A stretch of 64,000 nucleotides of DNA from an uncultured Planctomycetota bacterium (GTDB lineage: Bacteria; Planctomycetota; Planctomycetia; Isosphaerales; Isosphaeraceae), in the NCBI GenBank assembly GCA_963737655.1, contig CAVTTN010000002.1, positions 5,120,001 to 5,184,000 of the forward strand, given 5' to 3'. The position numbers were made by a program, and so were the translations under genes. The notes under the pieces were generated by a model. The model was not told the DNA's origin, ran no database searches, and saw only the letters and a list, made by a program, of their open reading frames with translations. Shown in pieces: positions 1-64,000 of the stretch (positions are counted from its first letter, which is position 1; each line of letters begins with the position of its first letter).

Positions 1-400
1 GACTACACATTTTGTCGAAAAATCGCGAAAAGGGCGGAAATCAGGCCGGATTCGCGTGCGCATCGACTCGTGCGCACGGAGATCGCCTCATGTCGGCATC
101 CTTGATCGCAAGAATCGCAAATCCCGTATCAAGCCTGGGATGCGTCGAGCCGCCGCGAGGCCCGCCCGGCCCGGAATGCGCCACAAATCGCGGACCTTGC
201 GCGGGGCCGAGGTTCATCCACGCGTTCTCAACCGATCGCGTCTTCTCATGATGGATCGGTCGATGAAAGGGCCGCGGCCGACGGATTGGGTGATCGCCGC
301 GGGCGGCGCTCGCGATGATCCGGGATGGGCGTTGGCCGCGCCTCCGGGATTTCCGGTGGGGGCAGGGGCGGGCCGCCGCTCTCGGGGGACGGGGATGCCT

Positions 401-1327
401 TTACAGTTTCTTCGCGAACTTCTGGAGCTCGCGGTCCATCGCGTCGGGCGGGCCGAAGGCGGCCGTCCAGTCGTCGAGCCGCTTGTCGGGGGTCGTCCGG
501 GTTCGGAGGACCTTGAGGTAATCGCGGAGCTTCGCGGTGCGGTCGGGGGCCTTCATCAGGTAGTAGACCGTCAGCCAGGAGGAGGCGTAGGCGTCCTGGT
601 TCCGGTCGTCGTCGAACGCGCCGTCCTCGACGATCAGGGTGGCGGTTGGGAGGAGTTTGGGTTTGGTCCGGCCCCCCGCCAGGATCACGTCTTTCCTCAG
701 CGTGTTGACGGCCCCGATCATCGTCCGGCCCTTCGGGCGGCGGACCTCGGCATACGTCGCGAGCCCTTCGCCCAGCCATTTGGGGACGTCCGCCTCGCGG
801 CTCATCAAGCCGGAGTTGAACGTGAGTTGATGCGCGGCCTCGTGGAACAGGACGAACGTGTTGGTGACCTCGGCCAGCGCGTTCTGGCCGTCCCCTCGGT
901 TGTCGAACAGGAGGAGCCGGTTCGATTCGAGGTCGTACATCCCGGCCACGTCGCCCTCGACCTCCTCGCCCAGGAACGCCGAGAACGCCTCCCTGGTCGA
1001 GAGCGCCACGATCGTCATCCGGCCCCTGGGTTTCTCCAGGGCGAACCCCTTGGCCGCAAAGTGTTTGAAGAAATCCTTCGAGAGGCCGAGGCAGAGGTCC
1101 AAAGCGGCCGTGAGGAAGCCGTCGGGCACGTCGCCCAGGGCCAGGTACGACTCGTTCCGGGCGAGCCGGAACGGCTTCAAGCCGGCCTTGGTGGCGACCT
1201 CGTGGATCGCCCGCATCTCGGCCATGTCGTCGTCGTCTTCGGACCCCCGGGCGATCGGGGCGAGCAGGCCGGCGGCCAGGCCGGCGCGGAGGAGGTCTCG
1301 ACGGCTCGGCAGGTGTCGATTCGGCAT
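401..1327 (-). CDS. DUF1570 / gluzincin-like zinc metallopeptidase with Tat signal
   Basis: Start chosen at MPNRHLPSRRDLLRAGLAAG (twin-arginine leader); HEAAHQ motif followed by P.WLGEGLATYAE and YA.SW..VYYL. Confidence 0.8.
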   Translation of the reverse strand: MPNRHLPSRRDLLRAGLAAGLLAPIARGSEDDDDMAEMRAIHEVATKAGLKPFRLARNESYLALGDVPDGFLTAALDLCLGLSKDFFKHFAAKGFALEKPRGRMTIVALSTREAFSAFLGEEVEGDVAGMYDLESNRLLLFDNRGDGQNALAEVTNTFVLFHEAAHQLTFNSGLMSREADVPKWLGEGLATYAEVRRPKGRTMIGAVNTLRKDVILAGGRTKPKLLPTATLIVEDGAFDDDRNQDAYASSWLTVYYLMKAPDRTAKLRDYLKVLRTRTTPDKRLDDWTAAFGPPDAMDRELQKFAKKL

Positions 1328-1347
1328 GGTCGATCCGCCTTTCTCGT

Positions 1348-1578
1348 TCACGAATCCGGCCCGGAGGGCGACCGAAGCCGCCGGATCACGGCGAACGGCC
1401 CGGTCCCGAGGAGGACCATCAGCACAAACCCGACGAGCGAGGTCCAGAGCACCAGGTTCAGGACGTCCAGGACGGCCATGACCCACCAATCGCCCTCGAA
1501 ACGCCGCGCCACGGCGAAGACCAGGGCCGCCAGGACGACCAGGCGCATCCATCGAGCGATCGTGAACCGTCGAGCCAT
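1348..1578 (-). CDS. small membrane protein with two TM helices
   Basis: MARRFTIARWMRLVVLAALVFAV... and a second hydrophobic segment; directly upstream of the DUF1570 gene. Confidence 0.55.
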   Translation of the reverse strand: MARRFTIARWMRLVVLAALVFAVARRFEGDWWVMAVLDVLNLVLWTSLVGFVLMVLLGTGPFAVIRRLRSPSGPDS

Positions 1579-1640
1579 CGGCCGATCCTCCCCAAGGTCA
1601 GGATACCCGATCCGCCCGGCCCATGCGCCCCGCAGGATCA

Positions 1641-1818
1641 GCGAAGCCCACCGTTGTGTAGGGCGGGTGAAACCCGCCAACCGGCGGCGGCCCTCGGCCG
1701 CCCTCCAAGATTCCGTGCCCGATCGAGAAGGAAGAGCCTATGGATTGACGGGTTGCACCCGCCTGGTTGGCGGGTTTCACCCGCCCTACACAACGGTGGG
1801 CTTCGCCCACCCTACGGG
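1641..1818. repeat. REPIN-like element: perfect 42-bp inverted repeat of GTAG-type REPs plus an overlapping third REP
   Basis: 1641-1682 (gcgaagcccaccgttgtGTAGGGCGGGTGAAACCCGCCaacc) is the exact reverse complement of 1765-1806; GGTGGGCTTCGCCCACCCTAC at about 1795-1815 is another REP. Confidence 0.85.
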
Positions 1819-1913
1819 GAAACCGGGCGGCCACGTTGACCCGCCCAACCCCCCCGGCTAGATTGACCGGGCGTTCGGCGAGGTCGCGTCTCTCCTTCCA
1901 GGAATCAGCCGAG

Positions 1914-2891
1914 ATGGGCGACCAGGCGAGAAGACCGCCGTATTTCCTCGGGATCGACCTCGGGGGGACGAACATCAAGGCCGGGGTGGTGGACGACGAC
2001 GGCCAGCCGGTTTCCTCCGTGAGCGTCCCGACGCGGGCCGACCTCGGGCCCGAGACCGGGATCGCCAACCTCGCCGAGGCCGCGAAACAGGCCGTCTCGG
2101 AGAGCGGGATCGACTGGCACGAGATCGAGGCCGTGGGCCTGGGCTCGCCCGGGACGATGGACATCCAGGCCGGCTTGCTCCTGAACCCCCCAAACCTCCC
2201 CGGCTGGGACGATTTCCCGATCCGCGACCGCCTCGCCCGCGCCCTGGGCCGTCCGGTGGCGTTCCAGAACGACGCCAACGCCGCCGCCTTCGGCGAATAC
2301 TGGGCCGGGGCCGGTCGGGGGACGCGGAGCCTCGTTCTGTTCACCCTGGGGACCGGGATCGGCTGCGGGATCGTGGTGGACGGCCGGATCATCGAGGGCC
2401 GCCACAGCCACGGGGGCGAGTGCGGCCACATCATCATCCAGATGGAAGGCGGACGCGAGCACCCTCCCGGCTACTTCGGCCGGCTGGAAGCCTATGCCTC
2501 GGCCACCGCCCTGGTCAAACGCGCCGAGGAAGCGCTCCAGAGGGGCGAAAACTCCTCGCTCTCGCCCGAGAAGCTCACGGCCCGGGCCATCGACCAGGCC
2601 GCCGAGGCCGGCGACCCGCTGGCCGTCCGGCTGATGGCCGAAACCGCGAAGTACCTTGCGGTTGGGGCGACGTGCTTGATGCACACGATCGACCCGGACC
2701 TCGTCCTCTTCAGCGGGGGGATGATCGCCGCCGGGGAGCCGTTCCTGGAGGCGATCCGCACGGAGGTCAAGAGGATCGCCTTCCCGGTCCCGGCCGCGAA
2801 GACCAGGATCGAATACGCCGGCCTCGGCGACGCCGCCGGATTCATCGGCGCCGCCGGATGGGCCAGGACCGTCGGCACCCTCCGGGGCTGA
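1914..2891 (+). CDS. ROK family sugar kinase (glucokinase-like)
   Basis: GIDLGGTNIK, NDANAAAFGE, LGTGIGCG and GECGH motifs. Confidence 0.9.
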   Translation: MGDQARRPPYFLGIDLGGTNIKAGVVDDDGQPVSSVSVPTRADLGPETGIANLAEAAKQAVSESGIDWHEIEAVGLGSPGTMDIQAGLLLNPPNLPGWDDFPIRDRLARALGRPVAFQNDANAAAFGEYWAGAGRGTRSLVLFTLGTGIGCGIVVDGRIIEGRHSHGGECGHIIIQMEGGREHPPGYFGRLEAYASATALVKRAEEALQRGENSSLSPEKLTARAIDQAAEAGDPLAVRLMAETAKYLAVGATCLMHTIDPDLVLFSGGMIAAGEPFLEAIRTEVKRIAFPVPAAKTRIEYAGLGDAAGFIGAAGWARTVGTLRG

Positions 2892-2938
2892 TCCGGGGCC
2901 GGAGATGGGCTTTTCGACGGGGTGAGGCGGTTGACTCT

Positions 2939-2995
2939 TCGTAGGGCAGGCCTTGGCCTGCCGTCGGTCTCGGCAGGCCAAGGCCTGCCCTACGA
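2939..2995. repeat. GTAG-type REP doublet (long hairpin) between convergent genes
   Basis: tcGTAGGGCAGGCCTTGGCCTGCCG-tcggtct-CGGCAGGCCAAGGCCTGCCCTACga. Confidence 0.85.
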
Positions 2996-3084
2996 GGGGC
3001 CCAAAGGACAGTTCGGAAGTCAACCGCCACACCCGATCGAAAATCGCACTCGTCCCATTTGGTCCGGGTTTCGGAAGGACGAGG

Positions 3085-3972
3085 TCAGCCCGGGAGCTCC
3101 TCGCGGAGGATCGCGCGGAGGTACTGACCATAATCGTTCTTGAGCGAGCCGGCGAGCCCTTCCAGGGCGGAGGCGTCGATGAAGCCCATCCGGTAGGCCA
3201 CTTCCTCGATGCAGGCGATTTTGAGGCCCTGCCGGGACTCGATCGTCTCGACGTAATTGGAGGCCTGCATCAGGCTTTCGGGCGTCCCGGTGTCGAGCCA
3301 GGCGAACCCTCGGGAGAACTTCTCGACGCGGAGCTCGCCCATTTCGAGGTATTTGCGGTTCACGTCGGTGATCTCCAGCTCCCCGCGAGGCGAGGGCTTG
3401 AGGTTCGCCGCGATGTCCACCACGCGGTTGTCGTAGAAGTACAAGCCCGTGACGGCCCAGTGGGAACGGGGCTTCGCGGGTTTCTCCTCGATCGAGAGGG
3501 CCTTGCCCGAGGCGTCGAACTCGACCACGCCGTATCGCTCGGGGTCCTTCACCGGGTAGGCGAACACCGTGGCGCCGGGCCCGGCCGAGGCGGCCCGGCC
3601 GAGCATGTGGTGGAACCCCTGGCCGTAGAAGATGTTATCGCCGAGGATCAACGCGGCCGGGTCGCTTCCGACGAACTCGGCGCCGATGATGAACGCCTGC
3701 GCCAGCCCCTCGGGCTTCGGCTGGACGGCGTACTGGATGTTCATCCCCACGTGCGAGCCGTCGCCCAGGACGCGCTCGAACCCGCCGATGTCGTGGGGCG
3801 TGGAGATCAGCAAGACCTCACGGATGCCGGCGAGCATCAGGGAGGAGAGCGGGTAATAGATCATCGGCTTGTCGTAGATCGGCAGCAATTGCTTGCTGAT
3901 CGCCCGGGTGATGGGGTAGAGCCTCGTCCCCGAGCCCCCGGCCAGGATGATGCCCTTGGTGCATGTCGCCAT
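3085..3972 (-). CDS. rfbA: glucose-1-phosphate thymidylyltransferase
   Basis: [46 protein letters not shown]. Confidence 0.97.
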
Positions 3973-3975
3973 CGC

Positions 3976-5051
3976 TCACGTCCTCCCTGATGAGGCGCCC
4001 AGCCCCAGCCGTTCCCGACGATACGGGCCGAGGTCACGGCCTCGACCCATCCCGGGTTGTCCAGATACCAGCGGACCGTCTCTCGAAGCCCTTCGGCAAA
4101 CTTGACTTGCGGAGACCAGCCCAACTCCCGTTCGATCTTCGAGACGTCCATCGCGTACCGGCGGTCATGGCCGGGCCGGTCGGTCACGAATCGGATCAGG
4201 TTCGAGCAGGGGCGATGAGGGAGGTCCGCGCAAAAGTCGTCCACGGCCTCGCAGATTGCCCGGACGACCTCAAGGTTCGTCCTTTCCGCTTTCCCGCCGA
4301 TGTTGAACGATTCCCCGGGCCGTCCTCGCTTGAGGACGGCGAGGATCGCGTCGATGTGGTCCTCGACGTGGAGCCAGTCGCGGACCTGCGTGCCGTCCCC
4401 GTAAACCGGCAGGTCGCGACCCTCCAGGGCGTTGAGCGTGACCAGGGGGATGAGCTTCTCGGGGAACTGGAACGGGCCGTAGTTGTTCGAGCAGTTCGTC
4501 AGGAGGGTTGGCAGCCCATACGTGTGATGATACGCCTTGACGAACAGGTCGGCCGCCGCCTTGGAGGCCGAGTAGGGGGAGCGCGGGTCCAGCGGGGTCG
4601 TCTCGGAGAACGCCCCCTCGGGCCCGAGCGAGCCGAAGACCTCGTCGGTCGAGACCTGGAGGAACCGAAAACGTTCCCGGGCCGGGGGTTCGAGCGCATT
4701 CCAGTATTGGCGAGACGCTTCGAGCAAGGTGAAGGCGCCGACGACGTTGGTTCGGAGGAACGCCTCGGGGCCGTCGATCGAACGATCGACGTGGGTCTCG
4801 GCGGCGAAGTTCAGGACCGCCTCGGGCCGGTGCTCGGCCAGGAGACTGGAGACGAGGGCCTGGTCGGCGATGTCGCCCCGGACGAAGACATGGTGGGGGT
4901 CGTCGCGGACGGAATCCAGAGAGGCGAGGCAACCGGCGTAGGTCAGGCGATCGAGGTTGACGACGCGGAATGTGCGGTCGGCGATCGCTCGGCGGACGAA
5001 CGCCCCGCCGATGAATCCGGCCCCTCCGGTCACCAGGATCGTCGGGCGCAT
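3976..5051 (-). CDS. rfbB: dTDP-glucose 4,6-dehydratase (frameshift near 4028; corrected end ...YRRERLGLGASSGRT*)
   Basis: ILVTGGAGFIG, AAETHVDRSI, STDEVFG, YSASKA, DRPGHDRRY; the alternative frame stops 3 nt before the rfbA start. Confidence 0.95.
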
Positions 5052-5378
5052 CCGGGGTCTCGCCTTCGGTCCGTCGTCGTCGGGGAACGGCCGCCTCGGC
5101 CATCCCGGCGCAAGGTCAGGCGGCGGAGGGCGGTCGGGCGTCATTATGCCCGTGAACCCGGGGGGCCGCAAGCCGAGGGATCGGGGCCGATCCGGCCGGG
5201 GACGGCCCCCGGGGCCGGTTCCCGGGGCGTCTCTGAAATTTTTTCAGGAAGACGGCCGGGGCGGGTGTCCCGTTGCGTTTGAAACGCGCCCGCGAGGCGC
5301 GCCGGAGGGGGTTGCGGCACCCGCGGAGCCGTCCTTTCCGTCGCCGATCCGGCTGCCCTCTGGAACTCGGGAACTCTC

Positions 5379-7448
5379 ATGGCGGAAGAAACCATCGATC
5401 CGGGCCTTCTCGAACAGACGAAGAACCAGATCCGCAAGCTGGTGGCCGAGATCGCCGAGCTCGCCGAGTCGGACATCCAGCCGGCGGAGTTCCACGTCGA
5501 GTTCCTCAACCGCGTGGTCGCCGCCGTGGCGGCGTCCGGCGGGGCCCTCTGGCTGCTCGACGGCCGGGGGACGCTCAAGCTCCAGCACCAGCTGGAGTTC
5601 CGCCAAACCGGCCTGCTCGACAACCGCCAGCGGGCCCAGCCCCACGACGCCCTGCTCGGCGTGATGCTCCAGGCCAGCCAGCCCCAGATCATCCCGCCCG
5701 GGGCGGCCGTCGAGGGGATGCCCAACGCCGGCAACCCCACGGCGTTCAGCCTGATCCTGTCCCCCCTGATGGTGGACAAGCAGGTCGTCGGCCTGGTCGA
5801 GATCCTGATGGACCCGACCCGCCGGGCCGCCACCCAGAAATCGACCTTGCGGTTCGTCAGCGACCTCTGCGACCTGGCCGCGCAGTACCTCAAGAACCGC
5901 CAGATGCGGCAGATGATGTCGCAGCAGAAGCTGTGGAACCAGCTCGAAGGCTTCACCCACTCGATCCACCACTCGCTGGACCTCCGCGAGACCGCCTACG
6001 CCGTGGCCAACGACGGCAAGAAGCTCGTCGGCTGCGACCGGCTCTCCGTGGCGCTGAAGATCGGCGGCCGGATGATCGTCGAGGCCGTCTCGGGCCAGGA
6101 GATCGTCGAGCAGAAGGCCAACCTGATCCGCGAGCTGACCCGGCTGTGCAAGGTCGTGGCCCAGTCGGGCGAGGACCTCGTCTACACCGGGACGACCGAG
6201 GGCTTCCCCCCCGAAATCCGGGACGCCCTGGAGGTTTACGTCGATGAGTCCGGCTCCAAGGCGGTGATCGTCACGATCCTGCACAAGCCCGAGACCGACC
6301 CGAACAAGGATAAAGACGTGTTCGGGTGCATCGTGGCCGAGCAGATCGGCGACGAGATGGCCCCGACCGACGCCCAGGCCCGCACCGAGGTCATCGCCAA
6401 GCACGCCTCGACGGCCCTCTGGAACGCCCGGGAGACCGACCGGGTCTTCGGGCTCAGCATCCTGAAGGCGATCGGCTCGCCGTGGAGGTTCTTCCGCGGT
6501 CGGACCCTGGCGAAGATCGCCGCGGTGCTCGGCCTGATCCTCCTGGTCATCGGGATCATGGCGTTCGTCCCCTGGCCGCTGACGATCGAGGGCAAGGGGT
6601 CGCTCTTGCCCGAGGACCGGCGGATCACGTATGCCCCCCTCCAGGGCAAGGTCATCGCCGTCCCGTTCGACCACGGGGACTTCGTGAAGCAGGGCGACGT
6701 CATCGCCCGGCTGGAGAACAAGCAGCTCGAGACCGAGCTGTACAAGCTCAAGGGCGACCTGATGGACGCCCGGAGCAAGCTGTCGAACGTCAACACCATG
6801 CTCCGAAAGAACACCAAGCCCGACGAGAGGCCCCAACTTGAAGGCGAGAGGGCCCAGGCCGAGGTGAAGATCCAGAGCACCCAGGCGCAGATCGAGACGA
6901 TCGAAGAGCAGCAGAGGATGCTGGAGATCAAGGCGCCGGTCTCGGGGATCATCACGACCTGGGAGACGAAGAAGAACCTCCTGAATCGGCCGGTGGAGGT
7001 CGGGCAGGAGCTGCTGTCGGTCGCCGCCCTGGATGGCGAATGGGTCCTGGAAGTGGACGTCCCCGACGACGACATGGCGCCGATCCTCGCGGCCCGGGCG
7101 AAGCTGGAAGGCGAGATCAAGAGCAAGGAAGCCCCGCCCGACGCCAAGCTGCCGGCCTACTTCGTCACGATGACCAACCCCGAGCACCGCTACGAGGGGT
7201 ACGTCCGGCGGGTCGCCTCGAAGGCCGAGACCGTCGAGGGCAAGCACGTCGTCAAGGTGACCGTCGGGTTCAACGAGGACGTGAAGCAGGACTACCTGAA
7301 GCGGAACAACATCAAGACGCTCAGGCCCGGGGCCGAGGTCCGGGCGCGGGTCAAGTGCGGCGAGGCGAAGCTCGCCTACGTGATGCTCCGCGACGTGATC
7401 CAGGTCTGGTACGAGACGGTCCTGTTCCGCTGGCCGTTCCTGAGGTGA
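5379..7448 (+). CDS. GAF-domain + HlyD/membrane-fusion protein
   Basis: N-terminal GAF-like regions (CDRLSVAL), one TM (KIAAVLGLILLVIGIMAFVPWP), lipoyl-like half motifs (APLQGKV...GDFVKQGD; IKAPVSG...VEVGQ) around a coiled coil. Confidence 0.8.
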   Translation: MAEETIDPGLLEQTKNQIRKLVAEIAELAESDIQPAEFHVEFLNRVVAAVAASGGALWLLDGRGTLKLQHQLEFRQTGLLDNRQRAQPHDALLGVMLQASQPQIIPPGAAVEGMPNAGNPTAFSLILSPLMVDKQVVGLVEILMDPTRRAATQKSTLRFVSDLCDLAAQYLKNRQMRQMMSQQKLWNQLEGFTHSIHHSLDLRETAYAVANDGKKLVGCDRLSVALKIGGRMIVEAVSGQEIVEQKANLIRELTRLCKVVAQSGEDLVYTGTTEGFPPEIRDALEVYVDESGSKAVIVTILHKPETDPNKDKDVFGCIVAEQIGDEMAPTDAQARTEVIAKHASTALWNARETDRVFGLSILKAIGSPWRFFRGRTLAKIAAVLGLILLVIGIMAFVPWPLTIEGKGSLLPEDRRITYAPLQGKVIAVPFDHGDFVKQGDVIARLENKQLETELYKLKGDLMDARSKLSNVNTMLRKNTKPDERPQLEGERAQAEVKIQSTQAQIETIEEQQRMLEIKAPVSGIITTWETKKNLLNRPVEVGQELLSVAALDGEWVLEVDVPDDDMAPILAARAKLEGEIKSKEAPPDAKLPAYFVTMTNPEHRYEGYVRRVASKAETVEGKHVVKVTVGFNEDVKQDYLKRNNIKTLRPGAEVRARVKCGEAKLAYVMLRDVIQVWYETVLFRWPFLR

Positions 7449-7520
7449 GGTCAGGTCAGGTCAGGTCGGGCCGGCTCGGCTCGGTGAAAGTTCGGTGGGC
7501 GGGCCTGGCCCGCCGCGGTC

Positions 7521-7543
7521 TGGTGCATTCCATGCACCCTACA
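7521..7543 (-). repeat. single REP of the GTAGGGTGCAT-N3-ATGCACC family
   Basis: tggtgcattccatgcaccctaca, one mismatch to the copies at 10839-10937. Confidence 0.7.
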
Positions 7544-7570
7544 GGTGACCCGCTCCCCGGAGAGACTCAT

Positions 7571-8539
7571 ATGCGACTTTCCAAGAAGCTGATGGCCGTG
7601 GCCGCCGGCGCCCTGGCGATGATCTCGGCGGCGTCCTGGGCGCAGGACTCGCCGACGAAGAGCGAGGAGACGATCGCCGTCTCCGGCAGCCTGGAATGGC
7701 TGGAGAAGTCCGACGTGTCGGCCCTGAAGGAGGGCGTGATCCGCCAGATCGAATTCCAGGTCGGCAAGCGAGTGGCCAAGGACAAGGAGATCGGCTCGCT
7801 CCGGGACGAGATGGCCAAGCTCACCCTGGCCAAGGCCGCGCTCGTGGCCAAGAACACCGGGGAGATCTCCAAGGCCAATGCCCAGAGGATGCTGGCGATG
7901 TCCGAGCTCGCCCGGCTCCAGAGGCTGGAGCTGAAGGGGCCGGGGTTCGTCTCGCAGTCGGAGAAGGAGAAGGCCCAGGCCGAGCTCGCCGTGGCCGACG
8001 CCCTCCGCCAGGTCGCCATGGAGACCCAGAAGGTCAACGAGGCCGACCGCGACCTCGCCCAGCAGGCCGTGGACGACCACGTCATCCGCGCCCCGTTCGA
8101 GGGCGTGATCACCGACCGGATGAAGTTCCCCGGCGAGTCCGTCCGGGCCAACGAGCCGGTCGTCCGGATCGGCCGGACCGACCGCCTCCGCTTCCTCGGG
8201 ATGCTGCCGATCGAGGTCGCCAACCGCCTGAAGGGCAACGAGGTCATCGACCTCCGCCCGACGATCGAGGGGGCCGACCTGCCGATCGAGGGCAAGGTCT
8301 TCCGGGGCCGGATCACCGCCCTGTCTCGCGAGATCACCAGCGTCCGCTCCACCGACGTGCAGATCCTCGCCGAGATCGAGAACTGGCCGATCGACGTGCC
8401 CAAGCCCTCGGCCGCCGAGAAGGAAGCCGGAGCGGCGCTGGACCCGCAGCTCGAGCTGCTCGTCGGGATGAAGGCCGACGCCACGATCTACCTCGGAGGC
8501 GCCGCCCCGAAGGTCGCCGCGAACAAGAAGACGCGCTGA
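7571..8539 (+). CDS. HlyD/RND periplasmic adaptor subunit with signal peptide
   Basis: Signal MRLSKKLMAVAAGALAMISAASWA; coiled-coil hairpin; IRAPFEGVI...PGESV. Confidence 0.85.
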   Translation: MRLSKKLMAVAAGALAMISAASWAQDSPTKSEETIAVSGSLEWLEKSDVSALKEGVIRQIEFQVGKRVAKDKEIGSLRDEMAKLTLAKAALVAKNTGEISKANAQRMLAMSELARLQRLELKGPGFVSQSEKEKAQAELAVADALRQVAMETQKVNEADRDLAQQAVDDHVIRAPFEGVITDRMKFPGESVRANEPVVRIGRTDRLRFLGMLPIEVANRLKGNEVIDLRPTIEGADLPIEGKVFRGRITALSREITSVRSTDVQILAEIENWPIDVPKPSAAEKEAGAALDPQLELLVGMKADATIYLGGAAPKVAANKKTR

Positions 8540-8630
8540 TCCGAACTTCCAGAGCTCAACCGGGGGACGGCAGCCGCCCGCCTCCCCCGGCCTCGCCCGA
8601 TCTCTCCCCTTCTCGAAGGGCCGACGACCG

Positions 8631-10833
8631 ATGAGTGCCGCCCCCACGCTGGCTCCCGCCCTGCCCGCCGGCCAGTCCGCCGAGCAGCTCCAGGTCAAGC
8701 TCCGGCCCGACCTGATCGTCCAGCCCCAGTTCTACGAGGGGATGACCCACTACGTCGTCAAGGACCCGATCGCGCTGAAGTATTTCCGATTCAAGATCGA
8801 GGAATATTTCCTCCTCCAGCAGTTCGACGGCAAGAATACGCTCCAGGACGTCAAGCGCGCCTTCGAGCGCAAGTACCGGCCGCAGACGATCACCGTCGAC
8901 GACCTGATCCGCTTCGCCTCGCAGCTCCACGAGGCCGGGATCGCCCAGATCGACACCCCCGAGCAGGCCAAGGTCCTCATCGAGCGCCGGCGGAAGAACA
9001 AGTGGAAGCGGGTCTGGCAGTTCTTCGCCAACATCCTCTACATCAAGATCCCGATCATCGACCCCGAGAAGCTGCTGACCGGGATGTACCCCTACTTCCG
9101 GTGGCTCTTCACGCCCTATTTCGTCACGGCGAGCTGCGGGCTGATGCTCGCGGCGCTCACGCTCGTGGTCAGCCGGTTCGACGAGTTCTATTCCAAGCTC
9201 CCGGAGTTCCAGAGCTTCTTCAACTGGTACACGATTGTTTATTTTTGGTGCAGTTTGGCGGTCGTCAAGGTCATCCACGAGTTCGGCCACGGCCTCACGG
9301 CGAAGCATTTCGGCGGCGAGGTCCACGAGATGGGGATGCTGTTCCTCGTCCTCACGCCGGCGCTGTATTGCGACGTCACTGATAGCTGGCTCCTGCCGAA
9401 CAAGTGGAAACGGATCTGGATCTCGGCGGCGGGCATCTACGTCGAATGCTTCCTGGCGTCGCTCGCCACGTTCGTCTGGTTCAACACCCAGCCGGGCCTG
9501 CTGAATAGCCTGATGCTGGCGACGATGTTCATCTGCTCGGTCAACACGATCCTCTTCAACGCCAACCCGCTGCTCCGATACGACGGCTACTACGTGATGG
9601 CGGACTGGCTGGAGATCCCCAACCTGCGGATCAAGTCCACCCAGTTCTTCGTCTACCTGTTCCAGGAGAAGGTGCTGGGGCTGGAAGTGCCGGTGCAGAA
9701 CTACATGCCCCGGTCCCGGCGGTTCCTGTTCGTCACCTACGCGATCGCCAGCTATCTGTATCGCTGGGTGGTCACGTTCAGCATCCTGTTCTTCCTCAAC
9801 TCGTTCCTGAAGCCGTACAAGCTGACGTCGATCAGCCGGATGCTGGCGCTGGGGTCGCTCATCCCCCTGATCGCCATGCCGCTCTACCAGATGGGGAAGT
9901 TCGTGAACCAGCCCGGGAGGATGCGTAAAGTGAAGAAGGCCCGCACTGCCGGGTTCTTCGCGGTGGCCGCCGCGATCATCGCCGGTGTCATGCTGATCCC
10001 CACTCCCTTGCGAGTCCAGGGGACCCTGGTCCTGACGGTGGCCCAGCCCGCGATGGTCTATCCCGAGGTCGAGGGCCAGTTGGTGAGGATCCACGTCCGG
10101 GACGGCGACCCGGTGGCCGAGGGGCAGCTCCTGGCCGAGATGATCAACCCGCCGAAGCAACGCGAGCGGCTCCAGCTGACCGAGCAGCAGTCGGTGAACT
10201 TCGCCAAGTATGAGATGTACAACCGCTCGCTCGTGGTGACCGACCACGACCTGGCCAACCAGTTCCGCGCCGACGCCGAGGCGATGGAGCCGGCCATCGA
10301 GAAAGTCAACGAGCAGATCGCCAAGCTCAAGCTCTACGCCCCCAAGGCGGGCATCGCGCTGGGCGTCCCCCATCCCGAGACCACCGGCACCTGGCTGAAG
10401 CCCGGCGGCAAGCCGTTCTGCGAGATCGGCGACACGAGGAAGCTGGAAGCCCACCTGATCCTCGACCAGAGCGACGTGGACCTCGTCCGGCTCGACCGGG
10501 ACGAGGGCTCCTCGCGCCTGGGTGAAGATCTATGGCGACTCCGAGCACACGCGGAAGACCTACGTCCAGGCCATCGCCCGGAAGAACCGCGAGGAGATCC
10601 CCCCCGAGCTCTCCAACCAGGCCGGAGGCGAGATCGCCACCAAGCCCGACCAGAAGAACCAGGGCGTGGTCAAGCCGCTGAACTCGGTGTACGAGGTGAT
10701 CATCCCCGTCTCCAATGACGACCTCAAGCTCCAGCCCGGAATCCGAGGCTTCGCCAAGATCGACGGCGGCCACTGCACCCTGGGATGGTGGATGTGGAGG
10801 CTCGTGAGCAAGACGTTCCACTTCACGATCTAA
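8631..10833 (+). CDS. PqqD/RRE-like + site-2 protease (M50) + HlyD fusion (frameshift near 10510)
   Basis: HEFGH and NANPLLRYDGYY M50 motifs in a multi-TM region; lipoyl/coiled-coil adaptor; C-terminus continues in ORF 10522-10833 (LQPGIRGFAKI). Confidence 0.85.
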
Positions 10834-10836
10834 AAC

Positions 10837-10939
10837 CCGTAGGGTGCATGAAATGCACCATCGTCCCCGTAGGGTGCATGAAATGCACCATCTTCGGTCG
10901 TCGCGAGATCGAAGATGGTGCATTTCATGCACCCTACGG
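10837..10939. repeat. REP cluster: two direct copies and one inverted copy of GTAGGGTGCATGAAATGCACCATC
   Basis: Copies start at 10839 and 10869 (30-bp period); inverted copy ends at 10937. Confidence 0.9.
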
Positions 10940-10984
10940 GTGAGGAAATAAGTCCGCCTGCACGGACGCATTGGCGGACACATG

Positions 10985-11024
10985 GGGCGGGCCCGAGCTT
11001 CTCGGGCCCGCCCTTTTTCTTTTC
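10985..11024 (+). terminator. intrinsic terminator of the secretion operon
   Basis: GGGCGGGCCCGAG-ctt-CTCGGGCCCGCCC followed by TTTTTCTTTT. Confidence 0.85.
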
Positions 11025-11224
11025 GTTCCTACGAGGCCGGGGCGTGTCATTGTTACAACACGACGGGTTCGCTTCCCGGCTTCGGACGTGTCCTCGAGGA
11101 TCGAAGTCGTGCAGGCGATGGGGTTTGGTGCGGGCCGGATTGACCCCGGCGCGGGTCGGGCATGGGGATTGCTTCGCCATTTCGGACCCGAGAGGCTTCG
11201 CGGCGGTTGGGAAAGGATTCCCCG

Positions 11225-12509
11225 ATGGCTCATGTGCTCGACCTGATCTATCTCGGCCTGCTCCTGGCCTTCGGGCCGATGCTGGCCTATCGCTCGTGGA
11301 AGGCCGGCAAATATCGCGACGGATGGTCGGAGAAGGTCCTGGGCAAGGCGCCCCGGCGGATCGGCGACCGGCCGTGCGTCTGGTTCCATGCCGTGAGCGT
11401 GGGGGAAGTCCTCCTGCTCCGCCCCCTGGTCGCGGAGCTCGCCCGGAGGAGGCCGGGCTGGGAGGTCGTCGTCTCGACGACCACGACGACCGGCCTGGCC
11501 GTCGCCCGGAGGACGTTCCCGGACCTCGTCACCTTCTATGCCCCCCTGGACTTCAGTTGGGCCGCCCGTCGCGCCGTGGCGAGGGTCCGGCCGACCGTCC
11601 TGGCCCTGGTCGAGCTGGAGTTGTGGCCCAACCTGATCGCCTCGGCCAAGGCGGCCGGCGCGGGTGGCGATCGTCAACGGCCGCCTGAGCGACCGGAGCC
11701 ACAGAGGGTATCGCAAGATCCGCTGGGCCCTGGGCCCGACGTTCTGGAGGCTCGATTCGGTCGCCGCGCAGACCGAGGAATACGCCGAGAGGTTCGTCGA
11801 TCTGGGCGTGCCGTCGCCCCACGTCCGCGTGACGGGCTCGGTGAAGTACGACGGCCTGGAGGCCGACCGGGGGAACCCTCGGACGGTGGCCCTCCGGCGA
11901 GAGCTCGGGCTGTCGGCGGCCGACGTGATCTTCGTGGCCGGGAGCACGATGGAGGGGGAAGAGGCCGCGGCCCTGGACGCCTTCCGCAAGGCCCGCGTCG
12001 ATCACCCCAGGCTCCGCCTCGTGCTGGTCCCCCGCCACGCCGAGCGGTTCGACCGGGTGGCGGCCTGGTTGCAGGAGGCGGGGGCGAGGGTCGTCCGAAG
12101 GAGCCGTCCGGGGCTGGTCCTGGGTCACGGCGACTACCCTCCGGTCTTCCTGATCGACACCCTGGGCGAGCTCTCGGCGGTCTGGGGCCTGGCGGACGTC
12201 GCGTTCGTCGGCGGCAGCCTGTTCCCGGGCCGGGGCGGCCAGAACATGATGGAGCCGGCGGCCTTCGGGGCGTCGGTGCTGTTCGGGCCGTCCACGGGGA
12301 ATTTCAAGGAGGCCGTCGAGGGCCTGCTCGCCCGCGACGGCGCGAAGCGCGTGGAGAACGCCGAGGCCCTGGCCCGGGCCCTGATGGCCGACCTGGACGA
12401 CCCCGAGGCGGCGGCGGCCCGCGGGGCGGCCGGCCGGGCGTTCGTCCTGGCCCAGAACGGCGCGTCGCTGAGGACGCTGGCCGAGCTCGATCGCCTGGTC
12501 GGCGACTGA
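11225..12509 (+). CDS. waaA: 3-deoxy-D-manno-octulosonic acid (Kdo) transferase (frameshift near 11662)
   Basis: WFHAVSVGE, APLDF, ELELWPNL, then NGRLSDRS, GSVKYD, PRHAERF, DTLGEL, GGQNMMEPAA across two frames. Confidence 0.92.
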
Positions 12510-12726
12510 TCGGGACCGGGCAAGATCCCCCATCTTCGCCGGGCTCTCGGGACGGCCCGAGATGGCCCCGATTCGGCCGATTTTGCGGGTCGGTCCCCGG
12601 TTGCACGACCGATGGGGTTTCGTCAGACTGTCACGACTCGCGAGGCCCTCGGAGGCCCCGCGCGGCGACACAAGGCCGCCGACCCTTCCGTTCCGTTCCG
12701 ATCCGAGTTTTCTGCCGGAGACAGCC

Positions 12727-13098
12727 ATGAGCGAGACCGAAGGCGTTCAACAGCCCCAGGGCCAGCAGACCGAAGTCCACGTGGACGACTCCTCGACGCT
12801 GCCGTCGTACTCGAACTTCTGCCGGGTCACGGCCACGCCCGAGGAAGTGATCCTCGACTTCGGCCTGAATCCCCAGCCGTTCGCCACCGGCCGGCAGGAC
12901 GTGAAAGCCAATCAGCGGATCGTCATGAATTTCTATACCGCGAAGCGACTGCTGACGGCCCTGGGGATGACGATCCAGAGGCACGAGGGCACGTTCGGCT
13001 CGATCGAGCTGGACGTTCGCCGCCGGGCCGGGACGTTCCAGCAGACCCAGACGCGGCACCCCTCCGGCTCGGTCGGCCCCCAGGGGATCGTCGAGTAA
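12727..13098 (+). CDS. DUF3467 family protein
   Basis: YSNFCRVTATPEEVILDFG...RIVMNFYTAKRLL..L...IQRHEGTFG.IE. Confidence 0.85.
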   Translation: MSETEGVQQPQGQQTEVHVDDSSTLPSYSNFCRVTATPEEVILDFGLNPQPFATGRQDVKANQRIVMNFYTAKRLLTALGMTIQRHEGTFGSIELDVRRRAGTFQQTQTRHPSGSVGPQGIVE

Positions 13099-13129
13099 GC
13101 GTCGGATCGACGGCGGCATGACGGATGAG

Positions 13130-13172
13130 ATCGGGCGGGCCCTCCCTCGGTGGGGGCCCGCCCGATTTTTTT
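13130..13172 (+). terminator. intrinsic terminator
   Basis: ATCGGGCGGGCCC...GGGCCCGCCCGAT followed by a T run. Confidence 0.8.
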
Positions 13173-13424
13173 GCGCATCTCGCCCAGAGTCCGCCGGACT
13201 CGCCGATCGTGCGGGCTTTCCGGGTCCAAATGGTTGATCTCCGGGGTGGAGATCGGCCGATCCTGAGTGTCAAGACGAGTGGTCCGCGAAGCCCGGACGC
13301 GCCGCGAAGGCCGATCGGGCCCGGTCTTCGACTCATTCGACCTTCGCGGACGTGTCGATACCGTAGGGTGCCGGGAGCCCGGCCTCGATTCAGGACGGAC
13401 GAGTCCCGCCCAAGGAGATAAGGA

Positions 13425-16400
13425 ATGTCTCACTCTTCCCGGCCGGACCCGCGCGGAGACGCGAATCGGCCCCGTCGTCGCGTCCGGATCGAGAACCTGG
13501 TCACGCTGGAGGATCGGATGTTGCCGGCCCCGGTCGTGGCCTCCACGATCCCCCAGGCCAACTTCACGGCCGCCGCGGCGCCGTCGAACGACAACCTCGG
13601 CACGGTCTCGATCTCGGCGGTCGCCAATTCGGCCAGCGCCGCGGCGCTGACCTCGGTGGCCCAGCTCACCTCGGCCAACTCCTTCGGCGGCGACATCGTC
13701 CGCATCAAGGCCGGGCCCGGGGGCGACTTCGGCAAGGGCGTCTACGCCATCAGCCGGGGCGCCGGCGAGAACGCCGACGCGACCTCGCGAGACCCGAGCA
13801 TCCAGGCCCCGATCAACCGGCCCGGCGTGATCTACCGCGTCGATCCGGCCACGGGCAAGACCTCGGTCTTCTTCGACCTGAACACCGTGATCAACCAGCT
13901 GCAGACCGGAGGGGACGCCTCCAACGGCTCCTCGCCCGGCTCCGGCCTGCTGAACTGGTACGATATCGCCTTCGACCCCGAGGGGTATTTCGACGGCAAA
14001 CCGTCGATGTTCGTCAGCTCGCTGTCGCAGAGCGACCCGACCAAGAACGTGATCTACCGGATCGGGCCGGACGGCTCGTTCATGGGCCTGTATATCCAGT
14101 TCACGGCCGGGGCGACCGAGCAGAACTTCACCCGCCAACCCAGCGCCCTGTTGATCCCCCCGCCGGAGCAGCAGAGCTTCCTCAAGGGCCTGTTCGTCGG
14201 CCAGGGCACGGGGCTCACCCAGAATAACGGAACGGCCGCCGGCGGGTTCGCGGCCCTGTTCTTCGACGCCAACCAGTTCTCGCCCGGGGCGAACCTCAAC
14301 GGCGACACCCTGCCCAACGGCGTGACGGCCACCCCGCTGACCTACGGTCCGCAGGTCGGCCTGACCTCGGCCAACTCGTCGTACACCTCGCCGGTGTATT
14401 CGGCGTTCAGCGACTTCGGCACCCCCGGGGCCGGCGGGGTCGCCGCGACCTTCGGCCTGAGCGGCGTCCAGGGCCTCCAGGGCGAGATCCCGATCGGAGG
14501 GGCCGGGACGATCATCCCCGACTTCACCACGGCGCCGGCCATCGCCGGGACCACCGACGGCGACGCCGCCGTGATCACCCCGTTCCGACGGTTCCAGGAC
14601 ATCGCCTTCGACCAGTACGGCTACTTCTCCTACGGGACCAACGGCAACACGCTCACCGCCGGGGCCGCGCCGACCTACGAGGGGAGCCTGTTCGTCTCCG
14701 ACCTGGCCACCGGGCTGACCGTCCCGGTCAACACGGCCGCCGCGCTGGGCGGGATCGCCGCCGGGACCGCCGTGAACATCCCGATCCAGGGCGCCGGCGG
14801 CCCGATCGGCGTGACCCTGAGCCCCAACGGCACCGTCGTCCCGATCTTCACCAACGGCAACACCACCAACGGCACCAACCTCGGCGGCCGGATCTTGCGG
14901 GTCAGCCCCACGGGCGTGGTCTCGGTCTTCGCCGACAATTTCCACACCAACGGCGCCCAGGACGCCTCCAGCTTCGTCTCCAGCGAGCTGAGCATCTCGT
15001 TCTCGGCCGACGGCACGACCCTCTACGCGGCCGACGACGACGGGATCTGGCAGTTCAAGACCGTCACCGACCTCGCCGGCGCGACCTCCGGCTCGCTGAT
15101 CGGCCTGAACGACCTGAGGACCCTGGGCGTCCCCTACGACGGCCAGGATTCGGCCGTGGCGATCGTCGATACCGGCGTCGATTCGCTGACCCCGAACTTC
15201 CGGGGCCGGGTGGCCACGGGCCTGAGCGTCGTGACCAACGGGCCGGGCAACGACGACACGGCCGCCGCCGTCAACGGCCACGGGACGCTCGTCGCCGGCG
15301 TGGTCGCCCAGTTCGTCCCCCAGGCCACGTTGGACCCGGTCAACGTCTTCACCCCCAACCAGGTCGCGCCCGGCAACTCGGCCGGGGCCGCCTCGGTGAC
15401 CGGCGCCACCACGCCCCAGAACGTCTACACCGGGCTGGATTACGTCGCCAACAACCCGTTCGTCCGCGACCCGATCCGCCCGAACACCCAGGACCGCGTG
15501 ATCGCCGCCAACGTCGGCTTCGGCACGACCACGACCTATGGGACGGAGACCCAGGCCTACAACCGGTTCCCGCAGATCACCCTGGCCTTCGAGAACGAGT
15601 TCGCCAAGTTCCGGCGGATCGGGATCCAGGGGATCGCCGCGGCCGGCCAGTTCGGCACCCCTCAGGGCGCGACGGTCACCGGCGGATCGGTCACCGGCGG
15701 GGACGTCCAGGGGATCGCCTTCCCGGCCGTCCTGGACACGGTGATCTCGGTCACCGGGAGCTATTCCTACCCGTTCACCGCCCTGCCCACGTCCAGCCCG
15801 GTCGATCCCGGGACCGGCGTGATCCCCCGGCCTCCCGGGCCGGCCCTGCTCTACGGCAGCCCGGCGGGCAACACGATCACCGGGGCCGGATCGGCCGCCA
15901 CGGTCGCCTCGGCCGATGCCATCGTCTTCAAGGACAAGCTCCTGGCCTCGTCCAACCGCAGCCTGACGACCGACTACACCGCCCCCGAGCTCGACCTGCC
16001 CACCTTCCGCCGGACCGCCGCGTCGACCATCGGGGCCACCACCACGGCCGTCGGCGCCCCGCCGGACTTCAACGACTTCTCCGAGGGCGGGACCTCGCTG
16101 TCCTCGGCCGTCGTCACCGGCTCCTATGCGATGGTCGCCTCGGCCCTGGACTACTGGCAGACCATCTCCAACAACAACGGCCTGACCGTCGATGGCTACC
16201 TGACCACCCCGGCCGGCGTCAACCAGTTGAACTTCGGCAAGGGAGGGATCGAGAACCTCTCGGCCTACTCCAACCCCGACGGCATCAACTCGATCCTCCA
16301 GTGGACGGCCGTCCCGGCGAGCGACTCGCTCAACACGGTCGATCCGGTGACCCCGCCGACCCTGTTCCAGAGCCCCAACTACCGCGAGTTCGCCCGGATC

Positions 16401-17714
16401 GACATCGGCAACGCCATCGCCGCCATCGAAGGCTCGATCGCGCTGAACTACCTGTTCGCCCACGGCACCTTCGACATCATCGACGCCAACAAGAACGGCC
16501 TGGTCACGGCCCAGGAGCTCCAGAACTTCGCCGACAACGCCGCCAACATCGGCATGCCCGAGGCCGGGGTGATGGCCCGCTTCCTGGGCGGGACCGCGCG
16601 AATCCCCACCACCGGCTTCCAGCAGACCGGCGCCGGCGAGTCGCCCGATCAGCCCGACGTCCTCCAGCGCCGCTTCAACTTCTTCGACTACGCGGCCGAC
16701 GGCCAGCTCAACGGGGCGATCTCGATCGCCCAGTACCAGGCCCTGGCCAAGAACCTGCTGCCCACGCCCGACGCCTTCACCGTCACCGACCGCCAGAGGG
16801 CCTCGGTCGATGGCTTCCTGCTCTCGCCCAACCCGCTGAGGAACTACTCGGACCTCCAGCACACCCTGCCGACCTACGCCTTCATCCCCAAGAGGGTCGT
16901 GGCCCGGTTCAAGAACATCTCCCCGGCGAAGTTCGGGATCAAGGGGAGGACCCAGGGGCCGGTCTTCACCCTGTTCAGCCAGGGAGGCGCCCAGTCCACC
17001 ACGGGCAAGACCCCGGTCAAGGGGAACACCACGACCAAGCCCGCGGGCTCGACCACGACCACCACCACCAAGCCCGCGGGCTCGACCACGACGACGACCA
17101 CGACCAAGCCCGCGGGCTCGACCACGACCGGGACCACCACGACCACCGGTTCCTCGACCGCCACGCCCCCCTCGGCGACGGGGACGACCGGCTCGGGCCA
17201 GGCCGCCACGGCCTCGGGGGTCAACTACATCGCGTCCTTGCTGAACAAGGCCCCGGCGGCCAGCCCCGTGACGGTCAACTCGGCCGCGACGAGCTCGACC
17301 GCCACGCCCTCTCCGGTGACGACCAACGGCGCGACCACCGGGGCCCCGGCCGCCGAGAGCGCCTCGGGCGTGGGGACCTCGCTGACCTCGGCCTCGCTCG
17401 CGGCGATCTCGACCCCGGCGAAGGCCGGGACGCCCGCCGCGACCACCGCGTCGTCCTCGACCGAGAACGTCCAGGTCGCCATGTCTCGACAAACCGCCGC
17501 CAAGCTCGCGAGGAACGAGGCCGAGGGCAAGTCCCAGGTCGCCCCAAGCGGCTCGCACGTCGCGCCGGTCGGCTCGGGCAACGGCACCGGAACCGCAACC
17601 GGATCGTCCGCCCCGGCCGCCGCCGCCCACTCGACCAAGAAGAAGTCCAAGACCTCCACCAAGTTCGACCCGTTGAACCCGTGGAAGTCGATCACCAACA
17701 TCTTCAAGAAGTAG
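13425..17714 (+). CDS. large secreted S8 (subtilisin-like) serine peptidase with LExR leader, EF-hand-like motif and Thr/Ser-rich tail
   Basis: RRRVRIENLVTLEDRMLPA leader; VAIVDTG, GHGTLVAG and GGTSLSS catalytic triad; DANKNGLVTAQEL. Confidence 0.8.
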   Translation: MSHSSRPDPRGDANRPRRRVRIENLVTLEDRMLPAPVVASTIPQANFTAAAAPSNDNLGTVSISAVANSASAAALTSVAQLTSANSFGGDIVRIKAGPGGDFGKGVYAISRGAGENADATSRDPSIQAPINRPGVIYRVDPATGKTSVFFDLNTVINQLQTGGDASNGSSPGSGLLNWYDIAFDPEGYFDGKPSMFVSSLSQSDPTKNVIYRIGPDGSFMGLYIQFTAGATEQNFTRQPSALLIPPPEQQSFLKGLFVGQGTGLTQNNGTAAGGFAALFFDANQFSPGANLNGDTLPNGVTATPLTYGPQVGLTSANSSYTSPVYSAFSDFGTPGAGGVAATFGLSGVQGLQGEIPIGGAGTIIPDFTTAPAIAGTTDGDAAVITPFRRFQDIAFDQYGYFSYGTNGNTLTAGAAPTYEGSLFVSDLATGLTVPVNTAAALGGIAAGTAVNIPIQGAGGPIGVTLSPNGTVVPIFTNGNTTNGTNLGGRILRVSPTGVVSVFADNFHTNGAQDASSFVSSELSISFSADGTTLYAADDDGIWQFKTVTDLAGATSGSLIGLNDLRTLGVPYDGQDSAVAIVDTGVDSLTPNFRGRVATGLSVVTNGPGNDDTAAAVNGHGTLVAGVVAQFVPQATLDPVNVFTPNQVAPGNSAGAASVTGATTPQNVYTGLDYVANNPFVRDPIRPNTQDRVIAANVGFGTTTTYGTETQAYNRFPQITLAFENEFAKFRRIGIQGIAAAGQFGTPQGATVTGGSVTGGDVQGIAFPAVLDTVISVTGSYSYPFTALPTSSPVDPGTGVIPRPPGPALLYGSPAGNTITGAGSAATVASADAIVFKDKLLASSNRSLTTDYTAPELDLPTFRRTAASTIGATTTAVGAPPDFNDFSEGGTSLSSAVVTGSYAMVASALDYWQTISNNNGLTVDGYLTTPAGVNQLNFGKGGIENLSAYSNPDGINSILQWTAVPASDSLNTVDPVTPPTLFQSPNYREFARIDIGNAIAAIEGSIALNYLFAHGTFDIIDANKNGLVTAQELQNFADNAANIGMPEAGVMARFLGGTARIPTTGFQQTGAGESPDQPDVLQRRFNFFDYAADGQLNGAISIAQYQALAKNLLPTPDAFTVTDRQRASVDGFLLSPNPLRNYSDLQHTLPTYAFIPKRVVARFKNISPAKFGIKGRTQGPVFTLFSQGGAQSTTGKTPVKGNTTTKPAGSTTTTTTKPAGSTTTTTTTKPAGSTTTGTTTTTGSSTATPPSATGTTGSGQAATASGVNYIASLLNKAPAASPVTVNSAATSSTATPSPVTTNGATTGAPAAESASGVGTSLTSASLAAISTPAKAGTPAATTASSSTENVQVAMSRQTAAKLARNEAEGKSQVAPSGSHVAPVGSGNGTGTATGSSAPAAAAHSTKKKSKTSTKFDPLNPWKSITNIFKK
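17028..17150 (+). repeat. intragenic tandem repeat (TKPAGSTTT..) x3
   Basis: accaagcccgcgggctcgaccacgac at 17034, 17067 and 17103. Confidence 0.85.
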
Positions 17715-17861
17715 CGAGGGCAGCGCCTCACGAAACCCGACGGCCGGACCCGCCGACGAGGGCGGGCCCGGCCGTTGGGCGTTTCCGGCGTTCGCACTCG
17801 TCGAGAGCCTCCGTCCAGCAGGGCAGGCCGAGGCCCGCCCTCCAAAGCTCCTCGAGCGTGG

Positions 17862-17954
17862 TCTGTAGAAAACCCCTTCGAGGATGAGGAAACGAGTAGG
17901 CCCGACTGAAGTCGGACCTACTCGTATCGAGACTTCGAAGGGGTTTTCTACAGA
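17862..17954. repeat. nested palindrome, MITE-like (20-bp outer IR, about 16-bp inner IR)
   Basis: TCTGTAGAAAACCCCTTCGA (17862-17881) / TCGAAGGGGTTTTCTACAGA (17935-17954); inner ACGAGTAGGcCCGACT / AGTCGGaCCTACTCGT. Confidence 0.75.
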
Positions 17955-17968
17955 GCACGTCGAGCGCC

Positions 17969-20667
17969 TCAGTCCATCGCCTGGGCGAAGACTCCGACGG
18001 CCAGGGCGACTCCCTCCGGGGCGTCGAGCGCCTCGGTCAGGTCGATTTCCCGGCCTCCGTCGCGGCCCTTCATGAGCGTTTCGATCAGGGCGATGGTGGT
18101 GTCGATCACGTCGGGCTGGATCAGGATCAGGTCGCCGGGGCGGGCCTCGCGGACCACCGCGTCCACGGCCTTCAGAGCGCCCTGGAACTCGCGGACCTCG
18201 CCCACCCTTGAGCCCGATTCCAGGCCCTTGCGGAACAGGCTCATGATCTCGCCCGGCTGGCGGCCCCGGACGTACTGGTCCTCGTACAGGACCACGCGAT
18301 CGAAGGCGTCGCCCAGCATCTCCCCCTGGCGGACGAGGTCCTCGTCCCGGCGGTCCCCGGCGGCCGAGTAGACCACCGTCCGCCGTTCCTGGGGGAACGG
18401 CTCGATCGCGTCGATCAACGCCTGGAGGGCCGAGACGTTGTGGCCGTAGTCCAGGATGATCGTCGCCCCGTTCATCTCCAGGAGGTTGAACCGGCCCGGG
18501 ACCGAACCCATCGCGCCCGGAAGCTCTCCAGGCCCGTGCGGATCGCATCCATTGAGAGCCCCAGCGACCACGCCGCCGCCGCGCTCGACAGGGCGTTCTC
18601 GATCTGGAACGACACCCGCCCGCCGTGGGTCAGAGGGACGTCGGCCAGGGCGATCAGGGAGGTCTCGCGGGGCCCTTCGGCCAGGACGATCCACTCGTCC
18701 CTCACGAACGCGGCCCGGCCCCCCTCGGAGCGGTGGGCGGCGATCACCGGCAGGTCGCCGTCCTGGGCGAAGAAGACCACGGAGCCGGGGCAATGCTCGG
18801 CCATCGCCGCCACGAGCGGGTCGTCCGCCTTCAGGACCGCCGAACCCTTCGGGCCGACCGCCTCGACGATCGTCCGCTTGACCTGCGAGAGCTTGTCCAG
18901 GGTGTGGATGTCGTGGAGGCCCAGGTGGTCCCCCTCGCCGATGTTCGTCACGACGGCCACGTCGCAGCGATCGAACGCCAGGCCGGCGCGGAGGATGCCG
19001 CCCCGGGCGGTTTCCAGGACGGCCGCCTCGACCCGGGGATGCATCAGGACCGCCGAGGCGCTGCCGGGGCCGGAGCAATCGCCCGACTCGATCCGGCGCT
19101 CGTTGATGTAGATCCCCTCGGTGCACGTCATCCCGACGGTCCGCCCCGTCCCCCGGACGATGCTGGCGATGAACCGCGTGACGGTCGTCTTGCCGTTGGT
19201 GCCGGTCACGGCGACCAGGGGGACCCGGCCGTTCTGGCCGTCGGGGAACATGAGGTCGATGATCGCCTCGCCGACCGGCCGAGGGCTGCCGGAGGAGGGC
19301 TCCAGGTGCATCCGCAGGCCCGGCCCGGCGTTGACCTCGACGATCACGCCGGCCTGGTCTTCCAGGGGGACGGCGATGTCCCGGGCCACGACGTCGATCC
19401 CGGCCACGTCCAGGCCGACCATCCGGGCCGCCTCGATGCACCGGGCGGCGACCTCCGGATGGACGCGGTCGGTCACGTCCTCGGCCGTCCCTCCGGTGCT
19501 CAGGTTCGCGTTGCGGCGGATCGGGACCTTGCGGCCCTCGGCGGGGACCGATTGCGGGTTGAGGCCCTGATCGGCGAGGACGGCCAGGGCGATGTCGTCG
19601 AGCTTGATCTTGCTCAGGGAGGTGGCGTGGCCGTCGCCTCGGCGGGGGTCGGTGTTCTTGATCGCGACGAGTTCGGCGACCGTCGATCGGCCGTCGCCGA
19701 CGACGTGGGCCGGCTCCCTCCGGGCGGCGGCGACCACGCGGTCGCCGACGACCAGGACGCGGTAATCGTCGCCCGGGGCGAACGTCTCGACGATCACCGA
19801 GCCGTCGGAGCTCTCGGCATGGGCGGCGTCATGGGCGGCGCGGACCTGGGCCTCGGTCGTCAGGTCGGTGGCGACCCCTCGGCCCTGGTTGCCGTATCGG
19901 GGCTTGACCACCACGGCCACGCCCAGCTCCCGGGCGGCGGCCCAGGCGTCGTCGGCCGAGGCGACGGGCCGGCCGGCGGGCACCGGCACGCCGATCGGGG
20001 CCAGGAGCGACCGGGTCAATTCCTTGTCCTGGGCGATCTCCTGGGCGATCGCGCCGGTGCGGTCGGTCTCGGCGGTCAGGATCCGCCGTTGCCGGGCCCC
20101 CCAGCCGAGCTGGACGAGGCTGCCGGTGTTGAGCCTTCGGGTCGGGATGCCTCGGTCCTTGGCGGCCTTGACGATCGACCCGGTGCTCGGTCCGAGCCGG
20201 GCCTCGTGGAGGATGTCGCGGATCCGGGCGACCTCGGCCGCCACGTCGAACGGTCGGTCGTGGAGGGCGGCCAGGACGAGCTCTCGGCCGACCTTCAGGG
20301 CCTCCCGGGCGGAGGTCTCCTCCTCGTACTCGACGACGACCTTGTACACGCCCTCCTCGCTCGTCTCGCGGGCCCGGCCGTAGCCGACGTCCGAGCCGGC
20401 CAGGGCCAGGAGCTCCAGGGTGACGTGCTCGAGGATGTGGGCCGGATAGGTCCCCCGGCGGAGCCTCTCGAAGAACCCTCCGCGCGTGCCGACGCTGCAC
20501 CGGTGCTCGACCATCGTCGGCAGCCAGGCCATCAGGCGGTCATTGAAGCCGGGGGCCTCGTCGGACGATGTGTCCTTCAAGGGGCCGAGGTCCACCCAGG
20601 CTTCGAGGACGGGGAAATTCGCCCAGAGGTTCGGTCCGCGCAGTGCCAGGACCTTCCGGAATTCCAT
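17969..20667 (-). CDS. cphA: cyanophycin synthetase (frameshift near 18517)
   Basis: LRGPNLW, EHRCS.G.RGGF..RL..GT, LGPST, ATP-grasp (VVKPRYGNQGRGV, NLSTGG, EVNAGPG), Mur-ligase domain (VTGTNGKTT, ETARGGI, PGRFN, DYGHN, GDRRD). Confidence 0.95.
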
Positions 20668-21100
20668 GGATCGTTCGCTCCGGGAGGGGGAGCGGCCCAG
20701 GACGCGGCCCGGGGGTCCACCCCGACCGGGCGACGACGACACCGGGGGCACCCGCCCCGTCCGTCCTGGGCCGAACCACCTCCGCAATGACCAGGCTCGC
20801 GACAGTGACGGCGGACGAGAGGGGGGGCCGAGCCGCCGAGACGAGCACCTCGCACGGGTCTAGTACGAAGGATCGCCGTCGGGGATCGAACTCACCTGCC
20901 CGATTTCTTCGGAGAAAGTCGCCGTTTGGGCGCTCTCGGTCGCACGTCCGGGAGTCCGCCCTTGCCTTGGCCCCGGAGGCGCGGCACGCCCTCGCGCCCG
21001 GGAGGCCCTCTTATCTTGTCGGACCGATGACAAAAGGCAAGAGGGACCCGGCCCGATCCAGCGGTTTCCTCCGGAGGGGCCGTCCGGGAGATTCCGGGGG

Positions 21101-21185
21101 GTAGAGCTCTGGAATCTGGAACTTCTGGGGTGCCCCCGGTTCTCGAACCGGGGGCACCCGAAAAAACTCCAGATTCGGGAGCTAC
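21101..21185. repeat. long imperfect GTAG...CTAC hairpin in the cphA / ABC divergent intergenic region
   Basis: GGGTGCCCCCGGTT-ctcg-AACCGGGGGCACCC core, extended by GAATCTGGA/TCCAGATTC. Confidence 0.65.
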
Positions 21186-21281
21186 ACCCGATTCCGGGCG
21201 ATTCTCTCTAGGCAGCGCCGGGGCCTCGCCTATGATGGAAAGTCCAGGGCTCGGGCGGACCTTCCGGGGAGAGCGACGGCG

Positions 21282-23499
21282 TTGAGCGATCGGCCTTCGG
21301 GCTCAGACGATGCGATCGGGGGCCTCGGCCCGGAGGCCCGCGGCGAGGTGGCGGGCCTCCTGGGGCCGGACGAGCGCGTCCGCGGGGCGTTCCAACCCGA
21401 TCTGGACCCCGGACTCGTGTATCGCGACGGGCTGGTCGTCCTGACCGACCGCCGCCTCCTCGGCCGGGGCCATTCGGCGGACGCCGGGCCGTCCGGGCCC
21501 TCGGCCCGGCCTCCTGGCCGCTGAATCCCTCGCTCCGGCTCGCGATCCACGAGCATCAGGGCCTGGGGACGCTCGACCTCTCCGGCCCCGACGGCCTCCT
21601 GGCCCGGTGGCGGTTCACCGCAGCTCGGGCGAAGGCGGCGAGGAAGGTCGTCGAGGACTTCCCGGCCGCCGTCGCCGGCCTGCCCGTCGCCGAGGCCGAG
21701 CCCGCCCTGGCCGAAACGGCCGACGAACCGCCCCCCGCCTCGGGACGGACCGCCTCCTCGCTCGTCCGCCTCCTCAAATTCGCCCGGGGCCGCTCCGGGG
21801 CGATCGCTCTGGGCTTTTTCCTGACGCTCACCAGCACGGCCGCCGGCCTGATCCCGCCTTATTTAACCGAGCCGCTGATCGATGACGTGCTCGTCCCCCG
21901 CCAGGCCGGGCAATCGGTGCCGACGGCCCTGATTTCCTGGTACATCGGCGGGATGGCGCTCGCGTCGGTCCTGGCGTGGATCCTGGGATGGGCGAGATCG
22001 TATGTGATGGCCTGGGTCGGCGAGCGGATCAGCGCCGATTTGCGGGACCGGACGTATTCGCACCTCCTTCGCCTGTCGATGGAGTTTTTCGGCGGCAAGA
22101 GGACCGGCGACCTGATGAGCCGGATCAGCTCGGACACCGATCGGATCTGCAACTTCCTGTCGGTCAACCTCGTCGATTTCGCCACCGACATCCTCATGAT
22201 CGCCGGGACGGCGGCGATCCTGGTCGTCAAGGCGCCCTGCTCGCCCTGGCCACGCTCTGCCCGTTGCCGATGGTCGGCTGGCTCGTCCACAAGGTCCGCC
22301 ACCGCCTGAGGAACGGGTTCCGGGCGAGCTCCCGGGCCTGGGCCGCGATGACCAGCGTCCTGGCCGACACGATCCCGGGCATCCGGGTCGTCAAGGCGTT
22401 CGCCCAGGAGGGCCGCGAGGAGGCCCGATTCGTCTCGGCCAACGCCCACAACGTGAAGGTCAACGACCGGGTCAACGCCATCTGGGCCTTCTTCGGGCCG
22501 ATGCTGGGGCTGTTGACCCAGATTGGCCTGCTGGTCGTGTGGGGGGTGGGCGCCTGGCTGGTGTTCCACCGGAACTTCAAGGTCGGCCTGCTGACCATGT
22601 TCCTGACCTACCTCGGCCGGTTCTACACGAGGTTGGAGTCCATGAGCCGGATGGTCCAGGCCACCCAGAGGGCCGCGGCCAGCGCCGGGAGGGTCTTCGA
22701 GATCCTCGACCGCGTGCCGAGCGTCCCCGACCCTCTGCGGCCCCGGGACGCCTCGATCATCCGGGGAGGACTGGAGCTCCGCGACGTGGGGTTCCGCTAC
22801 GGGACCCGGACGGTCCTCGAAGGGGTGAACCTGAACGTCCGCCCCGGGGAGATGATCGGCCTGGTCGGCCCGAGCGGGGCGGGCAAGAGCACCCTGGTGA
22901 ACCTGATCTGCCGGTTCTACGACGTCACGGCCGGCTCGATCCGGATCGACGGAGTGGACGTCCGCGAGTTCGCCGTGAGCGACTATCGCCGCCATATCGG
23001 GATCGTCTTGCAGGAGCCGTTCCTCTTCTTCGGGACGGTGGCCGAGAACATCGCCTACGGCCGCCCCGAGGCGACCCGGGAAGACATCGTGGGCGCCGCC
23101 CGGGCCGCCCGGGCCCACGAATTCATCCTCCGGCTGCCCGACGGCTACGACTCGATCGTCGGCGAGCGCGGCCAGTCGCTCTCGGGAGGGGAGCGGCAAC
23201 GCATCTCCATCGCGCGCGCCCTCCTGATCGACCCCAAGATCCTGATTTTGGACGAGGCCACCTCCAGCGTGGACACCGAGACCGAACGGGAGATCCAGGA
23301 GGCGCTGGACAACCTCGTCCGAGGGCGGACGACGATCGCCATCGCCCACCGGCTGAGCACGCTTAGAAAAGCCGATCGACTGGTGGTCATCGAACGCGGG
23401 AAGATCGCCGAGATCGGCCACCACGAGGAGCTCCTCCAGACGCCCGGGGCGTATGCGAGGCTCCACCGGGCCCAGATCGAGCTGGCGGGGGTGTCGTGA
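21282..23499 (+). CDS. cyanophycin-associated ABC transporter, permease + ATPase (frameshifts near 21510 and 22235)
   Basis: N-terminal DLD..L...GLVVLTDRRLL domain; ABC TMD (FFGGKRTGDLMSRI); GPSGAGKST, LSGGERQR, ILDEATS; lies between cphA and DUF1854. Confidence 0.85.
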
Positions 23500-23500
23500 C

Positions 23501-23974
23501 ATGGGAGGAACGCCGCCGTTCGGCCTGAGCCGGGACGACTGGGGCCGCCTCGTCCTGATCGACGCCTCGGGCCGACGGTTCGTCGGCGTCGAGCCCGTCC
23601 GCGCCTTCCCCTTGAGCGACCCCTCGCGAGGGATCAGCCTGTGCGAGGAGTCCGGCAAGGAAGTCGCCTGGATCGATCGGCTCGACGACCTCCCTTCGGC
23701 GACGAAATCGCTCCTGATGGAGCACCTGGAAGGCCGCGAATTCCTGCCGAGGATCGAGCGGATCGTCTCGATTTCGAGCGATTCGGCGCCCTCGGATTGG
23801 CGAGTCGAGACCGACCGAGGCCCGACGGTCTTCACCCTCGAAGACGAGGAGCAAATCCGCAAGGTCGGCCCCCACCGGGCCCTGTTGACCGACTCGCGAG
23901 GGATGAGGTTCGAGGTCCGGGACGTCCGCGCCCTCGATCCGGCGAGCCGGATGCTGCTGGATCGGTATCTCTGA
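23501..23974 (+). CDS. DUF1854 family protein (cyanophycin-associated)
   Basis: V.PVRAFPLSDP...ISL; REFLP.I.RI; W.VETDRG; LD..SR..L. Confidence 0.85.
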   Translation: MGGTPPFGLSRDDWGRLVLIDASGRRFVGVEPVRAFPLSDPSRGISLCEESGKEVAWIDRLDDLPSATKSLLMEHLEGREFLPRIERIVSISSDSAPSDWRVETDRGPTVFTLEDEEQIRKVGPHRALLTDSRGMRFEVRDVRALDPASRMLLDRYL

Positions 23975-24151
23975 GAAGAAAAGGGGTCGGGGAGTCGGCT
24001 CCCGGGCCGGATTCCCCGATTTCCCTCCAGTCGCCGCCCCCTCGCGGACGACAATGCCCGAGGCCCATCGGGCTTCGCATTGCCCGTTCGGGCCGATTCC
24101 GAGTATAAGGCTCGCCGCCGGATCGATCGGAAGGACCCGAGACGAGGCCCG

Positions 24152-25239
24152 ATGCCCGTGACGCCTCACATCGCCATCCCGCCCCGCCCGGGGATGATCT
24201 CGCTGGTCACTCCCATCTACAACGAGGAGGAGTTGATCGACGAGCTCCATCGCCGGGTCTCCGCCGTGATGGGCGGCCTGAAGCGGCCGTGGGAGGTGGT
24301 TTACGTCAACGACGGCAGCCGCGATCGCTCGTTGGAGATGCTCCGCGAGCATCAGAAGCGGGATGGCCACGTCGTCGTGGTCGAGCTGTCGAGGAACTGG
24401 GGTCATCAGCCGGCGCTGACGGCCGGGCTCTCGGTGGCGAGGGGGGATGCCGTCGTCCTGATGGACGGCGATCTCCAGGACCCCCCGACGGTGATCCCCG
24501 AGATGGTCCGCGCCTGGGACCTCGGGGCGAAAGTGGTCGTCGCCGAGCGGAGGAGCCGGGCGGAGAAGGGCCTCCGAGGGGCGTTGTTCCGGGCGTTCTA
24601 CAAGTGTTTGGGCATCCTCTCCGATTTCCCGATCCCGCTGAACGCCGGGATCTTCGGGCTGCTCGACCGCCAGGCCGTGGACGCCATCAACCGCCTGAGC
24701 GAGAGCAACCGCTACCTGCCGGGCCTCCGGGCGTGGATCGGCTACCCGACGGAGGTCGTCTTCTACGACCGGGCCGAACGCGCGGCCGGGCGCCGAAGCA
24801 GACCTTCTGGAAGCTCGCGAAATACGCCCTCGACGCCATCCTCAGCTTCAGCTACAAGCCCCTGAGGCTGAGCCTGGTGATGGGGCTGGGCGTGGCGACG
24901 TTCGCCCTGGTCTATGGCCTGATCCTGACGATCCTGGGGATTTTCCACGTCGGGCTGTTCGGGCTCCAGTTCGTCCCGGGATACACCAGCACGATCGTCT
25001 CGATCCTGTTCCTGGGCGGGGTGCAACTGGTCTGCGTGGGGCTTCTGGGCGAGTACATCGGGCGGATCTACGACGAGGTCAAGCGTCGCCCGCTCTTCTT
25101 CATCCATCGCGTCCATCGGACGGGCCAGGAGTCGGAGCCGGCGTCCCATGAATCCCAAGGAATACGAGAACCTCGATCGGATCGACCGGACCCACTGGTT
25201 CTATCGGGGCAAGCGGGCGATCGTCCGCCACTGGATTGA
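24152..25239 (+). CDS. GT2 polyprenol-phosphate glycosyltransferase, GtrB/ArnC-like (frameshift near 24790; 3' end uncertain)
   Basis: PIYNEE, VNDGSRD, LSRNWGHQ, MDGDLQDPP; second frame has two TMs and LGEYIGRIYDEVKRRP. Confidence 0.88.
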
Positions 25240-25894
25240 CCGGCTCGCCCCTCCGGGCCCCGACGACCTGCTCGTCGATGCCGGGATGGGCACGGGGACG
25301 TGGCTGGTGGAGATGGCGTCGCGGTGCCGGGTCCTGGGCCTGGACGACCACGACGAGAGCCTGGCCCTGGTGCGCCCTCGATTGGAGGCCGTCGGCGGAG
25401 GCGCCCTGAAGACGACCCTCGATTCGGTCGACCTGCCCGACGGCTCGGCGGCCGTCGTGACCATGATGGACGTCCTGGAGCACCTGGACGACGACGCGGC
25501 GGCGCTGAACGAGATGGTCCGGATCACCCGGCCCGGCGGCCTGATCGTGGTGACCGTGCCGGCGCTGCGGTGGCTCTGGAGCGACTGGGACGTGACGTTG
25601 CACCACCGGAGGCGCTACCACAAGCCGGACCTCCTCCGTCTGTTCCGCTCCCAGGACGTCGAGGTGATCCGCTGCGCGTATTTCAACACGGTGGCGCTGG
25701 GCCCGGCCTGGGCCGTCCGCTCGTGGAGGAAGGTCCGCAAGCCGAGGCCCGGCGCCCCGAGGTTCGAGGACCACGTCCCGCCCGCCCCCCTGAACGGCCT
25801 GATGTACCGGATGATGGTCGATCCGGCCCGATGGGGCTGGCTGAGGCCGCCGGCGGGGGTCTCGCTCCTGGGAGTGCTCCGTAAAAACCCGTAG
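25148..25894 (+). CDS. class I SAM-dependent methyltransferase
   Basis: HWFYRGKR, LVDAGMGTG, DVLEHLDDD, VTVPA...LWS..D...HH.RRY. Confidence 0.88.
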   Translation: MNPKEYENLDRIDRTHWFYRGKRAIVRHWIDRLAPPGPDDLLVDAGMGTGTWLVEMASRCRVLGLDDHDESLALVRPRLEAVGGGALKTTLDSVDLPDGSAAVVTMMDVLEHLDDDAAALNEMVRITRPGGLIVVTVPALRWLWSDWDVTLHHRRRYHKPDLLRLFRSQDVEVIRCAYFNTVALGPAWAVRSWRKVRKPRPGAPRFEDHVPPAPLNGLMYRMMVDPARWGWLRPPAGVSLLGVLRKNP

Positions 25895-26000
25895 GGTGGC
25901 CGCGTGGCATGCTTACATCTTCGTAAGCATGCCTTCAGTCGGGCGTCAATCGGAGACATGCTTACGAGGACGTAAGCATGCCACCCGGCGCATCCTACGG
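25889..26000. repeat. REP-like doublet of the GCATGCT(T/C)AC-N-GT(A/G)AGCATG family flanked by GTAG/CTAC
   Basis: GTAGGGTGG...GGCATGCTTACATCTTCGTAAGCATG...CATGCTTACGAGGACGTAAGCATGCCAC...CCTAC; related copies at about 32447 and 63020. Confidence 0.8.
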
Positions 26001-26105
26001 TCGTTTCGCGCTCGCTCCGGGGCCGTGACCTAGCCTTGGAGCAGGACGGCCGGGGCGATCGATTGAGTGGACCCGGCCGGTTCTCCCTCAAGGAGCGGGA
26101 CGGCC

Positions 26106-26408
26106 ATGCTGGTTCTCACGCGGAAGTTGATGGAAAAGCTCCACATCGGCGACCAGATCACCGTCACGGTGGTCCGCCTGGAGACGGGCCAGGTCCGCCT
26201 GGGGATCGACGCCCCCCGGCAGATCCCGGTGGTCCGGGGAGAACTCCGGCCCCGAGCGGCCGGTGCGGATTCAGGGGCGGAGACGGGGGCGGGGGTGGAG
26301 GCCGACGACCCGGCCTCGCCCCCCGGCGAATCGCCCCCCGGGGCGATCAGGAGACGGCGGCCCGTTCCTCTCGGAATCGGTATCCGACGCCACGGACCGT
26401 CTCGATGA
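26106..26408 (+). CDS. csrA: carbon storage regulator CsrA family protein
   Basis: MLVLTRK..E.LHIGDQITVTVV....GQVRLGIDAP..IPVVRGEL. Confidence 0.88.
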   Translation: MLVLTRKLMEKLHIGDQITVTVVRLETGQVRLGIDAPRQIPVVRGELRPRAAGADSGAETGAGVEADDPASPPGESPPGAIRRRRPVPLGIGIRRHGPSR

Positions 26409-27053
26409 GGTCGGCCGACTCGTTCATCTTCTTGCGAAGGCTCTTGATGTGGACGTCGATGGTCCGCTCCAGGACGACGGCGTCCTCCCCGATCGCGGCG
26501 TCCATCAATTCGTGGCGGGTGAAGGCCCGCCCGGCCTGGCGGAGCATGACCTCCAGGAGCCGGAACTCGGTGGGGGTCAGCAGGAGTTCCTCGCCGTTGA
26601 GCAACGCCCGGTGGCGGTGGCGGTCGATCACCACGCCCTGGCATTCGACGACGGACTCGGCCGGCGAGTCCTCCCGGCGCTCTTCTTGCGGAGCTCCTTC
26701 TTGATGCGCTCGATCAGGACCTTTTGCCGGTAGGGCTTGATCACGTAGTCGTCGGCCCCGACCTTGAAGCCGACCATCTCGTCGATCTCTTCCCCCTTGG
26801 CGGTCACCATGATGATCGGGATCTCCCGGGTCTGGGTGCCCGCGCGCAGGGTCTTGCAGACGTCCCAGCCGTCGCGGACGGGCAACATCAGGTCCAGGAC
26901 GATCAGGTCCGGCAGGCGGAGCTGGGCCTGGCGGAGGCCGTCCTGGCCGTCGAAGGCCGTCATGACCTCGTACCCCTCGCGGGTCAGGCTGTACGCCAGG
27001 GGCTCGACCAGGGCCCTCTCGTCCTCGATGATCAGGATCTTCGGCTTGGCCAT
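26347..27053 (-). CDS. phoB: phosphate regulon response regulator (frameshift near 26673)
   Basis: Receiver domain (ILIIEDE, VLDLMLP, GADDYVIKP) + OmpR wHTH (LTPTEFRLL, RTIDVHIKSLRKK, IETVRGVGY); downstream of pstB. Confidence 0.88.
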
Positions 27054-27100
27054 CGGTAGAGGCTTGCTCGAATGGGTTTCGAGGAGGGTCGTGTCGGGGG

Positions 27101-27144
27101 AGCCTACCATACGACGATGAAGCCTCGATGAAGGGGTGATGAGG
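27101..27144 (-). promoter_or_regulatory. putative Pho box + -10 element upstream of phoB
   Basis: Minus strand CCTCATC-N4-CTTCATC-N4-CTTCATC (11-bp period); TAGGCT lies 10 nt after the last CTTCAT. Confidence 0.65.
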
Positions 27145-27174
27145 AGCGCCCGGTCTTCCTCGGGACGGTCGCGA

Positions 27175-28029
27175 TCAGCCGATCCGGCCGGTGATGTACG
27201 CCTCGGTCCGGGGGTCTCGGGGGTTGGTGAAGAGGCGTTCGGTGGGGCTGAACTCGGCGATCACGCCGATCCTCTGGCCGAGGGAGGCCGGGGAGTCGTC
27301 CAGCATCAGGCAGGCGGTCATGTCGCTGGTGCGGCGGGCCTGCTGCATGTTGTGGGTGACGATCACGATGGTGTAATCGGCCTTGAGCTCGTCCATCAGG
27401 TCCTCGACCTTCGCCGTGGCGATCGGGTCCAGGGCCGAGCAGGGCTCGTCCATCAGGATGACCTCGGGCTCGACGGCCAGGGTCCGGGCGATGCAGAGCC
27501 TCTGCTGCTGGCCGCCCGAGAGCTCCAGGCCGGAGCGGTGGAGCTTGTCGCGGACCTCGTCCCACAGCGCGGCCCGCTTCAGGGACCTTTCCACGAGTTC
27601 ATCCATGTCGCCCCGGTACCCGTTGATCTTCGCGCCCCACGCCACGTTCTGATAGATGCTCTTGGGGAACGGGTTGGGCTTCTGGAAGACCATGCCGATC
27701 CGGCGGCGGAGGGCCACCGGGTCGGTGCTCGGCGAGCTGAGGTCCTGCCCCTCGAACCGCAGCTCCCCTTCCATCCTCGCGCCGGGGATCAGGTCGTTCA
27801 TCCGGTTGAAGCAGCGGAGCAGCGTGCTCTTGCCGCAGCCGGAGGGGCCGATCAGCGCGGTGATCTCGTGGCGGGGGATGCAGATATTGATCTCGCGGAG
27901 GGCCTGGCTCGCGCCGTACCAGACCGAGAGGTTCCGGGCCGTCAGCGCCGGCTCGGGGCTCGGCTCGGCCGGCGGGGCCTCGCTCGGGAGGGCGGTCGTC
28001 ATCGTCGAGCCGTTGGGAATGGGGTTCAT
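27175..28029 (-). CDS. pstB: phosphate ABC transporter ATP-binding protein
   Basis: [62 protein letters not shown]. Confidence 0.97.
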
Positions 28030-28937
28030 CGCGACGGGGCCCGGTAGCGGTTTCGGATCACGATCGCCACGGAATTCATCGTCAGGAGCAGGGCCAGCAG
28101 GATCAGGATGCCCCCGGCCGCCACCACCCGGAAATCCTCGCCCGGGCTCCTCGCCGCCGAGTAGATCTCCACGGGCAGCGCCGTGTACCGGCTCGACGGC
28201 CCGCTCGGCAAAAACCGGATCGAACCGGCGGCGCCGACCAGGAGCAAGGGGGCCGTCTCGCCGATCGCCCGGGACAGCGCGAGGATCGTCCCGGTCAAGA
28301 TCCCCGGCACCGCCGAGGGCAGGACGTGGTCGCGGACCATCTGCCACCTCGTCGCCCCCAATGCCAACGCGGCCTGGCGGAGGCTGGGCGGGACGGTCCG
28401 GAGCGCCTCTCGCGAGGCGATCACCACGACCGGCAGGACGAGCAGGCTGAGGGTCATCCCCCCGGCCCAGAGCGTCTCGCCGACGCCCCACTGCTTGTGG
28501 CCGAAGACCCGGACGAACGCCGCCAGGCCGAGGATCCCATAAACGATCGACGGCACGCCCGCCAGGTTCGCCAGGTTCAGGCCGATCAGGTCGCGGACCC
28601 GCCCCGGGCGGGCGAATTCTTCGAGGTAGACCGCCGCGCCCACCCCGACCGGGATCGCCATCAGGGCCACCAGCAGCAGGAGCCAGATGCTGCCGACGAT
28701 CCCCGCCAGGAAGCCCGACTTGCCGGCCTGGGCCGAGGAGAACCGATTCGTGAGCCCCACCACGCCCGAGATCCCCCCGGGCAGCTTCGCCGCCGAGGAG
28801 ACCACGGCGCCGACCAGGACCACCAGGATCACCAGGCCGAGCAGGGTCGCCGCCAGGCACGCGGCGCGGAACAGCCAGCCGGCGACTCGCCGTCTGGCCA
28901 TCCTCGGCTCGAACCGAGACGGGGCCGGGCCGCTCAT
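28026..28937 (-). CDS. pstA: phosphate ABC transporter permease PstA
   Basis: [27 protein letters not shown]. Confidence 0.95.
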
Positions 28938-29902
28938 TGGTAGACCTCCCGGAACCGCCTCAAGATGAAGTTGGAGAGGATGTTCAGGACCAGGGTGATC
29001 AGGAAGAGGACCATCCCCACGGCGAACAGGGACAGGTATTCGTCGTCCCGGGAGGCGTCCCCGCCGATCACCCCGACGATATACGCCGTCATCGTCTCCA
29101 GAGACCTCAGCGGGTTGAACGTGAGCTGCCGGTTCGACCCGGCGGCCAGGACCACGGCCATCGTCTCGCCGATGGCCCGGCTGATGGCCAGGATGAACGC
29201 CGCCATCACGCCCGAGAGGCCGGCCGGGACGACGATCTTGGTCGAGACCTCGAACTTCGTCGCCCCCAGGCCATACGCCGCCTCGCGGAGGCTCCGGGGG
29301 ACGGCCGAGAGCACGTCCTCGCTCAGGCTGGAGACCATCGGGATGATCATGATCCCGACGACGATGGCGGCGCTCAGGACATTATATTGCTCGACCTTGA
29401 ACGTCGGCTCCAAAAGCCATTTCAGGCCCGGGGTGACGAGCATCAAGGCGAGGTAGCCATAGACGATGGTGGGGATGCCCGCGAGGAGCTCCAGGGCCGG
29501 CTTGAGGACGCTGCGGAGCCGCCTCGGGGCGTATTCGCTCAGGTAGATGGCGCTGAGGAGGCCGATCGGGATGGCGATCACCGACGCCCCGGCGGCGATC
29601 ACGAAGGTCCCCCAGATCAGGCCAAAAATCCCGAACCGGGGAGGCTCGCCGGCCGGGTCGAGCTCGGTCCCGGTCACGAATGCCACCGGGCTCACGCCGG
29701 AGATCGCGAAGAACCGGACGGTCTCCACGCCCAGGACGACGACGATCCCCACGGTGGTCAAGACGGTGATCAGGGCGCAGGCGAACAGGAAGAGGCGGAC
29801 GGCCACTTCCTGGACGGCCAGCCAGGGAGACGGCCCCCGCCACGGGTCGGGCGGGGGTTCGGCCACGGCGGCGGGGCTCGAGATCGGCGGGTTCTCGGTC
29901 AC
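28934..29902 (-). CDS. pstC: phosphate ABC transporter permease PstC
   Basis: [33 protein letters not shown]. Confidence 0.95.
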
Positions 29903-29903
29903 G

Positions 29904-30872
29904 TTATTTGGCCGCCGTCTCCGTGCCCATGCCGGCCAGGGCCTTGGCGTTGGCCGCCAGGTCCTCGGCCGTGGGGGCGACGTAGCCCCCGGCCTCCGCG
30001 AACTTGCCGGCGCCGTCGAGGTAGAACTTCACGAACTTCGCCACCTCCGGCCGCTTCATCGCCGAGTTCTTCACGTAGATGAACAGAGGGCGGGCCAGCG
30101 GGCTGTACGTCTTATCCAGGATCGTCTGAGGACTCGGCTCGACCGGCTTCGTGCCCGAGTCCTTCTGGATCGGGACGGCGCGGAGCTTCGACGAGGCCGC
30201 GGCGAAGTAGGCGTAGCCGAAGTAGCCCAGGGCGTCGGGGTCGCCGGCCACCCCGGTGACCAGCACGTTGTCGTTCTCGCTCTGCTGGGCGTCCTTCCTC
30301 TGGGCCCCGGTCTTGCCGGTGATCTCCTCGGTGAAGAAGTCGAACGTGCCCGATTTGCTGTCCGGCGTGAACAGGGTGATCGGCCGGTCCGGCCAGCTCG
30401 GGTCCAGCTCCTTCCAGGTCTTGATCTTGCTGTTGGGCTCGAAGAGCGCCTTGAGCTGGGCGACCGTCAGGCTCTTGACGAAGTCGTTCTTCGGGTTCAC
30501 GACGATGGTGATGCCGTCGTAGCCGACCTGGAAGCGGGTCCAGGGCATCCCGCCCTTGATCGCGCCCTCCTCTTCCTTCGGCTTGGCCGGTCGGGAGGCA
30601 TCGACGATGTCGACCTCCCCCGCGAGGTACTTGTTGAACCCCGGCCCCGTGCCGTGGGAGCTCACGATCACCCGGCCCTTGGGGTCTTCCGAGGCATATG
30701 CCTCCTGGGCCGCCAGGCTGATCCGGAAGACCGTGGACGAGCCATCGACGACGACTTCCTTCGAGGCCGACGAGGAGGAGGACGAGGCCGTCCCTCCGTC
30801 CTCGCCCCCGCCGCACCCGGCGAGGAACAGGGCGGAGACGATCGCGACGGCGGATGACGGACGGAGCCTCAT
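29904..30872 (-). CDS. pstS: phosphate-binding lipoprotein
   Basis: Lipobox LAGC; DGSSTV, GTGPG, DASR, SGTFDFF, YSPLARPLFIY. Confidence 0.93.
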   Translation of the reverse strand: MRLRPSSAVAIVSALFLAGCGGGEDGGTASSSSSSASKEVVVDGSSTVFRISLAAQEAYASEDPKGRVIVSSHGTGPGFNKYLAGEVDIVDASRPAKPKEEEGAIKGGMPWTRFQVGYDGITIVVNPKNDFVKSLTVAQLKALFEPNSKIKTWKELDPSWPDRPITLFTPDSKSGTFDFFTEEITGKTGAQRKDAQQSENDNVLVTGVAGDPDALGYFGYAYFAAASSKLRAVPIQKDSGTKPVEPSPQTILDKTYSPLARPLFIYVKNSAMKRPEVAKFVKFYLDGAGKFAEAGGYVAPTAEDLAANAKALAGMGTETAAK

Positions 30873-30948
30873 GGGAAGCCTCGAGCAAACGCGGGATTCG
30901 GTCCAGGCGGGGCCCGGGGACGGCCCCCTCGCACGACAGTTCGCCCCC

Positions 30949-31012
30949 ACGCTACCCGAATTCCGTGAAGATTTCGGGTAGATGACGCGAGGAGGCGGCG
31001 ATTTTTGTGAAG
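30949..31012 (-). promoter_or_regulatory. putative Pho box + -10 element upstream of pstS
   Basis: Minus strand ATCTACCCGAA-ATCTTCAC (11-bp period) then 10 nt to TAGCGT; a further ATCTTCAC at about 31007-31014. Confidence 0.6.
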
Positions 31013-31025
31013 ATCCGCGGGCCGG

Positions 31026-32350
31026 TCACGGCGGGGCGTCCGGGGGCGATCCCCCCTCGCCGTCCACCAACCGGGGGAGGGTCACGCGGAAGACCGTCCC
31101 TTCGCCCAGCCGGCTCTCCACGCCGATCTGGCCCGAGAGCGACTGGACCAGGTGCTTGACGATCGACAGCCCCAGCCCCGTCCCGCCGAGCTCGCGGCTC
31201 CGGGCCTTGTCCACCCGGTAGAACCGCTCGAAGACCCGGGGGAGGTCTTCCCGGGGGATGCCGATCCCGGAATCCGAGACCTCCAGGCGGATCGAGCCGC
31301 CTCGGGCGGCGCACGAGACGTGGACCATCCCGCCGTCGGGCGTGTACTTGATGGCGTTGTCGATCAGGTTATCGAGGATCTGCCGGACCGCCTCCTCGTC
31401 GGCCAGGACGCGGGCGGAGCGGGGGAGGCCGTCGAGCCGGGCGGTGAAGTCCAGGTCCTTGGCCTCGGCCCGCCCCCGATAGGCCTCGACGATCTTGCGG
31501 ACCACCGGCGCGATCTCCAGGGGGGCGTGATGGAACACCTCCTGCCCCGATTCCAGGCGGGCGAGGCTGAGCAGGTCCATGATCAGGTGGTTCAGGCGGT
31601 CGGCCTGCTCGTCGATCTGGCCGAGGAACCGGCCGTTGACCTCGTCGTCGTGCAGGGCGCCATCCATGAGCGTCTCGGTATACGCCTTGATCGCGGCCAG
31701 GGGGGTCTTGAGCTCGTGGGAGGCATTGGCGACGAAATCCTGCCTCATCCGCTCGAGGCGGCGGAGCTCGGTCACGTCGTGGAAGACCAGGACGGCCCCC
31801 GGGGGGGCGAGCCCGGCAGGGGCGTCCCCTGGACCGCCAGGACGCGGGCCCCGACGCCTCGGCCCTCGGTCCCGGTCACCACGATCTCGACCCGGTGCGG
31901 CCTCGGCCCGGAGAGCGTGGCATCGACGGCGTCCTGGATCTGGGGGCTGCGGATCAGCTCGGCCACCAGCTTGCCGACCGACGCCGGCCCCACGCCAAAG
32001 AGCTTCCCGGCCGCGTCATTGGCGAACAGGAGCCGCCTCCGGGCATCGACGGCGATCACGCCCTCGGTCATCCCTCCCAGGACCGCGCCCAGGAGCTGGC
32101 GGTCGGCCTCCAGGGTCGCCAGCCGGGCCTCCAGCCTCGGGGCGAACTCGTTGAACGACCGGACCAGGCGATCGAGTCGCCCGAACGGGCCGCCGCGGAT
32201 CGGTCGGGCCGACCGGCCCGAGGACAGGGCCTCGACCCCTCGGAGCAGGTCCCCCAGGGCCCTCTGCCGGCCTCGGGCCCATCGCCCGGCCAGGACCGCC
32301 GCCGGGACCGCCCCGATCAGGCCCAGCAGGACCATCCCTCCTGGAATCAT
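31026..32350 (-). CDS. phoR: phosphate regulon sensor histidine kinase (frameshift in the C5-G7 run near 31800)
   Basis: TM + HAMP + PAS (MTEGVIAVD), DFVANASHELKTPL, NLIDNAIKY, FERFYRVDKARSRELGGTGLGL. Confidence 0.9.
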
Positions 32351-32446
32351 CTCCGCCCCCCGGACCCACGACTCGGCTCTGGACCGGTCCATTCTGATCG
32401 GCCGGACTCGGAGGAGGAAGGCCCGACCGATCTTCCCGGGCCGGGC

Positions 32447-32535
32447 GGCATGCTCACGTCTTCGTGAACATGTTTTCAACCCTGCCGCATGACCGAGGAC
32501 ATGGTCACGAACACGTGAGCATGCCACCCGGCCAC
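32447..32535. repeat. degenerate doublet of the GCATGCTCAC REP-like family
   Basis: GGCATGCTCACGTCTTCGTGAACATG ... CATGGTCACGAACACGTGAGCATGCCACCCGG. Confidence 0.75.
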
Positions 32536-32545
32536 GATAGGCCTC

Positions 32546-34852
32546 CTACCGATGCCGGGGGCCCTTCGGGTGGGCGACCGCCGGCTTCGCCGGATGGTGG
32601 ACCTCGGCCTTCCTCGCCGGATGGGCCTGGGCCGCGACCTTCTTGCGATGCTTCGCCCTCGCGGCCTTCTTCGGGTGATGCGTCCCGCCGGTCGGCGCGA
32701 CCGCGGTCGGGCTGGAGGTCGAGCCCGAGGCCGGGGCCGTCCCTCCGCTCGCGGTCGGTGAGGAGGGGGCGGGGGCCGTCGCGACCGGCCCGGGGCTCGC
32801 CGCCGGGGGGGCGGGGATGACCGGCAACGGGGTCGGGATCGGCGGGATCGGCGGCGCCGGGGGAGCGGCGGCCTGGACCGTCACCGTCGTGTCGGTCGTC
32901 GTGGCGTCGCCGGCCTTCGTGGCGATCGAGACGTGGACCGTGAACGTCCCGGCCGTCGCATACGTGTGCCCTCCGCTGAGGGTCAGCACGGTATGGGCCG
33001 GCGTCGGGTTCGCCGATCCGGGGGGCGAGGCCGGCACGTCCAGCAAGGCGACCCCGGCCGCCTCGACCGGCGACCCGTCGCCCCAGTCGATCGTGGCCGA
33101 GACGTCCCCCGGCGCCAGCGGAGGGTCGCTCGCCAGGACGGCCACCGGCTGACTCGGGAACGCCTGACCGACGGTCGCAACGCCCGCCAGGCCATAGAGC
33201 TTGAACGAGGGCGCCGAGGAGACCGTCACCGGGTCGCTCGTCGAGGCCGAGGCCCCCGAGACGCTGGCGATCGTCACCGTCGCGGAGTAGGAGCCGACCT
33301 TCGGGTAGGTGTGGACGCCCAGGATATTGAACGTCGGCGAGCCCGGAGGCGGGGCATTCCCCCGGCTCGGCGGGAACACCGGGATCAGGGTGGCGGGAGT
33401 GGCCGGAGAGCCGTCTCCCCAGTCGATCGAGGCCGACAGGTGCCCCACCGCCGACGGGTCCACGCCGGTCCCGACGGCCAGGAGCAGGGGCGACGAGGCC
33501 ACCGTCGCCTGCGCCGAGATCGGGGCGGACGTGAGCGACAGGGGCTCGCCCGAGACGGCGATCGTCCCGGTGGTCGAGGCCGACGAGCCGTCTTTTCCGG
33601 TCGCGGTGATCGTGATCGTGTACGAGCCGGCCTTCTCGAACGTGTGAGAACCCTGGACGACCAGTCCCGGGGGCGAATGGCTCCCCGGAGCGGCCGAAAC
33701 CGCGGCGAGCGTCCCGGCCGAGGGGGACGAGCCGTCCCCCCAGTCGATCGTCGCGGAGTAATCGCTGAGTTGCGGGCCCGATTCGGCCGTCCGGAGGGTC
33801 GCCAGGGGGGCGAAACTCGCCGCCGATTCGGCGGTCGCCGTCAGGGACGACGCGGCCGAGATCGAGATGACCCCGCTCGCCCCGAGCGCATCGGGGCCGA
33901 TCCGGTCGAACGCGCCGCCGTCGGCCAGGGGGACCCACAGGGCGCCGTCGGGGGCGAGGACGATCCCGGTCCCTCCGGTCTCCGGCAGCAGGGGCTGGAC
34001 CGAGGCCACCGAGCCGGTCGTGGCGATCCGAGCGACGAACCCGCCCGGGGCGATCCCGTAGACCGCGAGATCGGGGCCCCCGGCGAGCTGGAGAGGCGTC
34101 GGGTTCACCCCGAATTCGTCGATCTTGCCGGTCGAGGGATCGACCCGGCCGACGGTCCCCTGCGCCGGGTCGGCGAACCAGAGGCGGCCGTCGGGCGCCT
34201 GGGTGATGGAGTTGGGCCCGGAGATCCTCGCCGAGATCGGGAACCGCGTGAGGGAGCCGTCCGGGGCGATCTTGAGGATGGCCGGGACGCCCGACTCGGC
34301 CGCCCACACATCGCCGTCGGGCCCGGCGGTCATCGCGGTGACATAAGCGCCCGAGCCGCCTTCGGGGAACTCGGCCACGGTGCCATCGGGGGCGATCCGG
34401 CCGATCTGGGGAGAGGCGCCGGCCTCGGCGAACCAGACGTCGCCGTCGGGCCCGAGCGTCAGGTGATCGGGGAGGCCCGAGCCGTCCGGCAGAGGGAATT
34501 CGGTGACCTGGCCGCTGGTGGTGATCCGGCCGATCTTGCGGGCGGCCTCGGTGAACCAGAGGGCGCCGTCCCGGCCGGCGACGATCTCGCCCGGGTTCAT
34601 GCCGTCCCGGGGCAGGGCGAACTCGGTGGAGTCGCCGCCCAGGTCGATCCGGCCGATCGAGTTCTGATCGACGAACCAGATCGCGCCATCGGGCCCGATC
34701 GTCGGCGACTTCGGCCGGGCGGTGGCGGAGGCGAGCGGAAAGGTCGTGACGTCGACCGAGAGGACCACGCGAGGCTCCAGGCCGTCGGCCAGCAGACGGC
34801 GACGGCGAGGCGATCGCGGACGGAGGGCGTTCTCGCGGCGAGGGGCCGTCAT
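32546..34852 (-). CDS. secreted/surface protein: LExR leader, Vgb-like beta-propeller, three PKD/Ig-like repeats, Pro linker, basic His/Lys tail
   Basis: RRRRLLADGLEPRVVLS; repeated GPDG.(L/V)WF...IGRI; three IDWGDGS repeats with HTY/HTF. Confidence 0.85.
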   Translation of the reverse strand: MTAPRRENALRPRSPRRRRLLADGLEPRVVLSVDVTTFPLASATARPKSPTIGPDGAIWFVDQNSIGRIDLGGDSTEFALPRDGMNPGEIVAGRDGALWFTEAARKIGRITTSGQVTEFPLPDGSGLPDHLTLGPDGDVWFAEAGASPQIGRIAPDGTVAEFPEGGSGAYVTAMTAGPDGDVWAAESGVPAILKIAPDGSLTRFPISARISGPNSITQAPDGRLWFADPAQGTVGRVDPSTGKIDEFGVNPTPLQLAGGPDLAVYGIAPGGFVARIATTGSVASVQPLLPETGGTGIVLAPDGALWVPLADGGAFDRIGPDALGASGVISISAASSLTATAESAASFAPLATLRTAESGPQLSDYSATIDWGDGSSPSAGTLAAVSAAPGSHSPPGLVVQGSHTFEKAGSYTITITATGKDGSSASTTGTIAVSGEPLSLTSAPISAQATVASSPLLLAVGTGVDPSAVGHLSASIDWGDGSPATPATLIPVFPPSRGNAPPPGSPTFNILGVHTYPKVGSYSATVTIASVSGASASTSDPVTVSSAPSFKLYGLAGVATVGQAFPSQPVAVLASDPPLAPGDVSATIDWGDGSPVEAAGVALLDVPASPPGSANPTPAHTVLTLSGGHTYATAGTFTVHVSIATKAGDATTTDTTVTVQAAAPPAPPIPPIPTPLPVIPAPPAASPGPVATAPAPSSPTASGGTAPASGSTSSPTAVAPTGGTHHPKKAARAKHRKKVAAQAHPARKAEVHHPAKPAVAHPKGPRHR

Positions 34853-35204
34853 GGGCGACTCCCGGAGCAGGACGAGGCGAGGTGGGGGCTCTAGCGTCCG
34901 GGCGAGATAGTTATGATGGGTAAAGTTATCAGGTGATTCCGGGGTCGTCAATTGTGCGGAAAACAATGAGATCGGAATCCGCACGCTTGCATCATTCCGC
35001 CAATCGTTCGATCCCTCGATCCGGCCCGGACCGATCGACGGTGGCGACCGTTCGACCCTGGCCCGGACCGGACCCGTTTCTGATAGAATCGGACGACGGT
35101 TCGGACGAATCGCCTCGCGGGACGAGGCGTCCCGCGCCGGAGGGCCCGCCGCGAGGGCGGCCCGCGCGGGGCGAGGCGATCGGACGAACCAGGGGGCTCC
35201 TGAC

Positions 35205-36880
35205 GTGAGCGACGGCCTGAAGCGGGTTTACGGGATCGACCTGGGGACGACCTATTCGGCGATCGCCTACGTCGACGAGCACGGCAAGCCCGTGATCGTC
35301 CCGAACCAGGAGAGCGAGCGGATCACCCCGAGCGTCGTCCTCTTCGACGGCGACAACGTGATCGTGGGCAACACGGCCAAGGAGTCCGCCAAGGTCGAGC
35401 CCCACCGCGTCGTCTCTCGCGTGAAGCAGCACATGGGCGACCCCAACTTCGTCTTCGAGCACGACGGCCAGGTCTACAGCCCCGAGGACATCTCCTCGTT
35501 CGTCCTCCGCAAGGTCGTCGGCGACGCCGAGATCGCCCTGGGCCTCGAAGCGGACGACAAGATCACCGACGTCGTGATCACCTGCCCCGCCTACTTCGGC
35601 ACCGACGAGCGCGAGGCCACCGCCAACGCCGGCCGGCTCGCCGGGCTGAACGTCCGGGCGATCCTCAACGAGCCCACCGCCGCCGCCATCGCCTACGGCC
35701 TGGAACAGGGCGAGGACCAGACCGTCCTGGTCTACGACCTCGGCGGAGGGACGTTCGACGTCACCATGATCGAGATCAAGGACCGCCTGATCCGCGTGAT
35801 TTGCACCGGAGGCGACCACCGCCTCGGAGGCGCCTGTGGGACGAGGACATCGTCGTCCACCTCGCCAGCGGCTTCAAGGCCGAGACCGGCCTGGACGCCG
35901 ACCCGATGGACGACGCCGAGGTCCTCAACGACCTCTTCTTGCAGGCCGAACGGGGCAAGAAGACGCTCACCCAGCGCGACAAGGCCCCGTTCCGCGTGAC
36001 CCACGCCGGCCAGCAGGCGCGGATCGAGCTCGACCGGCCCAAATTCGAGGAGATCACCAAACACCTCCTGGATCGCACCATCGAATTGACCCGCGAGATG
36101 CTCGCCGACGCCAGGGCCAAGGGGGCGACGAGGTTCGACAAGATCATCCTCGTCGGGGGCGCCACGAGGATGCCCCAGGTCCGCGAGCGGATCGTCCAGG
36201 AGTTCGGGATGGAACCCGAGACCTTCGACCCCGACGAGGCCGTGGCCAAGGGCGCCGCGCTGTTCGGCCTGAAAGAGGCGCTCCAGGACGAGGTCAAGGA
36301 CATCCTCACGCCCACCAACCCCCAGGCCGAGGGGGAACACGGCGAGCTCGACCTGGCCGCCGTCAGCGAGGCGGAGGTCGCCGCCGCCCTCGACAAGATC
36401 GAGCGAGAGATCGGCTTCACGCTCACGGGGCCGGTCCGCGAGCTGGTGAACACGCAGATCGTCAACGTCCTGTCCAAGAGCCTCGGGGTGGTCGCCCGGG
36501 ACGCCGGGGGCAAGGACATCATGGTCTACCTCCTGCCCCGCAACGGCGAGGTCCCGATGGAGAAGCAGACCGACTTCGGCACGGACCAGCCGAACCAGAC
36601 CGGGGTGGACATCCGCGTGATGGCCGGGGAGCGCGACAGCCCCGACCCGTCCGACTGCAAGGACGTCGGCACCGCCCAGCTCTCGCTGCCCGCCGGCCTC
36701 CCGGCCAAGAGCCCGATCCGGGTGAAGTTCGCGATCAGCCGGGACGGCCGCCTGAGCGTCACGGCCACCGACCTGACCGGAGGGGCCCAGATCGACGTCG
36801 AGTTCGAGACCGAGGCCGTCATGGGGGCCGGAGAGGTCGAGGAACGCTCCACGGCCCTGCGGTTACTCAACGTGTCTTGA
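35205..36880 (+). CDS. atypical Hsp70 family protein (frameshift near 35832)
   Basis: GIDLGTTYS, VITCPAYF, NEPTAAA, YDLGGGTFD, LVGGATRMP, PDEAVAKGAA; ends after the SBD beta region. Confidence 0.9.
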
Positions 36881-36920
36881 TGCGTGTTGGCTCGGATGGA
36901 TGGCATCCGTAGGTTCATCG

Positions 36921-37688
36921 ATGTCTTCATTTCTGGATCGCTACCGGGGCGGCGAGCACGAGGCCGTCTGGGCGGAGCTCATATCCCTGGGCGACGCGGT
37001 CCGGGTCGAGCCGGTCCGGGACGACGCCCTCGCCGTGGCCCGGGAGACCATGACCCGGGCCCGGCGGAACGTCGAGGTGCTGGTCGGCCGGCTGGGCGAG
37101 ATAGGCTATCAATTCCGGGCGTCGCGGGCCGCGGAGTATCGCACGCCGAAGGCGGTCAACCCGTTCACGAAGCCGCCTATGCCCGGCCTGAGCGTGCCGA
37201 TCCGCCGGGAGATGGTCTTCGGCCCGCCGGGGCCGGAGGCGGCCGGGCAAATCGCCGAGTTGGAGGGCCTGGTCGGTATCCTTCCCCTGTCGGTCCGAGC
37301 CTGGTACCGAGCTCGTCGGCGAGGTCAACCTCACGGGCTCGCACCCGAAATGGGATCTTATGTCCCTCGATCCGCTGGTCATGCCCTCGCTGGAACGGGT
37401 GCTGCGTGCCAATCGCAAGGTCGCGGCGGGCGAGGCCTCGATCCTGCTCCCGGATTACGTCACCAAGGAGGGCCTCAGCGGCGCGAGCTACTGGATCGAG
37501 TTGCCGGGAGAGGGGGCCGATGCCCCCTGGAAGGCTGGAGCGAACTGACGACGGATGTGGAGAAGGCGTCCTTTGTCGAGTACCTCCGGCTCTGCTTCCG
37601 CTTCGGCGGCTTCCCCGGATTCGCCCGCCGGACGACCCTCCGGCGACGAGACCGGGCCTTCCTGACGGACGGCCTGACGGCGATTTGA
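36921..37688 (+). CDS. conserved hypothetical protein (two compensating frameshifts near 37312 and 37530)
   Basis: FLDRY..GEHEAVWAEL; LPLSVRAWY; middle in alternate frame (GEVNLTGSHP...DPL...KEGLSGA.Y.IELP); FVEYLRLCFRFGGFPG. Confidence 0.65.
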   Translation: MSSFLDRYRGGEHEAVWAELISLGDAVRVEPVRDDALAVARETMTRARRNVEVLVGRLGEIGYQFRASRAAEYRTPKAVNPFTKPPMPGLSVPIRREMVFGPPGPEAAGQIAELEGLVGILPLSVRAWYRARRRGQPHGLAPEMGSYVPRSAGHALAGTGAACQSQGRGGRGLDPAPGLRHQGGPQRRELLDRVAGRGGRCPLEGWSELTTDVEKASFVEYLRLCFRFGGFPGFARRTTLRRRDRAFLTDGLTAI

Positions 37689-37879
37689 AGCGACATTTTC
37701 GCCGACGATCGAAGCCGGATGGATCGTAGTTCCCAAGAATTGTCGAGGGTCCTGATCGCAAATCGTATCGACCTCATCGCAAGGGTCCGGCGACCCGGTC
37801 CTCCGTGCGACTCTCGGCCCTTGAAGGCGGGGCCGAGGCCGGCTAGCCTGGGGCCTCCATCCCCTCGCGAGGTGCCCCC

Positions 37880-39892
37880 ATGCCAGGCCTTCGGATGTTT
37901 CCCGGCGCCCTGGTCGCCTGTTGCGCGTTCGGCCCCCTCGCGCCCGCCAGGGCTGCCGAGCCCCAGAGGCTCGACTCTCCCGACGGCCGCCTGAAGGTGA
38001 CCTTCTCCCTCGACGAGAGGGGCCGACCCGGCTTCGCGGTCGCCTTCCGCGAGAAGACGATCGTGACCGGGACGCTCGGCCTCGACTTCGCCGGCTCCGG
38101 GCCCCTCCGCGAGCACTTGACTCTCGTCGGGACGCGGCGCAACTCGCGGGACGAGACCTATCCCATCCCCGTGGGCAAGGCGTCCTCGGCGCGGGACCGG
38201 CACACCGAGATGGTCGTTTCCCTGGTGGAAGGGGCCCCGCCCCGTCGCCGGCTCGATGTGGCATTCCGGGCCTTCGACGACGGCGTGGCCTTCCGCTATC
38301 TGATCCCCGAGACCGAAGGGGGCGCCTCGCTTGTCCTGACCGATGAACTTACGAGGCTGGCCTTCCCCGGCGACCCGACGGCCCGGTATCTCCCCCTGAA
38401 GAATTACACGACCTCGTATGAGAACTACTACGAATCCGCGGCGGTCTCGGCGCTGAAGCCGGGCCGCCTGATCGCCCTGCCGATCCTCCTGGAAGGCTCG
38501 GGTGGGGACGCGGGCCGGCCCTGGATCGCGGTGACCGAGGCAGGGCTGACGGACTACGCCGGGATGTATCTCTCGGCCGTCGAAGGGGAGCCGGGGACGC
38601 TCGCCTCGCGGCTCTCCCCCTTGCCGGGCCGGACCGACGGCGCGAAGGTCCTGGGCAAGGGCCCGCTCGCCTCGCCCTGGCGGGTCCTGATGGTCGCCGA
38701 CGGCCCCGGCCGCCTGATCGAATCGAACCTGGTGTTCCACCTGAGCGACCCGCCCGCGATCGCCGACACGTCCTGGATCAAGCCGGGCAAGACGACCTTC
38801 CCCTGGTGGAACGGCTACGTCTTGGAAGGGGTCGATTTCAAGCCCGGCGTGAACACCGCCACGATGAAGCATTACATCGACTTCTGTGCCGAGCGAGGCA
38901 TCCCCTACCACTCGCTCGACGGCCTGGACATCGCCTGGTATGGGGGCCCGATCGAGCCCCGAGGCCCGACCGACGTCACCCGCGCCGCCCCGTCGATCGA
39001 CATGCCCGAGCTCCTCCGTTACGCGAAGGAGAAGGGCGTCCGGCTCCGCCTCTGGATGCACTGGAAGGCCCTCAAGCCCCAGATCGACGAGGCGTTCGCG
39101 ACCTACGAGAGGTGGGGCATCGAGGGGGTCATGGTCGATTTCATGGACCGCGACGACCAGGAGATGGTCCGCTTCTATCACGAGATGGCCGAGAAGGCGG
39201 CGAAGCACCACCTGACCGTGACCCTCCACGGCGCGTACAAGCCGACCGGCATGGAACGGACCTGGCCGAACGTCCTGGCCTATGAAGGGGTGCTCAACCA
39301 GGAGTACAACAAGTGGGAATCGACCGAGGGCCGAGGCACGCCGCCCTCCCACAACCTCGACGTCGCCTTCGTGAGGATGCTTGCCGGCCCCCTGGACTAC
39401 CACCACGGCGGAATGCGGAACGTCCTGCCCGAGTCCTACCGCCCCCGCGACAAGGCGCCTCCCGTCCAGGGGACCCGCGGCCATCAACTGGCGATGTACG
39501 TCGTCTACCAGGACCACCTCCCGATGATGGCCGACTACCCGGCCGCGTACCGGGGCCAGGCGGGGCTGGACTTCCTCGTGGAGGTCCCGACGACCTGGGA
39601 CGAGACGCGCGCCCCCGTCGCCGAGTTCGGCAAGTGCCTGGTGGTCGCCCGTCGGAAGGGGGCCGACTGGTACCTCGGAGGGATGACCGCCCCCGAGGCC
39701 CGGGACCTGGTGCTGCCCCTCGACTTCCTCGGAAAAGGGATGTTCCGGGCCGACCTCTCCCTCGACGATCCGGCCGGAGGCCCGACCGCGATCGGCCGGA
39801 GCGAGCGGAAGGTCACGGCGGCCGACACCCTCCGCGTCGCCATCCCCCGGGCCGGAGGGTTCGTCGCCCGCCTACGTCGGACCGACCGCTGA
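37880..39892 (+). CDS. glycoside hydrolase family 97
   Basis: Signal peptide; SPDG.L.V.F, FRAFDDGVAFRY, SPWR, SWIKPGK, YIDFC, R.WPN....EGV, GPLDY, VPTTWDET. Confidence 0.92.
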   Translation: MPGLRMFPGALVACCAFGPLAPARAAEPQRLDSPDGRLKVTFSLDERGRPGFAVAFREKTIVTGTLGLDFAGSGPLREHLTLVGTRRNSRDETYPIPVGKASSARDRHTEMVVSLVEGAPPRRRLDVAFRAFDDGVAFRYLIPETEGGASLVLTDELTRLAFPGDPTARYLPLKNYTTSYENYYESAAVSALKPGRLIALPILLEGSGGDAGRPWIAVTEAGLTDYAGMYLSAVEGEPGTLASRLSPLPGRTDGAKVLGKGPLASPWRVLMVADGPGRLIESNLVFHLSDPPAIADTSWIKPGKTTFPWWNGYVLEGVDFKPGVNTATMKHYIDFCAERGIPYHSLDGLDIAWYGGPIEPRGPTDVTRAAPSIDMPELLRYAKEKGVRLRLWMHWKALKPQIDEAFATYERWGIEGVMVDFMDRDDQEMVRFYHEMAEKAAKHHLTVTLHGAYKPTGMERTWPNVLAYEGVLNQEYNKWESTEGRGTPPSHNLDVAFVRMLAGPLDYHHGGMRNVLPESYRPRDKAPPVQGTRGHQLAMYVVYQDHLPMMADYPAAYRGQAGLDFLVEVPTTWDETRAPVAEFGKCLVVARRKGADWYLGGMTAPEARDLVLPLDFLGKGMFRADLSLDDPAGGPTAIGRSERKVTAADTLRVAIPRAGGFVARLRRTDR

Positions 39893-39925
39893 ATCGCAGT
39901 CGCCCCGACCCGGGCGGGCCCCCGA

Positions 39926-40396
39926 TCAGTAGGCCCCCGATCGGCCCCCTCTCTTCCACTCCTCGAACAGGGCGGCGCACTCGTCCTGGAGCAAGCCGCC
40001 CTCGACCTTCAATCGGCTCCCGCCCATCCTGGCGAGGTCGGCGGCGGGGATGGGCATCTCGGTGAATCCGGCCTTCTGGGCGTCGGCGATCGTCGCTCCG
40101 AAGACCACGCGATCGACCTTCGCCCAGTGGGTGGCCGCCAGGCACATCGGGCAGGGCTCGCAGGTGGAGTACAGGGTGCAGCCGGAGAGGTCGAAGGTCT
40201 TCAACTCGCTCGCCGCGAGCCTCAGGGCGTTGACCTCCGCGTGGGCCGTGGGGTCGCCGTCCTTCCAGACGCTGTTGTGCCTCTCGGCCACGATTTGGCC
40301 GTCCTTGACGATCACGGCGCCGAACGGGCTCTGGCCGTGGTCGATCCCCCGCCGGCAAATTTCGATGGCCCGTCTCATCGCGTCGTCGTCGTTCAT
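39926..40396 (-). CDS. nucleoside deaminase (cytidine/guanine deaminase family)
   Basis: [22 protein letters not shown]. Confidence 0.9.
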
Positions 40397-42387
40397 CGCG
40401 GAACGGCCTCCGAGACCTTCGGGGAACCGGCCCGGGGGCCGATCGCGGCGAGGATGGCGTCCACGTCGTACACGCAGCCGCCCCAGGTCCCTCCGCCGAG
40501 GCCCTGCAAGGCCGCCCACAGCCTCGTATCTTCCGGCAAATCCGGGTCCGGCGCGAGGTTCGGATGCGGTTTTCGGCCCCGGAGGGCCTCGGCGCCTCGT
40601 TCGGGGCCGAACTCCGATCCCTCGGCGCCGACGAGGTCGATCGAGCCTTCGAGGTTCACGCGATCGACGACGATCCGGATGAGGTCGCCGTCGCGGACCC
40701 GGCCGATCGGCCCCCCGGCCAGGGCTTCCGGGCCGACGTGGCCGATGCAGGCTCCCGTGGACACGCCCGAGAACCTCGCGTCCGTGACCACCGCCACGTG
40801 CTTGCCGAAGCTCAGGTGCTTCAATGCGGCCGTGATCTGATAAATCTCCTCCATCCCCGCGCCCATCGGCCCCCGGCCGATCAGGACGATCACGTCCCCG
40901 GCGCGGATCGGCCCGGGGCCCTGCCCCTTGATGGCCGCGATCACGTCCTTCTCCCGGGTGAAGACGCGGGCCGGGCCGGTCTTGCGATACACGCCGTCGT
41001 CGTCCACCACCGTGGGATCGATCGACGTGCTCTTGATCACCGAGCCGTCGGGCGCGAGGTTCCCCGTGGGGAACGTCACGGTGCTCGTCAATCCTCGTTC
41101 GCGGGCGCTGTCGGGGCCGAGGATCACGCCGTCGGGATCGACGCCATCTTGCGCGAACAGGATCTCACGGACTCGCTTCCTCCGCTCGCTGACCTGCCAG
41201 GCGTCCAGGGTCTCGGCGATCGTCGCCCCGGTCGCGGTCGTGGCCGATTCGTCGAGCAGGTTCAACGCCCTCAAGTGGAGCATGACTTCCGGGACGCCTC
41301 CGGCGAGGAAGGCGCGGACCGTGGGATGATAAACCGGCCCATTCGGCAGGACGCTGACCAGCCTCGGGACCTTCAGGTTGACCGCGTGCCAGTCGTCGCG
41401 AGTCGGGCGGCGCAACCCGGCGGCGAAGGCGATCGCCGGGACGTGCAGGAGCAGGTTCGTGGAGCCGCCGAACGCCGCGTGGACGGCCATGGCGTTGGCG
41501 ATGGAGGCGTCGGTGAGATAATCGCGAGTGGCGAGCCCCTTCCTCGCCATCCCCATCGCGGCGACGGCCGACCTCCGGGCCACGTCCTTCCAGATCGGCT
41601 GGCCGGAGGGGGCGAGCGCGGCGTGGGGGACCGTCATCCCCAGCGCCTCGGCCACGACCTGCGCCGTGGCGGCCGTCCCCAGGAACTGGCAGCCGCCTCC
41701 GGGGCTGCCGCACGCCCGGCAGCCGAGGTCGGCCGCTTCCTGCAAGGTCAATTCGCCGTGGGCGTACCGGGCCCCGATCGACTGGACCTTGCCGGCGTCC
41801 TCGCCTTGAGCCGGGGGCAGGGTCACGCCCCCGGGGACGATCACCCCGGGCAAATCCTTCGCCCCGGCCAGGGCGAGCATCATCGCCGGCAGGCCCTTGT
41901 CGCAGGTCGCCACGCCGACAATGCCCTTTCGCCTCGGGAGCGACCGGATCAGGCGGCGGAAGACGATGGCGGCGTCGTTGCGATAGGGCAGGCTGTCCAT
42001 CATCCCGGTCGTGCCCTGGGTCCGGCCGTCGCACGGGTCGGAGACATATGCCGCGAACGGGACGGCCCCGGCCGACCGGATCGCCTCGGCGGCCTCGCGA
42101 ACCAGGAGGCCGACCTCCCAGTGCCCGGTGTGGTAGCCCAGGGCGATCGGCGAGCCGTCGGCGTCTCGCAGGCCGCCCTGGGTCGAGAGGATCAGGAACG
42201 GGTCGCGATCGACCGAGGCCGACGGCCAGCCCATCCCGGCGTTCTGGGTGAGGCCGAAGAGGTCGCCCGAGGGCCAGTCGCGGAGCATCGCATCGGTCAG
42301 GGGGAGCGAGCCCGAGGGGCCCTCGCCGCTCGTCCGGATGGCGAAGAGGTCCGGGTCCGCCTCGTGGTCGAACAGGGGGTCGGGCAT
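40393..42387 (-). CDS. yagF: YjhG/YagF family D-xylonate dehydratase (IlvD/Edd)
   Basis: [64 protein letters not shown]. Confidence 0.92.
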
Positions 42388-42540
42388 GGGGGGAGGTCTC
42401 GGGCGGACGGATCACGGGGGATTTCGGCACCATCCTACCAATTCCCGGGGGCCTCGGGCGAACATCCGGGGACGGTTCGGCGTCCGTTCCCCAGATCGGC
42501 GAATCCCCCGGGCCGAGTTTTTTCGGAAGGAGAGACGGCC

Positions 42541-43119
42541 ATGCCCCGGCTCGAATATCTCGACGGCCAGAAGGTCTTCGCGATCCATGAGTTCCTCTCG
42601 AAGGACGAATGCGACGTCCTGATCGCGGATAGCGAACGGATAGGCTATTCATCCGCCCCGATCTCGACGTCCGGCGGCGAGGTGATGGCGCCCGAGATCC
42701 GCAACAACGCCCGGGCGATGATCGACGACCCCGAGCGGGCCTCCTCGCTCTGGGAGAAGGCCCGTCCGTTCCTCCCCGAGGTCCTCCACTCGCAGGGCCT
42801 GGACTGGTCGGCCGCGGGCCTGAACGAGCGGCTGAGGTTCTATCGCTATTCCGAGGCCCAGCAGTTCCGCCCCCACTTCGACGGCGCGTTCGCCCGGGCC
42901 GACGGCGAACGAAGCCACCTGACGTTCATGATCTACCTGAACGACGGCTGCGAAGGCGGCCAGACGCGGTTCTACGGGCCGAAGATGGTCCCTACGCTGG
43001 ACGTGTATCCCGAGACGGGCAAGGCGCTGGTGTTCCTCCACCACGTCCTCCACGAAGGGGCGCCGGTCCGATCGGGGCACAAGTACGTCCTGAGGACCGA
43101 CGTGATGTATCGGGCGTGA
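42541..43119 (+). CDS. 2OG-Fe(II) oxygenase (prolyl 4-hydroxylase-like)
   Basis: LNERLRFYRY, PHFD, TFMIYLN..EGG.T, HEG, KYVLRTDVMY. Confidence 0.88.
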   Translation: MPRLEYLDGQKVFAIHEFLSKDECDVLIADSERIGYSSAPISTSGGEVMAPEIRNNARAMIDDPERASSLWEKARPFLPEVLHSQGLDWSAAGLNERLRFYRYSEAQQFRPHFDGAFARADGERSHLTFMIYLNDGCEGGQTRFYGPKMVPTLDVYPETGKALVFLHHVLHEGAPVRSGHKYVLRTDVMYRA

Positions 43120-43225
43120 GCGGGCTCGCCGGCCGACGGCGGGCACTCCCCTTGGCAATCACGTCGGGATCTGTTACGAATAACGGGCCAGCAGGGAACG
43201 CGCACGCAACCGGAGGAGCCGACCC

Positions 43226-43513
43226 GTGCCCGATTCGAACATCGCCCCGGCCGCCGCGAGCGACGAGGTCGTCGCCGTGACCCGGGCGGACGTCGCCGAG
43301 ACCGAAGTCATCCCACGATCGAAGTGGGAGGCCCGATTCGACCTGGAGCGTCAGCGAGCCGAGACCGAGCGGCTCCGCGTCCTCGTCGATTTCCTCGCCC
43401 GCCCGATCCACGCCCACGGCGGGGCCGACCCCGACCCCGACATCATCACCGCCTACAACCTCGCCGTCGAGGCCGCGCTCCAGGGCATCCGCCGGGCCGC
43501 CGTCTCGGGCTGA
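43226..43513 (+). CDS. hypothetical protein
   Basis: GTG start with GGAG RBS; plausible helical protein. Confidence 0.5.
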   Translation: MPDSNIAPAAASDEVVAVTRADVAETEVIPRSKWEARFDLERQRAETERLRVLVDFLARPIHAHGGADPDPDIITAYNLAVEAALQGIRRAAVSG

Positions 43514-43692
43514 TCCCTCCTCCCCCGCTTGCGATCGATCCCGCTCCCCGATCTGAACTTTCGGCCACCGACCGCTTGCGTTCGGCCGCGCCGATGCTAC
43601 GCTCGTTCCATCGCACGCCCGGGGGGACGCGACGCCCGTCGCCCCCTCGGCCGATGGCCCCCCTCGCGCCCCGACGAACGACGAACCTTGTT

Positions 43693-45228
43693 ATGCTCGC
43701 CAAGCTCTCGTCATATACCCTGGTCGGGATCGAGGCGGCGCCGGTCGAGGTCGAGGTGGACGTCTCGGCGTCCTCCAGCGCCAAGACGGTCCTCGTCGGC
43801 CTGGCCGAGACGGCCGTCCGCGAGAGCACCCACCGGGTCGAGCGGGCCCTGGTCAATTCCGGCTATCGTCGCCCGATCGACCGGATCGTGATCAACCTCG
43901 CCCCGGCCGACCTCAAGAAGGACGCCGGGGGCTTCGACCTGCCGATCGCCCTGGGGATGCTCCTGGGCAACGGCCAGATGGCCCTGGACCGACCCGGGAA
44001 CTTCGCCGTGGTGGGCGAGCTCGGGCTCGACGGCGAGACCCGGCCGATCAAGGGCGCCCTGGCGATGGCCCTGGCCGCCGCCGCCGAGAAACGGACCGGC
44101 CTGCTCGTCCCCTCGGCCAACGCCGCCGAGGCCGCCGTGGTCGAGGGGATCGACATCCTGCCCATCGGCAGCCTGGCCGAGGCCGTCGGCTTCCTCTCCG
44201 GCGGCCTGGACATCGAGCCCACCGCCATCGACCTCGAGGAGGTCTTCCGCGCCCTGAGCCACACCGAAGACGACTTCGTGGACGTCAAGGGCCAGGACTA
44301 CGCCAAGAGGGCCCTGGTGATCGCCGCATCGGGCGGTCATAACGTGCTGATGATCGGACCTCCCGGCACCGGCAAGACGCTCCTGGCCAAGAGGCTCGGG
44401 TCGATCATGCCGCCGCTCTCGCCCTCCGAGAGCCTCGAGACGACGAGGATCTACAGCGCGATGGGCCTCCTCCGCCCCGGCCAGCCGCTGATGGCCGTCC
44501 GCCCGTTCCGCTCGCCCCACCACTCCGTGAGCGACGCCGGGCTCGTCGGCGGCGGGAGCACCCCGCAACCCGGAGAAATCTCCTTATCTCACAAGGGCGT
44601 CCTCTTCCTGGATGAGTTGCCCGAGTTCAACCGCAAGACCTTGGAAGTGCTCCGGCAACCGCTCGAAGAAGGGCGGGTGACGATCAGCCGGGCCCTGCGA
44701 TCGACGACGTTCCCGGCCGATTTCATCCTGGTCGCGGCGATGAATCCCTGCCCGTGCGGCTATCGCTCCGACCCTCGCAAGGCGTGCTCGTGCTCGCCTC
44801 CCCAGGTGGAGCGCTACCTGTCGAGGATCTCCGGGCCGCTGCTGGACCGGATCGACCTCCACGTCGAGGTGCCGGCGGTCCCGTTCACCCAGCTGGCCGA
44901 GGCCCCTCCGGGGCCGACCTCCGCCGACCTCCTCGCCGAGGTCCTCCGGGCCCGGGCGAGGCAGGCCGAGCGGTTCGGCGGCAAGGGCCCGGTCGTCAAC
45001 GGCCGGATGACGCCCAGGCAGGTCCGCAAGTACTGCTCGCTGAAGCCCGAGGCCGCCAGCCTGCTCAAGGGGGCGATGGAGGAGCTCGGCCTCTCGGCCC
45101 GCGCCCACGACAAGGTCTTGCGGGTCGCCCGGACGATGGCCGACCTCGAAACCTCCGACGACATCCAGCCCCACCACGTCGCCGAGGCCGTCGGCTACCG
45201 CTCGCTCGACCGGGGCGTGTGGGCCTGA
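43693..45228 (+). CDS. comM: YifB/ComM Mg-chelatase-like AAA+ ATPase
   Basis: INLAPADLKK, FDLPIALG, GPPGTGKT, PFRSPHHS, LFLDELPEF, AAMNPCPCG, ISGPLLDRID. Confidence 0.95.
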   Translation: MLAKLSSYTLVGIEAAPVEVEVDVSASSSAKTVLVGLAETAVRESTHRVERALVNSGYRRPIDRIVINLAPADLKKDAGGFDLPIALGMLLGNGQMALDRPGNFAVVGELGLDGETRPIKGALAMALAAAAEKRTGLLVPSANAAEAAVVEGIDILPIGSLAEAVGFLSGGLDIEPTAIDLEEVFRALSHTEDDFVDVKGQDYAKRALVIAASGGHNVLMIGPPGTGKTLLAKRLGSIMPPLSPSESLETTRIYSAMGLLRPGQPLMAVRPFRSPHHSVSDAGLVGGGSTPQPGEISLSHKGVLFLDELPEFNRKTLEVLRQPLEEGRVTISRALRSTTFPADFILVAAMNPCPCGYRSDPRKACSCSPPQVERYLSRISGPLLDRIDLHVEVPAVPFTQLAEAPPGPTSADLLAEVLRARARQAERFGGKGPVVNGRMTPRQVRKYCSLKPEAASLLKGAMEELGLSARAHDKVLRVARTMADLETSDDIQPHHVAEAVGYRSLDRGVWA

Positions 45229-45914
45229 GCCCCTGGGCCGCGGGCGGACTGTCGACGGTGTCCCAAAGCGCCCAAGAGGCCGACGGCCAGCAGGACGACG
45301 GCCGCCGGCTCGGGCACCACCCGGTACTTGAGGTCGTCCACGGCGAACTTCCAGCGGTTGGCGTCGGCCGGGGCCGTGCTGGTGATCGTCAGGCTGACGA
45401 TCCCCTTGAGCGACTTCAGGTCCTCCGTGGCGGAGGAGGCCTCCGGGAGGTTGGCGAACGTGATCGGCTTGAGCGCCTCGCCGTCGGCCGTCGTGCCCGT
45501 GATGGCGAAGCGGGTGTCGCCGAACCGCCCCCCCTGCAGGGTGCCGTTGAGGATCAGGATCGAGATCGGATCGACGGGGCTGGAGAACTCGATGGTGATC
45601 GGGCGGGCGAGGCCGTCCACGCCGTTGGTGCTGGCGTAGATGGTGGTCGCGTCGAAGTTTTCGGTGGTTGGGTCGCTGAAGGGCTTGGCCGCGTTGGTCA
45701 GCAGCTCGCCGTTGGTGAGCGTCGCGGTGATCCCGCCGGTCTGCTTGTCGATCTTGACCGTCGAGTCCTTGATCGCGTGGAAGTTCGCCGGGAAGTCCGC
45801 CTTGGTCTGCGGCTTCTCGAAGTCCACGATCCGATCGGCCGGGGCCGGCGCGGCCGCCGTCCCCAGGATCAGGGCCGCCACGGCGCCCAGGAAACCCAGC
45901 CTCTTGCCGTTCAT
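45195..45914 (-). CDS. PEP-CTERM sorting domain protein
   Basis: Signal peptide; C-terminal VPEPAAVVLLAVGLLGALGHRR. Confidence 0.85.
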   Translation of the reverse strand: MNGKRLGFLGAVAALILGTAAAPAPADRIVDFEKPQTKADFPANFHAIKDSTVKIDKQTGGITATLTNGELLTNAAKPFSDPTTENFDATTIYASTNGVDGLARPITIEFSSPVDPISILILNGTLQGGRFGDTRFAITGTTADGEALKPITFANLPEASSATEDLKSLKGIVSLTITSTAPADANRWKFAVDDLKYRVVPEPAAVVLLAVGLLGALGHRRQSARGPGAQAHTPRSSER

Positions 45915-46164
45915 GACTCGCCTCCCCGTTTCGGTCCGGGCAAGGGCCCGGACCGTGGCATGGGCAGGAGTCTAACGTCCCGGAGGCGGGGTTGGCGATC
46001 GAAATCCACAAAAAGAGGATTTCGCGACAGAGGTGAACGCCCATGGCCAGGGCGGGGGAGCGGGGGCCGACGGGATTGCAATCGCCCCGGCCCGAAGGCT
46101 ACCCTGGGGCCGATCGGATGCGAGAGACCGAAACGGATTCCGGCCCCTCATGAGGAACCCCGCC

Positions 46165-47197
46165 ATGCCCACGGACGGCCCCGCGCAGCTTCACGCCACA
46201 AGCCCCGCCCCGACCGTCTCCGAGGGCCGCCCGGCCGTCTCGGCAACATCCACGGGACGTCGAGGCCCGACGCTCAAGAGGCGGATCAAGGACCTGAGCA
46301 AGCGAGGGCTGCGCACCCTGTTCGAGGTCGGGCAGAGGCTCGGCGTGGACGTCTTGCCTCGCCACTTCTATTCCGAGATTCCCAGCATCCGCGAGCTTCG
46401 TCGCCAGGCCGACTGGAAGGGGCCGCGGAGCCTGGTCGGGGTCCGCGGGGCCGAGTCCGACGTCCAGTTCGAGTTCCTCGAATCGTGCTGCCGGCCCGGG
46501 TTCTACGACCGGCCGAGGCGAGACGTCTGGGGCCCGGCGTGCGCCCGCAACGGCGAGCCGGGGTTCGGCGCGGTGGACGCGGAATTCCTGCTCGCGTTCG
46601 TGAAGGCCGTCCGGCCGCCGAGGATCGTCCAGGTCGGGTGCGGCGTCTCGACGGCCGTGATGCTGATGGCCGCCGAGGAGGTCCCCGGCTATCGGCCCGA
46701 GATCGTCTGCGTCGAGCCGTTCCCGACCGAATTCCTCAAAACGGCCGACCGCTCGGGAGAGATCCGCCTGGTGGCCGAGAGGGCGCAGTCGGTGGCCCTG
46801 GAGACCCTCACGGACCTCGGCCCCGGCGGGTTCCTGTTCGTCGATTCCACCCATGCGGTCCGGCCAGGGAGCGAGGTCAACCGGCTGATCCTGGAGGCCC
46901 TGCCCCGCCTCTCGCCCGGCTCGTGGGTCCATTTCCACGACATCTATTTCCCTTACGACTATCAGAGGGGCCTGCTCGACGACGAGCTGTTCTTCAGCAA
47001 CGAGACCCCCCTGCTCCACGCCTTCCTCGTCAACAACCATTCGTATGTGATCCGCGCCTCGATGAGCATGCTCCACCACGCCGACCCGATCCGCCTCCGC
47101 CGTTCCCTGCCCGAGTATCGACCGGCGAGGAGCGACCCACGGCCTGAGGACGTCCGAAGGCGACTTCCCCGGGTCGATCTACCTGGAAGTGGTGTGA
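46165..47197 (+). CDS. class I SAM-dependent methyltransferase, Methyltransf_24-like (frameshift near 47137)
   Basis: HFYSEIP, RIVQVGCGVST, FVDSTH, HFHDIYFPYDY; corrected end ...GDFPGSIYLEVV*. Confidence 0.8.
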
Positions 47198-47395
47198 GGA
47201 CGTCCGAATTCCGCAGGGTCCGCGATGGCCGACCATCCCTCGATTTGTGGCCGGATGGTCCGCAAGAGCGGACCCATGCGAACCGGCGCGACCGGCGGAA
47301 TCGCACAAGTCGGCACGACCGCCCGGCCGATAGGCGGGGTATGCCCGGGGCCTCGCGAGGCCGATCGGGCGACCCGGTCCGTCGGGAGAGTCGCG

Positions 47396-47896
47396 ATGAG
47401 GCACGTCCGAGCCCTTCGATTGGAAGCCCTCGAAGGAAGAGTGTTGCTCTCGACCGCCCACCCGAAGGCGGCCCATCCGGTCAAGACGCCCCTGACGCTC
47501 GTGGGCACCCTGAACGTGGACGACAAGGCCTCGCAGGCGATCGCCAACCCCGACGGCTCGACGACGACCACCGTGCCGGTCGCCGGCACGCTCGGCGCCC
47601 TGGGGAAAGTCCAGGGCGTCTGGAACGAGAACATGGACTCCTACGGAGACGCCACCGGGCCGGACGTCCTCCGGCTCCACAACGCCAGCGGGACGCTCGT
47701 CCTGTCGTTCCCCAACGTCAACCCCGGCAAGGCCCGCCCCTTCGGCCCGGGGACGGTGGCGTTTCAGCACAAGCAGAAGCTCGCCGCGGGCACCGGCGCC
47801 TATGCGAACGCCTCGGAGAGCGGGACGATCAAGGTCGTGTCCAACTCGGCGAAGACCGTCGTCAAGAGTTTGGTGCTGAGCAGCACCGGCGGTTGA
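47396..47896 (+). CDS. small secreted protein with LExR leader
   Basis: MRHVRALRLEALEGRVLLS followed by a beta-rich domain (GTGAYANA..SGT). Confidence 0.7.
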   Translation: MRHVRALRLEALEGRVLLSTAHPKAAHPVKTPLTLVGTLNVDDKASQAIANPDGSTTTTVPVAGTLGALGKVQGVWNENMDSYGDATGPDVLRLHNASGTLVLSFPNVNPGKARPFGPGTVAFQHKQKLAAGTGAYANASESGTIKVVSNSAKTVVKSLVLSSTGG

Positions 47897-47921
47897 TCGA
47901 TCGGGAGGCCGGCGGGGTCCG

Positions 47922-48839
47922 TCATTCCCGGCGACGCCGCCGGGCGGCCAGGGTGGCCAGACCCAGGGCGGTCAGGGCCAGCGTCGAGGGTTCCGGCACG
48001 GCGTTCGGGACGAACACGAGGTACGCCGGACCGGATTGGCCCGTCGGACCGACGTTGCCCAGGTCGGTCCCCGTCGAGGAGAACGCCCGGACCTTGCCGA
48101 AGCCGAAGTCGGCCACGAGCAGGTTCCCCTGATCGTCGAAGGTCATCCCCTCGGGCGCCCCGAAGCCCAAGGCGAAGACCCCGAGGTTCATTCCCGAGGA
48201 GGAATACTCTCGCACGCGGCCGGTGCCGAACTCGGAGACGTAGAGGTTGTCCGAGGAGTCGAAGGCGAGGCCGATGGGCGAGCTCAGGCCCGAGGCGAAC
48301 GTCCCCAGCGAGGTGCCCGTCGAGGAGAACTCGACGACCGTGCCGTTGCCGAAGTTGTCGATCCGGCTGACGTAGAGGTTTCCGGAGGAATCGAATGCCA
48401 GACCCTGGGCGCTGGCGGCCCCGACGCTCGCGAACGTGCCCAGATCCGTGCCCGTCGAGGAATACTCGTGGATGGTCCCGTTGCCGCGATTGGCGACGTA
48501 AAGGTTGCCGTCCGGGCCGATGACCAGGGCCGAGGGGTTGCTCAGGCCGGTCGAGGCGAACGTCCCGAGGTCGGCGCCCGTGGCCGAGAACTCGTGGATC
48601 TCGGACGACGAGGTCACGAAAAAGTTGCCGGACGAATCTCGGGCCAGGCCCACGGGACTGCTCAGCCCCGAGGCAAACGTGGTCAAGTTCCCCGCCGAGT
48701 CGATCTTCGCGATCGTCCCGTTGCCGTTCTCGGATACGTAGAGGTCGGCCCGGGCCGTTCCGACGGCTCCGATCAGCAAGCCCACGCCCAGGACGGCCAC
48801 TCGAAGGCCGCCAAATCGATGGATCGTTCTCGAACGCAT
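47922..48839 (-). CDS. NHL-repeat beta-propeller PEP-CTERM protein
   Basis: Repeated P.GLAFDSSGNLYVS / GTFASG; C-terminal VPEPSTLALTALGLATLAARRRRRE. Confidence 0.9.
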   Translation of the reverse strand: MRSRTIHRFGGLRVAVLGVGLLIGAVGTARADLYVSENGNGTIAKIDSAGNLTTFASGLSSPVGLARDSSGNFFVTSSSEIHEFSATGADLGTFASTGLSNPSALVIGPDGNLYVANRGNGTIHEYSSTGTDLGTFASVGAASAQGLAFDSSGNLYVSRIDNFGNGTVVEFSSTGTSLGTFASGLSSPIGLAFDSSDNLYVSEFGTGRVREYSSSGMNLGVFALGFGAPEGMTFDDQGNLLVADFGFGKVRAFSSTGTDLGNVGPTGQSGPAYLVFVPNAVPEPSTLALTALGLATLAARRRRRE

Positions 48840-49101
48840 GGTCACTGCCTCCCGGGAGACGAACGGTCCCAGAGCCATCGACTCGGCGACGTCGCCATCC
48901 ACGGCGGAGGCTTGACGGATCGATGACCCGTCAGAGGGTAAGGCATCCTTGCGCGGACCTGACCCGCATTTCTTGGAAGCCGGCATGACCGAATCCGATC
49001 GCCGCCTGGCGAGCACGGATCTCGGTGCCGAAAACGACGACGGGGGCGCCGGCCTCGATGGCCCGCGCCCCCGTCGTGGAAGTCGAGGTGGAGGTCTCGA
49101 T

Positions 49102-51391
49102 TCACTTCGCCTTGGGCCGGTCGATCCGGTAGACCTTGCCGTCGAGCCTCGACGGTCACGGGTTCCTCGAAGGTCAGGTACTGGTTCATCTCGGCCGATT
49201 GCCCCTTGGCCAGGGTGAAATAGGCGTCGCTAAACTGCTCGACGACCGTGGCCTTGGCGTCGTCCTCGGGCTTGATCGAGGAATCGACCCAGCGGTGGTC
49301 CTTCAGGTAGAACGTCTTGCGGCCGAGCTGGCGGACGTTCGCCTGGGCCGGCTCGGCAGCCGGGGCCGCGAGCGCGGGACCGGCCGGGGCCATCGCGGCG
49401 CCGGGCTTGCCCGCCTTCGCCATCGAACGACCTGCCAACGTCGATCCTCCGGCCCCGAACTTCGCATAGCCTTCGGCCGACGACGCCGGCGCGGCCGGCG
49501 CGGCGGGGAGGCCGGCGACCTTGTCGGCGTTCTGGTAGGCCCCCTTGAAGGCCCGTTGCTGGACGCCTCCGGCCCCGCTGACCTCCCCGAGCATGTGGAA
49601 GTTCTGCTGGGCCTGCTGGCCGTTCTCCCGGAAGGCGTGGAGCTGGACCCGTTCATCGGCGAGGAACGACGTGTACGGCGTCAAGATACCATACTTCGTC
49701 CCCAGGGCCACGAGCTCGTCGGTCAGCTCCTTGTTCTGGCCGTGGAGGTCGATCTGGTCGATGATGAACCCGACCCGGCGGACCGCCCAGAGCCTCTCCA
49801 CGAAGTCATACGCGCGGTTCGAGCCCGAGCCGGCGAGCTCGGTCGGGAACTCCAGCGTCTGCCTCTCGGTGCCGACTTTTCCCGAGATCTTCACCGTGGT
49901 CTTGCCCGCCGTCCGGTAGCGGCCGACCCACACGAGCTGGCCGCCTTCGAACAGGTCGGGCAAATCGCGAGGGTAGGTGCGGTTGAGGTCCGTGCCGGCC
50001 ATCTCGATCGCCAGGGCGGTCAGCACCGGGCTGCTCATCCTGGCGTAGAACCGGCCGACGTGCGCCTCGATGTCCTCGTCGGGGCGGACGTACTCGCTGG
50101 TCCCGGCGTTGCCCCCGCTCAGGCGGTCCAGGAGCCGGGCATTGACGTCGAACCCGACGCCGAAGGCGAACAGCCGCGCGTGGACGCCGTTGGCCTTCTT
50201 CGCGTCCTCGGCGATGGCGGTCTCGCGGGTCTCCCCGGCGGTGGGCAGGCCGTCGGTCAGGAACAGGACGTAATTGGGCCGCGAGTCGTCCTTCAGTTGC
50301 CCGAGGGCCGAGGTCAGGGCGGCGTCGATGTTCGTGCTCCCGCCCGGCTGGATGTTCTCGACGAACCGGACCGCCTCGGCGCGGACGTCCTTGCTGTAGC
50401 GCTGGAGCTCGGGCTTGAACGTCTCCACGCGATCGTCATAGACGACGATGTTGAACATGTCGTCGTCGCGGAGGTTATCCAGGACGAACTTCAGGGCGTT
50501 GCGGGCCTGCTCGATCTTCTTGCCGGACATCGATCCCGAGCGGTCCAGGACGAACACGACGGTCTTGGCCTGGGGCTTCACGTCCGGCCTCTTGACCTCG
50601 GGGCTGGCCAGGAGGAGGAAATAGCCGTCCTCCCCCTCGCTCGGCCGATAGCTCAGGACCGAGGCGCCGAAGGCCCCCTCGGTCAGCGTGTAAACCAGCC
50701 GGAAGTCGGTCGAGGGGATCACGTTGCGTTGCTCGATCTTGACCGTCGCCGAATGGTCGCCCGAGCGGCGGACCTCGGCGTCATAGACCGGGCTGTACAG
50801 CGACTTGATCGGGTCCTTGCTGTCGATCGAGGCCGAAAGGCTGAGCCGGGCGATCGGCTTGGCGGTGAACTTCTGGGTCGAGAACGGATAGGAGAACTCG
50901 ACGACGTCGCGGTCCCGGCGGCAGACCTGGGTGTACCTCATCGTCACCTTGCGCTCGGCCCCGGGAGGGATCGGGAAGACGCTGGTGCGATAGACGCCTC
51001 GTCCCATGTATTCCAGCAAGGCCGGGTCGCGCTTGGTGCGGACGATCTCCTCATAGATCCTTCGCGCCTCGTCCTTCGGTAGGAGCCGCCCCGGCAGCTC
51101 CCGGCCATCGACCATCAGGACGAAGTTGCCGACGGCGCCGTCTTCGGGCATGGGGAAGAGGTACTCGGCCTCGATCTCGAACGACCCGGGGTTGTGGAAG
51201 GTCTGGGAGACCTGGACCTCGGCCACCTGGTCGCGAATCCGGGCCTCGACGGCGACCTCGCGGACCTCATAAGTCCGGTTCAGCGGGACATGGTGCCGCG
51301 AATCGACGATCAGCCCCTGGGCGCGAGCCCACGAGGCCGGGGCCGCCAGCGAGGCGACCACCGCGAGGAGCAAAGAGCTTCGACGGAGCAT
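49102..51391 (-). CDS. VIT + vWA domain secreted protein (frameshift near 49147)
   Basis: Signal peptide; VIT (QTFHNP..EAEYLFP; DPALLEY); MIDAS DRSGSM, LFLTDG, FGVGFDVN; corrected end ELDGKVYRIDRPKAK*. Confidence 0.9.
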
Positions 51392-51605
51392 GGCGAGATC
51401 CTCCCTGGGCCTCGGGACGCGGGGCGGCTCGGCCCCGACCCTCTTGGACGACCCCCGAGGGCGCACGGTTCCCTCGGGATCGCCCGGGCCTCACCCACGA
51501 TCACGATCGAGACGGCCGAGCGTCCTCGAAATTCGCCGGGACGCCCCGGATTCTGGTAAGATCGAAGCCATCCGGACCAAGCCGGAGGACCGAGGAGGAC
51601 CGATC

Positions 51606-51824
51606 ATGTCCACCGAGACCCGCCCGAACCGCCTCGCCCAGGACTTCGCCCTCGAAAACGAGCTGATCCCCCGCGATTGGGCGGGGAAATGGGTCGCCTG
51701 GTCGGCCGACGGGCTGAGGATCGTGGGAGTGGGAGAGACGCTGGAAGAAGCCGAGCGGAAGGGGATCGAATCCGGCGAGCCGGGGCCGATCCTGGAACGT
51801 GCCCCGGGATTGGATCGCCGATGA
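51606..51824 (+). CDS. DUF5678-like small protein
   Basis: AGKWVAWSADGLRIVGVGETLEEA; GAGGA RBS; ATGA overlap with the next gene. Confidence 0.7.
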   Translation: MSTETRPNRLAQDFALENELIPRDWAGKWVAWSADGLRIVGVGETLEEAERKGIESGEPGPILERAPGLDRR

Positions 51825-52294
51825 TCTTCCCCTTCCGCCCCTTTCCGGTCCATCCGTCGCCGGCGTATCCTTCGCCGATCATCCAAAGGCCCGTCATCCC
51901 GATCTGGGCCCGCGCCCCGGGACGCTCCCGGGTGCCGTTCTTCGGGCTGCTCGACACGGGCTCCGACGACACCAAGTTCCCCATCGCCGCCGCGGATCGG
52001 CTCGGAGTCGAGCTGGATCGATCGCGGCCGATCGTCTTCCGCGGGGTCGGGGGCGTGGCCCGAGGGTACTATGGCGAGGTCATTCTGGAGCTCCGCCAGT
52101 CGCCCCGATCGTGGGTGTGGTCGGCCCAGGTCGCCTTCCTGGCCGATCCGGAAGGCTCGGACGACGAGGGGATCATCGTCACCCTCGGCCACGCCGGCTT
52201 CTTCCGCTACTTCCACGCGGCTTTCGACTACCAAAGAGGCCGGGCCCGCCTCCGACCCAACGGCCTGTTCGTCGGCCTCGATCCCTCTGAATAA
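51821..52294 (+). CDS. retropepsin-like (clan AA) aspartic protease
   Basis: RP.IPI, LLDTGSD, flap GVGG, LGHAGFF.YF...FDY. Confidence 0.75.
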   Translation: MIFPFRPFPVHPSPAYPSPIIQRPVIPIWARAPGRSRVPFFGLLDTGSDDTKFPIAAADRLGVELDRSRPIVFRGVGGVARGYYGEVILELRQSPRSWVWSAQVAFLADPEGSDDEGIIVTLGHAGFFRYFHAAFDYQRGRARLRPNGLFVGLDPSE

Positions 52295-52380
52295 ATTCGG
52301 AGTGCCGACGAATGACCAGGGGCGGGTGGCTGTCGCCGGCCCGAGAGGGTCGGCATCGCGTCGTCAGAGGGGGCGTGGTC

Positions 52381-52815
52381 ATGGCCGGAAAGAGGTTCCG
52401 CGTTCGGATCTGGATGTTCCTGCTGGTCGTGGCGGTCCCGGCCCTGTTGATCGAAGGATCGGGGATGGGCCGGCGTTGGCGGGGGTATCGGCGAGAAGTC
52501 GAGGAATCCGCCGTGACGGTCCAGTCCAGCGCGAACCTCGCCCGCGAGTTCACCGAAAAGGCGGCCGAGTTCCGCCTCTGGGCCGCGAAGGAGGACGATC
52601 CGGCCCGAGCGAAGGGTTGGATCGACCGGGCCGAGGAGGCCGAGGACCAGGCCGAGGAGTGGGCCGGACTGTCCCGGTACTTCGAGCGTCGCAAGGCGCA
52701 TTTCGAGGACGCCGCCCGTCGTCCGTGGTCGGCCGCCGGCCCCACACCCATCTTCATGGCCAGTCCCTCCCCCCGGGCGGTCGCGAGGAAGAAGGCGCAG
52801 GCGTCGGGCCGATAG
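52381..52815 (+). CDS. hypothetical membrane-anchored helical protein
   Basis: MAGKRFRVRIWMFLLVVAVPALL then a charged helix ending AARRPW. Confidence 0.6.
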   Translation: MAGKRFRVRIWMFLLVVAVPALLIEGSGMGRRWRGYRREVEESAVTVQSSANLAREFTEKAAEFRLWAAKEDDPARAKGWIDRAEEAEDQAEEWAGLSRYFERRKAHFEDAARRPWSAAGPTPIFMASPSPRAVARKKAQASGR

Positions 52816-52918
52816 GACGGCCGCCCTCCTCCTTGCGGACCGAGCCGGTCCGCTCTAAAGTGGGGTTCCCCCGATCGCTACCGCCAAGGGAACCGCGACG
52901 ACCGAGGACCCCCGGGAG

Positions 52919-53994
52919 ATGCCCCCTGCCCCGCGATCGCTCCTGACCGGCGCCTCGGGCCTGCTCGGCAGCCACCTCGCCGATCGCCTGGTCGGCCGGG
53001 GCGAGACGGTCCGGGCCCTGGTGCGTCCCGGCTCCGACACCCGGTTCCTCGACTCGCTGGGCGTCGAGCTCGTCGTCGGCGACCTGGCCGACCCGGCCTC
53101 GTGCGACGAGGCCACCCGAGGGGTGTCGGTCGTCTACCACGCCGCCGCGAAGGTGGGCGACTGGGGGCGATGGGCCGAATTCCAGGTCGGATGCCTCGAC
53201 GCCACGAGCCATCTCGCCCGCGCCTCGATCGCCAACGGCGTGGGCCGGTTCGTCCACATCTCCTCGACGAGCGCCTACGGCCATCCTCGCGAGGGCGGGC
53301 CCCCGGTCGAGGAATCCGCCCCCCTGGGCCAGAACCTCTGGTGGGCCTGGGACTACTACACCCGGAGCAAGGTCGAGTGTGAGCGAATCCTCTGGCGGAT
53401 GGCCGACCGCGACGGCCTGAAGCTCACCGTGATCCGCCCGAGCTGGCTCTACGGCGAGCGCGACCGCACCACCGCCCGCCGCCTGATCGAGCGAATCCGC
53501 CGCGGGGGCGTGCCGTTGATCGGTCCCGGGCACAACCCGCTGAGCGCCGTCTACGCCGGGGAGGTCGCCGACGCCGCGATCCTCGCCGCCGATGACCCGC
53601 TCTCCGAGGGCGAGGCGTACAACATCACCGACCAGGGGCCGATCACGCAAAAAGAGTTCCTCGCGCTCTGGGCCGAGGCGTGCGGAGGCCCGCCGATCCG
53701 CCAGAGGAGGCGGTATCGGATGGTCTTCGCCGGCGCCTTCGTCCTGGAGGCGATCGGCCGGGCGACCCGCCGCGAGCGCCCCCTCTGATCACCCGCTACG
53801 CGACGTGGTTAATGGGCCGGGACCTCGCGTATTCGACCGCCAAGGCCCGGCGGAAGCTCGGATGGTCGCCGTCGATGACCTATCGAGACAGCATCGAGCG
53901 GACCGTTCGCTGGTACCTCGACCGCGAGGGTTCGGCCCCCGTCCCGGCCGGAAAATCCGTCCCGGTCGGCCCCGGGGCGTCGAATTCGGGATGA
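52919..53994 (+). CDS. NAD-dependent epimerase/dehydratase (frameshift near 53782)
   Basis: LLTGASGLLG, HAAAKV, YTRSK, IRPSWLYG; C-terminus continues PLITRY...KARRKLGW.P. Confidence 0.88.
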
Positions 53995-54127
53995 CCCGGG
54001 CTTGCGACCCGGCAAGCTCTCCCTCAGGATAGGATTGTGCCGATCGGGCGGACAATGTCGCGCCGACGGCCCGACCCAATCCTCTCCCCGCCCGCCTGCC
54101 CCGCCCCACCACTTCGAGAGGCCCCTG

Positions 54128-57025
54128 ATGAGCCGATTCCTCAAGACCGGGTGCGCCGCGGCCCTGCTCGCCGCCCTCGCCGCCCCGGCCCTTCGCGCCG
54201 ACGACCCGCCGAAGCCCGCCGCGCCCGCGCCCGTCCCCTCGCCGAAACCCGAGGACGGCCGCAAGCTCGACGTCGAGACCTACGTGAGCCAGGCCCGGGG
54301 CGGAGGCGATTCCGGCGGGTTCAACCCGATGTCCCGATACCGCAACTTCAACGACCTGATCCAGGGCTCCGAACGGATCGACGGCCTGTTCACGCTCCAC
54401 AAGAAGGACGAGCACCTCTTCGCCGAGATCAAGCCGTTCCAGTTCGACCAGCCGCTGCTCCTGCCGACGACGATCGCCCGGGGGCTGGCGCAAGCCGGCA
54501 TGCCCATCGGCGACGGCGAGATCGTTTTGGTCTTCCACAAGAACGGCGACAAGGTCCAGCTGATCCGCCGGAACATCCGCTACAAGGCCAGCAACAACGC
54601 GGCCCTGGAGAAGTCGGTCAAGCAGAACTACACCGACTCCGTGCTGATGTCCCTGCCGATCCTCGCCATGAACCCGGCCGGGGGGATGAGCACCGTCATC
54701 GACTTCTCGGACATCTTCCTCACGAACTTCGCGCAGCTCCCGTTCGGCTTCATGGACCGCTCCCGGAGCGGCTGGCACCGGGTGAAGGGCTTCACCAACA
54801 ACCTGGAGCTGGAAGTCGAGGCCACGTTCGCCGGAGGGGGCCGGGGCGGCTTCGGCGGCGACGACGGCGTGGCGGACTCTCGCGGGATCACCCTGGTGAT
54901 CCACTACAGCCTGATGAAGGCCCCGGACATGGCCTATCGGCCTCGGTTCGCCGACGACCGCGTGGGCCACTTCCTCGACACCCACAAGGACTTCTCGATC
55001 TCCGGCCAGGACGGCAACTTCGTCCGCCTGATCAACCGCTGGAGGCTCGAAAAGGCCGACCCCCGGGCCAAGCTCTCGCCGCCGAAGAAGCAGATCGTCT
55101 GGTACATCGAGGACACCGTGCCCATCGAGTTCCGCCCCCACGTCGAGGCCGGAATCCGCGAGTGGAACAAGGCGTTCGAGAAGGTCGGCATCCGCGAGGC
55201 CATCGCCGTGAGGTGGGCCCAGGAAGGCCGCGACGAGTTCGACCCGGAGGACACGAATTACTGCACCTTCCGATGGGTGACCAGCGACGCCGGGTTCGCC
55301 ATGTCCTGCTTCCGCTCCAACCCGATGACCGGCGAGATCATCGACGGCGACGTCGTGTTCGACGCCAGCTTCCTCCGCGCGTGGAAGTCCGAGTACGCCT
55401 TGCTCGTGAACGCCGCCGGCAAGGACGGCCAGGCCGAGCCGATCGCCTCGGGCGAGGTCATCAGCCCGATCCTCGCCGGCAAGAGCGGCTTCGGAAGCGC
55501 CTCGATCGGCACCGTGAAGGGCTTCGACGGCGTCTTCGGCCGCAACGCCAACCCGCTGCCCGAGCTGATCCCGGCCGAGTGGGGCCCCCTGCAATATCAG
55601 CTCACGAAGCAGTCCGCGCGAGGGACGGCCCGGATGTGCGGCCTCCGGGCCGGGTTGACCGAGGATTTCGGCCTCGCCTCGCTCGCGCTGGCCGAGCCCG
55701 GCAAGGACGGCACCCCTCCCGGCGAGCTCCCCGAGGAGTTCCTCGCCCAGGCCCTGAAGGAGACCGTCATGCACGAGGTCGGCCACTCGCTGGGCCTCCG
55801 GCACAACTTCAAGGCCAGCACCATGCTCCCGGCCGACCAGCTCCACGACCCCAACGTCACCCGCCAGAAGGGCCTGGTCGGCAGCGTGATGGACTACAAC
55901 CCCGTGAACCTCGCCCCGAAGGGCACCAAGCAGGGCGACTACTACACCACCACCCTCGGACCCTACGACTACTGGGCCATCGAATACGCCTATTCGACGA
56001 TCCACGGCGACGAGGCGGCCGAGCTCAAGAAGATCGCCTCCCGGGCGCCCGAGGCGGGCCTCTCGTACGCGACCGATGAAGACCTGATGCTCAACAGCGA
56101 CCCCCAGGTCAACCAGTGGGACCTCGGCAACGACCCCTGCAAGTTCGGCAAGGACCGGATCGCCCTGGCCTCCGAGCTCCTGAAGGACCTCGACGCCAAG
56201 GTCGTCAAGGACGGCGAGTCCTGGACCCGCAACCGCCGGGCCTTCAGCACCTTGCTCAGGCAATACGGCAACGGCGCCGAGCTGATCGCCGCGCACATCG
56301 GCGGGCAATCGGTCCACCGCGACCACAAGGGGGACAAGGACGCGAGGGACCCGATCGTCCCGATCGCCGGGGCGAAGCAGCGCGAGTGCCTCAACGCCCT
56401 GGTCGAATCGGTCCTCAGCGACGGATCGTTCCAGTTCTCCCCGGCCCTGTTGCGGAGGCTGGCCGTCGAGCGCTGGACCGACTGGAGCCCGCAAGGCGGG
56501 TCGGGCGTCGATTTCCCGTTCTTCGAGCGGATCCTGGCGATCCAGAAGATCGCCCTGAACCGCTGCCTGAACCCCCGGGTGCTCGCCCGTCTCGAAAACC
56601 AGGCCCTCCAGGCCGACCCGGGCACCGACCCTCTCAGGATGGACGAGGTCTTCCGGTCGCTGTCCGACGGCATCTGGTCCGAGCTCAACGTCGATCCCAA
56701 GGCGGCGAAGCTGAGCATCTCGACGATCCGCCGGAACCTCCAGCGCGAGTACACGAGGAGGCTGATCGCCATGGTTTTGGGCGACCGGGGCAACGCCGCG
56801 GCGATGGGCGACCTCTACCCGTTCGTCCAGTTCAACACGGGAAGCCTCCCGGCCGACGCAAGGGCCCTGGCCCGGCTCCACCTCCGCAAGATCGCGGAGA
56901 AGATCCACGCCGACCTCGACGCCAAGAACGTCGCGATCGACGACACCACAAGGGCCCACCTCGAAGAGACCCAGCACCGGATCAGCAAGGCCCTCGACGC
57001 CCAGATCGGCGCCAACGAGCCGTGA
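54128..57025 (+). CDS. zinc-dependent metalloprotease (DUF5117/DUF4953, EcxA-like metzincin)
   Basis: Signal peptide; RFADDRVGHF, INRWRLEK, HEVGHSLGLRHNFKAS, SVMDY, GPYDYWAIEYAY. Confidence 0.9.
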   Translation: MSRFLKTGCAAALLAALAAPALRADDPPKPAAPAPVPSPKPEDGRKLDVETYVSQARGGGDSGGFNPMSRYRNFNDLIQGSERIDGLFTLHKKDEHLFAEIKPFQFDQPLLLPTTIARGLAQAGMPIGDGEIVLVFHKNGDKVQLIRRNIRYKASNNAALEKSVKQNYTDSVLMSLPILAMNPAGGMSTVIDFSDIFLTNFAQLPFGFMDRSRSGWHRVKGFTNNLELEVEATFAGGGRGGFGGDDGVADSRGITLVIHYSLMKAPDMAYRPRFADDRVGHFLDTHKDFSISGQDGNFVRLINRWRLEKADPRAKLSPPKKQIVWYIEDTVPIEFRPHVEAGIREWNKAFEKVGIREAIAVRWAQEGRDEFDPEDTNYCTFRWVTSDAGFAMSCFRSNPMTGEIIDGDVVFDASFLRAWKSEYALLVNAAGKDGQAEPIASGEVISPILAGKSGFGSASIGTVKGFDGVFGRNANPLPELIPAEWGPLQYQLTKQSARGTARMCGLRAGLTEDFGLASLALAEPGKDGTPPGELPEEFLAQALKETVMHEVGHSLGLRHNFKASTMLPADQLHDPNVTRQKGLVGSVMDYNPVNLAPKGTKQGDYYTTTLGPYDYWAIEYAYSTIHGDEAAELKKIASRAPEAGLSYATDEDLMLNSDPQVNQWDLGNDPCKFGKDRIALASELLKDLDAKVVKDGESWTRNRRAFSTLLRQYGNGAELIAAHIGGQSVHRDHKGDKDARDPIVPIAGAKQRECLNALVESVLSDGSFQFSPALLRRLAVERWTDWSPQGGSGVDFPFFERILAIQKIALNRCLNPRVLARLENQALQADPGTDPLRMDEVFRSLSDGIWSELNVDPKAAKLSISTIRRNLQREYTRRLIAMVLGDRGNAAAMGDLYPFVQFNTGSLPADARALARLHLRKIAEKIHADLDAKNVAIDDTTRAHLEETQHRISKALDAQIGANEP

Positions 57026-57157
57026 GACCCGGTCGGCCCCTCCCGGCCCGACGGCGCCCCTCCCTCGGGGGGCGCCGTCGGGTCGGATCAGGTTTCCTAT
57101 CAAAAAAAACACGTTACCAGCGGTCACCGGAGATCACCCGTCGCGAGGAACCCACTC

Positions 57158-57376
57158 ATGACCCCTCTCCTCGACCAGGCGATCGACCAGGCGAAGAAGC
57201 TCTCGGCTCCGGAGCAGGACGCGATCGCCCGGCTGATCCTTGACCAGATCGCCGACGATCGGGCGTGGGATGAAGCGTTCGCGAGGTCGGGGGACGCCCT
57301 CGCCAGGCTCGCCGCCAAGGTCCGCGAGGACATGGCCGCGGGCCGCGTCCGTTCCTTGCGACCGCCCCGGTCATGA
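57158..57376 (+). CDS. putative antitoxin
   Basis: MT.LL.QAI..AKKLS..EQDAIA..IL....DD..WD..FA.S...L..LA; ATGA overlap with the toxin. Confidence 0.75.
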   Translation: MTPLLDQAIDQAKKLSAPEQDAIARLILDQIADDRAWDEAFARSGDALARLAAKVREDMAAGRVRSLRPPRS

Positions 57377-57642
57377 ATTCGCAGATCACCGAGGATTTCC
57401 TCTCCTGCTAGGCCCGGCTGCCCGCGACGGTCCGCCAGCAGGCCAGGCGGGCCTATCGGCTCTGGCGGGACAATCCCTCGCATCCCGGCATCCAGTTCAA
57501 GCGGGTCCACACCAGCGAACCCATCTTCTCGGCCCGTGTCGGGATCGGATGGCGGGCCGTGGGACTCCTCGAAGGGGACACGATCCGCTGGTTCTGGATC
57601 GGCTCGCACTCCGCTTACGATGCCCTGGTCGCTCGGCTCTGA
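57373..57642 (+). pseudogene. ParE/RelE-like toxin with in-frame TAG at codon 13 (57409-57411)
   Basis: MNSQITEDFLSC*ARLPATVRQQARRAYRLWRDNPSHPGIQFKRVHTSEPIFSARVGIGWRAVGLLEGDTIRWFWIGSHSAYDALVARL; not in the ORF track. Confidence 0.8.
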
Positions 57643-57696
57643 TTTGCTCGCAACGGCGCTCCCTGACCCGCCGCCAAACCGATCGTGGGGTCGAAG

Positions 57697-57903
57697 ATGT
57701 CAAAAAAGTTTGGGAGGGTTCGCGGGACGGGGTCGAGCGAGATGATCCGCAAGGCGATGAAGCATCTCTTCTCGCTGACGAAGGAGGAGCGGATCGACCT
57801 GATGGTCAAGGCGAAGGCCATGACTCCGGAGCAGGCCGAGAGGGCGAAGAAGAAGTGGACTGAGCTCCAGGCCGAGGCGGCGGAAGCGCCGGGTGAGCCA
57901 TGA
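57697..57903 (+). CDS. small basic hypothetical protein
   Basis: 68 aa, helical; ATGA overlap with the next gene. Confidence 0.5.
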   Translation: MSKKFGRVRGTGSSEMIRKAMKHLFSLTKEERIDLMVKAKAMTPEQAERAKKKWTELQAEAAEAPGEP

Positions 57904-58554
57904 CCGCCGACTATTCGCTCCACGTGGAAAATCCCAGGTTCGGGAAGGGCCCTCGTTTCACGGGCCTCGATCCGGATCCTGAGTCTCCCGAGGTCCATCT
58001 CCACTGGAATACCGGATACCGAACACGGGCGTTCCTGGCCTACCTGAAGGAGCTTCCCGAAGAGTTCCGGCGAATCCTCTCCGAGGCTCCAGAGGGCCTC
58101 CTCATCCCGGGCACCGCGATCCGGGCCGATCCGGAGCGGCAGACCCGGGCGACGATCCCGGTGACTCATTACTACGACCTCGACAAGACGTGCGAGGATT
58201 GCGGGCGGCCCTTCGTCTTCTTCGCGGAGGAGCAGAAGCACTGGTACGAGGTGCTGGGATTCGACCTGGCCGCGGACTGCGTCCGATGTCATCCCTGCCG
58301 ACGGGCCAGGCGGGCGATTGGTCGGAAGAAGAGGCGCTGATGACGAGCTCCTCCCTCGGATCGATCGAACCCCCGAAGAGAGCCTGGAGATGGCGGCCTG
58401 CTGTCTCGACCTGATCGAACGCGGGTCGTTCAGCCCGCGTCGTGCCGACCTCGTCCGCCACGTCCTGAAGCGGCTCCCCGAGGAATGCCGATCTCTCGAA
58501 CAATCCGCGGACCTCAAGCAACGCCTCGCGAAGCTCGGGACGGTAGGGTCCTGA
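57900..58554 (+). CDS. zinc-ribbon domain protein (apparent +1 insertion at about 58339 creates TGA)
   Basis: CEDCGRPFVFFAEEQKHWYE.LGF...CVRCHPCR; removing one G gives RRYDELLPR..., in frame with ORF 58318-58554. Confidence 0.7.
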
Positions 58555-58600
58555 TCGCTCGGCCGGAAGATCCCAGGGCCTGGCGGATGGACCGTCCCGC

Positions 58601-59716
58601 TCAGGGGCCGTCGTCTCGGAGGTTGTAGGAGAACGCCCCGAGCAGGTCGCCCCGGGCGCCCCCGTGGCAGGCCACGCATCGCTTGAGGCTGCGGATCGCG
58701 CCGAGCATGCGGACGCCTTCGGCGCCTCGGCTGGTCTGGAGGTCGTCCCCTCCGCGGAGGGTGTCGAGTCCGACGCTCTCGAACGGGTCCAGGGGGCGGG
58801 TCCGGAGGCCGTCGAGCCGGTCCATCCTCGGCAGGCTGTCGGAGACGTACACGGCCGGCTCGTCGTGCTTCAGCAGGCTGACGAGTTCGAGGGTCTGGAC
58901 CTGCCATCGCGAGTTCGACGCGGGGACCTCGTGGAATCGGTGGGGCTCGAACCCGGCGACGTGCCGGCGGTCCTTCAGGAAGCCGAAGCCCCGGGGATTG
59001 ACGAAGTCGAGGATGCTGGCGTCGAGCATCGGGCCGAGCGGGGCCTCGTCGTCGGCGGTCAGGCGGCCGAGCTCGCCGGGCGACCAGGGCATCGAGAAGC
59101 GTAAGCCCGGCTGAGGCGGGACCGGCCCTTTCCTCAGTCCCATGGCCAGGCTCCACTCGCTCGGTCCTTGCATTCGCATGACGCCGAAGCCCGGGCTATG
59201 GATGAAGAGAAAGAGCTTCTCCTCGTGAATTCGACCCAGATCGCGTTCCCGACGACCCCCCCATCGATCGACCTCGTCGAGGATCTTCGTCTCCAGGCGG
59301 GAGAGCCTCTCGGCGGAGGCGGGAGTCAGGATCGCTCCCCGAGACATGCCATCAGGCCGGGGCAGTCGGGCCTCCATCGACTCGTAGGGATAGCGTCCTC
59401 GAAGTCCCCCGGACGAGCTTTGAGAAGACAGCACCACGAGACTCATCACGCCATAGGCCGCGACCGTGGCCCCGCACGAGAGGGCCGAGAAAAACGCCGG
59501 GCCGCGTTTCGTCGCTCGCCAGATCAGCAAGGCTCCGCCGAGCAGCACGGCCTGGAGCGCCACGGTCGGAAACATGCACCCGACGAACAACGGGAGGGCC
59601 GAGAACACGACGCCGATGCCGACGATCGCCGCAGAGGGCCGTCGTCGAGCGCCCCAGGCCACGCCGTTGACGATCACGAGCAACACGGCCGAGACCATCA
59701 ACGAGACGTAAAGCAT
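58601..59716 (-). CDS. membrane protein with C-terminal c-type heme motif (DUF3365-like end)
   Basis: About four N-terminal TMs; MLGAIR...CVACH....GDLLGAFSY. Confidence 0.7.
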   Translation of the reverse strand: MLYVSLMVSAVLLVIVNGVAWGARRRPSAAIVGIGVVFSALPLFVGCMFPTVALQAVLLGGALLIWRATKRGPAFFSALSCGATVAAYGVMSLVVLSSQSSSGGLRGRYPYESMEARLPRPDGMSRGAILTPASAERLSRLETKILDEVDRWGGRRERDLGRIHEEKLFLFIHSPGFGVMRMQGPSEWSLAMGLRKGPVPPQPGLRFSMPWSPGELGRLTADDEAPLGPMLDASILDFVNPRGFGFLKDRRHVAGFEPHRFHEVPASNSRWQVQTLELVSLLKHDEPAVYVSDSLPRMDRLDGLRTRPLDPFESVGLDTLRGGDDLQTSRGAEGVRMLGAIRSLKRCVACHGGARGDLLGAFSYNLRDDGP

Positions 59717-59736
59717 CGCTCGCGGCCCCCGGCCCG

Positions 59737-61578
59737 TCAGAACGGCACCGTCCCGCCGGTGGGAGCCGGATTCGGCCCGGCGGGGGCTGGCCCCGGTTGG
59801 GCTTCGAGGTTCAGGACGCCTCGGAAGCCGAGATACGGCAGCTTCGCGTCGGGCCTCATCCCGGATCGCCAGGAGGCGTCCCAGCCGTTGGAGCCCCCCT
59901 TGATCACGACCTCGGCGAGCTTCGACTTCGTCTGCGCCGGGCCTTGCGGGTTCGTCGCCGGGGCGTTCTTGAACTGGGCATAATAGCGGATGTCGAAGAG
60001 ATCATTCGTCCATTCCCAGGCGTTGCCGGCGAGGTCGAAGACCCCGTAGGGGGAGAGGTCGCTGGGGAACGACATGACCGGGTCGATCTGCTTGTTCTGC
60101 CTCGGGCGGTCGAAGGCTGCGGGGGCGTTGCCCCAGGGGTGGACGCGGCCGTCGGTGGTCCTCGCGGCCATCTCCCACTGGGCCTCGGTGGGGAGCGTCT
60201 TGCCGGCCCACTGGGCGTAAGCCTTGGCCTCCGGCAGCGAGACCTTCACGGCCGGCCGGTCGCGGTCGTCGCCGGTGGCCTGCTCGCCCCTGGAGAGCGC
60301 GAGCTGGCGGACCGTGACCTCGTGCTGGTCGATGTAGAACGGCGAGAGCCGGACCTTGTGGGCGGGCTTCTCGGGGGCGGGGCCGTCGTCGCGGCCCTGG
60401 GTGAACTCGCCCCCGGGGATGAAGATCATCGCCGAGCCGTCGCGGTCGCAGGTGATCTCCAACGGCCAGCCCGAGGCGTGGACCCCGGCCTCGTCCCTGG
60501 CGTGGAACCCGGGCGGGACCGCCCTGGCCTCCACCTCGGCCTTCGGCAGCCCCACGCCGGTGGGCCGGTACGGCTCGACGTACCCGCCCGTCGTGTTCTT
60601 CGGCAGGATCGCCGGGCTCGCGTTGGGCATGGGGGCCGACGCCGGGCCGATCGAGACCTCGGCCGTCTGCCGGGTGGTCGTCGCGGCCTTCGGAGCGTCT
60701 TCGACCCTGGCTTCCTCGGAGGGCAACTCGGCGTCGGCGTCCATGGCGTTCGAGTTGGATTTCGACTTCTCGGGCGATTTCGACTGGATCTTGGTGGCGA
60801 CGACCGCCGGGCCTCCCACGAAGAGGGGAAGGCCCTGCTTGTACCGCTCGCGGCACTCGGCGACGCGCCTGGCGGCGTCGGTCCGGGGATACTCGGCGTC
60901 GATCTTGTCGAGCCGGTCGAACGCGAGGTCGAGCTTGCCGGCCTTCTCGAACTGGCGGGCGTCGTCCAAAAGCGACTTCGCGAGCGATTCGAGCTCGGCT
61001 TGCGGCCTCTCGGCGGGCGCGGGCCGGGCGACCTCGGGCGAGGCCCCTCCGGGCTCGGCGGAAGGCTCGGCCGACGAGCCGGGCATGGCGGACCGGACGA
61101 TCACCACGACCGCCAGCACGATCACCGCGGCCAACCCGGCGCCGACCATCAGCCGCGTCTTCCGCCGGGAGTCGAACGTCTCGGATTCGGGCGTGGCCTC
61201 GATCAAGGCGCCCTCGCCCTCCTTCGGCCGGATGGGGCGGGGCGTCGCGGGCTCGGCCCGTCGCTCGGCCTTCTTCGGTTTGGGACTCGGCGAGGCGGAC
61301 GCGGACGGCTCGGCGCCGAACGTCTGGATCTTCGGCTTCGGCTTCGGCTTCGCCGGGACCGGCTCCGCGGGACGATCTCGAGGGGGCGAATCCGGCGACC
61401 TGGCCGCCGGTTTCCTCGTCGCAGGCTCGGCCGGCTCGGGCAACGCGCCCTCGGGCGGCTGGTAGACGATTCGAGGCAAGACTTTCGGCGGTTTGGGCGG
61501 CGGGGGGGCCTCGGCCTCGTCGAGCGGGAGGTCGGGATCGACCAGGGGGATCTCGTCCTCGTCGCCCAGGTCGGCCAT
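59737..61578 (-). CDS. membrane-anchored formylglycine-generating-enzyme (SUMF1/FGE-sulfatase) domain protein
   Basis: Pro-rich N-terminus, one TM; FYIDQHEVT, LPTEAQWEMAAR, FDLAGNAWEW, GFRGV. Confidence 0.85.
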   Translation of the reverse strand: MADLGDEDEIPLVDPDLPLDEAEAPPPPKPPKVLPRIVYQPPEGALPEPAEPATRKPAARSPDSPPRDRPAEPVPAKPKPKPKIQTFGAEPSASASPSPKPKKAERRAEPATPRPIRPKEGEGALIEATPESETFDSRRKTRLMVGAGLAAVIVLAVVVIVRSAMPGSSAEPSAEPGGASPEVARPAPAERPQAELESLAKSLLDDARQFEKAGKLDLAFDRLDKIDAEYPRTDAARRVAECRERYKQGLPLFVGGPAVVATKIQSKSPEKSKSNSNAMDADAELPSEEARVEDAPKAATTTRQTAEVSIGPASAPMPNASPAILPKNTTGGYVEPYRPTGVGLPKAEVEARAVPPGFHARDEAGVHASGWPLEITCDRDGSAMIFIPGGEFTQGRDDGPAPEKPAHKVRLSPFYIDQHEVTVRQLALSRGEQATGDDRDRPAVKVSLPEAKAYAQWAGKTLPTEAQWEMAARTTDGRVHPWGNAPAAFDRPRQNKQIDPVMSFPSDLSPYGVFDLAGNAWEWTNDLFDIRYYAQFKNAPATNPQGPAQTKSKLAEVVIKGGSNGWDASWRSGMRPDAKLPYLGFRGVLNLEAQPGPAPAGPNPAPTGGTVPF

Positions 61579-61645
61579 GCTCGGGCCCTCGATCCGACCA
61601 GACATCCTCATCCCATCCATCCAGCCTACCGACGGCGATCGGCGA

Positions 61646-62200
61646 TCACAAGGCGCGATCCCCGGCCGGCCGGCCGGCTCGCGGAGGATGCCCCAGCGCC
61701 TCGCGCTTCTCGTCCAGGAACCGCAGGTGATGCCGGGCGTGGCGGATCGCCTGGAAGACCAGTTGCCGGACGCTGACCACGCCCGAGGCGCTGTGCACCC
61801 CCTTGCGATGCCACGCCTCGGCCGGCTGCCCCCGCAACACCCGGCCCACCCGCCGCCTCAGGGCCGAGAACACCGCCATCTCGTCGGCCAGGTCCAGATC
61901 CGGATACCCCAGCCGCTCGGGATACGGCGACTCGTCCACGCTCATCAGCAACGGCCGATTCTCGGCGAGCGTCCTCAGGATGCGCTCGCAGAAATACACC
62001 TCGGTATCCGTCACATGGGCCACCAGCTCGATCGGGCTCCAGCGACCGGGGACGGGCCGAGTTCGAATCTCCTCGGGCGAAAGCCCGTCCAGGGCGGCCA
62101 GATACTCATCGGCGCCCCGCTCGAACGCGTCGATCAGCTCCGACGAGGAGACCGCCGGGTCGTCCCTCTGCATCCCGGCCATGTAATCCTTCTCGATCAT
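61646..62200 (-). CDS. DinB family protein
   Basis: PGRWS..E.VAHVTD.E; H..HHL. Confidence 0.8.
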   Translation of the reverse strand: MIEKDYMAGMQRDDPAVSSSELIDAFERGADEYLAALDGLSPEEIRTRPVPGRWSPIELVAHVTDTEVYFCERILRTLAENRPLLMSVDESPYPERLGYPDLDLADEMAVFSALRRRVGRVLRGQPAEAWHRKGVHSASGVVSVRQLVFQAIRHARHHLRFLDEKREALGHPPRAGRPAGDRAL

Positions 62201-62376
62201 GGGAGGCCCCCCCTTCCGGCCAAACTCTGGACGCCCGAACACGCCGGGATCGTACCATGTCGGGGGCTTGCGGGAGAACTCCCCCGCCTTTCGACGGTCT
62301 GGCCCTCGGCCTTCGGGACGGATAGATTCGGGACTCGCCCCCGAACCGAATTCCCGGACCTTCGCGAGCTTCGACC

Positions 62377-62997
62377 ATGCGTCGCCTCTCCGTCCTCGCC
62401 TTCGCCTTCGCCCTGATCGCCTCGCCGGCCCTGGCCGACGACGAGTCCACCCCGTTGCTCACCAGCGACGACCTCGACCAGCTCGCCCTGGTCGGCATCG
62501 GACCCGAGACGATCAAGATCGTCAACAAGGAGGTCCGCAGCACGGGCAAGCCCAACGGCTATTTCGCCACCAAGAACGAGTACACGAATTACGTCCTCAA
62601 GTTCGACTGGATGTACGAGAGGCCCGAGGGCTTCAAGGACGGCGACAAGTTCGACGGCAACAGCGGGGTCCTGCTGAACATCGTGGCCCCTCACAAGGTC
62701 TGGCCCAAATGCATCGAGGCGCAGCTCGCCTACAACGAGGCGGGCCACGTCTTCGCCATCAACGGCGCGAAGTTCGTCGGCAAGACCGACCGCGACGCCC
62801 TGAAGGCCGCCATGAAGCCCGTCGGCCAGTGGAACGAGATGGAGATCTCGTGCAACGCCGGCAAGATCGTCTGCATGCTCAACGGCAAGAAGGTCGCCGA
62901 GGGCACCGGGGCCGACCCCGCCGGAGGCTCGATCGGCTGGCAGTCCGAAGGCGGGCCGATGCGGTTCCGGTTCCTCCGGATCAAGAAGCTCGACTGA
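62377..62997 (+). CDS. DUF1080 (3-keto-disaccharide hydrolase) domain protein
   Basis: Signal peptide; Y.NYVLKFDW, GNSGV, WP..IEAQL, GQWNEMEI, GSIGWQSEG...RF. Confidence 0.88.
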   Translation: MRRLSVLAFAFALIASPALADDESTPLLTSDDLDQLALVGIGPETIKIVNKEVRSTGKPNGYFATKNEYTNYVLKFDWMYERPEGFKDGDKFDGNSGVLLNIVAPHKVWPKCIEAQLAYNEAGHVFAINGAKFVGKTDRDALKAAMKPVGQWNEMEISCNAGKIVCMLNGKKVAEGTGADPAGGSIGWQSEGGPMRFRFLRIKKLD

Positions 62998-63017
62998 ACA
63001 GGCGGACGATCCCGAGC

Positions 63018-63056
63018 CCCGGGTGGCATGCTCACGTCCGCGTGAGCATGTCTTCA
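63018..63056. repeat. single copy of the GCATGCTCAC REP-like family
   Basis: CCGGGTGGCATGCTCACGTCCGCGTGAGCATGTCTTC. Confidence 0.75.
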
Positions 63057-63096
63057 GGCCGGGCGGTTGTTTCGCATTGACGTGGGAGCCGTGACG

Positions 63097-64000
63097 ATGA
63101 ATCTCCCCCGCCCGGATCGTCTCGCGTGGTCCGTGGTCCTGGCCCTCCTCGTCGCCGGGCCCGGGATTTCTCGGGCCGGCGAGGCCGAGAAGGCCCTGGG
63201 GGTCCTGCGGACCTATTGCTACTCGTGCCACGGCAAGCTCGGTCGCGACGAGGGCGGCCTGAACTTCGCGATCGACGGCCCTCGGCTCGTCCGGAGCGGC
63301 CTCGTCACGCCGAAGGAGCCCGAAAAGTCCCGCCTGCTCGCCCGGATGGCCTCGGGCGAGATGCCGCCGGCCGCCGATCCGCTCGTCCCGGACGAGCCTC
63401 CGCCCCGACCCTCGCCGGACGACGTCGCGACGGTCCGCCGATGGATCGCCTCGGGCGCGGAGCCGGCGGCCCTCGCCGTGTGGAAGTCGATCGCCCCGGG
63501 CCCGAGCGAGGCCGCCCGCCTGATCGAGTCCGACTTGAAGACGGCCGCCGAGGCCGACCGCCGCCACTTCCGCTATTTCACCCTGGCGAACCGGGCCGCC
63601 CTGGGCGACGGCGAGGACGCCTTGCAGGGCGCCGAAGCGCCCTGGCCAAGCTCCTCAACGGCCTCTCCTGGCATCGTCGCCTCCGCAATCCCTCGCCCGT
63701 CGATCCGGGCAAGACCCTCCTGAGGATCGACCTCCGCGATTTCCTCTGGGACGCCGACCGTTGGGAGACACTCGTCCGGGCCGATCCGTATGCCATGCCC
63801 CTGGAAGGGCCGTCGGCCCCGGCCGTCGCGGCGAGGACCGGCACCGATCGGCCGATCGTCCGGGTTGACTGGTTCCTCGCCTCCGCCTCCCGGGCCCCCC
63901 TGTATCACGAGCTCTTGAAGCTGCCCAACTCGATGGCGGAGCTGGAAAGCCGGCTGTTCGTGAAGATCGACGACGACCGCAAGAACGGCCGGACCGCCCG
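63097..64000 (+). CDS. planctomycete-type c-type cytochrome domain protein, runs off the window (frameshift near 63632)
   Basis: Signal peptide; CYSCHG, P..P..S.L, GEMPP, RWI..GA; continues ALAKLLNGLSW...LRIDLRD...RVDWF. Confidence 0.8.

Follow-up and report, generated by a model that had tools for sequence, protein, structure and literature searches.

The arrangement closest to the one described here is the module reported by Kamneva, Poudel and Ward in 2015 (PMC4452313), composed of SecA_DEAD, Peptidase_M50-HlyD, GAF-HlyD and HlyD proteins with or without an OEP, in which the M50 protein was proposed as the membrane component; its biological role is called unknown, and the available text of that paper names no substrate, RRE, leader cleavage or DUF3467. 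A planctomycete export signal, RRLxxExLExRxLLA (PF07595, Studholme 2004 as cited in PMC8567305; LEPR-XLL corresponds to NF012209), was reported for 52 genes of Tuwongella, 20 of them detected, with the export machinery left unnamed in the accessible part of that study (PMC8567305). Type I systems and PCATs use an adaptor-TolC conduit, the N-terminal leader being taken off at the inner membrane, and the cargo of PCATs with an active C39 domain is given as below ~10 kDa in the available part of PMC8277102. The daptide protein MpaP/DapP (NF041824) joins an RRE to an intramembrane site-2 protease and is said, in the accessible text, to remove an ELExMEAP leader (bioRxiv 10.1101/2023.03.08.531785). 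Finally, accessory SecA2 is a second SecA paralogue tied to the export of particular, often large proteins.

The region 5379-17714 of a 64,000-nucleotide stretch (the window) from an uncultured bacterium of the Isosphaeraceae was analyzed (Table 1). Three consecutive HlyD-type proteins unaccompanied by a pump or TolC had been predicted, and were confirmed as a GAF adaptor, a signal-peptide adaptor and an RRE-M50 adaptor, with no ABC, RND or OEP genes found by domain search between 5379 and 17714. In the first one, a single copy in the genome, two GAF matches are followed by one hydrophobic stretch (residues ~373-391) and HlyD_3. In the second, the Sec-like N-terminus was called by eye and the RND_mfp match is under the cut-off. 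The fusion is ~733 aa in relatives. The genome holds one such module, and as in the Kamneva module the same three adaptors stand together without an ABC in the locus, while a SecA_DEAD protein without most of the wing/scaffold is unlinked, the short SecA being sometimes encoded elsewhere in the published cases too (available text of PMC4452313). The earlier statement that related HlyD/M50 loci occur in PVC genomes was correct (PMC4452313). Both halves are already in print, the trio as the 2015 module and the leader as the 2004 export signal, and what appears to be new is the linking of both; our literature search, covering few subscription journals, returned no work joining them. We consider it fairly probable that the trio forms the core, in inner membrane and periplasm, of a TolC-type exporter for LExR-leader proteins that works without an ABC transporter and which would cut the leader and export the chain N-terminus first.

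Table 1. Features of the region 5379-17714, in window coordinates
Feature	Position	Strand	Evidence and remarks
GAF-GAF-TM-periplasmic adaptor, 689 aa	5379..7448	+	Pfam GAF, GAF_3, HlyD_3
Periplasmic adaptor, Sec-like N-terminus, 322 aa	7571..8539	+	HlyD_3, E 2e-9
RRE - M50 site-2 protease - periplasmic adaptor fusion	8631..10833	+	Peptidase_M50 and adaptor matches
REP-like palindromic repeats, three copies	10839..10937	.	End of trio; fourth copy at 7522-7542
Terminator-like hairpin	10984..11024	+	14-pair stem (10984-11014), 12 G-C, T run; closes the three-gene unit
kdtA/waaA Kdo transferase	11225..12509	+	Domain match; between M50 and DUF3467; a 1-base deletion near 11658 splits the gene
DUF3467 protein, 123 aa	12727..13098	+	PF11950, E 2e-21
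Cysteine-free 1429-aa protein, subtilase domain, EF-hand-like loop, Thr/Ser/Ala tail	13425..17714	+	Likely cargo
Basic leader ending in LExRxL motif	13425..13526	+	Sequence; LEDRML at 13506

The region is probably organized in three transcription units. The DUF3467 and S8 genes had been described as following the trio on the same strand, and the strand stands, but kdtA, probably a bystander, and a terminator intervene. On these grounds, together with the gene orientation in relatives, we reject a one-operon reading. The REP-like repeat has four matches versus none in shuffles. A second terminator-like hairpin follows DUF3467 (13149-13162); since 12 such sites were found versus 6.4 +/- 2.8 in shuffles, only the long hairpin after the M50 gene stands out. 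The same-strand order is unusual in the family: where the M50 module and the S8 gene are linked, they converge in 18 of 21 genomes. In addition, the M50 fusion gene is 2 bases short near 10510 compared with three relatives (in a fourth, a gap at this place keeps the frame), and its last 103 codons (10522-10833) lie in a different frame. This frameshift, the interruption of the region by kdtA and terminators, and a tandem order that no other one of the 21 linked family genomes shows might suggest that the module is decaying in this organism and that unrelated genes have come to lie next to it by chance. However, 6 of the 28 orthologous loci tested are frameshifted too, as are the essential genes kdtA and canonical secA, so that the M50 frameshift is probably an assembly error; moreover, each of the 27 high-quality genomes of the family has both M50 and S8, and the two are linked in 21 of the 53 family genomes having both. 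We regard this reading as highly improbable.

The domains of the fusion were compared with solved structures using the predicted model of a same-genus orthologue. Its N-domain has the PqqD-like fold of an RRE, with three strands and three helices, and matches the leader-binding RRE TbiB1 (Z 10.7, rmsd 2.6, 83/84 aligned) and the lasso B1 RRE (Z 10.6); of 16 members, 12 have a PF05402 match in this part at E <= 1, with a best value of 5e-4. The adaptor part has an adaptor fold, matching MacA (Z 15.7, rmsd 6.1, 245 aligned; Foldseek E 1e-13). As in site-2 proteases, the M50 part carries HExxH and the NPDG-type aspartate in a membrane domain: H216/E217/H220 and D318 are invariant in 95/95 alignment rows, and HExxH and NPLxxDG occur in 94/94 homologues. 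Its model matches RseP (Z 10.0, rmsd 3.6, 133 aligned) and SpoIVFB (Z 9.8). Sensing is the usual role of GAF domains, and anti-sigma factors are the usual targets of M50 proteases; these points, with the two structural matches, favor regulated intramembrane proteolysis, in which GAF would sense a signal, the protease would cut a regulator and the leader proteins would be exported otherwise. A regulatory role for the GAF protein is also proposed in the accessible text of PMC4452313. Nevertheless, such a scheme leaves the RRE, the three adaptors, and the operon TolC and upstream giant of the plasmid loci (see below) unexplained, and no sigma factor or regulator is among the annotated genes of the module in the five loci, so that we regard it as very improbable.

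In NCBIfam, the protease part is matched best by the daptide leader peptidase (E 5e-51), whose precursor motif ELExMEAP resembles the (V/L)ExLExR motif of the leaders here. The NF041824 score (174 versus a cut-off of 300 bits), the added periplasmic adaptor and the lack of modification enzymes or short precursors (no daptide precursor or Dap enzymes in the neighborhood) set this fusion apart from MpaP/DapP. Complex prediction weakly supports binding of the leader by the RRE: the score was 0.56 versus 0.00 for the best control, with a contact agreement between runs of at least 88% and a partner pLDDT of at least 57, in a range (up to 0.60) that holds only 18 of the 116 solved pairs (157 in total) and both of the 2 mismatched pairs (215 in total) passing the mark, and with a predictor that may remember solved RRE-leader complexes. 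The proposal that the M50 fusion acts as leader peptidase is supported, as an inference, by the RRE fold, the intact zinc motifs and the tight co-occurrence with leaders described below.

The leaders share the (V/L)ExLExR motif and end in LL-(S/A/T). The regular expression retrieved 93, of which six were removed by eye before the composition counts, leaving 87 leader-bearing proteins in the genome (roughly 90), a count that leaves out some ten further plausible ones whose N-region is less basic. As for the planctomycete export signal in the available part of PMC8567305, the same N-terminal motif is carried by large surface-type proteins, here up to at least 5,288 aa. They contain 0.7 Cys per 1000 residues, whereas the proteome has 7.6 and Sec-like proteins 6.3, and just 2 of the 87 have a hydrophobic N-region. 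The 1429-aa protein, predicted to have an LExR leader without a Sec signal, indeed has the motif and neither a hydrophobic signal nor cysteine, although the "giant" of the original prediction is no giant by the standard of this genome. Its subtilase-type triad motifs occur in order (D582, H619, S891) and are kept in orthologues, making it a putative protease; a PDB entry is matched at E 6e-6, with no Pfam Peptidase_S8 match at E <= 0.01. Occurring in 56 of 61 family genomes, it is a core gene of the family. Its leader is divergent, listed by neither PF07595 nor NF012209 at E <= 1, and those of the orthologues are nearer to the consensus. We infer, as had been proposed, that it is a substrate. 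We reject a single locus dedicated to it in view of the 87 leaders versus one module. Given the one module, the unlinked short SecA and the 87 nearly cysteine-free leader proteins, the trio looks like a general export pathway in this genome.

Co-occurrence was profiled in 181 planctomycete genomes, all of one phylum and, being related, not independent samples, so that Fisher tests overstate the association. The M50 fusion is found in 54 of them, and the curated model NF012209 has matches in 28 of these versus 2 of the 127 others. By three leader searches and neighborhood scans, leaders were detected in 37/54 fusion genomes (30 inspected and real, 7 uninspected), whereas the matches in 10 of the 127 fusion-less genomes are all shadow-frame or non-leader readings. 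Within the survey, leaders thus occur only alongside the M50 module, while in 17 of the 54 no real leader was found with short models and ~40 candidates scored per genome in draft genomes. PF07595 alone is noisy in GC-rich DNA, as 8 of its 18 matched genomes lack the module and all 8 are false (shadow-frame or non-leader); two false matches in module genomes (G129, G149) were removed. The home-built leader profile drew partly on surveyed genomes and is circular for those. G015 (100% complete) is without matches for M50 fusion, DUF3467, short SecA or leaders, in a family where 9 of 10 genomes have the fusion. Outside the phylum, 63 records match and the evidence consists of five plasmid loci among them. 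A giant with a leader lies directly upstream in all five (four by translation, one by annotation), and in four the operon includes TolC.

The assignment of DUF3467 to the system is supported, the gene being present in 38/54 genomes with the fusion versus 7/127 without and adjoining the module in 27/80 loci. Its suggested role as a chaperone found no support: the predicted model, three strands and a helix, gave weak best matches to COMM domains (Z 5.3, rmsd 2.9, 58 aligned), with Pur-like folds also at ~Z 5, and the 50 fold matches listed do not include SecB. It is likely a soluble accessory of the export system.

A genome search for TolC and SecA_DEAD partners, as had been suggested, gave an unlinked short SecA and, on the TolC side, one distant orphan candidate. 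The short SecA (682 aa, C2:4438427-4440475) has Walker A, DEAD and motif VI intact, along with the preprotein-binding domain, but stops soon after motif VI, without wing and C-terminal parts; the profile also matches canonical SecA, and the two were separated by frame length and position. It is found in just 26/54 module genomes; three of the five plasmid loci are without it, and the E. coli plasmid does not encode it anywhere along its length. In contrast to accessory SecA2, no SecY2/Asp genes were seen at these loci, which have adaptors and TolC instead, and the short SecA occurs in about half of the genomes. There are 23 OEP matches genome-wide, and the OEP survey set no module-specific TolC apart. 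The candidate (G000:C2:2787584-2789869) is a distant match of 122 bits whose family also occurs in the module-less G015, and an OEP adjoins the module in just 1 of the 80 planctomycete loci (one query). In published Tuwongella proteomics, probable module orthologues, paired by size, annotation and gene order rather than sequence, are in membrane fractions.

The retained motifs of the short SecA would also suit a two-step route, in which SecA or short SecA feeds ordinary SecYEG, the M50 fusion is only a special signal peptidase, and adaptors and TolC pick up the chain once it reaches the periplasm. Canonical secA lies directly upstream of kdtA-DUF3467 in five family loci, the channel role of M50 is a predicted one, and in the accessible part of a Chlorobium preprint symbiosis proteins, two of them LEPRxLL giants, are reported to remain periplasmic without the partner. 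Against this, the leaders have no hydrophobic h-region, the missing wing and C-terminal parts are tied to SecYEG contact in the available text of PMC4452313, and the scarce cysteine fits a bypass of the periplasm, although it is not proof. We consider the two-step route unlikely. An ordinary type I system with a protease, borrowing a conventional ABC transporter encoded elsewhere, could draw on a C39-domain gene, an 822-codon frame at C2:6007459 with the size of a peptidase-containing ABC transporter. Yet this gene is unlinked, no ABC is annotated within the five plasmid operons, and the RTX pattern is found in 0/87 cargo proteins, whose LL-(S/A/T) ends are also not double-glycine leaders. Going by the available text of PMC8277102, the locus further differs from type I systems and PCATs in having no ABC/C39, a zinc intramembrane protease with RRE, three different adaptors, and cargo up to thousands of residues. 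Such borrowing is very improbable.

In the exporter that we favor, the RRE would bind the (V/L)ExLExR motif in the cytoplasm, as RREs bind RiPP leaders, and the M50 zinc site would cut near the LL-(S/A/T) junction, the M50 helices putatively serving as protein channel. The unfolded chain would be pushed by a SecA-type ATPase (the short SecA where present, perhaps canonical SecA otherwise) through a mixed funnel of three adaptors to an outer-membrane factor encoded elsewhere, possibly the orphan candidate, and DUF3467 and the GAF domains may help dock cargo or motor. The pathway would be general in the family, with the neighboring S8 protease as one conserved cargo. More tentatively, this may be an unnumbered secretion system where an RRE-guided intramembrane protease replaces the type I ABC transporter, reading and removing LExR leaders, and a SecA-type motor drives chains of up to thousands of residues via the three-adaptor funnel and TolC, as a general route for tens of surface proteins in Planctomycetia; if so, it would settle the question raised by the export signal of 2004. 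Many of the largest surface proteins of planctomycetes carry this tag, with no exporter named in the papers found, and its link to a conserved, expressed, single-copy module joins two old observations into one testable idea. If true, the route would recognize leaders in the manner of RiPP systems and cleave by intramembrane proteolysis, with SecA as motor and TolC as conduit; it would extend from planctomycetes to plasmids of enterobacteria and could export very large proteins without a Sec signal.

The window covers C2:5120001-5184000 of assembly G000 (7.6 Mb, 87.7% complete), and its closest named homologues are from Isosphaeraceae planctomycetes. The original prediction had placed DUF3467, the 1,429-residue S8 ORF and all three adaptor genes correctly. 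Its gene row stood except for the Kdo transferase gene kdtA, which it had missed between the M50 fusion and DUF3467. Compared with relatives, the M50 fusion and kdtA are each 1 or 2 bases short and, since the canonical secA and 6 of 28 orthologous loci tested are frameshifted too, both defects are probably assembly errors. The cyanophycin synthetase, ABC transporter and glycosyltransferase genes also appear frameshift-split, which fits assembly indels. Downstream of M50 come REP-like repeats and a strong hairpin resembling a terminator.

Features of the window and of related loci
Feature	Location	Position	Strand
GAF adaptor	window	5379-7448	+
Plain HlyD adaptor (middle)	window	7571-8539	+
RRE-M50-adaptor fusion	window	8631-10833	+
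kdtA	window	11225-12509	
DUF3467	window	12727-13098	
S8 protease	window	13425-17714	+
Cyanophycin synthetase	window	17972-20667	
ABC transporter	window	21887-23496	
Glycosyltransferase	window	24152-25236	
LExR-leader gene	window	32549-34780	
LExR-leader gene	window	47429-47893	
Epimerase-like gene and neighbour	window	52919-57022	
Orphan OEP (TolC-type)	G000, C2	2787584-2789869	
WD40-fused adaptor	L033	4360-6255	
WD40-fused adaptor	L036	4578-6503	
E. coli plasmid locus	L146 (NZ_CP022155.1)	1-13803	

Among 61 family genomes, the S8 gene occurs in 56 and the M50 fusion in 57, each being found in all 27 high-quality genomes, so that the S8 protein is a family core gene. By hand count, the two lie within about 12 kb in 21 of the 53 genomes having both (18 convergent, 1 divergent and 2, including G000, on the same strand), and five family loci show secA-kdtA-DUF3467-S8 as a row that faces the trio. 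Given these orientations and orders, the S8-M50 linkage is conserved in the family, but the apparent single operon in the window is a local rearrangement. It is marked by the epimerase-like gene and its neighbour, which flank the GAF adaptor in relatives and sit about 45 kb off in G000. A further 80 loci were scanned for neighbours of M50; almost all are planctomycete, and many sit on short contigs. Counts of loci with each neighbour beside M50 were: GAF adaptor 58, plain adaptor 60, DUF3467 27, short SecA 12, leader protein fitting the strict pattern 8, and OEP query 1.

The expected co-occurrence of module and leaders was borne out in 181 genomes of one phylum, of which related ones are not independent samples. 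The survey detected the M50 fusion in 54. Matches to NF012209 occurred in 28/54 genomes with the fusion versus 2/127 without, those to PF07595 in 10/54 versus 8/127, and those to our own, partly circular, leader profile in 27/54 versus 2/127. The leader matches in all 10 module-less genomes that gave any were translated, without yielding a single N-terminal leader; two matches in module-bearing genomes also proved false on translation. Leaders are therefore counted in 37/54 module-bearing genomes (30 inspected, 7 uninspected; four found beside M50 genes) versus 0/127 confirmed; none was found in the other 17, possibly owing to low search sensitivity. DUF3467 was found in 38/54 versus 7/127 genomes and the short SecA in 26/54 versus 2/127, those two near contig ends. 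In G015, the M50 fusion, leaders, DUF3467 and short SecA are all missing, in a family where 9 of 10 genomes have the fusion.

DUF3467 homologues in module-less genomes (G045, G086, G148, G186, G197 (family f33), and the controls Thermus, Bacteroides and Methanosarcina) indicate that this family has other roles too. The suggested chaperone function finds no structural support, as the model (pLDDT 75) matches only COMM- and Pur-like folds, weakly. The Tuwongella protein is described as abundant and partly soluble in the available part of PMC8567305.

In G000, 454 leader-motif matches were found, 156 with coding sequence downstream (122 N-terminal, 34 internal), and a basic region precedes the motif in 93/122 N-terminal versus 3/34 internal matches. 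After six were dropped by eye, 87 leader proteins remained, some frameshift-truncated, with a median of 565 aa and a maximum of 5,288 aa. Their Thr, Ser, Gly and Asn contents are high, and they contain 0.7 Cys per 1,000, the figure being 7.6 for the 5,903 called genes and 6.3 for 671 proteins classed as Sec-like by a heuristic; a hydrophobic N-region is present in 2/87, and no RTX pattern was found among them. A strongly basic C-terminal 30-mer, perhaps a surface anchor, occurs in 26/87, to which frameshifts may contribute. The window holds two further leader genes (table). The S8 protein has all three catalytic motifs, kept in orthologues, an N-terminal region of roughly 550 residues with no Pfam match, and a Thr/Ser/Ala linker followed by a basic tail at its C-terminal end.

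An intact same-genus orthologue of the M50 fusion was modelled (mean pLDDT 79.8) and matched the leader-peptide-binding RREs of TbiB1 (Z 10.7, rmsd 2.6, 83 aligned) and lasso B1 (Z 10.6), the site-2 proteases RseP (Z 10.0) and SpoIVFB (Z 9.8), and MacA (Z 15.7). HExxH and NPLxxDG are present in 94/94 homologues. Its top NCBIfam match, under cut-off at E 5e-51, is to the intramembrane peptidase of daptides, an RRE-site-2 protease described, in the source text available, as taking off leaders with the motif ELExMEAP, which would resemble the (V/L)ExLExR core of the G000 leaders. Leader binding finds weak support in the predicted complex of RRE-M50 and the S8 leader, which scored 0.56 versus 0.00 for the best control (partner pLDDT at least 57, contacts shared at least 88%). 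Of solved pairs, 116/157 reached the mark used, as did 2/215 mismatched pairs; 0.56 falls in the range up to 0.60, which holds just 18 solved pairs and the two mismatched ones, and the predictor may have memorised solved RRE-leader complexes. G000 has one copy of the M50 module. Two or three copies of the fusion in G014, G089, G123, G137, G189 and other planctomycetes suggest cargo-specific paralogues.

The search of G000 for partners recovered a short SecA (682 aa, with Walker A, DEAD and motif VI, ending soon after the latter), unlinked at 0.7 Mb from the module, and 23 OEP matches. One orphan (table) is the sole, distant, match to an OEP flanking the module in another planctomycete. Also unlinked is one gene with a C39 domain and the size of an ABC transporter. 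Some planctomycetes have a middle adaptor that carries a fused WD40 beta-propeller; its probable orthologue in Tuwongella, predicted to be a lipoprotein, has an LFQ signal far above its two neighbours in the published data available.

Outside the phylum, there are 63 matching plasmid records. In the five opened (Methylosinus, Pontibrevibacter, Niveispirillum, Thalassospira, E. coli), a leader-bearing giant is immediately upstream in 5/5, TolC in the operon in 4/5, DUF3467 present in 3/5 and the short SecA in 2/5. The E. coli locus, bounded by IS elements, encodes an Ig-like giant with a LExR leader, TolC and three adaptors; no SecA was found on this plasmid. Plasmids of Citrobacter and Hafnia carry a near-identical M50 fusion, as do 24/5,426 E. 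coli genomes.

The module is a real, partly described system. On balance we favour a one-step, ABC-free exporter, every functional step of which we infer: the RRE would read the leader, M50 would cut it, a SecA-type motor would push the chain and the three adaptors would funnel it to TolC. It would work like leader-cleaving type I secretion, although the module, with no ABC transporter, falls outside that class. The channel and the energy source are the weakest parts, the latter because the short SecA is often missing. In the main rival, cargo crosses SecYEG and M50 is a special signal peptidase; we consider this unlikely.

As far as the available text of PMC4452313 goes, the module was described there, with M50 suggested to be the pore and the short SecA to be the ATPase, and no substrate is given. 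The accessible part of PMC8567305 presents the tag, credited to Studholme 2004, as a signal presumed to direct export and counts 52 tag-bearing genes in Tuwongella. Membrane fractions contained the probable module proteins in that study, and the short SecA was detected in the SDS fraction. A 2026 preprint, in the portion available, presents its own LEPRxLL giants without known transport signals and highlights sapC and tolC nearby; PMC10885120, PMC10952558, PMC4446572 and PMC8277102 offer, in their available parts, general background only. Our literature search turned up no publication that links the tag to the module. New here are the presence-absence test with inspected matches and a genome whose single module stands against about 90 scattered cargo genes.
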